Shown here: positions 1 to 64,000 of the stretch, one piece after another
How positions within the stretch are numbered: position 1 is the stretch's first letter
How the letters are laid out: the number at the start of each line of letters is the position of its first letter
Translations under genes and position numbers: made by a program
Notes under the pieces: generated by a model
The model's input: the letters and a program-made list of their open reading frames with translations, nothing else
Told to the model about the DNA's origin: nothing
Database searches by the model: none
DNA from: Nemertoderma westbladi
Taxonomy: Eukaryota; Animalia; Xenacoelomorpha
Length of the DNA stretch: 64,000 nt
Assembly (NCBI GenBank): GCA_032718475.1
Contig: JAUCBJ010002084.1
Span: forward strand, 1-64,000
Reading direction: 5' to 3'

Positions 1-76
1 TACCAACACAGCCGTATGACTACAGCATGCAGGGACATAACATATACCCAGGGGAGGGGGGAATTATTGCGGATAG

Positions 77-3000
77 GTGCATGGGCCCCAACATATTAAC
101 ATCAACCCCATTACCAAACATACCGGTGGGGGGGGGGGACAGGGTGACATTCCCCCATCACAATATCAACAATATACCCCGATGGTAGCAAGAACAACGA
201 GACCCCTGGACGAAAACAGATCGTGTGACACAGATATATGGAGGGGGCCGCTACCCCCAATGACATACCCAAGCCAGAGAAGGTCAAGAAGTAGGACAGA
301 CGGAACGCACCAAACAGGGGAAACTATACAGCACCCGTCGAAGCCATTGGAAGCGCAGGCGATAGGGATGGCCACGTTGATCGATGCTTTGAAAACGAGG
401 ATCGAGTTACCACCCGTGGAACCATTCAAGTTCGACGGGAGTAGGCCGGAAGAATATTTACAATTTCGGCGAATGTATAGCAACGAAATACTAACAAAAA
501 ACTTGACGCAGGCGGAGTGCCTAAAGTATCTACAAGTGTACACGGGAGGCCCAGCATACGATATCGTGAGGCAATATCAGGGAATAGAGGGCGGCTTCAC
601 GACAGCATGGCGGGCACTGGATAGGGAATACGGGCACCCGGCCAAGATCATCAGGCAGACGCTGAGAGGCATAACATCGGGTGGCCTACAGGACAACCCC
701 GTTAGCATTAAGACGTTTGCTAACAAAGTCGAAAAGGCGCTAATCGTGCTGAAGACGCTAGACGCGCCGTACGAGCTCAATGCGTCCAACAACATCACCA
801 CGATAGCGCAGGCACTACCGAACTGGCTGCGCAACAAGTGGAGGAAGATCGCTTTCTCCACTCGAGACAAGAAGGGTGTGGAACCGGGTTTAGAAGAAAT
901 GTCAAACTTCTTAAATTACGAGGCTGAACTAATAACAGACCCAGTCTATAGTGAAGATAGCCTGGGAAAGGGACCAAAGACAGATCACTACAGGCCGAAA
1001 CCAGAGCACAATACATCAAACGCATTGCCGAGGCTCAGGCAATCATTGCCATACGCAGCGACGCAGGGGACTGCAAGTCCACAGGCAAACGAAGACAAGA
1101 CTACATCATGGAACGGACAGGGGAACAATAACAACGTGAATAAACATAACCCCAGTACGTCCAGTAGGCCAAATCCAGTCAACAAGAATAGTAGGGACTT
1201 TGGTACGAATATAACTGCGATACGCAATGCATTGTATAAAGAGGGCTACGACCCAAAGAGCAAATGCCAGTTACACGCAAATGCGCTTCATAAAACCATG
1301 AACTGCAGGTACTGGCAGGCGCTACCGAGGCAAGACCAGATAGATTACGCGTCGAGCAATAAAATCTGCTCGCGATGTGTGAAGAGTGGACACAAGGCCA
1401 GGGAATGCCAAGAGAAGCCGGTCAAGTTTGGCCAAAGGAGAGGCCAAACGATGGCAACGAGCACGGTAGGGGCGAAGAAGAGAGGCACGGTGTTACTTGG
1501 AGTAGTACCGGTGCGAGTGATCGGGGAAGGCAATCGATCAGTAACAACACTAATGCTGGTTGATAGTGGAGCTGCCTTCACATTAGTCGAGGAATGGGTA
1601 GCCGAAGAAATAGGATTGAGAACAAGGCCAAGCAGGATGGCGGTAACAACCATCTCTAGCAAAGATGAGATCCTAGAGATGAGGACAGGACGGTGCGCAA
1701 TTGCAGCAGTGGCACCAGGATGCGATTATGGGGCAACCATCGACCCCATCCAAGTAATAGAGTCAATTAACATCAATGCCAGGCGGCCAACCAACATCGA
1801 GGTCGAGCAATACAAATTCCTGGACGACATTGACTTCTCGATCCCAGACGTGGACGTTAGGAAGGTATCCATCATAGTAGGAATGGACTGCCCGACGGCC
1901 CACGAAAGAATGCAAACGGTCTTCGGCGAAGACAAGCAGAGTGACCCGGTGGCTATATTAACACCATTCGGGTGGACGCTGAGTGGTCCAATTAAGAGCA
2001 AGATACCATTCAGGATGTCGGAGACATCAGGATGCATGTTCGCGGGAACAATGCAGGAAATGGGTGATGAGGGAGCAGAGGAGCAGCTTAAAAGACTGCT
2101 CAGACAAGACTTTGAGGGACTGAAAGAGACCGGGGTCGGGACCTCGGTAGAAGACAAACAGGCTCTACAAAGCGTGGAGGAATCGATGACGTGTGATGAG
2201 GGGCGGTATACAATAGGAATGGTATGGAAACTACCGAAGATACCGCTACCCGATAATAGAGGGATGGTACTCACGAGACTTCGTAAGCTGAAACAAACAC
2301 TAAAACGGAGCCCCGAGAAGAACGAGTACATTCACAAAACAATTAAGAAGTACGTCGAGAAGGGATGGGCCGTGGAGTTACCGGTCGACGAGCCGAACAC
2401 GGGCAGGACATACTACCTGCCACTCCACGTAGCATTAGACCCAAAGAAAGGTAAACTTAGGATGGTAGTCGATGCATCGGCAAAGACCGACGGAAAATGC
2501 TTAAACGATTACCTGTTGGAAGGCCCAAATATTTACAATTCGGGCATAGAGGTGTTACTTAGATTTCGAAATGGGAAACACGTCTTCACGTGTGACATAG
2601 AAGGCATGTTCAACCAGGTCCGTGTAACGGAAGAAGATAGTGACAGTCAACGCTTCTTATGGTATAACGGCGAAGAAGAACCGCCGGTAATACCAGCGTA
2701 TAAGATGGTAGTACAAAACATGGGGGCCAAGTCGTCCTCATTTACGACGACTATGGCAGTGAGAGACACGGTAAAGGGCAAGGAAGATAGATACAGCAGT
2801 AGGGCCGTCGATATGATCCGACGCGGCTTCTACGTAGACGACGGTATGGAGTCTGGAAATACGGTTGAGGAGATACTGGAAACAGGGCTCGAGGTTCGCG
2901 ACATCCTGAAAGGATCCGGCTTCAACCTGACCAAATTCCAATCCAGTTCAGAAGAATTTATCAAGGCAATAGAGGACAAGAAACCAGAATCGACCATGGA

Positions 3001-5470
3001 CAACCCTACAACAGCCAAAGGACAGGACATGGCGAATAAGAGAACACAATCTCAGCAAAAGGCATTGGGAATCGTGTGGGATAGAGGAACAGACGAACTG
3101 AAGTATCAGCTGAGCCAGGAGGGCGCAGACACCCATACGAAGAGGGGTTATGTATCGTATATAGCAAGGATATATGATCCCCTAGGCCTAGCATCCCCAT
3201 TACTAGTCACGGGGAAACAGATACTCAAGAGAGTATATAAATTGAAGGATGAGTGGGACGTAGAGGTACCAGAGGACATCAAGAAGCAGTGGAGCAAATG
3301 GACAGGAGACTTGGAGAGGATGGGAACATACAACATGCCGCGAGTGTATTTTCCGGACGGGAACATGACGAATCTGGACCTACATATGTTCTCCGACGCG
3401 TCGTTAGAGGCATACGGAGCGGCACTCTATTTAGTACAACGAGAGGGGGCTCACAAGCCCAGACTAGCCTTTAGCAAAGCTAAGTCAACGCCGCCAGATT
3501 CAGCATCTGTTCCCAAGTTAGAATTGACAGCTGCGAGACTAGGAGTTAGAGCCACAGCCTACCTAGTGGATACAATTCCCAACATAGTGGAGACACACTA
3601 CTGGACGGACTCCATGGTAGTGCTTGGTTGGCTACACAACGAAAAGACGAGATACCCGATATTCGTCGCAAATAGAGTGGACGAAATAAGAGCAACCACA
3701 GAACTAGAAAGGTGGCACTACTGCCCAACAGATGAGAACCCAGCGGACTTGCTGTCGAGGGGCGTGGAACGCCACACCTTCTTAAAGAAGGAAGTATTGT
3801 GGCAACATGGGCCACAATTTCTGAGCGTTAAAGAGGCCTGGCCGCCAATGAGAAAGGTGGAGCCGGGCTCAGAAGTGGTGTCAGAGGGAGAAGAGGGAGA
3901 CTCAGAGGGAGAAGAGATATACTCCCAGATGGTGAGGGAGATTAGGGACGTGCAACCAAAGCAAGAACTACGCGATAACCCGACGGACAAACTCCTCAGC
4001 TACAGTTCTAGTTGGTACAAGACCAAGAAATTAGTGGCGTACTGGAGAGCTTTCGGGAATTTCCTCGCGGGAGTTAATAAGGAGAAGAAAACCAGGGAAA
4101 CCATAGATCTGGAAGGAGCGGCCAAGGCAATAATCCGCTATGAACAACGAAAGAACTACGGCGACGAGGTAGAACGTGTCGGCAACCAACAGCACCTCCG
4201 ACGGGACAGCGAGTTGATTACACTGTCGCCGCAACTCAACGACGATGGGATTCTAGTAATGAATTCTACGGTGGGATATAACAACAGCATAGTCGTGCCA
4301 CCGAAACCCATCATCATTCCCACAGAATCGCCTATAGTCCACCAGATCATATGGGACTCCCACAAATCGATACTGCATGGGGGCACCAACCGAACCCTCA
4401 CAGAGATAAGGAGGACCTTTTGGGTCAAACAACTAAGGAAGAAGGTTAAAGCGGTAGTGGGGCAGTGCCAGACCTGCCGACGAGCGAAGAAGGAACGAGC
4501 CGTACAGGAGATGGCGCCACTACCGGCGAGTAGGGTAAGACAGCACGACCCGCCATTTACGCATTGCGGTGTGGACATGTTCGGGCCGATAAAGATCAAG
4601 GTGATGCGACACACGGAGAAACGCTACGGTATTATCTTCGTATGCAACAATACACGGGCGGTAGGGATAGAACTCGCCCAAGATGCAACCGCATCAGCAT
4701 TCATTAACGCCTTAGAAAGGTTTAGGGACCGCAAAGGTGGGACGATCGCAGTGATATACAGCGACAACGGCACCAACTTTGTGGGCGCAGAGAGTGAGAT
4801 GGCAGAGGCCTTGGACATCTTGGAGGGAGAAGAAGTCAGGGCGGCCATGAGGAGACTACAAGTAAAGTGGGAGAGAAGGACGCCGTATGCACCACATACA
4901 CTAGGATGCGTCGAGAGACTGGTGGGCAGTTCAAAGCGTCTAATGACGAAGTTAATGAACACCCACATGGTCACTGAGGACGTCTTACGGACAGTACTTG
5001 CGAAGTGCGAGGGGATCATTAATAGCAGACCGCTATATCCGGAGAATGATGACCCTGAGTCGTTAGACGTGTTGACGCCTAGCCATTTTCTGATGGAAAG
5101 GCCAGCGACCATCGATATGCGGGGTGTAGACCCAGATGATATACATTCACGCCAGAGTTGGAGGGTCGCTAAAGCAATAAGCGCAGAGTATTGGAGGAGG
5201 TGGGTAGAAGAATACCTACCCACGCTCCATAAGCGAAGCAAGTGGAGGAAACCGAATCGGGAGTTAAAAGTAGGAGATCTCGTAATCGTTACGGATGATA
5301 CTATCATCAACAACCAGTGGCGGTTGGCGAGAGTTGTAGGCACCTACTCCGACGAGGACGGAAAAGTCCGATCGGTAGAAGTGCGGATAGGCGGAAAGAT
5401 AGGTGCGAAGGACAGAAAAACCTACAGGAGAGCGGTAGGTAAATGCTGTCTTCTAGAAGGGGCACCTTAA
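77..5470 (+). CDS. BEL/Pao Gag-Pol polyprotein
   Basis: Gag FDGSRPEEYLQF/AWRALDREYGHP (DUF1759-like). Zn knuckles CQLHANALHKTMNC and CSRCVKSGHKAREC. Protease LVDSGA (~1555). RT CDIEGMFNQV and FYVDD (2831-2842). Pao-type YDPLGLASP. RNase H MFSDASLEAYGA, PKLELTAA, WTDSMVVL, NPADLLSRG. Integrase H-x4-HGG...CQTC, GVDMFGP, YSDNGTNFVGA. C-terminal WVEEYLPTL..W..LKVGDLV. The GTG at 77 is not the true start (see findings). Confidence 0.95.
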   Translation: MHGPQHININPITKHTGGGGGQGDIPPSQYQQYTPMVARTTRPLDENRSCDTDIWRGPLPPMTYPSQRRSRSRTDGTHQTGETIQHPSKPLEAQAIGMATLIDALKTRIELPPVEPFKFDGSRPEEYLQFRRMYSNEILTKNLTQAECLKYLQVYTGGPAYDIVRQYQGIEGGFTTAWRALDREYGHPAKIIRQTLRGITSGGLQDNPVSIKTFANKVEKALIVLKTLDAPYELNASNNITTIAQALPNWLRNKWRKIAFSTRDKKGVEPGLEEMSNFLNYEAELITDPVYSEDSLGKGPKTDHYRPKPEHNTSNALPRLRQSLPYAATQGTASPQANEDKTTSWNGQGNNNNVNKHNPSTSSRPNPVNKNSRDFGTNITAIRNALYKEGYDPKSKCQLHANALHKTMNCRYWQALPRQDQIDYASSNKICSRCVKSGHKARECQEKPVKFGQRRGQTMATSTVGAKKRGTVLLGVVPVRVIGEGNRSVTTLMLVDSGAAFTLVEEWVAEEIGLRTRPSRMAVTTISSKDEILEMRTGRCAIAAVAPGCDYGATIDPIQVIESININARRPTNIEVEQYKFLDDIDFSIPDVDVRKVSIIVGMDCPTAHERMQTVFGEDKQSDPVAILTPFGWTLSGPIKSKIPFRMSETSGCMFAGTMQEMGDEGAEEQLKRLLRQDFEGLKETGVGTSVEDKQALQSVEESMTCDEGRYTIGMVWKLPKIPLPDNRGMVLTRLRKLKQTLKRSPEKNEYIHKTIKKYVEKGWAVELPVDEPNTGRTYYLPLHVALDPKKGKLRMVVDASAKTDGKCLNDYLLEGPNIYNSGIEVLLRFRNGKHVFTCDIEGMFNQVRVTEEDSDSQRFLWYNGEEEPPVIPAYKMVVQNMGAKSSSFTTTMAVRDTVKGKEDRYSSRAVDMIRRGFYVDDGMESGNTVEEILETGLEVRDILKGSGFNLTKFQSSSEEFIKAIEDKKPESTMDNPTTAKGQDMANKRTQSQQKALGIVWDRGTDELKYQLSQEGADTHTKRGYVSYIARIYDPLGLASPLLVTGKQILKRVYKLKDEWDVEVPEDIKKQWSKWTGDLERMGTYNMPRVYFPDGNMTNLDLHMFSDASLEAYGAALYLVQREGAHKPRLAFSKAKSTPPDSASVPKLELTAARLGVRATAYLVDTIPNIVETHYWTDSMVVLGWLHNEKTRYPIFVANRVDEIRATTELERWHYCPTDENPADLLSRGVERHTFLKKEVLWQHGPQFLSVKEAWPPMRKVEPGSEVVSEGEEGDSEGEEIYSQMVREIRDVQPKQELRDNPTDKLLSYSSSWYKTKKLVAYWRAFGNFLAGVNKEKKTRETIDLEGAAKAIIRYEQRKNYGDEVERVGNQQHLRRDSELITLSPQLNDDGILVMNSTVGYNNSIVVPPKPIIIPTESPIVHQIIWDSHKSILHGGTNRTLTEIRRTFWVKQLRKKVKAVVGQCQTCRRAKKERAVQEMAPLPASRVRQHDPPFTHCGVDMFGPIKIKVMRHTEKRYGIIFVCNNTRAVGIELAQDATASAFINALERFRDRKGGTIAVIYSDNGTNFVGAESEMAEALDILEGEEVRAAMRRLQVKWERRTPYAPHTLGCVERLVGSSKRLMTKLMNTHMVTEDVLRTVLAKCEGIINSRPLYPENDDPESLDVLTPSHFLMERPATIDMRGVDPDDIHSRQSWRVAKAISAEYWRRWVEEYLPTLHKRSKWRKPNRELKVGDLVIVTDDTIINNQWRLARVVGTYSDEDGKVRSVEVRIGGKIGAKDRKTYRRAVGKCCLLEGAP

Positions 5471-5576
5471 ATTGGAGTTAGTGTGGAGTTTAGTCGTCCA
5501 AGTTTTGGACTGAGGGGGGTGGGATTGAGGGCGAGACGCCCTTCCCACACAAATAAAATAAAATAAAATAAAAAAT

Positions 5577-6170
5577 AGTTAGTTAGTTAGTAGGTACGTA
5601 GTACCTAGAGTTAGTTAGTTAGTAGGTACGTAGTGCCTAGAGTTAGTTAGTTAGTAGGTACGTAGTACCTAGAGTTAGTTAGTTAGTAGGTACGTAGTGC
5701 CTAGAGTTAGTTAGTTAGTAGGTACGTAGTACCTAGAGTTAGTTAGTTAGTAGGTACGTAGTACCTAGAGTTAGTTAGTTAGTAGGTACGTAGTGCCTAG
5801 AGTTAGAGAGTTAGTAGGTACGTAGTGCCTAAAGTTAGAGAGTTAGTAGGTACGTAGTACCTAGAGTTAGTTAGTTAGTAGGTACGTAGTACCTAGAGTT
5901 AGTTAGTTAGTAGGTACGTAGTGCCTAGAGTTAGAGAGTTAGTAGGTACGTAGTACCTAGTTAGAGTTAGAGTTAGTAGGTACGTAGTACCTAGTTAGAG
6001 TTAGAGAGTTAGTAGGTACGTAGTACCTCGTTAGAGTTAGAGTTAGAGGGTACGTAGTACCAATAGTTAGTTAGAGTTAGTAGGTACGTAGTACCTAGTT
6101 AGAGTTAGAGTTAGTAGGTACGTGGTACCTAGTTAGAGTTAGAGTTAAGGGGTACGTAGTACCATTAGTT
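5577..6170 (+). repeat. 18-copy ~32-bp tandem array inside the retrotransposon; each unit holds a TAGGTAC-GTA-GTACCTA hairpin
   Basis: Unit AGTTAGTTAGTTAGTAGGTACGTAGTACCTAG, counted 18 times. The linker varies between (AGTT)n and (AGAGTT)n; the hairpin core is kept. Confidence 0.95.
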
Positions 6171-6658
6171 AGAGAGAGAGAGTAAGAGGTAAAAGGGGTA
6201 AAATAGGATATAGATATTAGTTAGCAGTAAGTAGAGTTAGTAGCGAGAGGGGGGCATATGAGTACAGCTGGATAAATCGTGTGGCCACACGACGCATACT
6301 GCTGTACTGCATGGGCCCACAGAGTAGGCCAGAATATGGATCAGAGAATAGAATAAATCCATAGGCAGTAGTAGGTAGTAGGACAGTAGGATCAAAACAA
6401 ACAAATAAATAGAATAGGGCTAAAATCGTAAAATAGTGGCAACACAAGGAAAGTCGTTCTAGAACATAATAAAAGTAACGGACGGAAATTGTAAATTAGG
6501 CTGATTTACTAGCTTCAAAATTAATCAGGTTAAATTTAGGCTAAAAGGCGCAATTAAGTAGAAAGTAGGCCATTATCGAACTGTACGAAACATCTTAAAT
6601 ACTTCACTCATCTGTATTGCGCCTTGGTAAGGCACCACCCTGCAGGTGAGCGAGTGTA

Positions 6659-9196
6659 GTGTTCGGAATGGCGAGTAAGTTGATCAGGAAGAGGAAGGCG
6701 GAGTCAGGAGGAAAAGAAATACTGGTGGATTTCACCGAAAGACACCCGGAAGAGAAGACGAGAGGATACTACGAGAAGTTGGAAAGGGGTCACGCGGCAC
6801 GAGCGCTGCAGGACCACTTCCGGGAGATGCACGAGCAGCGGCTGGTCGGGACCTACGGAACGCCGTCGCTGGACAACGCGATCTTCCAACACTTCCACTA
6901 CGTGGTGAAAGGGGACGAGGCGAAGTTCGGGATTCCGAAGTATCCGAGGGAATCGCCGAGGAAGGACTGGAAAAGATTCATAGAGTCCGTCAACAGAGGA
7001 GGATATATGATCCTAGATGACGAGGGAACCGTGGAAGACGAAGCGGGTTTGAGACGAGGAACGGCAGGATCGGCCAGGACCATACTCCTACATTTGGCCG
7101 CGCCAAATGGGGACATCTTCTTATTCGACCTAGGGACGTATGGGAAGAAGGACGGGCCGAAATTAGACCGATTACCGAAAGCGGTACAAGTCTTAGTAAG
7201 AGAGAAGTCGACGACGAAAGTGGGATCGGCGATTCGCGAGGACGCGGAGAGGATCATCGGTCCGGACGCCACCAACCTCCTGGATATGCAGAAAGTCTTT
7301 ATGGCTATGACGGCACCGGATGGATTGGGGGTAGTCGAAAACACAGGCCAATGCGGGGCTGTGGCGATGGGCCAATTATTGGGGCTCGTATGCCACAAAC
7401 CGATGGACTGGGGAAAGTTTAGGGAAGAATACGGGGCAGAACTAGCAAACTCGCTGAAGTGGGGAGCGAGACCAGGAAAGCAGGAGGTATATCAGTTTCG
7501 CAGAGGAGCGATAAAGGTATATCAGAAGCGATATATCCTGCAAGAGGACTGGATGATGATAAGTTTGTTTAACTTATTCATGACCGTAGTTATCGAAAGG
7601 GAACCAGGGGCATTTCTGTTATCGGGATCACCCCTAAGCTACAGGAGAGCCTTTAAGACGGCCTTCGACGGTCTGGTAGACCACCCGGGGCTGAAGGGCG
7701 AGTCGGTGTACTACAACAGCCGACATCTGGTAGACGGGGAGACAGATACACCGTATCAGAGATGGGAACAGCTAGAGGTGGACAGACGAGAAGCAAAGCG
7801 ACTGGAAGAAGTCGCTAGACGGGAGAGGATAGAAGCAGAGGAGAGGGAAGAGGAGGCCAGGGCACAGAGTTACGGCTTCGAGGAACAGGCGGGCCTAGAC
7901 GAACTTCATTGGACTTCGTCAGGGAGTTCGGGGGAGTCTCTAGGGCGAGAATTGGGATGGACGGTGGGATCGCCGAAACAGTCGACGTCGGGGTTGCAAA
8001 CGATGCCCATACCAGCGGGCGCCGAGGGCGACCAACCGCCAAGGAAGTTAAGGGAGCTAGAGGGATGGAGAGCTACGGGCGAGAGTCAAGGCGGGAAGGG
8101 ACATAGTGGATCCATCGGGATACCGGGATTGGAGACACTACCAGAAGAGGAGGACGACGAGTTCGGAGAGATGCCGCCCATCGAAAGGATAGGCCACTCG
8201 GACACGGACTGGGTTGGCGGAAGGGTGGTGACAGCCAGTGGGGCGAGGGCCTTCTGGAACAGATCCGGCAAGCGGACCTGGGTGCACGAGGAGCCGGCGA
8301 TGGATTTCGCGGGGAGCACCATCAGGTTGGGCGAGCAACCGGGAACAGCACCACGGATAGTATTCGGGGAGACGATGCCCGAGAGGGGCGGAGAGATCGA
8401 CGTAAACAGGGAGAGCAACGTAGAGAAGTTCGCCTACCAGCGACTCCATAGACCGTGGAGATCGCTTGGGACGAAAGACGAGGTGGGACGGGAGACATTG
8501 GTACTCGGCTGCGACTACTGTGGGAGACAGACCCATCAGGAAAGCAGCTGCCTATACCGGTTCCAACGGGGAACCTTTTGTCTCTACTGTAGAGAACCAA
8601 GCCACAGGATGGGGGCGTGTCCACGGTTGCATAACCGATGTCCAAAGTGCCACTTTCGGGGACACTACGGGCGCGAGTGCGACTGGATGAGCGACGAGGA
8701 AAAGTTCACAAGATTCGAGGAGTGGGCCGACGTCGGGGCCATGACGCGCCAGCGCATGAAGGCCCAAGAGTTCAAGTGGGGTTTCTTCCTCATAAACCAG
8801 GAGACCCACATGGAAATCATAAAGCGAAGGTTACCGTTTACCTATCAAGAGGTAGCAACGGCGGCGTCGTTCGCCGGAGTTATGAACACGCAACGGTACC
8901 TGGACAGGTGGACACCAGAGAACCGGAGGGAGTTTAGGGATTTCTTGGCGGAACACGTACCAAAGGCAATGAAAATGATCCTATGGGACGCCACTCGAGG
9001 GAGACAACCGGGCCATTCTGAGGGGCCACCGGCGAAGCGATATCGGGCACTAATAACACCAGCGCCCAAGGAGCCAACGACCGGGATTAGCAAGGAAGTG
9101 GCGGCGAAGGTCCGAAAGCAGAAAGCGGATGATGCCAGAGGGACGGTGATAGCCAAGAAACGGGCCAGGGAAGAGGACGTCAGGAGGAACAGATAG
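6659..9196 (+). CDS. Accessory ORF2: DEDDy-type (DnaQ/WRN/Mut-7/EXD-like) 3'-5' exonuclease domain, acidic helical linker, three CCHC zinc knuckles, basic C-terminus
   Basis: Intact 845-codon ORF (first ATG at 6668). ExoI-like YMILDDEGT (~7004-7030). LHLAAPNGDIFLFDL..LPKAVQVLV. ExoII-like KVGSAIREDAERI (~7217). LLDMQKVF. QLLGLVCHKP..W. ExoIII-like QKRYILQED (~7523-7549). Knuckles CDYCGRQTHQESSC, CLYCREPSHRMGAC and CPKCHFRGHYGREC (~8510-8680). Confidence 0.8.
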   Translation: MFGMASKLIRKRKAESGGKEILVDFTERHPEEKTRGYYEKLERGHAARALQDHFREMHEQRLVGTYGTPSLDNAIFQHFHYVVKGDEAKFGIPKYPRESPRKDWKRFIESVNRGGYMILDDEGTVEDEAGLRRGTAGSARTILLHLAAPNGDIFLFDLGTYGKKDGPKLDRLPKAVQVLVREKSTTKVGSAIREDAERIIGPDATNLLDMQKVFMAMTAPDGLGVVENTGQCGAVAMGQLLGLVCHKPMDWGKFREEYGAELANSLKWGARPGKQEVYQFRRGAIKVYQKRYILQEDWMMISLFNLFMTVVIEREPGAFLLSGSPLSYRRAFKTAFDGLVDHPGLKGESVYYNSRHLVDGETDTPYQRWEQLEVDRREAKRLEEVARRERIEAEEREEEARAQSYGFEEQAGLDELHWTSSGSSGESLGRELGWTVGSPKQSTSGLQTMPIPAGAEGDQPPRKLRELEGWRATGESQGGKGHSGSIGIPGLETLPEEEDDEFGEMPPIERIGHSDTDWVGGRVVTASGARAFWNRSGKRTWVHEEPAMDFAGSTIRLGEQPGTAPRIVFGETMPERGGEIDVNRESNVEKFAYQRLHRPWRSLGTKDEVGRETLVLGCDYCGRQTHQESSCLYRFQRGTFCLYCREPSHRMGACPRLHNRCPKCHFRGHYGRECDWMSDEEKFTRFEEWADVGAMTRQRMKAQEFKWGFFLINQETHMEIIKRRLPFTYQEVATAASFAGVMNTQRYLDRWTPENRREFRDFLAEHVPKAMKMILWDATRGRQPGHSEGPPAKRYRALITPAPKEPTTGISKEVAAKVRKQKADDARGTVIAKKRAREEDVRRNR

Positions 9197-9874
9197 GTTT
9201 TCAGAGTCGAGGGAGTGAGACTGAGACTGGGACGTGGTGCGCCTGGAAGGCGCCGCGTGGAACGTACGAACTACTAAGTACAAATTTAATTAATGCAAAT
9301 AATCATATAAGTGCAATTTGTATGTACGTACGTAGTAATTAGTAATTTAGAAATATACATACGTTCGGAGTGAGTACTATAGTCATACAACCTTTCTCAA
9401 CTAGCTACTGGGACTGGGGGGAATAACTGACTATGGGACTATGGACGAGACAACTGACAATTTCACACTTCTTGAGTGCGACGGCACGAGAGGGGGGGGG
9501 GGGAGGTTCGTCAGGAGAGATAAAATAGTCGAAGTGGAATTGAGGATCGGAGTAATAGGGTGGAGTGCAGAGAGAGTGCGGACGCAACTCTAGTGTGGGG
9601 GAGGAGAATAAGAGGCTGAGTGAGGGACGTGGAGGTCCGGGGGTATGAGAGAGTTAGGGTGAGAGTGGAGAGGAGATAGGGCGAAAGTGTTGGGGAAACA
9701 AAAGTCGTGTGAGAGGTGAGCGCGATCAGCCCGACATGAGACGCCAGGCACACAGGGTAGCGTTATCATACCCATAGGGGGCGGCCTGGAAAGCCGGCTC
9801 CTAGAGAAAATAATTCCACCCCACACCCGATACTAGATCGGGATCCAGCGGGATTGTAGCGCACTTTTTGGTTG

Positions 9875-9912
9875 ATGCTATCTTCTTACCGGGAAGATAG
9901 CATGGGGGGGAG
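9875..9912 (+). promoter_or_regulatory. Polypurine tract preceded by an 11-bp stem-loop
   Basis: ATGCTATCTTC-ttaccgg-GAAGATAGCAT (9875-9903), then GGGGGGGAG (9904-9912), then TG. Confidence 0.85.
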
Positions 9913-10451
9913 TGTTAGCTTATTCAATCCCGCCAACACCCCATAAAGTTATTAGCCAATAAGCAATATTGGGAGCCACGAGATTGGGTAATTAACCAAC
10001 TCGTGCCATCCCAATAAGAGTGGGAAGGAAGCACACAATAGAGGGTCAGGGGCCAAACCCCTAACCCAAAGGAAATAGCTGGAGTGAACGGGAACACTCC
10101 AAAGGGCGCCAACAAGGGTAACAACCAATCAGAGGGGGGCAAGGCATCGATTAGGTAGTAATTAGGCCAACCGTGCAGTATAGCCACTTGGCAGTAATAT
10201 TACCTATTCAGTCATATCAGTGCAGCAGTGCTAGCGTAGGTTAATAGTTAATTAGTTTAGTTAGGGGAGCACGGGACTTTAGTTACCGTATCCCGCCTAC
10301 CGTATAATTCACAATATATCTATATCCTATAACCTATTATTATACACCGAACTTCAGAACTCATTTAACTTCATTCACTCTTTATACACGGCGGGGACGC
10401 GTAAACTGAATACCAACCGGATAAATCGGGATCCTCCTGGATCCCGTCACA
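9913..10451 (+). repeat. 3' LTR (~540 bp) of the BEL/Pao element
   Basis: Starts TGTTAG right after the PPT. TATA-like TATATCTATAT/TATAA at ~10315-10332. Terminal palindrome CGGGATCC-tcct-GGATCCCG, then TCACA at 10451, after which LINE endonuclease-like coding sequence begins. The right end is inferred because the 5' LTR is not available for comparison. Confidence 0.7.
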
Positions 10452-13161
10452 GTCTTGACATCCCACTTCTATTATTATCTTGCTATGCACCTGACCCCTC
10501 GAGGGGATGTTCAGCCTACGAGGAGTTCTTGGGGAGACTGGGCTCAATCCTCGATTCAAATCCAGACACCCTCCCAATTGTATTAGCCGATACGAACGCG
10601 GATGTTGGGCCACTACAAGGGCCCAGATATGGTAGGTGTAAAGCGACACTAAGAGGACGTCGCCTCAACGAGTTCCTAAACTCCTTTAACCTCCTTGCCG
10701 CCGACACTACACCTAAGTTCTCAGGCCCTACTACTACCTTCCGGGGTAATGGCGCTTCATATATTGACCATGTTCTTACGACATCAGCAGGACTCGACCT
10801 TATTACAACCGGAAGGGTCTTTGACGACGATGCCATTAACAATATGTCCGACCATGTCCCTATCCAGGTAAATATAACCATCAATGTAAAGGAACCAAGG
10901 GTCAGAACAGGTAATGATAACAACATCAAAATCACGAGATTTGCGTGGGCGAAGGTTTCCAATGAACAAATAAACAACTACAGCAACCTGGTGGAGAATG
11001 ATATTCGGAGGATCCTATCAGAAACCAAATTGTCCTCAGTTGACTGGGCGTATTCAGACTTAGATACTTGGGCATCAGAAATCCAACGGATAATATGCAA
11101 TGCTGCGTTGTCATCATTCCCTATTCACAAGAAACATAAATTCACAAAGAATATCCGTATTAGATGCAACACACTGAGAGAACGCTGTAAAACTACCAAG
11201 CAATTATATAAACTTTGGTGCAGGGACGAGAAGGGCAAAGGTAGTGCACACGGAACTGCCTACAAGGACTCACGGAGATCAGTTCGAAGACTCAAAAACC
11301 TGTTATCTCGTAATCTAGTTTCAAACGACGTGCACAGAAAGTCATCATTGCTAAAGAAGAGTCCCCGACAGTTCTGGAGAAGCTTCAAATCAAAAAGTGA
11401 CACCACCCCCAATGAAGGACTCCAAGACACTATCAGGAACAACCTAACCAAGGGGCACACAAAGGGGTCTGAATATGACTCATCCATAGAGCACTTGACG
11501 AATGATCTCAATGACAAATGCAAACAGACCGACATCCCAACCATATCAGAAATAACAATAAGGAGGGCTATAAGCGAGCTGTCGAAGGGGAAAGCTCCAG
11601 ACACATCATCTCTCGTCGTAGAGCTGTTTCTCGCCTTAGATCCTGATTTCATCTGCCCTGTACTAGCCGACATATATAATGCCTGCTTCCGACTAGGAAA
11701 TGTTCCAAAGCCCTTCGGCGATACCATCGTCACACACCTATTCAAAGGGAAAGGGCGTAACCCTCTCATGGCTACCTCATATCGTCCAATCGCCACGGTC
11801 AGCGTTCTAGCCAAAATATTTGAAGCCATCATCCTGTGCGAATACCTCTCCTCCCCAAATTTTATTATGCAGTCCCAACTGGCCTACCAATCCAAAATCG
11901 GTTCAGACCTTATACTTGGCACTGTTCTGGAATGTCTGGAACATCATAGGAGCCGGGGGAACACAGTTTTTATGTGTCAGCTCGACATCACTGCAGCGTT
12001 CGACAATGTAGACTACATTACCCTGTTCAACAAGTTAACAGAACACCTAAACCCGCACATCTGTCTTGCCATTCTCTCATACTACACATACACTGTTGCA
12101 TTTTTGAAATTTGAATCCATTATAAGTGGTGATGGCATCGCATTGATCAGGGGCCTTAAACAGGGATCTCTGCTATCCCCAACATTATTCAATCTGTATA
12201 CTGGAAGCATTCACTCAGGACTTGAATCCACTGAACACGGATGTCATGTGCACAATACATGGCTTGGGGTGATATCTTATGCCGACGACATCTTGGTCAT
12301 TGGCACAGCCGCCTCGGAGGTAGAGTTTCTGGTCGGGCGGGTCGTATCGGGCCTAAATGAGATCAACCTTGACATTGAACAGACAAAAACTAAGTGGATC
12401 ATCTGCCGAGGGAAAAAGTGTACGGACACTGCGACACCAACATTCCTTAACATAAATGGGACCCTAGTACCCGCAAAGCCATCATTAACATTCTTGGGCT
12501 TCAAATTTACATCTACATCGAATAGACTGGCCGACTGCATTCGAATAATCGCTTCAGCCGCTGACACATTTCATAGAAACAGTTGGACCGTTCGTTGGCT
12601 GCATACCGACATCCTTAGTCACTTATGGAAGGTAATCGGTGTCCCCAACATTTTATATAGCTTAAAGTTCCTCATTGGTTCGTTATCATCCAGCGACATA
12701 GCGCCTTAGATGTCTACTACAGAAAAATCCTTCGTGGCCTACTGTGCCTTGGGACGTACGTCAATAATCACACCATTCTCAGTATACTGCATTGCAAACC
12801 GATATCTACGGAAGCATTCTCTGCCTCAATTGGTACAATAACCCGATGTACACAATGTCCAAATCCAACACTGCAATCTATCCTACGAATATCTTTGCAA
12901 ACCCACTCTGATCCTCACTCCAGCTATGTTGGTCTCGGCAGCTCTTACAGTAAATGCAACAATTTTTATCCGATGCCACACATCTCTTCTCTCCTCACCT
13001 TCCAGTATAATAAGGAAGCATTGTTGACAAGGATGAATTGTGGTTCGATGTCAACAAGCGATCGCATAAAAATGGATCTCATCACAAATTGTTACAACCT
13101 CCAGAATAAATCATTCTCATCTAGGCACTCTCGCATCCTTGAATTCTTCAACGCGATATAG
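10452..13161 (+). pseudogene. LINE ORF2 (AP endonuclease C-terminal half + reverse transcriptase) with one frameshift near 12705
   Basis: The frame upstream of 10529 reads LLLLSCYAPDPSRGCSAYEEFL (APE YAP motif). Then IVLADTNA, SYIDHVL, SDHVPI. RT KGKAPD, SYRPIATVSVLAKIFE, LDITAAFDNV, GLKQGSLLSPTLFNLY, SYADD. After the TAG at 12707 the -1 frame continues LDVYYRKILRGLL... in frame with ORF 12895-13161. Confidence 0.88.
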
Positions 13162-13584
13162 ACAGACACCGACCCTACTAAGCACTATCACTTAGTATCA
13201 TTATGTTCCTCGTGGTGCTGGGCACGCTGGTATTACGGGATGTTTGTTTCCAACACCCCCCCCCCCCCCCCCCCCCCCCCAACCCCACTCGTTAACAGAA
13301 CTAGTACTGATACGAACGTGCAATAGGATTATCGTGTAATCTATATGGCCTATTCTCCATATAGATTCATACATGTATTCATATAGAAAATATAACATAC
13401 TCATATAGATTCTATACATAGCTTATTCTGCCATTTCTTTTTAACCACCTTAATTGTACCAATTATGGTTTTTACTAGTTTTTGCGTAACTTGCCTCATA
13501 ATTTGTGTTGAACGTATCTCGGTGCACCTTTATTTTATATTGTCGGCAAAGACCGAATTAAATTAAATGAAATGAAATGAAATG
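10452..13584 (+). mobile_element. Non-LTR retrotransposon (LINE, APE + RT; RTE-X/L2-like, clade uncertain); 5' part absent; (AAATG)n tail
   Basis: Endonuclease and RT coding sequence, a 3' UTR with a poly-C run (13256-13280), and the tail ...ATTAAATTAAATGAAATGAAATGAAATG ending at ~13584. Confidence 0.88.
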
Positions 13585-13950
13585 TTGTACTGTTGGGTAC
13601 TCCAAAAGTATTAGGTGCAACTTATGTGCACCTAGTTGTACCTCTTTAATAAAACTTTTCAGTCTCAAAAAATAATTAGAAGCCAATTCTCGCTGCGTGG
13701 CCTGTTATTTAGTACACGTTTGTGGAAACCCATAACCAAAATAAAGGAGGCTCACAGTTTAGAAGTTGAGTTTAGCGGGTAAAACGTCGAGGAACAGGTG
13801 CAGGGTAGATTATTAGTTTGAGATACAGTTCCAGAATAGTAGCATAAGGCAATTTGTAATTGTATTTTACTCTGTTTACTTTTCGTGTCGGTAGGTACGT
13901 TCCATATGTTTACATAATGTGGTGAATCTTTGTTAGTTTTGTAGTTGTTG

Positions 13951-14580
13951 TTAGTTATGAAGCTCTACTGATAGCAGAACAATAATGAAGGCTACTATAT
14001 ACCAGATCGGTGTAGCATTGTTGGAATCGCTCTCAGTAACCAATGAGGTTGTAGTGCTCTCCGTTGTGGCCGTTGGTTGGGTGGCTCTTTCCTTCCATTC
14101 TGTTGGAGGACATGGTCCGTCGCAACAGAAATGTTGGCAGGATTCATACCTTACTGAGATATCCGTTTTCAGCCAATTGACAATCGCCATGATTCTTATG
14201 ACAAAGTCATCTCGGTGCTCGGAACCGAGGTCTGGAAGAACAACTTGAATAAAATAGGTACACCCAGCTTCGTTGAGTGGAGCGCAGTGCTCTCTGTCGC
14301 AGTGGTCATAGTGAGACTCAATGGTGATCTCAGCATCATGTTCTTCCGAATATCCAGTAACTATGTACGATGTAGAAGTGCAAGTATAACAACCACTAAT
14401 ATTCCTCGAGATTTGAAAGATCTCGTTATCTTCCACAAATCCTTCTACCTTGTCTTCGTACACTTTTTGTAAGACGATGTTGTCCGATGAAATCGTCCAA
14501 GAATATCTATCTGGACAGGTGAAGTTCGATGAGACCATTGTTGCATGTAACGTAATGAACAGAGCTGTGATGATTTGCAT
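13951..14580 (-). CDS. Small Cys-rich secreted/cell-surface protein (~209 aa): signal peptide, Thr-rich stalk, hydrophobic GPI-signal-like tail; possibly Ly6/three-finger-like
   Basis: The ATG at 14580 gives MQIITALFITLHATMVSS. Cys pattern CYTC...HCDREHC...GC...SCQHFCCDGPC. Stalk ATQPTATTESTTTS. Ends SNNATPIWYIVAFIIVLLSVELHN. The coding part is uninterrupted. Confidence 0.65.
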   Translation of the reverse strand: MQIITALFITLHATMVSSNFTCPDRYSWTISSDNIVLQKVYEDKVEGFVEDNEIFQISRNISGCYTCTSTSYIVTGYSEEHDAEITIESHYDHCDREHCAPLNEAGCTYFIQVVLPDLGSEHRDDFVIRIMAIVNWLKTDISVRYESCQHFCCDGPCPPTEWKERATQPTATTESTTTSLVTESDSNNATPIWYIVAFIIVLLSVELHN

Positions 14581-14816
14581 TATTAATGTTCGATATCTTA
14601 TAGTTTGCGTACACTGTATATACCTACATAAGTATCCGTAGAGTTCAGTTGTACACAACCCTAAATGAAACAACATTAATCTGAAAAATCCTCTTTTTCT
14701 CATTCAAATTTGTAGAAAACAATGCAAGAAAATAGGAAGTAGTTCAACGCGAGTAACGTAACATGCAGAACCGGATGCAAAGATCGTTACGTATTTTCGT
14801 GTATTTTATTTTTATA

Positions 14817-17800
14817 ATAGAACAATCTCACACACAGAATGATCAGTTGCAGGTCCGTTGCAGGTCCCTCCAACCACCGGCTGCCATAAAACAATCTCAT
14901 ACACAGACTGATCAGTTGAAGGTCCCTTTAACCAGCCGGCTGCCACAGAACAATCTCACACACAGAATGATCAGTTGCAGGTCCGTTGCAGGTCCCTCCA
15001 ACCACCGGCTGCCATAAAACAATCTCATACACAGACTGATCAGTTGCAGGTCCCTCAAACCAGCCGGCTGCCACAGAACAATCTCACACACAGAATGATC
15101 AGTTGCAGGTCCCTCCGACCACCGGCTGCCATAGAACAATCTCACACACAGATTGATCAGTTGCAGGTCCCTCCAACCAGCCGGCTGCCATAGAACAATC
15201 TCACACACAGTTTGATCAGTGCAGGTTCCTCCAACCAGCCGGCTGCCATAGAACAATCTCACACACAGAATGATCAGTTGCAGGTCCCTCCGACCACCGG
15301 CTGCCATAGAACAATCTCACACACAGATTGATCAGTTGCAGGTCCCTCCAACCAGCCGGCTGCCATAGAACAATCTCACACACATAATGATCAGTTGCAG
15401 GTCTCTCCAACCAGCCGGCTGCCATAGAACAATCTCACACACAGACTGATCAGTTGCAGGTCCCTCCAACCAGCCGGCAGCCATAGAACAATCTCACGCA
15501 CAGACTGATCAGTTGAAGGTCCCTCCAACCAGCCGGCTGCCATAGAACAATCTCACACACAGACTGATCAGTTACAGGTCACTCCAACCAGCCGGCTGCC
15601 ATAGAACAATCTCACACACAGAATGATCAGTTGCAGGTCCCTCCAACCAGCCGGCTGCCATAGAACAATCTCACACACAGACTGATCAGTTACAGGTCAC
15701 TCCAACCAGCCGGCTGCCATAGAACAATCTCACACACAGAATGATCAGTTGCAGGTCTCTCCAACCAGCCGGCTGCCATAGAACAATCTCAAACCCAGAC
15801 TGATCAGTTGCAGGTCCCTCCAACCAGCCGGCTGCCATAGAACAATCTCACACACATAATGATCAGTTGCAGGCCCCTCCAACCAGCCGGCCACCATAGA
15901 ACAATCTCACACACAGACTGATCAGTTGCAGGTCCCTCCAACCAGCCGTCTGCCATAGAACAATCTCACACACAAAATGATCAGTTGCAGGTCTCTCCAG
16001 CCAGCCGGCTGCCATAGAACAATCTCACACACAGACTGATCAGTTGCAGGTCCCTCCAACCAGCCGGCTACCATAGAACAATCTCACACACAGACTGATC
16101 AGTTGCAGGTCTCTCCAACCAGCCGGCTGCCATAGAACAATCTCACACACAGACTGATCAGTTGCAGGTCCCTCCAACCAGCCGGCAGCCATAGAACAAT
16201 CTCACGCACAGACTGATCAGTTGAAGGTCCCTCCAACCAGCCGGCTGCCATAGAACAATCTCACACACAGACTGATCAGTTACAGGTCACTCCAACCAGC
16301 CGGCTGCCATAGAACAATCTCACACACAGAATGATCAGTTGCAGGTCCCTCCAACCAGCCGGCTGCCATAGAACAATCTCACACACAGACTGATCAGTTA
16401 CAGGTCACTCCAACCAGCCGGCTGCCATAGAACAATCTCACACACAGAATGATCAGTTGCAGGTCTCTCCAACCAGCCGGCTGCCATAGAACAATCTCAA
16501 ACCCAGACTGATCAGTTGCAGGTCCCTCCAACCAGCCGGCTGCCATAGAACAATCTCACACACATAATGATCAGTTGCAGGCCCCTCCAACCAGCCGGCC
16601 ACCATAGAACAATCTCACACACAGACTGATCAGTTGCAGGTCCCTCCAACCAGCCGTCTGCCATAGAACAATCTCACACACAAAATGATCAGTTGCAGGT
16701 CTCTCCAGCCAGCCGGCTGCCATAGAACAATCTCACACACAGACTGATCAGTTGCAGGTCCCTCCAACCAGCCGGCTACCATAGAACAATCTCACACACA
16801 GACTGATCAGTTGCAGGCCCCTCCAACCAGCCGGCCACCATAGAACAATCTCACACACAGACTGATCAGTTGCAGGTCCCTCCAACCAGCCGTCTGCCAT
16901 AGAACAATCTCACACACAAAATGATCAGTTGCAGGTCTCTCCAGCCAGCCGGCTGCCATAGAACAATCTCACACACAGACTGATCAGTTGCAGGTCCCTC
17001 CAACCAGCCGGCTACCATAGAACAATCTCACACACAGACTGATCAGTTGCAGGTCCCTCAAACCAGCCGGCTGCCATAGAACAATCTCACACACAGACTG
17101 ATCAGTTGCAGGTCACTCCAACCACCCGGCTGCCATAGAACAATCTCACACACATAATGATCAGTTGCAGGTCTCACCAACCAGCCGGCTGCCATAGAAC
17201 AATCTCACACACAGACTGATCAGTTGCAGGTCACTCCAACCACCCGGCTGCCATAGAACAATCTCACACACATAATGATCAGTTGCAGGTCTCACCAACC
17301 AGCCGGCTGCCATAGAACAATCTCACACACAGACTGATCAGTTGCAGGTCCCTCCAATCAGCCGGCTGTAATAGAACAATCTCACACACAGACTGATCAG
17401 TTACAGGTCACTCCTACCAGCCGGCTGCCATAGAACAATCTCACACACAGAATGATCAGTTGCAGGTCTCTCCAACCAGCCGGCTGCCATAGAACAATCT
17501 CATACACAGACTGATCAGTTGCAGGTCCCTCCAACCAGCCGTCTGCCATAGAACAATCTCTCACAGAGACTGATCAGTTGCAGGTCACTCCAACCAGCCG
17601 GCTGCCATAGAACAATCTCACACACAGAATGATCAGTTGCAGGTCACTCCAGACAGACGGCTGCCATAGAACAATCTCACACACAGACTGATCAGTTGCA
17701 GGTCCCTCCAACAAGCCGGCTGCCATAGAACAATCTCATACAGAGTCTGATCAGTTGCAGGTCCCTTCAACCAGCCAGCTGCCATAGAACAATCTCACAC

Positions 17801-20800
17801 AGAGACTGATCAGTTGCAGGTCACTCCAACCAGCCGGCTGCCATAGAACAATCTCACACACAGAATGATCAGTTGCAGGTCCCTCCAACCAGCCGGCTGC
17901 CATAGAACAATCGCACACAGAGACTGGTTAGTTGCAGGTCACTCCAACCAGCCGGCTGCCATAGAACAATCTCATACACAGACTGATCAGTTGCAGGTCC
18001 CTCCAACCAGCCGGCTGCCATAGAACAATCTCACACACATAATGATCAGTTGCAGGCCCCTCCAACCAGCCGGCCACCATAGAACAATCTCACACACAGA
18101 CTGATCAGTTGCCATTCCCTCCAACCAGCCGTCTGCCATAGAACAATTTCACACACAAAATGATCAGTTGCAGGTCTCTCCAACCAGCCGGCTGCCATAG
18201 AACAATCTCACCACAGACTGATCAGTTGCAGGTCCCTCCAACCAGCCGGCTACCATAGAACAATCTCACACACAGACTGATCAGTTGCAGGTCCCTCAAA
18301 CCAGCCGGCTGCCATAGAACAATCTCACACACAGACTGATCAGTTGCAGGTCACTCCAACCACCCGGCTGCCATAGAACAATCTCACACACATAATGATC
18401 AGTTGCAGGTCTCTCCAACCAGCCGGCTGCCATAGAACAATCTCACACACAGACTGATCAGTTGCAGGTCCCTCCAACCAGCCGGCTGCCATAGAACAAT
18501 CTCACACACAGAATGATCAGTTGCAGGTCACTCCAACCAGCCGGCTGCCATAGAACAATCTCACACACAGACTGATCAGTTACAGGTCACTACTACCAGC
18601 CGGCTGCCATAGAACAATCTCACACACAGACTGATCAGTTACAGGTCACTACTACCAGCCGGCTGCCATAGAACAATCTCACACACAGACTGATCAGTTG
18701 CAGGTCTCTCCAATCAGCCGGCTGCCATAGAACAATCTCACACACAGACTGATCAGTTACAGGTCACTACTACCAGCCGGCTGCCATAGAACAATCTCAC
18801 ACACAGACTGATCAGTTGCAGGTCTCTCCAATCAGCCGGCTGCCATAGAACAATCTCACACACAGACTGATCAGTTACAGGTCACTACTACCAGCCGGCT
18901 GCCATAGAACAATCTCACACACAGAATGATCAGTTGCAGGTCCGTTGCAGGTCCCTCCAACCACCGGCTGCCATAGAACAATCTCATACACAGACTGATC
19001 AGTTGAAGGTCCCTCTAACCAGCCGGCTGCCACAGAACAATCTCACACACAGAATGATCAGTTGCAGGTCCCTCCAACCAGCCGGCTGCCATAGAACAAT
19101 CACACGCACATAATGATCAATTGCAGGCCCCTCCAACCAGCCGGCCAACATAGAACAATCTCACACACAGACTGATCAGTTGCAGGTCACTCCAACCAGC
19201 CGTCTGCCATAGAACAATCTCTCACAGAGACTGATCAGTTGCAGGTCCCTCCAACCAGCCGGCTGCCATAGAACAATCTCACACACAGACTGATTAGTTG
19301 CAGGTCACTCCAACCAGCCGGCTGCCATAGAACAATCTCACACACAGAATGATCAGTTGCAGGTCTCTCCAACCAGACGGCTGCCATAGAACAATCTCAC
19401 ACACAGACTGATCAGTTGCAGGTCCCTCCAACAAGCCGGCTGCCATAGAACAATCTCATTCAGAGTCTGATCAGTTGAAGGTCCCTCTAACCAGCCGTCT
19501 GCCATAGAACAATCTCTCACAGAGACTGATCAGTTGCAGGTCCCTCCAACCAGCCGGCTGCCATAGAACCATCACACGCACATAATGATCAATTGCAGGC
19601 CCCTCCAACCAGCCGGCCACCATAGAACAATCTCATACACAGACTGATCAGTTGAAGGTCCCTCTAACCAGCCGGCTGCCACAGAACAATCTCACACACA
19701 GAATGATCAGTTGCAGGTCCCTCCAACCAGCCGGCTGCCATAGAACAATCTCACACACAGAATGATCAGTTGCAGGTCTCTCCAACCAGACGGCTGCCAT
19801 AGAACAATCTCACACACAGACTGATCAGTTGCAGGTCCCTCCAACAAGCCGGCTGCCATAGAACAATCTCATACAGAGTCTGATCAGTTGCAGGTCCCTC
19901 CAACAAGCCAGCTGCCATAGAACAATCTCACACAGAGACTGATCAGTTGCAGGTCACTCCAACCAGCCGGCTGCCATAGAACAATCTCACACACAGAATG
20001 ATCAGTTGCAGGTCCCTCCAACCAGCCGGCTGCCATAGAACAATCTCACACAGAGACTGGTTAGTTGCAGGTCACTCCAACCAGCCGGGTGCCATAGAAC
20101 AATCTCACACACAGAATGATCAGTTCCAGGTCACTCCAGTCAGACGGCTGCCATAGAACAATCTCACACACAGACTGATCAGTTGCAGGTCACTCCAACC
20201 AGCCGGCTGCCATAGAACAATCTCACACACAGAATGATCAGTTGAACGTCCCTCCAACCAGCCGGCTGGCATAGAACAATCTCACACAGAGACTGATCAG
20301 TTGCAGGTCCCTCCAACCAGAGGCTGCCATAGTACAATCTCACACACAAACTGATCAGTTGAAGGTCCCTCCAACCAGCCGGCTGCCATAGAACAATCTC
20401 ACACACAGACTGATCAGTTGAAGGTCCCTCCAACCAGCCGGCTGCCATAGAACAATCTCACACACAGACTGATCAGTTGCAGGTCCCTCCAATCAGTCGG
20501 CTGCCATAGAACAATCTCACACACAGAATGATCAGTTGCAGGTCCGTTGTTGCAGGTCCCTCTAACCAGCCGGCTGCCACAGAACAATCTCACACACAGA
20601 ATGATCAGTTGCAGGTCCCTCCAACCACCGGCTGCCATAGAACAATCTCACACACAGAATGATCAGTTGCAGGTCCGTTGCAGGTCCCTCCAACCACCGG
20701 CTGCCATAGAACAATCTCATACACAGACTGATCAGTTGAAGGTCCCTCTAACCAGCCGGCTGCCACAGAACAATCTCACACACAGAATGATCAGTTGCAG

Positions 20801-23800
20801 GTCCCTCCAACCACCGGCTGCCATAGAACAATCTCACACACAGATTGATCAGTTGCAGGTCCCTCCAACCAGCCGGCTGCCATAGAACAATCTCACACAC
20901 AGACTGATCAGTTGCAGGTCCCTCCAACCAGCCGGCTGCCATAGAACAATCTCACACACAGATTGATCAGTTGCAGGTCTCACCAACCAGCCGGCTGCCA
21001 TAGAACAATCTCACACACAGACTGATCAGTTGCAGGTCCCTCCAATCAGCCGGCTGTAATAGAACAATCTCACACACAGACTGATCAGTTACAGGTCACT
21101 CCTACCAGCCGGCTGCCATAGAACAATCTCACACACAGAATGATCAGTTGCAGGTCTCTCCAACCAGCCGGCTGCCATAGAACAATCTCATACACAGACT
21201 GATCAGTTGCAGGTCCCTCCAACCAGCCGGCTGCCATAGAACAATCTCACACACATAATGATCAGTTGCAGGCCCCTCCAACCAGCCGGCCACCATAGAA
21301 CAATCTCACACACAGACTGATCAGTTGCAGGTCCCTCCAACCAGCCGTCTGCCATAGAACAATCTCTCACAGAGACTGATCAGTTGCAGGTCACTCCAAC
21401 CAGCCGGCTGCCATAGAACAATCTCACACACAGAATGATCAGTTGCAGGTCACTCCAGACAGACGGCTGCCATAGAACAATCTCACACACAGACTGATCA
21501 GTTGCAGGTCCCTCCAACAAGCCGGCTGCCATAGAACAATCTCATACAGAGTCTGATCAGTTGCAGGTCCCTTCAACCAGCCAGCTGCCATAGAACAATC
21601 TCACACAGAGACTGATCAGTTGCAGGTCACTCCAACCAGCCGGCTGCCATAGAACAATCTCACACACAGAATGATCAGTTGCAGGTCCCTCCAACCAGCC
21701 GGCTGCCATAGAACAATCGCACACAGAGACTGGTTAGTTGCAGGTCACTCCAACCAGCCGGCTGCCATAGAACAATCTCATACACAGACTGATCAGTTGC
21801 AGGTCCCTCCAACCAGCCGGCTGCCATAGAACAATCTCACACACATAATGATCAGTTGCAGGCCCCTCCAACCAGCCGGCCACCATAGAACAATCTCACA
21901 CACAGACTGATCAGTTGCCATTCCCTCCAACCAGCCGTCTGCCATAGAACAATTTCACACACAAAATGATCAGTTGCAGGTCTCTCCAACCAGCCGGCTG
22001 CCATAGAACAATCTCACCACAGACTGATCAGTTGCAGGTCCCTCCAACCAGCCGGCTACCATAGAACAATCTCACACACAGACTGATCAGTTGCAGGTCC
22101 CTCAAACCAGCCGGCTGCCATAGAACAATCTCACACACAGACTGATCAGTTGCAGGTCACTCCAACCACCCGGCTGCCATAGAACAATCTCACACACATA
22201 ATGATCAGTTGCAGGTCTCTCCAACCAGCCGGCTGCCATAGAACAATCTCACACACAGACTGATCAGTTGCAGGTCCCTCCAACCAGCCGGCTGCCATAG
22301 AACAATCTCACACACAGAATGATCAGTTGCAGGTCACTCCAACCAGCCGGCTGCCATAGAACAATCTCACACACAGACTGATCAGTTACAGGTCACTACT
22401 ACCAGCCGGCTGCCATAGAACAATCTCACACACAGACTGATCAGTTACAGGTCACTACTACCAGCCGGCTGCCATAGAACAATCTCACACACAGACTGAT
22501 CAGTTGCAGGTCTCTCCAATCAGCCGGCTGCCATAGAACAATCTCACACACAGACTGATCAGTTACAGGTCACTACTACCAGCCGGCTGCCATAGAACAA
22601 TCTCACACACAGACTGATCAGTTGCAGGTCTCTCCAATCAGCCGGCTGCCATAGAACAATCTCACACACAGACTGATCAGTTACAGGTCACTACTACCAG
22701 CCGGCTGCCATAGAACAATCTCACACACAGAATGATCAGTTGCAGGTCCGTTGCAGGTCCCTCCAACCACCGGCTGCCATAGAACAATCTCATACACAGA
22801 CTGATCAGTTGAAGGTCCCTCTAACCAGCCGGCTGCCACAGAACAATCTCACACACAGAATGATCAGTTGCAGGTCCCTCCAACCAGCCGGCTGCCATAG
22901 AACAATCACACGCACATAATGATCAATTGCAGGCCCCTCCAACCAGCCGGCCACCATAGAACAATCTCACACACAGACTGATCAGTTGCAGGTCACTCCA
23001 ACCAGCCGTCTGCCATAGAACAATCTCTCACAGAGTCTGATCAGTTGCAGGTCCCTCCAACCAGCCGGCTGCCATAGAACAATCTCACACACAGAATGAT
23101 CAGTTGCAGGTCCCTCCAACCACCGGCTGCCATAGAACAATCTCATACACAGACTGATCAGTTGAAGGTCCCTCTAACCAGCCGGCTGCCACAGAACAAT
23201 CTCACACACAGAATGATCAGTTGCAGGTCCCTCCAACCAGCCGGCTGCCATAGAACAATCACACGCACATAATGATCAATTGCAGGCCCCTCCAACCAGC
23301 CGGCCACCATAGAACAATCTCACACACAGAATGATCAGTTGCAGGTCTCTCCAACCAGACGGCTGCCATAGAACAATCTCACACACAGACTGATCAGTTG
23401 CAGGTCCCTCCAACAAGCCGGCTGCCATAGAACAATCTCATTCAGAGTCTGATCAGTTGAAGGTCCCTCTAACCAGCCGTCTGCCATAGAACAATCTCTC
23501 ACAGAGACTGATCAGTTGCAGGTCCCTCCAACCAGCCGGCTGCCATAGAACAATCACACGCACATAATGATCAATTGCAGGCCCCTCCAACCAGCCGGCC
23601 ACCATAGAACAATCTCATACACAGACTGATCAGTTGAAGGTCCCTCTAACCAGCCGGCTGCCACAGAACAATCTCACACACAGAATGATCAGTTGCAGGT
23701 CCCTCCAACCAGCCGGCTGCCATAGAACAATCTCACACACAGAATGATCAGTTGCAGGTCTCTCCAACCAGACGGCTGCCATAGAACAATCTCACACACA

Positions 23801-26800
23801 GACTGATCAGTTGCAGGTCCCTCCAACAAGCCGGCTGCCATAGAACAATCTCATACAGAGTCTGATCAGTTGCAGGTCCCTCCAACAAGCCAGCTGCCAT
23901 AGAACAATCTCACACAGAGACTGATCAGTTGCAGGTCACTCCAACCAGCCGGCTGCCATAGAACAATCTCACACACAGAATGATCAGTTGCAGGTCCCTC
24001 CAACCAGCCGGCTGCCATAGAACAATCTCACACAGAGACTGGTTAGTTGCAGGTCACTCCAACCAGCCGGGTGCCATAGAACAATCTCACACACAGAATG
24101 ATCAGTTCCAGGTCACTCCAGTCAGACGGCTGCCATAGAACAATCTCACACACAGACTGATCAGTTGCAGGTCACTCCAACCAGCCGGCTGCCATAGAAC
24201 AATCTCACACACAGAATGATCAGTTGAACGTCCCTCCAACCAGCCGGCTGGCATAGAACAATCTCACACAGAGACTGATCAGTTGCAGGTCCCTCCAACC
24301 AGAGGCTGCCATAGTACAATCTCACACACAAACTGATCAGTTGAAGGTCCCTCCAACCAGCCGGCTGCCATAGAACAATCTCACACACAGACTGATCAGT
24401 TGAAGGTCCCTCCAACCAGCCGGCTGCCATAGAACAATCTCACACACAGACTGATCAGTTGCAGGTCCCTCCAATCAGTCGGCTGCCATAGAACAATCTC
24501 ACACACAGAATGATCAGTTGCAGGTCCGTTATTGCAGGTCCCTCTAACCAGCCGGCTGCCACAGAACAATCTCACACACAGAATGATCAGTTGCAGGTCC
24601 CTCCAACCACCGGCTGCCATAGAACAATCTCACACACAGAATGATCAGTTGCAGGTCCGTTGCAGGTCCCTCCAACCACCGGCTGCCATAGAACAATCTC
24701 ATACACAGACTGATCAGTTGAAGGTCCCTCTAACCAGCCGGCTGCCACAGAACAATCTCACACACAGAATGATCAGTTGCAGGTCCCTCCAACCACCGGC
24801 TGCCATAGAACAATCTCACACACAGATTGATCAGTTGCAGGTCCCTCCAACCAGCCGGCTGCCATAGAACAATCTCACACACAGACTGATCAGTTGCAGG
24901 TCCCTCCAACCAGCCGGCTGCCATAGAACAATCTCACACACAGATTGATCAGTTGCAGGTCCCTCCAACCAGCCGGCTGCCATAGAACAATCTCACACAC
25001 AGATTGATCAGATGCAGGTTCCTCCAACCAGCCGGCTGCCATAGAACAATCTCACACAGATTGATCAGTTGCAGGTCCCTCCAACCAGCCGGCTGCCATA
25101 GAACAATCTCACACACAGACTGATTAGTTGCAGGTCACTCCAACCAGCCGGCTGCCATAGAACAATCTCACACACAGAATGATCAGTTGCAGGTCACTCC
25201 AACCAGCCGGCTGCCATAGAACAATCTCACACACAGAATGATCAGTTGCAGGTCCCTCAAACCAGCCAGCTGCCATAGAACAATCTCACACAGAGACTGA
25301 TCAGTTGCAGGTCACTCCAACCAGCCGGCTGCCATAGAACAATCTCACACACAGAATGATCAGTTGCAGGTCCCCCCAACCAGCCGGCTGCCATAGAACA
25401 ATCTCACACAGAGACTGGTTAGTTGCAGTTCACTCCAACCAGTCGGCTGCCATAGAACAATCTCACACACAGAATGATCAGTTGCAGGTCACTCCAGTCA
25501 GACGGCTGCCATAGAACAATCTCACACACAGACTGATCAGTTGCAGGTCACTCCAACCAGCCGGCTGCCATAGAACAATCTCACACACAGAATGATCAGT
25601 TGAACGTCCATCCAACCAGCCGGCTGGCATAGAACAATCTCACACAGAGACTGATCAGTTGCAGGTCCCTCCAACCAGCCGGCTGCCATAGTACAATCTC
25701 ACACACAGACTGATCAGTTGAAGGTCCCTCCAACCAGCCGGCTGCCATAGAACAATCTCACACACAGACTGATCAGTTGAAGGTCCCTCCAACCACCGGC
25801 TGCCATAGAACAATCTCACACACATAATGATCAGTTGCAGGCCCCTCCAACCAGCCGGCCACCATAGAACAATCTCACACACAGACTGATCAGTTGCAGG
25901 TCCCTCCAATCAGCCGTCTGCCATAGAACAATCTCTCACAGAGACTGATCAGTTGCAGGTCACTCCAACCAGCCGGCTGCCATAGAACAATCTCACACAC
26001 AGAATGATCAGTTGCAGGTCACTCCAGCCAGACGGCTGCCTTAGAACAATCTCACACACAGACTGATCAGTTGCAGGTCCCTCCAACAAGCCGGCTGCCA
26101 TAGAACAATCTCATACAGAGTCTGATCAGTTGCAGGTCCCTCCAACCAGCCAGCTGCCATAGAACAATCTCACACACAGAATGATCAGTTGCAGGTCCCT
26201 CCAACCAGCCGGCTGCCATAGAACAATCGCACACAGAGACTGGTTAGTTGCAGGTCACTCCAACCAGCCGGCTGCCATAGAACAATCTCATACACAGACT
26301 GATCAGTTGCAGGTCCCTCCAACCAGCCGGCTGCCATAGAACAATCTCACACACATAATGATCAGTTGCAGGCCCCTCCAACCAGCCGGCCACCATAGAA
26401 CAATCTCACACACAGACTGATCAGTTGCCATTCCCTCCAACCAGCCGTCTGCCGTAGAACAATTTCACACACAAAATGATCAGTTGCAGGTCTCTCCAAC
26501 CAGCCGGCTGCCATAGAACAATCTCACCACAGACTGATCAGTTGCAGGTCCCTCCAACCAGCCGGCTACCATAGAACAATCTCACACACAGACTGATCAG
26601 TTGCAGGTCCCTCAAACCAGCCGGCTGCCATAGAACAATCTCACACACAGACTGATCAGTTGCAGGTCACTCCAACCAGCCAGCTGCCATAGAACAATCT
26701 CACACAGAGAGTGATCAGTTGCAGGTCACTCCAACCAGCCGGCTGCCATAGAACAATCTCACACACAGAATGATCAGTTGCAGGTCCCTCCAACCAGCCG

Positions 26801-29800
26801 GCTGCCATAGAACAATCTCACACAGAGACTGGTTAGTTGCAGGTCACTCCAACCAGCCGGCTGCCATAGAACAATCTCACACACAGAATGATCAGTTGCA
26901 GGTCACTCCAGTCAGACGCCTGCCATAGAACAATCTCACACACAGACTGATCAGTTGCAGGTCACTCCAACCAGCCGGCTGCCATAGAACAATCTCACAC
27001 ACAGAATGATCAGTTGAACGTCCCTCCAACCAGCCGGCTGCCATAGAACAATCTCACACAGAGACTGATCAGTTGCAGGTCCCTCCAACCAGCCGGCTGC
27101 CATAGTACAATCTCACACACAGACTGATCAGTTGAAGGTCCCTCCAACCAGCCGGCTGCCATAGAACAATCTCACACACAGACTGATCAGTTGAAGGTCC
27201 CTCCAACCAGCCGGCTGCCATAGAACAATCTCACACACATAATGATCAGTTGCAGGTCCCTCCAACCAGCCGGCTGCCATAGAACAATCTCACACACATA
27301 ATGATCAGTTGAACGTCCCTCCAACCAGCCGGCTGCCATAGAACAATCTCACACACAGACTGATCAGTTGCAGGTCCCTCCAATCAGCCGGCTGCCATAG
27401 AACAATCTCACACACAGAATGATCAGTTGCAGGTCCGTTGCAGGTCCCTCCAACCACCGGCTGCCATAGAACAATCTCATACACAGACTGATCAGTTGAA
27501 GGTCCCTCTAACCAGCCGGCTGCCTCAGAACAATCTCACACACAGAATGATCAGTTGCAGGTCCCTCCAACCACCGGCTGCCATAGAACAATCTCACACA
27601 CAGATTGATCAGTTGCAGGTCCCTCCAACCAGCCGGCTGCCATAGAACAATCTCACACACAGACTGATCAGTTGCAGGTCCCTCCAACCAGCCCGGGCTG
27701 CCATAGAACAATCTCACACACAGACTGATCAGTTGCAGGTCACTCCAACCAGCCGGCTGCCATAGAACAATCTCACACACAGAATGATCAGTTGCATGTC
27801 ACTCCAACCAGCCGGCTGCCATAGAACAATCTCACACACAGATTGATCAGATGCAGGTTTCTCCAACCAGCCGGCTGCCATAGAACAATCTCACACAGAT
27901 TGATCAGTTGCAGGTCCCTCCAACCAGCCGGCTGCCATAGAACAATCTCACACACAGACTGATTAGTTGCAGGTCACTCCAACCAGCCGGCTGCCATAGA
28001 ACAATCTCACACACAGAATGATCAGTTGCAGGTCACTCCAACCAGCCGGCTGCCATAGAACAATCTCACACACAGAATGATCAGTTGCAGGTCCCTCAAA
28101 CCAGCCAGCTGCCATAGAACAATCTCACACAGAGACTGATCAGTTGCAGGTCACTCCAACCAGCCGGCTGCCATAGAACAATCTCACACACAGAATGATC
28201 AGTTGCAGGTCCCCCCAACCAGCCGGCTGCCATAGAACAATCTCACACAGAGACTGGTTAGTTGCAGGTCACTCCAACCAGCCGGCTGCCATAGAACAAT
28301 CTCACACACAGAATGATCAGTTGCAGGTCACTCCAGTCAGACGGCTGCCATAGAACAATCTCACACACAGACTGATCAGTTGCAGGTCACTCCAACCAGC
28401 CGGCTGCCATAGAACAATCTCACACACAGAATGATCAGTTGAACGTCCATCCAACCAGCCGGCTGGCATAGAACAATCTCACACAGAGACTGATCAGTTG
28501 CAGGTCCCTCCAACCAGCCGGCTGCCATAGTACAATCTCACACACAGACTGATCAGTTGAAGGTCCCTCCAACCAGCCGGCTGCCATAGAACAATCTCAC
28601 ACACAGACTGATCAGTTGAAGGTCCCTCCAACCACCGGCTGCCATAGAACAATCTCACACACATAATGATCAGTTGCAGGCCCCTCCAACCAGCCGGCCA
28701 CCATAGAACAATCTCACACACAGACTGATCAGTTGCAGGTCCCTCCAATCAGCCGTCTGCCATAGAACAATCTCTCACAGAGACTGATCAGTTGCAGGTC
28801 ACTCCAACCAGCCGGCTGCCATAGAACAATCTCACACACAGAATGATCAGTTGCAGGTCACTCCAGCCAGACGGCTGCCATAGAACAATCTCACACACAG
28901 ACTGATCAGTTGCAGGTCCCTCCAACAAGCCGGCTGCCATAGAACAATCTCATACAGAGTCTGATCAGTTGCAGGTCCCTCCAACCAGCCAGCTGCCATA
29001 GAACAATCTCACACAGAGACTGATCAGTTGCAGGTCACTCCAACCAGCCGGCTGCCATAGAACAATCTCACACACAGACTGATCAGTTGAAGGTCCCTCC
29101 AATCAGCCGTCTGCCATAGAACAATCTCTCACAGAGACTGATCAGTTGCAGGTCACTCCAACCAGCCGGCTGCCATAGAACAATCTCACACACAGAATGA
29201 TCAGTTGCAGGTCACTCCAGCCAGACGGATGCCATAGAACAATCTCACACACAGACTGATCAGTTGCAGGTCACTCCAACCAGCCGGCTGCCATAGAACA
29301 ATCTCACACACAGAATGATCAGTTGAACGTCCCTCCAACCAGCCGGCTGCCATAGAACAATCTCACACAGAGACTGATCAGTTGCAGGTCCCTCCAACCA
29401 GCCGGCTGCCATAGTACAATCTCACACACAGACTGATCAGTTGAAGGTCCCTCCAACCACCGGCTGCCATAGAACAATCTCATACACAGACTGATCAGTT
29501 GAAGGTCCCTCCAACCAGCCGGCTGCCATAGAACAAGCTCACACACATAATGATCAGTTGCAGGTCCCTCCAACCAGCCGGCTGCCATAGAACAATCTCA
29601 CACACATAATGGTCAGTTGAACGTCCCTCCAACCAGCCGGCTGCCATAGAACAATCTCACACACAGACTGATCAGTTGCAGGTCCCTCCAATCAGCCGGC
29701 TGCCATAGAACAATCTCACACACAGAATGATCAGTTGCAGGTCCGTTGCAGGTCCCTCCAACCACCGGCTGCCATAGAACAATCTCATACACAGACTGAT

Positions 29801-32800
29801 CAGTTGAAGGTCCCTCTAACCAGCCGGCTGCCTCAGAACAATCTCACACACAGAATGATCAGTTGCAGGTCCCTCCAACCACCAGCTGCCATAGAACAAT
29901 CTCACACACAGATTGATCAGTTGCAGGTCCCTCCAACCAGCCGGCTGCCATAGAACAATCTCACACACAGACTGATCAGTTGCAGGTCCCTCCAACCAGC
30001 CCGGGCTGCCATATAACAATCTCACACACAGACTGATCAGTTGCAGGTCACTCCAACCAGCCGGCTGCCATAGAACAATCTCACACACAGAATGATCAGT
30101 TGCATGTCACTCCAACCAGCCGGCTGCCATAGAACAATCTCACACACAGAATGATCAGTTGCAGGTCACTCCAGTCAGACGGCTGCCATAGAACAATCTC
30201 ACACACAGACTGATCAGTTGCAGGTCACTCCAACCAGCCGGCTGCCATAGAACAATCTCACACACAGAATGATCAGTTGAACGTCCATCCAACCAGCCGG
30301 CTGGCATAGAACAATCTCACACACAGACTGATCAGTTGAAGGTCCCTCCAACCACCGGCTGCCATAGAACAATCTCACACACATAATGATCAGTTGCAGG
30401 CCCCTCCAACCAGCCGGCCACCATAGAACAATCTCACACACAGACTGATCAGTTGCAGGTCCCTCCAATCAGCCGTCTGCCATAGAACAATCTCTCACAG
30501 AGACTGATCAGTTGCAGGTCACTCCAACCAGCCGGCTGCCATAGAACAATCTCACACAGAGACTGATCAGTTGCAGGTCCCTCCAACCAGCCGGCTGCCA
30601 TAGTACAATCTCACACACAGACTGATCAGTTGAAGGTCACTCCAACCAGCCGGCTGCCATAGAACAATCTCACACACAGACTGATCAGTTGAAGGTCCCT
30701 CCAACCACCGGCTGCCATAGAACAATCTCACACACATAATGATCAGTTGCAGGCCCCTCCAACCAGCCGGCCACCATAGAACAATCTCACACACAGACTG
30801 ATCAGTTGCAGGTCCCTCCAATCAGCCGTCTGCCATAGAACAATCTCTCACAGAGACTGATCAGTTGCAGGCCACTCCAACCAGCCGGCTGCCATAGAAC
30901 AATCTCACACACAGAATGATCAGTTGCAGGTCACTCCAGCCAGACGGCTGCCATAGAACAATCTCACACACAGACTGATCAGTTGCAGGTCCCTCCAACA
31001 AGCCGGCTGCCATAGAACAATCTCATACAGAGTCTGATCAGTTGCAGGTCCCTCCAACCAGCCAGCTGCCATAGAACAATCTCACACAGAGACTGATCAG
31101 TTGCAGGTCACTCCAACCAGCCGGCTGCCATAGAACAATCTCACACACAGAATGATCAGTTGCAGGTCCCTCCAACCAGCCGGCTGCCATAGAACAATCT
31201 CACACAGAGACTGGTTAGTTGCAGGTCACTCCAACCAGCCGGCTGCCATAGAACAATCTCACACACAGAATGATCAGTTGCAGGTCACTCCAGTCAGACG
31301 CCTGCCATAGAACAATCTCACACACAGACTGATCAGTTGCAGGTCACTCCAACCAGCCGGCTGCCATAGAACAATCTCACACACAGAATGATCAGTTGAA
31401 CGTCCATCCAACCAGCCGGCTGGCATAGAACAATCTCACACAGAGACTGATCAGTTGCAGGTCCCTCCAACCAGCCGGCTGCCATAGTACAATCTCACAC
31501 ACAGACTGATCAGTTGAAGGTCCCTCCAACCAGCCGGCTGCCATAGAACAATCTCACACACAGACTGATCAGTTGAAGGTCCCTCCAACCAGCCGGCTGC
31601 CATAGAACAATCTCACACACATAATGATCAGTTGCAGGTCCCTCCAACCAGCCGGCTGCCATAGAACAATCTCACACACAGACTGATCAGTTGAACGTCC
31701 CTCCAACCAGCCGGCTGCCATAGAACAATCTCACACACAGAATGATCAGTTGAAGGTCCCTCCAACCAGCCGGCTGCCATAGAACAATCTCACACACAGA
31801 CTGATCAGTTGAAGGTCCCTCCAACCAGCCGGCTGCCATAGAACAATCTCACACACATAATGATTAGTTGCAGGTCCCTCCAACCAGCCGGCTGCCATAG
31901 AACAATCTCACACACAGACTGATCAGTTGCAGGTCCCTCCAATCAGCCGGCTGCCATAGAACAATCTCACACACAGAATGATCAGTTGCAGGTCCGTTGT
32001 TGCAGGTCCCTCTAACCAGCCGGCTGCCACAGAACAATCTCACACACAGAATGATCAGTTGCAGGTCCCTCCAACCACCGGCTACCATAGAACAATCTCA
32101 CACACAGAATGATCAGTTGCAGGTCCGTTGCAGATCCCTCCAACCACCGGCTGCCATAGAACAATCTCATACACAGACTGATCAGTTGAAGGTCCCTCTA
32201 ACCAGCCGGCTGCCACAGAACAATCTCACATACAGAATGATCAGTTGCAGGTCCCTCCAACCACCGGCTGCCATAGAACAATCTCACACACAGATTGATC
32301 AGTTGCAGGTCCCTCCAACCAGCCGGCTGCCATAGAACAATCTCACACACAGACTGATCAGTTGCAGGTCCCTCCAACCAGCCGGCTGCCATAGAACAAT
32401 CTCACACACAGACTGATCAGTTGCAGGTCACTCCAACCAGCCGGCTGCCATAGAACAATCTCACACACAGAATGATCAGTTGCATGTCACTCCAACCAGC
32501 CGGCTGCCATAGAACAATCTCACACACAGAATGATCAGTTGCAGGTCACTCCAGTCAGACGGCTGCCATAGAACAATCTCACTCACAGATTGATCAGTTG
32601 CAGGTCCCTCCAACCAGCCGGCTACCATAGAACAATCTCACACACAGACTGATCAGTTGCAGGTCACTCCAACGAGCCGGCTGCCATAGAACAATCTCAC
32701 ACACAGAATGAACAGTTGCAGGTCCCTCCAACCAGACGGCTGCCATAGAACAATCTCACACACAGAATGATCAGTTGCAGGTCCGTTGTTGCAGATCCCT

Positions 32801-35800
32801 CTAACCAGCCGGCTGCCACAGAACAATCTCACACGCAGAATGATCAGTTGCAGGTCACTCCAACCAGCCGGCGGCCATAGAACAATCTCACACACAGACT
32901 AATCAGTTGAAGGTCCCTCCAACTAGCCGGCTGCCATAGAACAATCTCACACACAGACTGATCAGTTGAAGGTCCCTCCAACCAGCCGGCTGCCATAGAA
33001 CAATCTCACACACAGACTGTTCAGTTGAAGGTCCCTCCAACTAGCCGGCTGCCATAGAACAATCTCACACACAGACTGTTCAGTTGAAGGTCCCTCCAAC
33101 TAGCCGGCTGCCATAGAACAATCTCACACACAGAATGAACAGTTGCAGGTCCCTCCAACCAGACGGCTGCCATAGAACAATCTCACACACAGAATGATCA
33201 GTTGCAGGTCCGTTGTTGCAGGTCCCTCTAACCAGCCGACTGCCATAGAACAATCTCACACACAGACTGATCAGTTGCAGGTCACTCCAACGAGCTGGCT
33301 GCCATAGAACAATCTCACACACAGAATGATCAGTTGCAGGTCCCTCCAACCAGCCGGCTGCCATAGTACAATCTCACACACAGATTGATCAGTTGAAGGT
33401 CCCTCCAACCAGCCGGCTGCCATAGAACAATCTCACACACAGAATGATCAGTTGCAGGTGCCTCTAACCAACCGGCTGCCACAGAACAATCTCACACGCA
33501 GAATGATCAGTTGAAGGTCCCTCCAACCAGCCGGCAGCCATAGAACAATCTCACACACAGACTGATCAGTTGCAGGTCCCTCCAACCGGCCGGCTACTAT
33601 AGAACAATCTCACACACAGACTGATCAGTTGCAGGTCCCTCCAACCAGCCGGCTGCCATAGAACAATCTCACACACAGACTGTTCAGTTGAAGGTCCCTC
33701 CAACTAGCCGGCTGCCATAGAACAATCTCACACACAGAATGATCAGTTGCAGGTCCCTCCAACCAGCCGGCTGCCATAGAACAATCTCACACACAGACTG
33801 ATCAGTTGCAGGTCCCTCCAACCAGCCGGCTGCCATAGTACAATCTCACACACAGACTGATCAGTTGCAGGTCACTCCAACCAGCCGGCTGCCATAGAAC
33901 AATCTCACACACAGAATGATCAGTTGCAGGTCCCTCCAACCAGCCGGCTGCCATAGAACAATCACACACAGAGACTGATCAGTTGCAGGTCCCTCCAACC
34001 AGCCGGCTGCCATAGAACAATCTCTCACACAGATTGATCAGTTGAAGGTCCCTCCAACCAGCCGGCTGCCATAGAACAATCTCACACACAGAATGATCAG
34101 TTGCAGGTCCCTCCAACCAGCCGGCTGCCATAGTACAATCTCACACACAGACTGATCAGTTGCAGGTCACTCCAACCAGCCGGCTGCCATAGAACAATCT
34201 CACACACAGAATGATCAGTTGCAGGTCCCTCCAACCAGCCGGCTGCCATAGAACAATCTCACACAGAGACTGATCAGTTGCAGGTCCCTCCAACCAGCCG
34301 GCTGCCACAGAACAATCTCACACACAGAATGATCAGTTGCAGGTCACTCTAGTCAGACGGCTGCCATAGAACAATCTCACACACAGAATGATCAGTTGAA
34401 GGTCCCTCCAACCAGCCGGCTGCCATAGAACAATCTCACACACAGACTGATCAGTTGCAGGTCCCTCCAACCAGCCGGCTGCCATAGTACAATCTCACAC
34501 ACAGACTGATCAGTTGCAGGTCACTCCAACCAGCCGGCTGCCATAGAACAATCTCACACACAGAATGATCAGTTGAAGGTCACTCCAACCAGCCGGCTGC
34601 CATAGAACAATCTCACACACAGAATGATCAGTTGCAGGTCCCTCCAACCAGCCGGCTGCCATAGAACAATCTCACACAGAGACTGATCAGTTGCAGGTCC
34701 CTCCAACCAGCCGGCTGCCATAGAACAATCTCACACACAGAATGATCAGTTGCAGGTCCCTCCAACCAGCCGGCTGCCATAGAACAATCTCACACACAGA
34801 ATGATCAGTTGCAGGTCCCTCCAACCAGCCGGCTGCCATAGAACAATCTCACACAGAGACTGATCAGTTGCAGGTCCCTCCAACCTGCCGGCTGCCATAG
34901 TACAATCTCACACACAGACTGATCAGTTGAAGGTCACTCCAACCAGCCGGCTGCCATAGAACAATCTCACACACAGAATGATCAGTTGAAGGTCACTCCA
35001 ACCAGCCGGCTGCCATAGAACAATCTCACACACAGACTGATCAGCTGAACGTCCCTCCAACCAGCCGGCTGCCATAGAACAATCTCACACACAGAATGAT
35101 CAGTTGCAGGTCCCTCCAACCAGCCGGCTGCCATAGAACAATCTCACACACAGACTGTTCAGTTGAAGGTCCCTCCAACCAGCCGGCTGCCATAGTACAA
35201 TCTTACACACAGACTGATCAGTTGCAGGTCACTCTAGTCAGACAGCTGCCATAGAACAATCTCACACACAGACTGATCAGTTGAAGGTCCCTCCAACCAG
35301 CCGGCTGCCATAGAACAATCTCACACACAGAATGATCAGTTGCAGGTGCCTCTAACCAACCGGCTGCCACAGAACAATCTCACACGCAGAATGATCAGTT
35401 GCAGGTCACTCCAACCAGCCGGCTGCCATAGAACAATCTCACACACAGAATGATCAGTTGCAGGTCACTCTAGTCAGACGGCTGCCATAGAACAATCTCA
35501 CACACAGACTGATCAGTTGCAGGTCACTCCAACCAGCCGGCTGCCATAGAACAATCTCACACACAGAATGATCAGTTGAACGTCCCTCCAACCAGCCGGC
35601 TGGCATAGAACAATCTCACACAGAGACTGATCAGTTGAAGGTCCCTCCAACCACCGGCTGCCATAGAACAATCTCACACACATAATGATCAGTTGCAGGC
35701 CCCTCCAACCAGCCGGCCACCATAGAACAATCTCACACACAGACTGATCAGTTGCAGGTCCCTCCAATCAGCCGTCTGCCATAGAACAATCTCTCACAGA

Positions 35801-38800
35801 GACTGATCAGTTGCAGGTCACTCCAACCAGCCGGCTGCCATAGAACAATCTCACACACAGAATGATCAGTTGCAGGTCACTCCAGCCAGACGGCTGCCAT
35901 AGAACAATCTCACACACAGACTGATCAGTTGCAGGTCCCTCCAACAAGCCGGCTGCCATAGAACAATCTCATACAGAGTCTGATCAGTTGCAGGTCCCTC
36001 CAACCAGCCAGCTGCCATAGAACAATCTCACACAGAGACTGATCAGTTGCAGGTCACTCCAACCAGCCGGCTGCCATAGAACAATCTCACACACAGAATG
36101 ATCAGTTGCAGGTCCCTCCAACCAGCCGGCTGCCATAGAACAATCTCACACAGAGACTGGTTAGTTGCAGGTCACTCCAACCAGCCGGCTGCCATAGAAC
36201 ATTCTCACACACAGAATGATCAGTTGCAGGTCACTCCAGTCAGACGCCTGCCATAGAACAATCTCACACACAGACTGATCAGTTGCAGGTCACTCCAACC
36301 AGCCGGCTGCCATAGAACAATCTCACACACAGAATGATCAGTTGAACGTCCATCCAACCAGCCGGCTGGCATAGAACAATCTCACACAGAGACTGATCAG
36401 TTGCAGGTCCCTCCAACCAGCCGGCTGCCATAGTACAATCTCACACACAGACTGATCAGTTGAAGGTCCCTCCAACCAGCCGGCTGCCATAGAACAATCT
36501 CACACACAGACTGATCAGTTGAAGGTCCCTCCAACCAGCCGGCTGCCATAGAACAATCTCACACACATAATGATCAGTTGCAGGTCCCTCCAACCAGCCG
36601 GCTGCCATAGAACAATCTCACACACATAATGATCAGTTGAACGTCCCTCCAACCAGCCGGCTGCCATAGAACAATCTCACACACAGAATGATCAGTTGAA
36701 GGTCCCTCCAACCAGCCGGCTGCCATAGAACAATCTCACACACAGACTGATCAGTTGAAGGTCCCTCCAACCAGCCGGCTGCCATAGAACAATCTCACAC
36801 ACATAATGATCAGTTGCAGGTCCCTCCAACCAGCCGGCTGCCATAGAACAATCGCACACACAGACTGATCAGTTGCAGGTCCCTCCAATCAGCCGACTGC
36901 CATAGAACAATCTCACACACAGAATGATCAGTTGCAGGTCCGTTGTTGCAGGTCCCTCTAACCAGCCGGCTGCCACAGAACAATCTCACACACAGAATGA
37001 TCAGTTGCAGGTCCCTCCAACCACCGGCTGCCATAGAACAATCTCACACACAGAATGATCAGTTGCAGGTCCGTTGCAGATCCCTCCAACCACCGGCTGC
37101 CATAGAACAATCTCATACACAGACTGATCAGTTGAAGGTCCCTCTAACCAGCCGGCTGCCACAGAACAATCTCACATACAGAATGATCAGTTGCAGGTCC
37201 CTCCAACCACCGGCTGCCATAGAACAATCTCACACACAGATTGATCAGTTGCAGGTCCCTCCAACCAGCCGGCTGCCATAGAACAATCTCACACACAGAC
37301 TGATCAGTTGCAGGTCCCTCCAACCAGCCGGCTGCCATAGAACAATCTCACACACAGACTGATCAGTTGCAGGTCACTCCAACCAGCCGGCTGCCATAGA
37401 ACAATCTCACACACAGAATGATCAGTTGCATGTCACTCCAACCAGCCGGCTGCCATAGAACCATCTCACACACAGAATGATCAGTTGCAGGTCACTCCAG
37501 TCAGACGGCTGCCATAGAACAATCTCACACACAGATTGATCAGTTGCAGGTCCCTCCAACCAGCCGGCTACCATAGAACAATCTCACACACAGACTGATC
37601 AGTTGCAGGTCACTCCAACGAGCCGGCTGCCATAGAACAATCTCACACACAGAATGAACAGTTGCAGGTCCCTCCAACCAGACGGCTGCCATAGAACAAT
37701 CTCACACACAGAATGATCAGTTGCAGGTCCGTTGTTGCAGGTCCCTCTAACCAGCCGGCTGCCACAGAACAATCTCACACGCAGAATGATCAGTTGCAGG
37801 TCACTCCAACCAGCCGGCGGCCATAGAACAATCTCACACACAGACTAATCAGTTGAAGGTCCCTCCAACTAGCCGGCTGCCATAGAACAATCTCCCACAC
37901 AGACTGATCAGTTGAAGGTCCCTCCAACCAGCCGGCTGCCATAGAACAATCTCACACACAGACTGTTCAGTTGAAGGTCCCTCCAACTAGCCGGCTGCCA
38001 TAGAACAATCTCACACACAGACTGATCAGTTGCAGGTCCCTCCAACCAGCCGGCTGCCATAGTACAATCTCACACACAGATTGATCAGTTGAAGGTCCCT
38101 CCAACCAGCCGGCTGCCATAGAACAATCTCACACACAGAATGATCAGTTGCAGGTGCCTCTAACCAACCGGCTGCCACAGAACAATCTCACACGCAGAAT
38201 GATCAGTTGAAGGTCCCTCCAACCAGCCGGCAGCCATAGAACAATCTCACACACAGACTGATCAGTTGCAGGTCCCTCCAACCAGCCGGCTACTATAGAA
38301 CAATCTCACACATAGACTGATCAGTTGCAGGTCCCTCCAACCAGCCGGCTGCCATAGAACAATCTCACACACAGACTGTTCAGTTGAAGGTCCCTCCAAC
38401 TAGCCGGCTGCCATAGAACAATCTCACACACAGAATGATCAGTTGCAGGTCCCTCCAACCAGCCGGCTGCCATAGAACAATCTCACACACAGACTGATCA
38501 GTTGCAGGTCCCTCCAACCAGCCGGCTGCCATAGTACAATCTCACACACAGACTGATCAGTTGCAGGTCACTCCAACCAGCCGGCTGCCATAGAACAATC
38601 TCACAGACAGAATGATCAGTTGCAGGTCACTCTAGTCAGACGGCTGCCATAGAACAATCTCACACACAGAATGATCAGTTGAAGGTCCCTCCAACCAGCC
38701 GGCTGCCATAGAACAATCTCACACACATACTGTTCAGTTGAAGGTCCCTCCAACTAGCCGGCTGCCATAGAACAATCTCACACACAGAATGATCAGTTGC

Positions 38801-39690
38801 AGGTCCCTCCAACCAGCCGGCTGCCATAGAACAATCTCACACACAGACTGATCAGTTGCAGGTCCCTCCAACCAGCCGGCTGCCATAGTACAATCTCACA
38901 CACAGACTGATCAGTTGCAGGTCACTCCAACCAGCCGGCTGCCATAGAACAATCTCACATACAGAATGATCAGTTGCAGGCCCCTCCAACCAGCCGGCTG
39001 CCATAGTACAATCTCACACACAGACTGATCAGTTGCAGGTCACTCCAACCAGCCGGCTGCCATAGAACAATCTCACATACAGAATGATCAGTTGCAGGCC
39101 CCTCCAACCAGCCGGCTGCCATAGAACAATCTCACACACAGAATGATCAGTTGCAGGTCACTCTAGTCAGACGGCTGCCATAGAACAATCTCACACACAG
39201 ACTGATCAGTTGAAGGTCCCTCCAACCAGCCGGCTGCCATAGAACAATCTCACACACAGAATGATCAGTTGCAGGTGCCTCTAACCAACCGGCTGCCACA
39301 GAACAATCTCACACGCAGAATGATCAGTTGCAGGTCACTCCAACCAGCCGGCTGCCATAGAACAATCTCACACACAGAATGATCAGTTGCAGGTCACTCT
39401 AGTCAGACGGCTGCCATAGAACAATCTCACACACAGACTGATCAGTTGCAGGTCACTCCAACCAGCCGGCTGCCATAGAACAATCTCACACACAGAATGA
39501 TCAGTTGAACGTCCCTCCAACCAGACGGCTGGCATAGAACAATCTCACACAGAGACTGATCAGTTCCAGGTCCCTCCAACCAGCCGGCTGCCATAGAACA
39601 ATCTCACACAGAGACTGATCAGTTCCAGGTCCCTCCAACCAGCCGGCTGCCATAGAACAATCTCACACACAGAATGATCAGCTGCAGGTC
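14817..39690. repeat. 59-bp satellite array, ~24.9 kb (~420 units), with kb-scale higher-order duplications
   Basis: Consensus CATAGAACAATCTCACACACAGACTGATCAGTTGCAGGTCCCTCCAACCAGCCGGCTGC, head to tail with no unique spacers. Confidence 0.98.
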
Positions 39691-39718
39691 TATGATTGCA
39701 GTGGGTAGCAAGACTCAC

Positions 39719-39778
39719 CCGACGAGCCTGCAGGGTAGTGCTGGGTTTTGGCCTCGTTTGTTTAAGTGTTTGTCTTCT
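39719..39778 (-). other. Candidate 60-nt minus-strand exon next to the satellite
   Basis: Minus strand reads ttttcgtttgcaag|AGAAGAC...GCTCGTCGG|gtgagt. The consensus donor lies ~25 bp from the satellite edge. Confidence 0.35.
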
Positions 39779-40559
39779 CTTGCAAACGAAAATGGTTGTG
39801 CTGTTCAGTAATTTATGCTATGCCTACCTACAGCAACAATGTAGTAGCTGGATAAATTGTATATATTTATACACTGTAGTGATGTTTTATTCCACGGAGG
39901 CGGGCAGAGCTTGGTTATGTTGTGAATGCAATGTATACTTTGTCATTAGGGTTGGCCTCCTATGGCGCAACTTTATTATAGTAACAAACTCTACCTATGT
40001 AACAATATAAAAAAATCCATATTTTATGCTACTGCACTAGCCGCTGCGTGTACTATCCCACATAATAGAATTATGCATTAAATAAATTACATATTTGCAT
40101 AGCTCAACATATCCACACACAGATGTTTGCGATATCTAGTAGTCCCCAGTCAATCAAGCAGAAATGAGGGTTAACTCAAATCTAATTAGCAATTCATCCA
40201 AACCAATTTTCTTATTATTATTATTAAGTTTATTTTGTACATATTACATAGCCAGTAATAGTATGGCATAGATAAATAAGTACGACAAGCACAAAGAATA
40301 TAAATAATTAATGTAGTACGACGGTTAATTTGTAAGATTACGAGGCCCATGTGAACTTTCCCAGAGTCCCCAGGAAAGTCGAAATAAAATGGGTCAACAT
40401 TTGTTTAAAGGGGTGGGTGGCTTGGTCTGTTGGTCGGTCGGTCGGTGGGAAAGGGGGAAGGTGGGAAGGTGTGATGGATTATTTCACTGTTAGGTAGCAA
40501 TTTATAGTACCACGTAAAAACTTTCTAAATCCGACGTATTTTGCCTTAATTAGTAGTAA

Positions 40560-41120
40560 TGTAATATGCCTATTCCTATTAATAGTTATTAGTTCATCGG
40601 CGTCTCTATTACTATTGGTGCAGTGGTCAGATGGGTTAAGGCGTTGGTTGCATTATAGGTAGGTTATAGGTTCGAATCCCAGTCTGGAATTTGCATATTT
40701 GGGCTATTGATTTTCGATTTGATTAAAATAGATAGGCCAATGAGGTGCGTACAACACGTGGAATGATGAGTTGGGCCAATCATAGGGCACCGAACATCTT
40801 ATTGCTCCAATGTGAGGCCATGGAATGTCCTGGAATGTTCTAGTGGATTCTATGTCACAGATTTGCTATATAAGGGCCGGTTTGCCTTCGGTTATCACTC
40901 TCTCTTATCACACTCAACTTGTACTAATCTTATTTACTCTTTGCTTAGTTTAGTTATTATTTGTAAAGTGAAGTTGCTAAGTTTGTAAATTACGTAAATA
41001 TACTGTAAACTCTTGAACATGTATATTTCCATCAATCCACCTTTGGGACAGCCAAACATTTGGGAAATGGCTGCCTAAACAGTTAGGCCGTCAGCAACGC
41101 AGGGAAAGATGTCCACAACA
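40560..41120 (+). mobile_element. Possible solo-LTR-like segment containing the tRNA-like sequence
   Basis: TGTAA...ACAACA ends. Octamer ATTTGCAT at 40689, three CCAAT motifs at ~40737-40811, TATATAAG at ~40867, T-rich downstream tract. No TSD found, so boundaries are uncertain. Confidence 0.3.
40617..40688 (+). other. Degenerate tRNA-derived sequence (Pol III A and B boxes; SINE-head-like)
   Basis: A-box-like TGGTCAGATGG and B-box GGTTCGAATCC at tRNA spacing; no pairing acceptor stem or clean anticodon arm. Confidence 0.55.
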
Positions 41121-41820
41121 CGCTAAGCGCCCACATTAGATTCGCCCACGCGCCCGTTCGAAATGCTCCACCCTTGCCATACAGCGCCCACTTCAGAGGA
41201 AGGTAAGACTTTGTTTGACCCCTTGCCCGCCGTAAGACCTATAGATCAGGGTAAGCGTGACGACGTCCTGGGACGCCATAAAATTTAAGATCAAGTATTT
41301 CAGATTTTGACCGGACGAAGGTGCCAAATCCCTGGATTAACCTGTATTCCCTACAGGTGTGAACTATTGCTGTTCGTCAGTACGCGCAAGTACACTTTAG
41401 GTGCTAATAGCAAATGTTTTATAATTTAGTCATTTGCCGTCATTAGTCATTCACGTGACGTAATAATAAAGGAATAAACATAATTTAAATGAATGGAGCG
41501 ACAATATTATTGTATATAATATGTACAAATGTAATACCGTATTGACAGTTTCATATTATAATCTGGAACGTTTTATAAAAACTTTTTCTATAAAAGATTT
41601 ACATTAAATAGGTATGATGACCTACAATTGCGCGGTGTAATTCAATTCATATTTAAGCATGTTCAAACAAGCTAATACTAAGTAGTATGCTTTAATTTAA
41701 TTTAATCGTACACCCACCGAGATGGGGGACTAAACTATGCTTACTTTGCTATGCACACTCAGACACTTAGGCGTACTGTATAATATTGTAGTAATATCAT
41801 CACTAATAATGATTTACAAT

Positions 41821-41973
41821 TAAATGCCAGAATACCAAAGTGCCTTTAGGGAACTCTTAAGGATTTATACTACAGTTCCCCAAAAGCACTCTGACATTTT
41901 GGCATTTACGCTGGTTGCAATTATTTAGGTATCTGGAAAAAATGCCAAAATGCCAAAGTGCCTTTTGGGAACT
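41821..41973. repeat. Foldback inverted repeat with a third direct copy (MITE-like relic)
   Basis: TAAATGCCAGAATACCAAAGTGCCTTTAGGGAACT (41821-41855) pairs imperfectly with AGTTCCCCAAAAGCACTCTGACATTTTGGCATTTA (41874-41908). A third copy AAATGCCAAAATGCCAAAGTGCCTTTTGGGAACT lies at ~41940-41973. Confidence 0.7.
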
Positions 41974-42467
41974 ATTCGTGTGACTTAGCCACACGTAGGT
42001 CGTCTGCCTTTATTGTACCTGATTTTGCATTTTGCCATAAAGTCAGCAGAGCAGAAACCGCATACGTACTCTCTACCACTAGTGTCCTTGTCCGAGGGAA
42101 CATGTATCTCAGTATCTCCGTCCAAAATAATATTCATCCCCATCTGCTCCAATTTGAAGAAGACTATTACATAATAATACCTATAATTAAAACAATTAAT
42201 TATTATAATTCTATAGTTAATAAAAACAGTATATCATTCCGGGGATGGAATTTATAGGTCATCTAATATAATTAATTGTTTAAAGATTATCAAACAATAC
42301 CATATAATTGCATAATAAAATCCAAATATAAAACGTGGATACAAAATGTAAAATCGGGATGCTAAAGATCACTTTCTGAGCTACGAAAGGAGAATTGGAT
42401 ACAACTTGTCTGGATACAAGCGGTCCGTTTACCTTACAAAATGAACAATAAGAATGTGCGAAGTTAA

Positions 42468-42606
42468 GAACTGTCGGGGGGAAGTGTCCGGGGGGGGGGG
42501 GGAGTGTCTGGGGGGGAACTGTCCGGGGGGGGGGAACTGTCCTACTTGAACGGGGGGGGGGGGAACTGTCCGGGGGGGAAGTGTCCGCACTACTACTACT
42601 ACTACT
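42468..42606 (-). mobile_element. G-rich subterminal repeats ending in (ACT)6: Polinton/Maverick-like terminal inverted repeat fragment
   Basis: Minus strand begins (AGT)6-GCGGACACTTCCCCCCCGGACAGTTCCCC. About six GGGGAA(C/G)TGTCC units. No matching second terminus in the window. Confidence 0.45.
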
Positions 42607-43649
42607 AAGATCGGCATGCTGCATTGCAGCTGCATTTTTAAGAAAGCTGTGCCGGCTTATCGAGAAAAAAAAGAGTGTCCGCACACCGTTTATAAGGCTA
42701 CTCGATCCCCTTCGTGTAGCTTCCATGATAGTTTTACGAGGCCCAATTAACGCCGATATACAGTTTATAAATATATATATAAAATGTTAAAAAATTTAAA
42801 ATCAATTATCAAATCAAACAATCAGATTTATAAGTAATAGTACAGTGTAGTAGTTGCTATACTACAGTACTACAACACTGTACGTACAGTACACTGCAGT
42901 AAAATGGCAGAATCCATCATCCACAGAACATACATAATCCATAAACATACAGACATAAATTACTGTTGGCAATTAACTATCCAATCACGGCTTAAAATAG
43001 TTATAATACGTTTATTTATAAATCGCACAAACACTAAGATCGAACCCAAGAAGCAACCTACAACAACTTAACTGTAAAGTACCTTTTGGGCGGTATAGTA
43101 AAGTGTTGTTACCAGGAACCATAAAATTCTTTGAAATTTATGTCCTTTCCCTTTCTGAATTTCCTCGGAAATCACACGTCGGGGCATTCTCCTTGTATAT
43201 CTTCCCAAAAGAATCAATATGACCGCTGATGAACTCATCAGTGACGTCATCATAATATATTTAGTGATTTTAAATGTCAAATTTATATTAATTTATTCTT
43301 CAATTGCACGAACTACTTTATTGAAGGGAAAAAAATATTTAGTTATTTAAACAGTATATTATAACGAATTAAACATTAAATTTATATTCCCAAAATCATG
43401 GTTGTTACATATTTGCAAATATTATTTCATCTAAATTTAACAAGCATTGCAGTTCTAAGCATTATTTGTAAACAAACTCCTCCTCAATGCATTCGGTATT
43501 GTGATTGGTTGGCAAGAGCTCTTTCCAGTAATGATTTCGTAATAGTAGGAAATGGCTTTAGGCAGGCCACCCTAAACGCCACTACCATTATTATAAGAAT
43601 CAGCCCATGGACAGTCATTGCCTTTATCCCTGAAATCATGTGACGAAAT

Positions 43650-44824
43650 CTTTTGCGTTACCGGTATCATCTGATTTCGGGAATATCATTGCATCATTAG
43701 GTCAATCAATTCATTATTTAAAGTCAGAAAGTACCGTTACCGTCTGACCGTATTTTACTTTGTTGTAGGCATACCGCTGTACCGGTCTGCCGGTAATTAA
43801 TTTTTGTTTTGTGCAGTTTTTATTCTACAGTTCTCCAAGGTGCGGTACCGGTAGTGGTACCGTAGTTGTTTTTAGGCCTACCGGTTTCCGGTTCTGCTGC
43901 TGTGCTGGGTGATCGTGATCGGCGTTAATAATAATAGGCCCTTCGGCAGTTAATAATTGACTGAATGGCAATAATATCGTAAATTCCGCTAAATTTCTTA
44001 GATTATGACTCAGGGTTAGGGTTACATGACAGTTTTAATTATGGTCAGAGATCAGCAGATGGTTGAGGCCTGATAAACACTGAACGACCACTGAAACAGT
44101 GCGCTGCGCAATAAACTGATAAAGATTGACATATTACAGTATTAATTAAGACTAAGTAAGATATATTATATTATTCAGTTATTACCGGTACATTATATTA
44201 TATTATTTGGCTGGAGACACCGCTGTCATAGAAGACGACTACCGCTACCGGTACATGCGGTACTGATATTCCAGTATTCTGATATTTGATACTGTCATAT
44301 CGGATATACTGATCAGATATTTGTTGTTGTCGTTGAGTCAGTCAGTCGTCGTAGTCCAGTACCGTAGTCGTAGATTCGAAGAGTACAGGAGTAAGTTGTA
44401 TTTTTTTTTGAAATCCCGGTACCGGTCAGCCGGTAGGCCTATATTATAACTGTATATTAAATAATAAATCTGTAAATAGCCGTCCGGGACTAACAGCGGA
44501 CCTAACGCCTAACGGCCTCAAGTATGCTAGAGTGAAACAGGAGGGAAGTACAAATAAATAAATATTCAGCACGAGTATTGCTGCCAGGTGATATTAATTA
44601 AATAAATTTGTTTGCAACAGCTCATCTCCAATTTATTTAATTAATAATTAAAACAAATTATATTTTGGGATTTACCGGTAGTTTAGCAGCAGGCCTACCG
44701 ACAGATCCGTAATATAACTCTGGCTAATACATACATGTATACTATAGGTACGGTATTATATTATATTATTATTATTACATTATATTGAATATAATTCTCA
44801 CAACTCGTCACCTCGTAGTTGACA
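43650..44824 (+). promoter_or_regulatory. Probable unk promoter/5' UTR region, CpG- and ACCGGT-rich, with a candidate non-coding first exon
   Basis: Many TACCGGTA/GGTACC motifs. Donor GGA|GTAAGT at 44391 and acceptor cctcgtag| at 44818, 6 nt before the ATG. Confidence 0.45.
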
Positions 44825-44913
44825 ATGGTACTGATGATGACGGAAATGAGAGAGACTTCACTGAATTCGGATACTCAGATTGTTTTATCGGATGAGAAAT
44901 CATTCCATTTATC
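44825..44913 (+). CDS. unk: Unkempt coding exon 1
   Basis: MVLMMTEMRETSLNSDTQIVLSDEKSFHL-S. Donor TC|GTGAGT (phase 2) joins exon 2 to give EKSFHLSYLKEFR, matching the Unkempt EKxxHxxYLKEFR start. Confidence 0.75.
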
Positions 44914-45348
44914 GTGAGTTATTATAATAATCCTAAACCTACTGCCCATTCCACTAACATTTTGTTTACATCTCGATATCTAAACTAAATTATTGTGGTA
45001 CCGGTACCGTATGTCAGTATGTAGTGGCTGGGAGGTTATAGTGATCGGTAACTGACTGACTCAGTGACACATAGCCTTGTGCCCTGCCTACAACAACATA
45101 GCCTATCGATTTATATTTAGAAAGTAGGGCTACCGCTAGCAGGCTAGTGTTTTTTTGTTTTGTTAATTAACTTAATTTCGGTTCTGACCCCCACGTTTAA
45201 AACTCAGCCGTGTGCCAATGCAGCCCTCATCGGTGCCGGCTACAGGTACTTAAAAGCGAAATTGTAAATTATTCTGTACCGGTACCTTACCTAGTATAGG
45301 CCTATACAAGTGCTGAGTGTTTCTTTACATATTTATATTAAATTAAAG

Positions 45349-45558
45349 GTATTTGAAAGAGTTTCGTACAGAGCAATGCCAGTTGTTCCTTCAGCACAAA
45401 TGCGTCCACCACCGACCCTACACTTGTTTCTATTGGCACTTCCAGAACCAAAGGCGACGCAGACCTGTTCGCCTTAAAGACGGATCCTATTCCTATAGTT
45501 CCGAGATTTATTGCACACAATACGATGAGAACACGGGAAACTGTTCCCATGGAGAAAG
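45349..45558 (+). CDS. unk: Unkempt coding exon 2 (CCCH fingers 1-2)
   Basis: YLKEFRTEQCQLFLQHKCVHHRPYTCFYWHFQNQRRRRPVRLKDGSYSYSSEIYCTQYDENTGNCSHGE; boundaries aag|G and AG|gtacac. Confidence 0.95.
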
Positions 45559-45829
45559 GTACACTATCTCCAGATATTATTATAGTTTAAATATGAATAT
45601 TACTACCGGTATCGATATTAATAATGATTAAATGTTCCACATTGCCTCTACTTTATCACTCTATTTTCTCTCGCACTCTACCAGCGCACATCTATACTTC
45701 CTATATCCCCCCTATACCTTCCCTCTATATACTTTCCCATTCCTCTCTACTTCCTCTACTTTCTCCCATCTATAAATCCCCCTTTATCTACTTTCGTTCT
45801 ACTGCCTCTATAGTCTATACTTTATTACC

Positions 45830-46523
45830 CCACACTTCCAGCTGTACTTTCCCTGTATATTTTCCCTGCATACTTTCCCTCCACTTTCCCTATACTTTCT
45901 CCCCTCTGTACTTTCCCTACAAGCTTTCCTTCCACTTTATCTGTTCTGTACTTTCCCTACATGCTTTCCTTCCACTTTATCTGTTCTGTACTTTCCCTAC
46001 ATGCTTTCCTTTCGATGTATGTACTTTCCCTCCTTCACTTTCAGCTGAACTTTCCCCTCTACTTTTCCCCCCTTTACTTGCAGCTGTACTTTCGCTACGT
46101 TTCTCCTCTTTACTTCCAGATCTACTTTTCCTCCCTTTACTTCCAGTTGTACTTTCCCTCGCTCTACTTTTCCTCCCTTTACTCCCAGCTGTATTTTACC
46201 TCTACGTTTTCCCCTTTACTCCTAGCTGTACTTGGCCTCCAACTCCCCTCTACTTTTCCCCCCTTTACTTCCAACTGTACTTTCCCTCTACTTCCCCCCT
46301 TTACTTCCAGCTGTACTTTCCTCCCCATTTACTTCCAGCTGTACTTTCCCTCTACTTTCCCTCCCCCTTTACTTCCAGCTGTACTTTCCCTCCACCTTCC
46401 CTCTACTTTTCCCCTTGACTTCCAGCTGTACTTTCCCCCTACTTTCCACCCCCCCCCCCCCCCCTTTACTTCCAGCTGTACTTTCCCCCTACTTCCCCCC
46501 CCCCCCCCCCCCTTTACTTCCAG
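45830..46523 (+). repeat. Degenerate pyrimidine-rich tandem repeat made of copies of the intron2/exon3 junction
   Basis: About 12 copies of CCCTTTACTTCCAGCTGTACTTTCC or close variants; the last copy is the real acceptor. Confidence 0.9.
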
Positions 46524-46789
46524 CTGTACTTTCCTCCATCGCAATGCCGGTGACACTGAACGCCGTTACCACACTCGGTTCTACAAGACAGCCGCTTGCG
46601 TTCACGAGACGGATTCCAGTGGCTTCTGCATCAAGAACGGCCCCCATTGCGCCTTCTCTCACGGCCCCGAGGACACGAGGGTTTCCCGCCTGGACCCAAA
46701 GGCCGTGTCTATAATGCCCAAGGAAGGTCTACAGAGCGCCATAGTAACGGACAAGGGGAGCGCACTTAACGAGGATCCGAGATGGAGAG
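46524..46789 (+). CDS. unk: Unkempt coding exon 3 (end of finger 2, finger 3, linker)
   Basis: CTFLHRNAGDTERRYHTRFYKTAACVHETDSSGFCIKNGPHCAFSHG...NEDPRWR; boundaries ttccag|C and G|gtaagt. Confidence 0.95.
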
Positions 46790-46933
46790 GTAAGTTATGG
46801 ATAATAACGAATATCCCGATATGGAAGGGTAAGTTATGGATAATGACGAATATCCCGATATGGAAGGGTAAGTTATGGATAATGACAAATATCCCGATAT
46901 GGAAGGGTAAGTTATGGATAATGATGAATATCC
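46777..46933 (+). repeat. 39-bp x4 repeat spanning the exon3/intron3 junction
   Basis: Unit CCGATATGGAAGG|GTAAGTTATGGATAATGACGAATATC, with GTAAGT at 46790, 46829, 46868 and 46907. Confidence 0.92.
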
Positions 46934-47134
46934 GAATTAATGTTCTTGATGTCATGGGGGTCTACAATTTTGCAACAAGTTTGGAAGGAGGGGGTGGGGT
47001 GGTCAAAGTTGGCTTAAAATTATGTGTTATGTGACATCATTGTTAATATCGTATGGGGGAGGGGTTAAAAATTATGGTGTGGCACTGATCCTACCAGCAC
47101 TTAACTTTACGTGTACATTTTTATTTCATTCCAG

Positions 47135-47270
47135 AATTAAGCTTTGTACTCGCATATTATAAGACAGAGCCGTGTCGCAGACCCCCCAGATTGTGTCGTC
47201 AAGGCTACGCTTGTCCCTGTTACCATAACACCAAAGATAGGAGACGCAATGCCAAGCAACACAAGTATAG
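47135..47270 (+). CDS. unk: Unkempt coding exon 4 (finger 4)
   Basis: ELSFVLAYYKTEPCRRPPRLCRQGYACPCYHNTKDRRRNAKQHKY; boundaries ttccag|AA and AG|gttagt. Too short to appear in the ORF track. Confidence 0.95.
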
Positions 47271-47846
47271 GTTAGTGCGATTACTTAGCATTCAGAGACG
47301 TTGGCCTTTTATCTTCGTATTCGTTTGGAGTGCAAATAGGCACGCAAATAATTAAATTACTCATTAAAATGGTTAAAACAGTTGCTCTATAATTATTGGC
47401 AATAACAGTTGTTAGTTATTGTTGCAGTTTAACATGATACAAATTGTAATTCCAAATACACTAATTTACAGGAACTCACAAGAAAACGAATCATATTGAA
47501 TTTCTCAAGTTTAAGTAAAGCAAAGGATATATTGGTTGAACTTTCCCCTACCTAAAGTACACGGACACGCTATTTTTTTTAAATTTAATTATCATAAACT
47601 ATCTGTATGGATATCCGAAATTACAGGACTTTATTAGCTCCGACTTTATTTATAACTGTTTATGGATCTGGGCGGAGTATATTTTCATCCAAACCGAAAC
47701 AGGAGAATTTTCTAGAATATTATAAAGTGAACCTTAACAAATTATTATAATATATCGATGCATTAGTTCATATACTCTTCCATCTTACAATATCTAATAT
47801 CTATATAATTACTTTATTTTTTAAGTCGGCTTGAAATACGCATTAG

Positions 47847-49829
47847 CCCTATACTGCATGACTTTTTGTTTCAAGGATAAAAAATATTTGTATCCTGATT
47901 TTAAAAGCATTATGTACACTAAGTTTGATTCAAAAATAATTTTTCGAAAATATTAACTAGTTCAAAAGATACAGGGATGTCGTTCTAGAACAACACCATG
48001 CGCTCGGAGGACTCATCGTTAACTATTGTTGGCAATACAATATTCAACTCTACCGGTTTTTCTGCCTCGGCATACTTTTGCTTGGGGTTCTGGGGCAATG
48101 ATTATGTATTATCCGGTTTAAATAGTTGAAAATTTCGACCTGTACCTGTATGAAGTGCACTGCACCAATACGAAGTGCACTGCACCAGTATGATATGCAC
48201 TTCATCAGTATGAAGTGCACTGGAACAGTGTATAGTGCATTATCCCGGTAAGAGGTGCACTAATTTGCCAGTGCACTGCAACAGTATGAAGTGCAATGCA
48301 CCAGTATGAAGTGCACTGCACCAGTATTAAGTGCACTAATTCAACTGTGCACTGCACCAGTATGAAGTGCACTGCACCAATGTGTAGTGCACTACCCCGG
48401 TACGAAGTGCACTAATTCGCCAGTGCACTGCAACAGTATGAAGTGCAATGCACCAGTACAAAGTGTACTGCACCAACCAGTGCGAAGTACACTGCACCAG
48501 CACGAAGTGTAAAGCACCAGCATAAAGTGTACTGCACTGGATCAAAACGCACCGCACCAGTGCTAAGTGCACTACCCCGTTACGAAGTGCACTAATTCAA
48601 AAGTTCACTGCGCCAGTATAAAGTGCACTGCACCAGAACGAAGTGCACTGCACCAGTGCGACGTGCACTACCCAGGTACAAAGTGCACTCATTCACCGGT
48701 GCAATGTGCACTTCACCAGTATAAAGTGCACTGCACCGGATCAATGTGTACTGCATCCAGTATGAAGTATACTGCACTGGATCAAAGCACACCGCACCAG
48801 TGCGAAGTACACTACACCGGTACAAAGTGCACTAATTCACCAGTGCGAAGTGCACTACACCGGAACGAAGTGCACTAATTCACCGGTGCAATGCGCACTC
48901 TACCAGTATAAAGTGCACTGCACTGTATCAATGTGCACTACACCACAATGCAACTGCACTGAAATGCACTGCACCGGAAGGAAATGCACGAATTCACCAG
49001 TACGAAGTGCACTGCACCAGTGGGAACCCCGTTACGAAGTGCAGTAATTCACCATCGCTACTAGACCCTGACGAAAAACCTTCAAAATCATCACCACTCG
49101 AACAATCGTCATCACTGGAATCACCCCGAGGAATAAGAACAGCGTAGTCAGTTCACTCCCTACTGATTGTTCCATCACGGGACACTCTTATTCTATTAAA
49201 CTCAAAAAGAGTTCAACATCATCCATTCTTATAAGGATAATTATAATGTAAATAGCAAATAGATTGTATGATGTTATGCTTCAACAACAAGACAAGTACC
49301 TATTTATAGCCATGTGTCTACTCTGCACGATTATAATAAAATGTTATACTCAATATTGTCTGCCATTGTCTACAATTTCGAAGGACCAGTACCTATATTT
49401 TTTGAAATACTGGGCAAATCAGTAATGTTGTTTGATAACCACGTTCATAATGTTGTTGTAGGACAACCTCATGAAAATTGTATTATTGTGAGGTCCCACC
49501 TTACTTTAAAATAATGGAACTTGTTTTAAACAATACTCTATATAATTAGCCAATAGCCTGATTTTATTCAACGCCCACATAATCTATATTAGGATGGTTG
49601 GTTACCAAAGATGTTGTTGTATAGATCGGTCCATCATTTCGTAACCTCAGTAATTGGAAGGCTTTAGATAGGTAAGATACTATCCTACATTTCATTGGAT
49701 GGTTCTACCGTGTAGAATATCCAATCAGCTTTCGAATGAGGTATTACAGATTATCTATTAATCAAAATATCAAATGTGTAGAGGCCTTTATAGCAATGTT
49801 GTTCCTGAACAACACTATGCAGTAAAGGG
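47847..49829. mobile_element. Non-autonomous piggyBac-like DNA transposon relic in unk intron 4
   Basis: Left tta(g)-CCCTATACTGCAT and right ATGCAGTAAAGGG-ttaa form TIRs with CCC...GGG ends and a TTAA-type site. A minus-strand acidic stretch GDSSDDDCSSGDDFEGFSSGSSSDGE lies at ~49048-49127. Confidence 0.55.
48147..49053. repeat. Degenerate ~20-bp minisatellite (GTATGAAGTGCACTGCACCA)
   Basis: Recurring AAGTGCACT(G/A)CACCAG core at ~20-bp period. Confidence 0.9.
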
Positions 49830-49880
49830 TTAAACGATTATAATAATTAATAAAACTTCGAAACTTGAAAATAAAACGAC

Positions 49881-50017
49881 ATAGTCTATTTAAATAAAGT
49901 ACCTGTATTTCACTTTCAGACTCTCGTTTCATATTTCACTCACTCGCTTAGCTCGTTCGTGGAAATATTCCCACTCGAGTCTGTGTAAAATACAGTGCTA
50001 CTTTATTTAAATACTAT
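49881..50017. mobile_element. Short palindromic MITE-like element
   Basis: Left ATAGTCTATTTAAATAAAGTACCTGTATTTCAC..AGACTC is an imperfect inverted match to right GAGTCTGTGTAAAATACAGTGCTACTTTATTTAAATACTAT; central CACTCGCTTAGCTCGT. Confidence 0.6.
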
Positions 50018-50177
50018 AGCATTATATTGTTAAAAATAAAATATTGTAGCAATATTTAATAATTATATGACATCTATGAAATCCTTTAAATTATTTACAC
50101 GCGTTGCTATATCGTTATTTCTGCCGTCATTGTTATACTTTTGTTATGCCACACCAACATGAACCAATTGGTTACAG

Positions 50178-50380
50178 GTCGTCCCCGTGTCCCAACGTTA
50201 AACAGGGCGATGAGTGGCGGGACCCGGCCCTGTGCGATTCCGCTGATGGCTGTCAGTACTGCCACACCCGAACGGAACAACAATTCCATCCCGAGATTTA
50301 CAAGAGCTCCAACTGTAAGGATATGGAGCACAATGGTTTCTGTCCGAGGGGTCCATTCTGTGCGTTCGCACACAAAGATA
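50178..50380 (+). CDS. unk: Unkempt coding exon 5 (fingers 5-6)
   Basis: RSSPCPNVKQGDEWRDPALCDSADGCQYCHTRTEQQFHPEIYKSSNCKDMEHNGFCPRGPFCAFAHKD; boundaries ttacag|G and A|gtgagt. Confidence 0.95.
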
Positions 50381-50888
50381 GTGAGTCATCTGTCTGTGTT
50401 GTATGTCGCAGTTTATATTACGTTAACATTATACACATTCTCAGTTTTTTTTACATAATAATAATATATATAATAAAGGTTTTTTTTATATATTTGTTGT
50501 TACTGGCGCTATTAGGAAGCTGTTAGGTTCTTATCAGAACGCCAGCATCTAACCGCACACCTAACATAATTAACCGCGTGAGTTCTGAGTTAGAGAAACA
50601 TTTAAACGAATTGTCAATTGAGACCTAAGCACTGCGGGTTACCTCACGTTGCTGAACCTCACTTATTAAATAACTCATCAATACACTTTTTTGCGAGACA
50701 AGCTATTTTAAAATCAACACGTTTCTCTATTGGCAGCCAGTAGTGTAGCGATTTCAATAATCTATGTGTGTACACATAACACCACCAGCTTATGATATCG
50801 GGAACTATAATTGTAGCTGTAGCTTGTAGCTGAATGTAACAGGGTGTTTCCCCCTACTATTATTATGTATAACTTCTATTACTTACAG

Positions 50889-51013
50889 AGGATGAGCTAG
50901 TGAATCGTGACCCTTCATCCTGGTGCGATCTCAGCCCCGGTACTGCAGCTCCACCTAGCGGTGCATCAATGAACCCACCAGTTAATGTACCAATGAATAC
51001 CTCTTTACCACAG
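50889..51013 (+). CDS. unk: Unkempt coding exon 6 (low-complexity region)
   Basis: KDELVNRDPSSWCDLSPGTAAPPSGASMNPPVNVPMNTSLPQ; boundaries ttacag|AG and CAG|gttaga; phases match the neighbouring exons. Confidence 0.75.
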
Positions 51014-51311
51014 GTTAGATTACTCTTATATTTTCTGTTAGGAATATTTATTTGTCGCAATATTTTACTTAATGTCAAAAGAAATATGTCATTTCATCTT
51101 CAGAACTTTATAGAGAACTTTATCAGAACTTCAGAAATTTATATGACAAACCGGAATTAATGTCATTTCTGATCTCTCAATGTTGCTCTACAGTGATCAC
51201 TGAATTTCAGCTTTTATTTGCAACTATAACTAAAACTATAGAAACTACTGTTGTATTTGGGCCGAGTAAATTAAAATTATGGAGATTAGCTTTGAAGTCA
51301 GCTTCTTGGTC

Positions 51312-54300
51312 ATGATTGTCTTACGGAATGTCCCATTATGTGGTTGGCTGATGGTCTTACGGAATGTCCCATTATGTGGTTGGCTGATGGTCTTACGGAA
51401 TGTCCCATTATGTGGTTGGCTGATGGTCTTACGGAATGTCCCATTATGTGGTTGGCTGATTGTCTTACGGAATGTCCCATTATGTGGTTGGCTGATGGTC
51501 TTACGGAATGTCCCATTATGTGGTTGGCTGATGGTCTGACGGAATGTCCCATTATGTGGTTGGCTGATGGTCTAGCGGAATGTCCCATTATGTGGTTTGC
51601 TGATGGTCTTACAGAATGTCCCATTATGTGGTTGGCTGATGGTCTGCCGGAATGTCCCATTATGTGGTTGGCTGATGGTCTGGCGGAATGTCCCATTATG
51701 TGGTTGGCTGATGGTCTTACAGAATGTCCCATTATGTGGCTGGCTGATGGTCTGGCGGAATGTACCATTCATTATGTGGTTGGCTGATGGTCTGGCGGAA
51801 TGTCCCATTATGTGGTTGGCTGATGGTCTGACGGAATTTCCCATTATTATTATTATTATTATTATTCACGTACACCAGTTACCTGGGAACAAAGTATGCA
51901 CTGTACTTACATAGATACATGGTGTAGATAGAGCACAATTTGTACTAATGGTTGAACATAAACGGCAGTAAAAGAAGGAACACCAAACAAAAACACCAAA
52001 ACCACAAAATTAGACAGATGAAACGTAATCCAATATAGATTTCAGCTCAATATTTGAAAAATTATCTACAGAAGCAACATTGGAGATCGCATCAATTAAT
52101 TCTCGTTGGGTTGGCTGATGGTCTTACAGAATGTCCCATTGTAGGGTTGGCTGATGGTCTTACGGAATGTCCCATTATGGGGTTTGCTGATGGTCTGGCG
52201 GAATGTCCCATTATGTGGTTGGCTGATGGTCTTACAGAATGTCCCATTATGTGGTTTGCTGATGGTCTGGCGGAATGTCCCATTATAGGGTTGGCTGATG
52301 GCCTGGCGGAATGTCCCATTATGGGGTTGGCTGATGGTCTTACAGAATGTCCCATTATGTGGTTTGCTGATGGTCTGGCGGAATGTCCCATTATGGGGTT
52401 GGCTGATGGTCTTACAGAATGTCCCATTATGGGGTTGGCTGATGGTTATACGGAATGTCCCATTATGTGGGTGGCTGATGGTCTAGCGGAATGTCCCATT
52501 ATGTGGTTGGCTGATGGTCTGGCGGAATGTACCATTATGTGGTTGGCTGATGGTCTGGCGGAATGTCCCATTATGTGGTTGGCTGATGGGCTGACGGAAT
52601 TTCCCATTATGGGGTTGGCTGATGGTCTTACAGAATGTCCCATTGTAGGGTTGGCTGATGGTCTTACGGAATGTCCCATTATGGGGTTTGCTGATGGTCT
52701 GGCGGAATGTCCCATTATGTGGTTGGCTGATGGTCTTACAGAATGTCCCATTATGTGGTTTGCTGATGGTCTGGCGGAATGTCCCATTATAGGGTTGGCT
52801 GATGGCCCGGCGGAATGTCCCATTATGGGGTTGGCTGATGGTCTTACAGAATGTCCCATTATGTGGTTTGCTGATGGTCTGGCGGAATGTCCCATTATGG
52901 GGTTGGCTGATGGTCTTACAGAATGTCCCATTATGGGGTTGGCTGATGGTTATACGGAATGTCCCATTATGTGGGTGGCTGATGGTCTAGCGGAATGTCC
53001 CATTATGTGGTTGGCTGATGGTCTTACAGAATGTCCCATTATGTGGTTGGCTGATGGTCTTACAGAATGTCCCATTATGTGGTTTGCTGATGGTCTGGCG
53101 GAATGTCCCATTATGGGGTTGGCTGATGGTCTTACAGAATGTCCCATTATGGGGTTGGCTGATGGTCTGTCGGAATGTCCCATTATGGGGTTGGCTGATG
53201 GTCTTACAGAATGTCCCATTATGGGGTTGGCTGATGGTCTTACGGAATATCTAATTTGTGGTTGGCTGATGGTCTTACGGAATGTCCCATTATAGGGTTG
53301 GCTGATGGTCTTACAGAATATCCCATTATGGGGTTGTCTGATGGTCTTACAGAATGTCCCATTATGGGGTTGGCTGATGGTCTTACGGAATATCTAATTT
53401 GTGGTTGGCTGATGATCTTACGGAATGTCCCATTATAGGGTTGGCTAATGGTCTTACGGAATGTCCCATTATGGGGTTTGCTGATGGTCTGGCGGAATGT
53501 CTCATTATGGGGTTGGGGTCTTACGGAATGTCCCATTATGGGGTTGGCTGATGGTCTTACAGAATGTCACATTATAGGGTTGGCTGATGGTCTTACGGAA
53601 TGTCCCATTATGGGGTTTGCTGATGGTCTGGCGGAATGTCCCATTATGCGGTTGGCTGATGGTCTTACAGAATGTCCCATCATGTGGTTTGCTGATGGTC
53701 TGGCGGAATGTCCCATTATGTGGTTGGCTGATGGTCTTACAGAATGTCCCATTATGTGGTTTGCTGTTGGTCTGGCGGAATGTCCCATTATGCGGTTGGC
53801 TGATGGTCTTACAGAATGTCCCATTATGTGGTTGGCTGATGGTCTGGCGGAATGTCCCATTATGTGGTTGGTTGATGGTCTGACGGAATTTCCCATTATG
53901 TGGTTGGCTGATGGTTATACGGAATGTCCCATTATGTGGGTGGCTTGATGGTCTAGCGGAATGTCCCATTATGTTGTTGGCTGATGGTCTGGCTGAATGT
54001 CCCATTATGTGGTTGGCTGATGGTCTTACGGAATGTCCCATTATGTGGTTTGCTGATGGTCTGGCGGAATGTCCCATTATGTGGTTGGCTGATGGTCTTA
54101 CAGAATGTCCCATTATGTGGTTTGCTGATGGTCTGGCGGAATGTCCCATTATAGGGTTGGCTGATGGCCTGGCGGAATGTCCCATTATGGGGTTGGCTGA
54201 TGGTCTTACAGAATGTCCCATTATGTGGTTTGCTGATGGTCTGGCGGAATGTCCCATTATGGGGTTGGCTGATGGTCTTACAGAATGTCCCATTATGGGG

Positions 54301-57300
54301 TTGGCTGATGGTTATACGGAATGTCCCATTATGTGGGTGGCTGATGGTCTAGCGGAATGTCCCATTATGTGGTTGGCTGATGGTCTTACAGAATGTCCCA
54401 TTATGTGGTTGGCTGATGGTCTTACAGAATGTCCCATTATGTGGTTTGCTGATGGTCTGGCGGAATGTCCCATTATGTGGTTGGCTGATGGTCTTACAGA
54501 ATGTCCCATTATGGGGTTGGCTGATGGTCTGGCGGAATGTCCCATTATAGGGTTGGCTGATGGCCTGGCGGAATGTCCCATTATGGGGTTGGCTGATGGT
54601 CTTACAGAATGTCCCATTATGTGGTTTGCTGATGGTCTGGCGGAATGTCCCATTATGGGGTTGGCTGATGGTCTTACAGAATGTCCCATTATGGGGTTGG
54701 CTGATGGTTATACGGAATGTCCCATTATGTGGGTGGCTGATGGTCTAGCGGAATGTCCCATTATGTGGTTGGCTGATGGTCTGGCGGAATGTACCATTAT
54801 GTGGTTGGCTGATGGTCTGGCGGAATGTCCCATTATGTGGTTGGCTGATGGGCTGACGGAATTTCCCATTATGGGGTTGGCTGATGGTCTTACAGAATGT
54901 CCCATTGTAGGGTTGGCTGATGGTCTTACGGAATGTCCCATTATGGGGTTTGCTGATGGTCTGGCGGAATGTCCCATTATGTGGTTGGCTGATGGTCTTA
55001 CAGAATGTCCCATTATGTGGTTTGCTGATGGTCTGGCGGAATGTCCCATTATAGGGTTGGCTGATGGCCCGGCGGAATGTCCCATTATGGGGTTGGCTGA
55101 TGGTCTTACAGAATGTCCCATTATGTGGTTTGCTGATGGTCTGGCGGAATGTCCCATTATGGGGTTGGCTGATGGTCTTACAGAATGTCCCATTATGGGG
55201 TTGGCTGATGGTTATACGGAATGTCCCATTATGTGGGTGGCTGATGGTCTAGCGGAATGTCCCATTATGTGGTTGGCTGATGGTCTTACAGAATGTCCCA
55301 TTATGTGGTTGGCTGATGGTCTTACAGAATGTCCCATTATGTGGTTTGCTGATGGTCTGGCGGAATGTCCCATTATGGGGTTGGCTGATGGTCTTACAGA
55401 ATGTCCCATTATGGGGTTGGCTGATGGTCTGTCGGAATGTCCCATTATGGGGTTGGCTGATGGTCTTACAGAATGTCCCATTATGGGGTTGGCTGATGGT
55501 CTTACGGAATATCTAATTTGTGGTTGGCTGATGGTCTTACGGAATGTCCCATTATAGGGTTGGCTGATGGTCTTACAGAATATCCCATTATGGGGTTGTC
55601 TGATGGTCTTACAGAATGTCCCATTATGGGGTTGGCTGATGGTCTTACGGAATATCTAATTTGTGGTTGGCTGATGATCTTACGGAATGTCCCATTATAG
55701 GGTTGGCTAATGGTCTTACGGAATGTCCCATTATGGGGTTTGCTGATGGTCTGGCGGAATGTCTCATTATGGGGTTGGGGTCTTACGGAATGTCCCATTA
55801 TGGGGTTGGCTGATGGTCTTACAGAATGTCACATTATAGGGTTGGCTGATGGTCTTACGGAATGTCCCATTATGGGGTTTGCTGATGGTCTGGCGGAATG
55901 TCCCATTATGCGGTTGGCTGATGGTCTTACAGAATGTCCCATCATGTGGTTTGCTGATGGTCTGGCGGAATGTCCCATTATGTGGTTGGCTGATGGTCTT
56001 ACAGAATGTCCCATTATGTGGTTTGCTGTTGGTCTGGCGGAATGTCCCATTATGCGGTTGGCTGATGGTCTTACAGAATGTCCCATTATGTGGTTGGCTG
56101 ATGGTCTGGCGGAATGTCCCATTATGTGGTTGGTTGATGGTCTGACGGAATTTCCCATTATGTGGTTGGCTGATGGTTATACGGAATGTCCCATTATGTG
56201 GGTGGCTTGATGGTCTAGCGGAATGTCCCATTATGTTGTTGGCTGATGGTCTGGCTGAATGTCCCATTATGTGGTTGGCTGATGGTCTTACGGAATGTCC
56301 CATTATGTGGTTTGCTGATGGTCTGGCGGAATGTCCCATTATGTGGTTGGCTGATGGTCTTACAGAATGTCCCATTATGTGGTTTGCTGATGGTCTGGCG
56401 GAATGTCCCATTATAGGGTTGGCTGATGGCCTGGCGGAATGTCCCATTATGGGGTTGGCTGATGGTCTTACAGAATGTCCCATTATGTGGTTTGCTGATG
56501 GTCTGGCGGAATGTCCCATTATGGGGTTGGCTGATGGTCTTACAGAATGTCCCATTATGGGGTTGGCTGATGGTTATACGGAATGTCCCATTATGTGGGT
56601 GGCTGATGGTCTAGCGGAATGTCCCATTATGTGGTTGGCTGATGGTCTTACAGAATGTCCCATTATGTGGTTGGCTGATGGTCTTACAGAATGTCCCATT
56701 ATGTGGTTTGCTGATGGTCTGGCGGAATGTCCCATTATGGGGTTGGCTGATGGTCTGTCGGAATGTCCCATTATGGGGTTGGCTGATGGTCTTACAGAAT
56801 GTCCCATTATGGGGTTGGCTGATGGTCTTACGGAATATCTAATTTGTGGTTGGCTGATGGTCTTACGGAATATCCCATTATGGGGTTGTCTGATGGTCTT
56901 ACAGAATGTCCCATTATGGGGTTGGCTGATGGTCTTACGGAATATCTAATTTGTGGTTGGCTGATGGTCTTACGGAATGTCCCATTATAGGGTTGGCTGA
57001 TGGTCTTACAGAATGTCCCATTATAGGGTTGGCTAATGGTCTTACGGAATGTCCCATTATGGGGTTTGCTGATGGTCTGGCGGAATGTCTCATTATGGGG
57101 TTGGGGTCTTACAGAATGTACCATTATGGGGTTGGCTGATGGTCTTACAGAATGTCACATTATGGGGTTTGCTGATGGTCTGGCGGAATGTCCCATTATG
57201 CGGTTGGCTGATGGTCTTACAGAATGTCCCATCATGTGGTTTGCTGATGGTCTGGCGGAATGTCCCATTATGTGGTTGGCTGATGGTCTTACAGAATGTC

Positions 57301-58507
57301 CCATTATGTGGTTTGCTGTTGGTCTGGCGGAATGTCCCATTATGCGGTTGGCTGATGGTCTTACAGAATGTCCCATTATGTGGTTGGCTGATGGTCTGGC
57401 GGAATGTCCCATTATGTGGTTGGTTGATGGTCTGACGGAATTTCCCATTATGTGGTTGGCTGATGGTTATACGGAATGTCCCATTATGTGGGTGGCTGAT
57501 GGTCTAGCGGAATGTCCCATTATGTTGTTGACTGATGGTCTGGCGGAATGTCCCATTATGTGGTTGGCTGATGGTCTGCCGGAATGTCCCATTATGGGGA
57601 TGGCTGATGGTCTGGCGGAATGTCTCATTATGGGGTTGGCTGATGGTCTTACGGAATGTCCCATTATGTGGTTGGCTGATGGTCTTACGGAATATCCCAT
57701 TATGTGGTTTGCTGATGGTCTGGCGGAATTTCCCATTATAGGGTTGGCTGATGGTCTTACGGAATGTCCCATTATGTGGTTGGCTGATGGTCTGACGGAA
57801 TGTCCCATTATGTGGTTGGCTGACAGTCTGGCAGAATGTCCCATTATGTGGTTGGCTGATGGTCTTACAGAATGTCCCATTATGTGGTTGGCTGATGATC
57901 TGGCGGAATGTCCCATTATGTGGTTGGCTGATGGTCTGGCGGAATGTCCCATTATGGGGTTGGCTGATGGTCTGGAGGAATGTCCCATTATGTGGTTAGC
58001 TGATGGTCTTACGGAATGTCCCATTATGTGGTTGGCTGATGGTCTTACGGAATGTCCTATTATGTGGTTGGCTGATAGTCTGGCGGAATGTCCCATTATG
58101 GGGTTGGCTGATGGTCTTACGGAATGTCCCATTATGTGGTTGGCTGATGGTCTTACGGAATGTCCTATTATGTGGTTGGCTGATAGTCTGGCGGAATGTC
58201 CCATTATGGGGTTTGCTGATGGTCTGGCGGAATGTCCCATTATGGGGTTGGCTGATGGTCTGGAGGAATGTCCCATTATGTGGTTAGCTGATGGTCTTAC
58301 GGAATGTCCCATTATGTGGTTGGCTGATGGTCTTACGGAATGTCCTATTATGTGGTTGGCTGATAGTCTGGCGGAATGTCCCATTATGGGGTTGGCTGAT
58401 GGTCTGGCGGAATGTCCCATTATGGGATTGGCTGATGGTCTGGCGGAATCTCCCATTATTGGGGTTGGCTGATAGTCTGGCGGAATGTCCCATTATGGGG
58501 TTGGCTA
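51312..58507. repeat. 36-bp minisatellite (~7 kb) filling unk intron 6, interrupted at ~51845-52107
   Basis: Unit GAATGTCCCATTATGTGGTTGGCTGATGGTCT(TAC/GGC)G. Identical ORF translations recur at offsets of 504 and 2262 bp. Confidence 0.98.
51843..52107 (-). mobile_element. 5'-truncated LINE 3' end inserted antisense into the 36-bp array
   Basis: Minus strand reads ...ELIDAISNVASVDNFSNIELKSILDYVSSV*, then a T-rich UTR and an (AAT)n tail, seen as (ATT)8 on + at 51843-51866. Confidence 0.6.
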
Positions 58508-58551
58508 TGTTATTACTCTTTTAGCGGTTGGTTGTTGCTTCTGTTTATTAG

Positions 58552-58809
58552 ATCCATTGCGATGAACCAAGTCATTCCCGACCGTTCCAGATGTCAGTAG
58601 GCGGTGAGCGAGTTGTCCAGACGATCCCGTCCCCTATCGGGCCGCCGGTTGGCCGTCGGAGCTATTCGGCCGGGGCCCACGATATGCACAACTTACTAAC
58701 CGCCCGTCGGCCCAACAAGGAGTTACGGGAGGCCGAACTACGCAAGCAGTTGGTGCAACTCGATGGTGACCCCTTTATGAACGAGACGGAACGAGCTCGA
58801 ATGAAACAG
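58552..58809 (+). CDS. unk: Unkempt coding exon 7; the gene continues beyond the window (C-terminal coiled-coil/RING not seen)
   Basis: IHCDEPSHSRPFQMSVGGERVVQTIPSPIGPPVGRRSYSAG...ELRKQLVQLDGDPFMNETERARMKQ; boundaries ttattag|ATC (phase 0) and CAG|gttggt. An in-frame acceptor at 58590 is also possible. Confidence 0.7.
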
Positions 58810-58881
58810 GTTGGTTGGAACCAGGCGGAACGGGCTAGAATGAAAAAGGGTGGTTGTAACGAGACGGAACGGGCTAGAATA
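58783..58881 (+). repeat. 39-bp x~2.5 repeat spanning the exon7/intron7 junction
   Basis: GAGACGGAACGAGCTCGAATGAAACAG|GTTGGTTGGAAC recurs at 58783, 58822 and 58861. Confidence 0.85.
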
Positions 58882-61800
58882 CAATAACTCAAACAGTTCC
58901 TGTGTAACTCAAACATTTCCTTTCCACAAACAATAACTCAAACAGTTCCTTTCCACAAACAGTAACTCAAACAGTTCCTGTCCACAAACAGTAGTAACTC
59001 AAACAGTTCCTTTCCACAAACAGTAACTCAACCTTTCCACAAACAGTAACTCAAACAGTTCCTGTCCACAAACAGTAACTCAAACAGTTCCTTTCCACAA
59101 ACAATAACTCAAACAGTTCCTTTCCACAAACAGTAACTCAAACAGTTCCTGTCCACAAACAGTAACTCAAACAGTTCCTTTCCACAAACAGTAACTCAAA
59201 CAGTTCCTTTCCACTAACAGTAACTCAAACAGTTCCTTTCCACAAACAGTAACTCAAACATTTCCTTTCCACAAACAGTAACTCAACCTTTCCACAAACA
59301 GTAACTCAAACAGTTCCTGTCCACAAACAGTAACTCAAACAGTTCCTTTCCACAAACAATAACTCAAACAGTTCCTTTCCACAAACAGTAACTCAAACAG
59401 TTCCTGTCCACAAACAGTAACTCAAACAGTTCCTTTCCACAAACAGTAACTCAAACAGTTCCTTTCCACAAACAGTAACTCAAACAGTTCCTTTCCACAA
59501 ACAGTAACTCAAACAGTTCCTTTCCACAAACAGTAACTCAAACAGTTCCTTTCCACTAACAGTAACTCAAACAGTTCCTTTCCACAAACAGTAACTCAAA
59601 CATTTCCTTTCCACAAACAGTAACTCAAACAGTTCCTTTCCACAAACAGTAACTCAAACAGTTCCTTTCCACAAACAGTAACTCAAACAGTTCCTTTCCA
59701 CAAACAATAACTCAAACAGTTCCTTTCCACAAACAGTAACTCAAACAGTTCCTGTCCACAAACAGTAACTCAAACAGTTCCTTTCCACAAACAGTAACTC
59801 AAACAGTTCCTTTCCACTAACAGTAACTCAAACAGTTCCTTTCCACAAACAGTAACTCAAACATTTCCTTTCCACAAACAGTAACTCAACCTTTCCACAA
59901 ACAGTAACTCAAACAGTTCCTGTCCACAAACAGTAACTCAAACAGTTCCTTTCCACAAACAATAACTCAAACAGTTCCTTTCCACAAACAGTAACTCAAA
60001 CAGTTCCTGTCCACAAACAGTAACTCAAACAGTTCCTTTCCACAAACAGTAACTCAAACAGTTCCTTTCCACTAACAGTAACTCAAACAGTTCCTTTCCA
60101 CAAACAGTAACTCAAACAGTTCCTGTCCACAAACAGTAACTCAAACAGTTCCTTTCCACAAACAGTAACTCAAACAGTTCCTTTCCACAAACAGTAACTC
60201 AAACAGTTCCTGTCCACAAACAGTAACTCAAACAGTTCCTGTCCACAAACAGTAACTCAAACAGTTCCTTTCCACAAACAGTAACTCAAACAGTTCCTTT
60301 CCACAAACAGTAACTCAAACAGTTCCTTTCCACAAACAGTAACTCAAACAGTTCCTTTCCACAAACAGTAACTCAAACAGTTCCTTTCCACAAACAGTAA
60401 CTCAAACAGTTCCTTTCCACAACAGTAACTCAAACAGTTCCTTTCCACTAACAGTAACTCAAACAGTTCCTTTCCACAAACAGTAACTCAAACAGTTCCT
60501 TTCCACAAACAGTAACTCAAACAGTTCCTTTCCACAAACAGTAACTCAAACATTTCCTTTCCACTAACAGTAACTCAAACAGTTCCTTTCCACAAACAGT
60601 AACTCAAACAGTTCCTTTCCACAAACAGTAACTCAAACAGTTCCTTTCCACAAACAGTAACTCAAACAGTTCCTTTCCACAAACAGTAACTCAAACAGTT
60701 CCTTTCCACTAACAGTAACTCAAACAGTTCCTTTCCACAAACAGTAACTCAAACATTTCCTTTCCACAAACAGTAACTCAAACAGTTCCTTTCCACAAAC
60801 AGTAACTCAAACAGTTCCTTTCCACAAACAGTAACTCAAACAGTTCCTTTCCACAAACAGTAACTCAAACAGTTCCTTTCCACAAACAGTAACTCAAACA
60901 GTTCCTTTCCACAAACAGTAACTCAAACAGTTCCTTTCCACAAACAGTAACTCAAACAGTTCCTTTCCACAAACAGTAACTCAAACAGTTCCTTTCCACA
61001 ACAGTAACTCAAACAGTTCCTTTCCACTAACAGTAACTCAAACAGTTCCTTTCCACAAACAGTAACTCAAACAGTTCCTTTCCACAAACAGTAACTCAAA
61101 CAGTTCCTTTCCACAAACAGTAACTCAAACAGTTCCTTTCCACAAACAGTAACTCAAACAGTTCCTTTCCACTAACAGTAACTCAAACAGTTCCTTTCCA
61201 CAAACAGTAACTCAAACAGTTCCTTTCCACAAACAGTAACTCAAACAGTTCCTTTCCACAAACAGTAACTCAAACATTTCCTTTCCACAAACAGTAACTC
61301 AAACAGTTCCTTTCCACTAACAGTAACTCAAACAGTTCCTTTCCACTAACAGTAACTCAAACAGTTCCTTTCCACAAACAGTAACTCAAACAGTTCCTTT
61401 CCACTAACAGTAACTCAAACAGTTCCTTTCCACAAACAGTAATTCAAACAGTTCCTTTCCACTAACAGTAACTCAAACAGTTCCTTTCCACTAACAGTAA
61501 CTCAAACAGTTCCTTTCCACAAACAGTAACTCAAACATTTCCTTTCCACAAACAGTAACTCAAACAGTTCCTTTCCACAAACAGTAACTCAAACATTTCC
61601 TTTCCACAAACAGTAACTCAAACAGTTCCTTTCCACAAACAGTAACTCAAACAGTTCCTTTCCACAAACAATAACTCAAACAGTTCCTTTCCACAAACAG
61701 TAACTCAAACAGTTCCTTTCCACAACAGTAACTCAAACAGTTCCTTTCCACTAACAGTAACTCAAACAGTTCCTTTCCACTAACAGTAACTCAAACAGTT

Positions 61801-64000
61801 CCTTTCCACAAACAGTAACTCAAACATTTCCTTTCCACAAACAGTAACTCAAACAGTTCCTTTCCACAAACAGTAACTTAAACAGTTCCTTTCCACTAAC
61901 AGTAACTCAAACATTTCCTTTCCACAAACAGTAACTCAAACAGTTCCTGTCCACAAACAGTAGTAACTCAAACAGTTCCTTTCCACAAACAGTAACTCAA
62001 CCTTTCCACAAACAGTAACTCAAACAGTTCCTGTCCACAAACAGTAACTGAAACAGTTCCTTTCCACAAACAGTAACTCAAACAGTTCCTTTCCACAAAC
62101 AGTAACTCAACCTTTCCACAAACAGTAACTCAAACAGTTCCTGTCCACAAACAGTAACTCAAACAGTTCCTTTCCACTAACAGTAACTCAAGCATTTCCT
62201 TTCCACAAACAGTAACTCAAACAGTTCCTGTCCACAAACAGTAGTAACTCTAACAGTTCCTTTCCACAAACAGTAACTCAACCTTTCCACAAACAGTAAC
62301 TCAAACAGTTCCTTTCCACAAACAGTAACTCAAACAGTTCCTTTCCACAAACAGTAACTCAAACAGTTCCTTTCCACAACAGTAACTCAAACAGTTCCTT
62401 TCCACTAACAGTAACTCAAACAGTTCCTTTCCACAAACAGTAACTCAAACAGTTCCTTTCCACAAACAGTAACTCAAACAGTTCCTTTCCACAAACAGTA
62501 ACTCAAACATTTCCTTTCCACTAACAGTAACTCAAACAGTTCCTTTCCACAAACAGTAACTCAAACAGTTCCTTTCCACAAACAGTAACTCAAACAGTTC
62601 CTTTCCACAAACAGTAACTCAAACAGTTCCTTTCCACAAACAGTAACTCAAACAGTTCCTTTCCACTAACAGTAACTCAAACAGTTCCTTTCCACAAACA
62701 GTAACTCAAACATTTCCTTTCCACAAACAGTAACTCAAACAGTTCCTTTCCACAAACAGTAACTCAAACAGTTCCTTTCCACAAACAGTAACTCAAACAG
62801 TTCCTTTCCACAAACAGTAACTCAAACAGTTCCTTTCCACAAACAGTAACTAAAACAGTTCCTTTCCACAAACAGTAACTCAAACAGTTCCTTTCCACAA
62901 CAGTAACTCAAACAGTTCCTTTCCACTAACAGTAACTCAAACAGTTCCTTTCCACAAACAGTAACTCAAACAGTTCCTTTCCACAAACAGTAACTCAAAC
63001 AGTTCCTTTCCACAAACAGTAACTCAAACAGTTCCTTTCCACAAACAGTAACTCAAACAGTTCCTTTCCACTAACAGTAACTCAAACAGTTCCTTTCCAC
63101 AAACAGTAACTCAAACAGTTCCTTTCCACTAACAGTAACTCAACCTTTCCACAAACAGTAACTCAAACAGTTCCTTTCCACAAACAGTAACTCAAACAGT
63201 TCCTTTCCACAAACAGTAACTCAAACAGTTCCTTTCCACAAACAGTAACTCAAACAGTTCCTTTCCACAAACAGTAACTCAAACAGTTCCTTTCCACTAA
63301 CAGTAACTCAAACAGTTCCTTTCCACAAACAGTAACTCAAACAGTTCCTTTCCACAAACAGTAACTCAAACAGTTCCTTTCCACAAACAGTAACTCAAAC
63401 ATTTCCTTTCCACTAACAGTAACTCAAACAGTTCCTTTCCACAAACAGTAACTCAAACAGTTCCTTTCCACAAACAGTAACTCAAACAGTTCCTTTCCAC
63501 AAACAGTAACTCAAACATTTCCTTTCCACAAACAGTAACTCAAACAGTTCCTTTCCACAAACAGTAACTCAAACAGTTCCTGTCCACAAACAGTAACTCA
63601 AACATTTCCTTTCCACAAACAGTAACTCAAACAGTTCCTTTCCACAAACAGTAACTCAAACAGTTCCTTTCCACAACAGTAACTCAAACAGTTCCTTTCC
63701 ACTAACAGTAACTCAAACAGTTCCTTTCCACAAACAGTAACTCAAACAGTTCCTTTCCACAAACAGTAACTCAAACAGTTCCTTTCCACAAACAGTAACT
63801 CAAACAGTTCCTTTCCACAAACAGTAACTCAAACAGTTCCTTTCCACTAACAGTAACTCAAACAGTTCCTTTCCACAAACAGTAACTCAAACAGTTCCTT
63901 TCCACTAACAGTAACTCAACCTTTCCACAAACAGTAACTCAAACAGTTCCTTTCCACAAACAGTAACTCAAACAGTTCCTTTCCACAAACAGTAACTCAA
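58881..64000. repeat. 29-bp satellite (>5.1 kb, runs off the window end) in unk intron 7
   Basis: Unit AAACAGTAACTCAAACAGTTCCTTTCCAC; very homogeneous; AAACAGT occurs twice per unit (12+17 substructure). Confidence 0.98.

Follow-up and report, generated by a model that had tools for sequence, protein, structure and literature searches.

Extra 3′ ORFs of LTR retrotransposons are usually taken to be env. The window analysed here, a stretch of 64,000 nt at the start of contig JAUCBJ010002084.1 of Nemertoderma westbladi (GCA_032718475.1), carries an intact long ORF (ORF2) in the env slot of a BEL/Pao element, which the initial annotation read as a DEDDy 3′-5′ exonuclease fused to three zinc knuckles. 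This raises the questions of what ORF2 encodes, whether it belongs to the element, and what it might do there.

Layout of the element

The features of the element within the window are:

1–181 (+): 5′ leader (the first bin already shows element-level contig depth; no second LTR in the window)
182–5470 (+): BEL/Pao gag-pol, a single ORF of 1762 aa terminating in TAA (Pfam, stop context)
5471–6667 (+): non-coding spacer with a 32 bp tandem repeat, 17 copies at 5577–6132 (TRF)
6668–9196 (+): ORF2, 842 aa (first ATG at 6668, stop at 9194–9196)
9904–9912 (+): polypurine tract (PPT), 9 nt (sequence)
9913–10451 (+): 3′ LTR, 539 bp, TG...CA (sequence, depth step, flank contigs)

The window begins inside the 5′ leader, and the 5′ LTR and PBS fall outside it. 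The gag-pol ORF contains DUF1759, protease, RT, the Pao Peptidase_A17, integrase and DUF5641 (Pfam matches to Peptidase_A17, E 5e-40; DUF5641, 2e-24; Integrase_H2C2; and DUF1759). This agrees with the Belpaoviridae pattern of gag and pol in one or two ORFs with the order PR-RT-RH-IN, as does the presence of the Pao-specific families Peptidase_A17, DUF1759 and DUF5641. The PPT and 3′ LTR likewise correspond to the tract of about 10 nt and the LTR of 0.2–1.2 kb typical of the family. PF05380 is present in 120 of 120 pol relatives among the matches listed.

The 3′ boundary is sharp. Just past 10451 the contig-derived depth, which does not equate to copy number, drops from tens of thousands to less than 200 in two runs (X1 and X2), and in both of them the match to flank contigs starts exactly at 10452. 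The flank beyond the 3′ LTR is itself a LINE. Self-BLAST of 9501–10460 matched only itself, and there is no second LTR inside the window; paired LTRs are seen in relatives (797 bp repeats at 95% in L023, 103 bp in L013), several of which carry a PBS-like TGGCGCCCAAC after CA. Low-depth deletion forms lacking parts of ORF2 occur in run X1 (joints 8674–9219, 8481–9220 and 7999–8966). ORF2 sits where it was first placed, between a BEL/Pao gag-pol identified by Pfam and the PPT and 3′ LTR.

The ORF2 protein

Counted from GTG 6659 to the stop at 9194–9196, ORF2 is intact over the 845 codons originally reported, and from ATG 6668 it encodes 842 aa. The GTG is disfavoured as a start, although not decisively, by a 1-base deletion at 6657 that is frequent among the copies; the first ATG occurs at 6668. 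From the N-terminus, the protein consists of the exonuclease domain, a long helix, a disordered linker, the triple CCHC knuckle with a helical module, and a basic tail:

6893–7681 (+): DEDDy (EXD2/WRN/Nibbler-like) exonuclease domain, about aa 76–338 (AF2 model, Foldseek, VIA, profile)
7016–7024 (+): ExoI, D117-x-E119 (invariant columns of alignment A4; aligns with the EXD2 DxE)
7241–7243 (+): ExoII, D192 (family alignment; the sole variant listed for sibling copies is synonymous)
7532–7546 (+): ExoIII, Y289-x-x-x-E293 (family alignment; Glu in a column that is mostly Asp in relatives)
7886–8494 (+): predicted disordered linker, about aa 407–609 (pLDDT below 50; no matched stretch in relatives)
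8510–8551, 8579–8620 and 8639–8680 (+): three CX2CX4HX4C knuckles (sequence motif)
8693–9001 (+): conserved helical module 3′ of the knuckles, about aa 676–778 (alignment; pLDDT 78–96)

The ExoI (LDDEG, from aa 116) and ExoII (KVGSAIRED, from aa 184) motifs were found as annotated, and D117, E119 and D192 supply the DxE and D expected of a DEDDy enzyme. For ExoIII, the annotated YILQED begins at aa 289 and Y289 of the YxxxD pattern is present, but the family alignment places E293, not D294, in the column of the acidic ligand, ruling out D294. The tetrad is therefore D117/E119/D192/E293. Of the 39 family members whose tetrad is complete, 6 have Glu as the fourth ligand, making it a natural family variant.

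The three knuckles noted initially start at aa 615, 638 and 658, and their Cys/His columns are invariant or nearly so among 31 aligned sequences. The helical module carries the motifs FE..AD.G..T and WGF; for it, ESM Atlas returned only zf-CCHC/DUF8363 leads (below 0.9). As had been annotated, there is no signal peptide and no TM helix: the highest 19-residue hydropathy is only 1.25 and the N-terminus is not hydrophobic, which rules out an env-like protein.

The exonuclease domain was modelled by AF2 with a pLDDT of 79 and a pTM of 0.78. By VIA, the predicted domain model matches NrnC (Z 15.4, rmsd 3.0, 172 aligned), Nibbler (Z 15.3, rmsd 3.3, 199 aligned) and WRN (Z 15.1, rmsd 3.0, 179 aligned); these are tied, and their substrates differ. 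EXD1 and Egalitarian also lie near the top together with Nibbler, and Pol I proofreading domains appear among the matches alongside EXD2 and WRN. A DnaQ/RNase H-like fold is thus predicted, with Z scores of 15.1–15.4. By sequence, the closest solved relative is EXD2, not Nibbler/Mut-7 or EXD1: the family profile of the domain matches human EXD2 with E 7.6e-13, spanning ExoI to ExoII with a weak ExoIII stretch. Derivation of the domain from EXD2 is a lead suggested by this profile. Foldseek, VIA and the EXD2 profile all support, for the predicted model, the initial assignment to the WRN/EXD/Nibbler group; the model matched the anticipated fold, but Pfam finds no family in ORF2 at E up to 1. For PF01612 the cut-off of 23.6 bits was missed (the best relative, P0027, reaches 23.3 bits), and none of 26 domains matched it in a further scan. 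An HRDC/Rrp6 type can be ruled out: Pfam finds no HRDC domain in ORF2, in the model the exonuclease is followed by a long helix that gives way to a disordered stretch, and the exonuclease-only profile gave no match to Rrp6 at E up to 1.

Relatives, linkage to pol and selection

A knuckle-motif scan of metagenomes gathered 120 loci. Both family searches were driven by the knuckles, and elements with the nuclease but without knuckles lie outside the sample; the same exonuclease is present in 55 of the 58 knuckle loci long enough to show it. One locus, L071, was a bacterial chance match to the motif and was discarded. All 30 relatives that were looked up come from metagenome-type sources and are named at most 'hypothetical protein'. 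No ORF2 relative was found in viral contigs searched by protein and by motif, and none of the 120 loci matched the window by blastn. A word-indexed protein search with ORF2 or alignment A1 was also without a match, although this method missed known members as well.

Pol lies directly upstream of the ORF2-like gene in 34 of 40 informative loci. The other six show no pol there, and in a freshwater family that carries the ORF (L008, L032 and L072) the 1.3–2.3 kb upstream of the exonuclease domain lack pol. The Pao family model was matched by 24 of 25 pol ORFs tested, the 25th being a C-terminal piece with DUF5641, and among the 52 loci that reach at least 4 kb, 9 are LTR-bounded or circular units. 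The pol loci bearing ORF2 span 23–34 distinct integrase clusters. Trees of integrase and exonuclease (34 rows) have matching clades, with a Mantel rho of 0.88 (0 of 5000 permutations), so ORF2 is an old, inherited accessory gene. The exonuclease domain diverges faster than the integrase (median identity 0.20 vs 0.38).

Among sibling copies, 22 of 26 variants in ORF2 are synonymous, against an expected fraction of 0.34. Only ExoII is well tested among these copies, because no more than 25 bases separate the codons of ExoI and ExoIII from the ends of the compared stretch, a zone in which one known variant dropped out. Between relatives, dN/dS is 0.10–0.54 in five pairs with an intact tetrad and 0.04–0.26 in seven pairs in which it is not intact. 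Purifying selection, proposed as a check on the initial reading, was thus found at both levels. It extends to a clade of 15 members that have lost the catalytic residues while the domain remains under selection; judged from these sequences, a purely catalytic role for ORF2 is weakened, and RNA binding is indicated as the core role.

Its place inside the element, its co-inheritance with pol and its purifying selection show ORF2 to be an accessory gene passed down within a BEL/Pao lineage, and the acidic tetrad is present in the family of this copy; depth across the family and the flank step at 10451/10452 agree that it belongs to the element. Alternatively, ORF2 might have been a passenger that does nothing for the element, either a gene captured from the host or a separate mobile unit inserted into the element, and the deletion forms of run X1 and the freshwater family without nearby pol would fit this. 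Yet ORF2 is covered across the family like pol, its domain is under purifying selection, and it follows pol in 34 of 40 loci and 23–34 integrase clusters with congruent trees; the relatives looked up, all metagenomic and at most hypothetical proteins, also speak against it. An independent insertion is ruled out by the pol linkage, the trees and the selection, and the passenger reading, largely refuted, is highly improbable.

Expression of ORF2

In 12 of 42 relatives the ORF2-like gene is in frame with pol behind a single TGA, and 10 of these 12 junctions carry dead exonuclease versions. Readthrough of such junctions is possible, going by their frame, and would put the protein into the particle. 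This reading is weakened by the poorly conserved 5′ linker (dN/dS 0.35–0.64; first 40 codons 0.33–1.07), by a conserved Met about 65–70 codons upstream of the exonuclease domain, and by close relatives (L033, L002, L037 and L062) with a stop or a different frame at the junction. In the present element, stop readthrough is ruled out: gag-pol ends in TAA and is followed by the tandem-repeat spacer, whose frame is broken by indels; sibling copies carry deletions of 1, 2 and 6 bases, one at 6657 just ahead of the ORF2 start. With 1.2 kb of spacer without a conserved frame between the pol stop and ORF2, translation of ORF2 would here rely on an RNA of its own, subgenomic or spliced.

Comparison with known systems

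The bdelloid precedent mentioned in the initial annotation is supported by the published account: Juno and Vesta LTR elements and Athena/Terminon Penelope-like elements carry a DEDDy ORF3 (Rodriguez et al. 2017, PMC5408684). Like ORF2, the ORF3 of Juno, Vesta and Athena follows pol as an additional reading frame where env would sit, and its product is an RNase D-like DEDDy exonuclease. The rotifer elements belong to other LTR and Penelope-like groups, whereas the host of ORF2 is BEL/Pao. The main text of that paper describes no CCHC fusion and places Zn-knuckles in gag and pol; the rotifer motif is DEED, that of the ORF2 family D-E-D-E or DEDD. As presented there, the rotifer ORF is family-specific and recently gained, while ORF2 tracks pol across a deep lineage, one clade of which is dead yet conserved. 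No BEL/Pao element with a DEDDy extra ORF turned up in the literature searches, in line with the earlier statement that no BEL/Pao case with this knuckle fusion was known.

RNase D of T. brucei (TbRND; PMC7797062; PDB 7C42–7C4C) is described as a DEDDy exonuclease followed by tandem CCHC knuckles, and is the top Foldseek match of the full ORF2 model (domain Z 13.2–13.8). According to that source it is a cellular mitochondrial enzyme with four knuckles and a 28 aa linker; ORF2 has three knuckles plus the helical module and a linker of about 270 aa. By sequence the two share weak knuckle similarity only, and their architectures are probably convergent. EXD2 (PMC6648332; PDB 6K17), the best solved sequence-profile match, is described as a membrane-anchored, domain-swapped host dimer without knuckles, in contrast to ORF2, which has no TM segment. 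Dada DNA transposons also carry a DEDDy exonuclease, reported as inserted within the DDE transposase (PMC3706591), while ORF2 stands as an ORF of its own in an LTR element. Env-bearing Belpaoviridae share gag-pol, an extra 3′ gene, a PPT and an LTR of 0.2–1.2 kb, and the ICTV profile of the family lists gag, pol and env only (PMC8742986); their extra gene is env, whereas ORF2 lacks a TM helix and has a predicted nuclease fold.

Possible functions

The gene-level description of ORF2 is almost certain, and the exonuclease of this copy, with Glu as the fourth ligand, is probably catalytically active. In the explanation we favour, the product would be an EXD2/WRN-type DEDDy 3′-5′ exonuclease of predicted fold, with a long flexible linker and a tethered three-knuckle module, its likely task being to bind RNA of the element itself and to engage or trim RNA 3′ ends on it. 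The knuckles would grip single-stranded RNA and present its 3′ end to the nuclease, as in T. brucei RNase D, where an exonuclease plus CCHC knuckles acts on RNA (PMC7797062). Because the catalytically dead versions are equally conserved, the core job may be RNA binding in the element ribonucleoprotein, shielding, maturing or routing element RNA. The whole mechanism, including its target, is put forward tentatively, as a plausible reading. The analogy with TbRND is loose because of the difference in linker length. Also to be counted against the mechanism are the dual substrate of EXD2, which is reported to cleave DNA as well as RNA (PMC6648332), the tied structural matches with differing substrates, and the 6 of 40 loci without upstream pol.

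ORF2 could instead act in trans against host defence, by binding, sequestering or trimming host piRNAs, siRNAs or their precursors, or as a decoy for the host DEDDy factors of the small-RNA pathways, Nibbler/Mut-7 and EXD1. Nibbler, EXD1 and Egalitarian are among the best structural matches, although these ranks are tied and show fold, not function, and by sequence the profile favours EXD2 over Nibbler or EXD1. The dead but conserved versions parallel EXD1 and Maelstrom, two DEDD proteins of the piRNA pathway that are cited as inactive (PMC5408684). The family is very abundant in the host runs (contig-derived depth two orders of magnitude above the flank) and the exonuclease domain diverges faster than the integrase, but the low dN/dS in tested pairs gives no sign of an arms race, and a general suppressor would presumably aid competing elements too. 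Such a role is possible but doubtful. An elaborated version, in which an EXD2-like nuclease was captured by a deep, undescribed lineage of BEL/Pao elements in aquatic animals, joined to a nucleocapsid-like knuckle module and put to use as a piRNA/siRNA countermeasure, one branch becoming a pseudo-nuclease decoy shipped as Gag-Pol-Exo by UGA readthrough, seems unlikely. A role on cDNA while it is being reverse-transcribed or integrated, either proofreading RT or trimming the 3′ ends of DNA at strand transfers, would draw on the matches to EXD2, WRN and Pol I proofreading domains and on the ability of NC-like knuckles to bind ssDNA as well; a readthrough fusion to Pol would also fit. The Dada DEDDy domain has been proposed to process cleaved 3′ ends (PMC3706591). 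On catalysis only, this would leave the 15-member dead clade under purifying selection unexplained, and all but two of the 12 in-frame junctions come from dead versions, making it distinctly improbable.

Significance

DEDDy accessory genes are already known in other mobile-element groups. ORF2 represents a second, long-lived use of the env slot in BEL/Pao, for a predicted nuclease and zinc-knuckle protein of a type invisible to Pfam, present in at least 23–34 distinct families, in which putatively active and dead branches alike are under selection. Since the family offers naturally paired active and dead versions and a domain that is soluble and well predicted, processing of the element's own RNA and counter-silencing can be tested against each other in vitro. 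To our knowledge, few cases are documented in which a transposon encodes a suppressor of small-RNA silencing in animals, and counter-silencing by ORF2, if true, would therefore be notable.

The extra ORF and its element

ORF2, the extra ORF of the BEL/Pao element, is intact and contains the ExoI (LDDEG), ExoII (KVGSAIRED) and ExoIII (YILQED) motifs quoted in the initial annotation, as well as three CX2CX4HX4C knuckles (aa 615, 638 and 658); it has no transmembrane segment. The BEL/Pao identity is borne out by one single 1762-aa gag-pol with Pao signature families, lying 5′ of ORF2 across a 1.2 kb spacer. A purine tract and an LTR follow ORF2 on its 3′ side, while the 5′ LTR lies outside view because the window begins within the element.

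Features of the window (forward-strand coordinates)
5577–6132: 17 copies of a 32-bp tandem repeat, in the pol-ORF2 spacer of the element
6659–9196: ORF2, 845 codons from GTG 6659, or 842 aa from ATG 6668
9913–10451: 3′ LTR, 539 bp, TG...CA
10452–12709: LINE, with RT by Pfam
14857–39690: satellite array, 59 bp x 418
~46540–46790: exon-like stretch
51313–58506: satellite array, 36 bp x 200, with open repetitive frames
58904–64000: satellite array, 29 bp x 177

The 32-bp repeat differs in length among element copies and has a possible regulatory role in ORF2 expression. The element is inserted in the LINE ORF, at a point that, from APE-like motifs, we take to be its endonuclease-coding part. The exon-like stretch presumably corresponds to the zinc-finger region of unkempt, which would place the host of the window among the animals and the satellites within a host gene or next to one.

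ORF2 is a component of the element. Contigs from four public runs were placed on window positions 1–11000; in the two deep runs the summed depth, which is not a copy number, was ~20,000–230,000 per bin from 1 to ~10,280, ORF2 included, and 166–187 in the last bin, where the flank is LINE. The match of flank contigs begins at 10452 in both of these runs, and therefore fixes the LTR end. Among sibling copies, 22 of the 26 variant sites with a share of at least 15% between 7000 and 7560 are synonymous (expected 0.34 for transitions; P 2e-7), pN/pS over this stretch is ~0.10, and no indels were listed there. Frame-breaking indels are present in the pol-ORF2 spacer of copies, and a few low-depth joints remove pieces of the ORF2 3′ half.

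Related loci

Relatives were sought with the exact DNA motif of the second and third knuckles, which was found at no fewer than 120 loci in metagenome contigs (~300 estimated; flanks obtained for 80) and had 0 matches in viral contigs. Among the matches listed, 55 of the 58 loci with at least 1.8 kb upstream of the motif carry an exonuclease domain, 43 of them in the same ORF as the knuckles. The domain is missing from L071, a bacterial chance match to the motif that was rejected as a family member, and from L047 and L059, BEL/Pao elements whose second ORF (~900–1060 aa) has the knuckle module and no detectable exonuclease domain. Also among the matches listed, pol is upstream in 34 of the 40 loci having the domain and at least 1.5 kb upstream of it, and was not detected in L005, L008, L012, L032, L052 and L075. 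Two of these, L005 and L052, are kin of L051, where pol lies 3.3 kb upstream, and so are probably too short to reach it. Peptidase_A17 was matched by 24/25 pol ORFs picked from pol-positive loci. Terminal repeats occur in 9 of the 52 loci of at least 4 kb; those of L023 (797 bp, 95%) enclose pol and ORF2, those of L013 and L022 are partial, and six of the nine loci are circular contigs, the form expected from collapsed LTR elements.

In four loci (L008, L032, L072 and L103) the exonuclease-knuckle ORF is 507 aa long and almost identical, and pol was not detected over the 1.3–2.3 kb upstream of the domain; a non-autonomous element, a long spacer and a host copy are candidate explanations. Annotation was looked up for 30 relatives, all nameless or 'hypothetical', and their hosts would be aquatic animals. 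Just after the LTR end, L013, L062, L065, L066, L068 and L069 have a PBS-like TGGCGCCCAAC, which we take to resemble a tRNA-Lys site. In contrast, the PBS of Belpaoviridae is of the Arg or Gly kind according to the ICTV profile (PMC8742986).

Integrase and exonuclease are both available for 34 rows, and grouping these by integrase identity yields 34 clusters at 90%, 29 at 80% and 23 at 70%. Main clades are common to the integrase tree and the exonuclease tree (a quick version), the window row being a long branch without placement in both. Pairwise integrase and exonuclease identities are correlated (Mantel rho 0.88, 0/5000 permutations), with kin not independent. In a quickly built RT-RH tree (52 rows), a branch with support 86 separates the window and 24 loci from 27 BEL/Pao pols, the latter having come from a protein search irrespective of ORF2 presence. 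The ORF2-bearing lineage may have a single origin.

The exonuclease domain

A Pfam search, proposed in the initial annotation, matched no family in ORF2. By phmmer against 1.84 billion representatives (E ≤ 0.001), ORF2 matched 73 proteins, the best stretch being the knuckle module in 71. An iterated profile on the small set of 38 matches having >200 aa before the knuckles aligned 33 of them to ORF2 aa 86–317 with ExoI, ExoII and ExoIII. The family profile matched human EXD2 (E 4.5e-11), then Egalitarian and WRN; the exo-only profile, built from 26 members that are for the most part intact, found EXD2 at E 7.6e-13, followed by unrelated rows, with WRN at E 0.54. ORF2 has no HRDC domain and lies closer to EXD2 than to the Rrp6 type. 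The domain model (pLDDT 79, pTM 0.78) matched Nibbler, Trypanosoma brucei RNase D (TbRND) and EXD1 by Foldseek, and tied among NrnC, Nibbler and WRN (Z 15.1–15.4). A PF01612 cluster was returned by the ESM Atlas at 0.94 (34% of members). Predicted fold and EXD2 profile match agree on a putative DEDDy exonuclease, as originally annotated. The tetrad is D117, E119, D192 and E293; the fourth ligand is thus Glu, at a position where Asp prevails (Glu in 6/39 members with the full tetrad). In the full-length model aa 407–609 are disordered, and the knuckles with the helices after them form a confident second module. Of three protein relatives (P0003, P0043 and P0050), two have a duplicated knuckle module and one a weak C-terminal homeodomain match.

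The precedent named in the initial annotation is published: PMC5408684, PMC6431247 and PMC6338049 describe DEDDy extra ORFs in the bdelloid rotifer LTR elements Juno and Vesta and in Athena/Terminons, and PMC3706591 describes a DEDDy domain in Dada transposons. For Belpaoviridae the ICTV profile gives gag, pol and env only (PMC8742986), and the word 'exonuclease' is absent from the main text of the BEL/Pao survey PMC3118150 and from PMC12440569. The initial annotation knew of no BEL/Pao case with this knuckle fusion, and a full-text search of a mostly open-access literature found no BEL/Pao element with a DEDDy ORF.

Intact and dead forms

By hand count, all four acidic residues are present in 39 of 83 aligned domains, matches <150 aa being left out; in about a dozen further domains one motif is cut off or badly aligned. 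One clade of 15 members lacks these residues throughout; the integrase tree supports it at 97/99 and the exonuclease tree at 100.

Loci of the dead clade and loci with ORF2 in the pol frame
Dead clade: L002, L007, L031, L033, L034, L037, L038, L039, L060, L062, L065, L066, L068, L069, L080
In-frame junctions: L007, L021, L029, L031, L034, L039, L065, L066, L068, L069, L076, L080

In overlapping pairs, dN/dS is 0.04–0.26 for the dead-clade domain (7 pairs), indicating strong purifying selection, 0.10–0.54 for the intact domain (5 pairs) and 0.04–0.33 for the knuckle module. The dead-clade domain is, by its sequence, a putative transposon-borne pseudo-nuclease.

Expression of ORF2

The pol stop of the window element is TAA and the spacer is without frame constraint, so that ORF2 would likely need its own RNA or an internal start. 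In 12/42 relatives ORF2 is in the pol frame behind one stop, with 162–293 open codons. This stop is TGA in 12/12 cases versus 12/30 of the remaining relatives, and C is next in 10/12 (CGG in three, CAA-TTA in two); UGA-CGG and CAA-UYA are leaky contexts according to part of PMC2754532. Programmed readthrough giving a candidate Gag-Pol-Exo fusion is therefore conceivable at these junctions, if somewhat doubtful. It is unproven because the linker peptides are poorly conserved, and against it stand a conserved Met ~65–70 codons before the exonuclease domain, a stop or different frame in four close relatives (L033, L002, L037 and L062), and the fact that 10/12 in-frame junctions belong to dead versions, 9 in the 15-member clade.

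Possible function

The CCHC knuckles of TbRND bind single-stranded RNA and boost 3′ trimming by the attached DEDDy domain, according to part of PMC7797062. ORF2 has the same two parts, and by analogy its knuckle module would likely grip RNA, with 3′ ends engaged. The observation made in the initial annotation is confirmed; its interpretation, an RNA-targeted nuclease that may counter small-RNA silencing or process RNA or cDNA ends, is supported in part only. That dead forms have been kept speaks for binding, directed at the element's own RNA or at host small RNAs, rather than for proofreading or DNA-end processing, which is improbable. Binding against host small RNAs is rather unlikely, and binding of the element's own RNA has, tentatively, close to an even chance. 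Since the dead-clade domain is under purifying selection, the conserved function does not always depend on catalysis.
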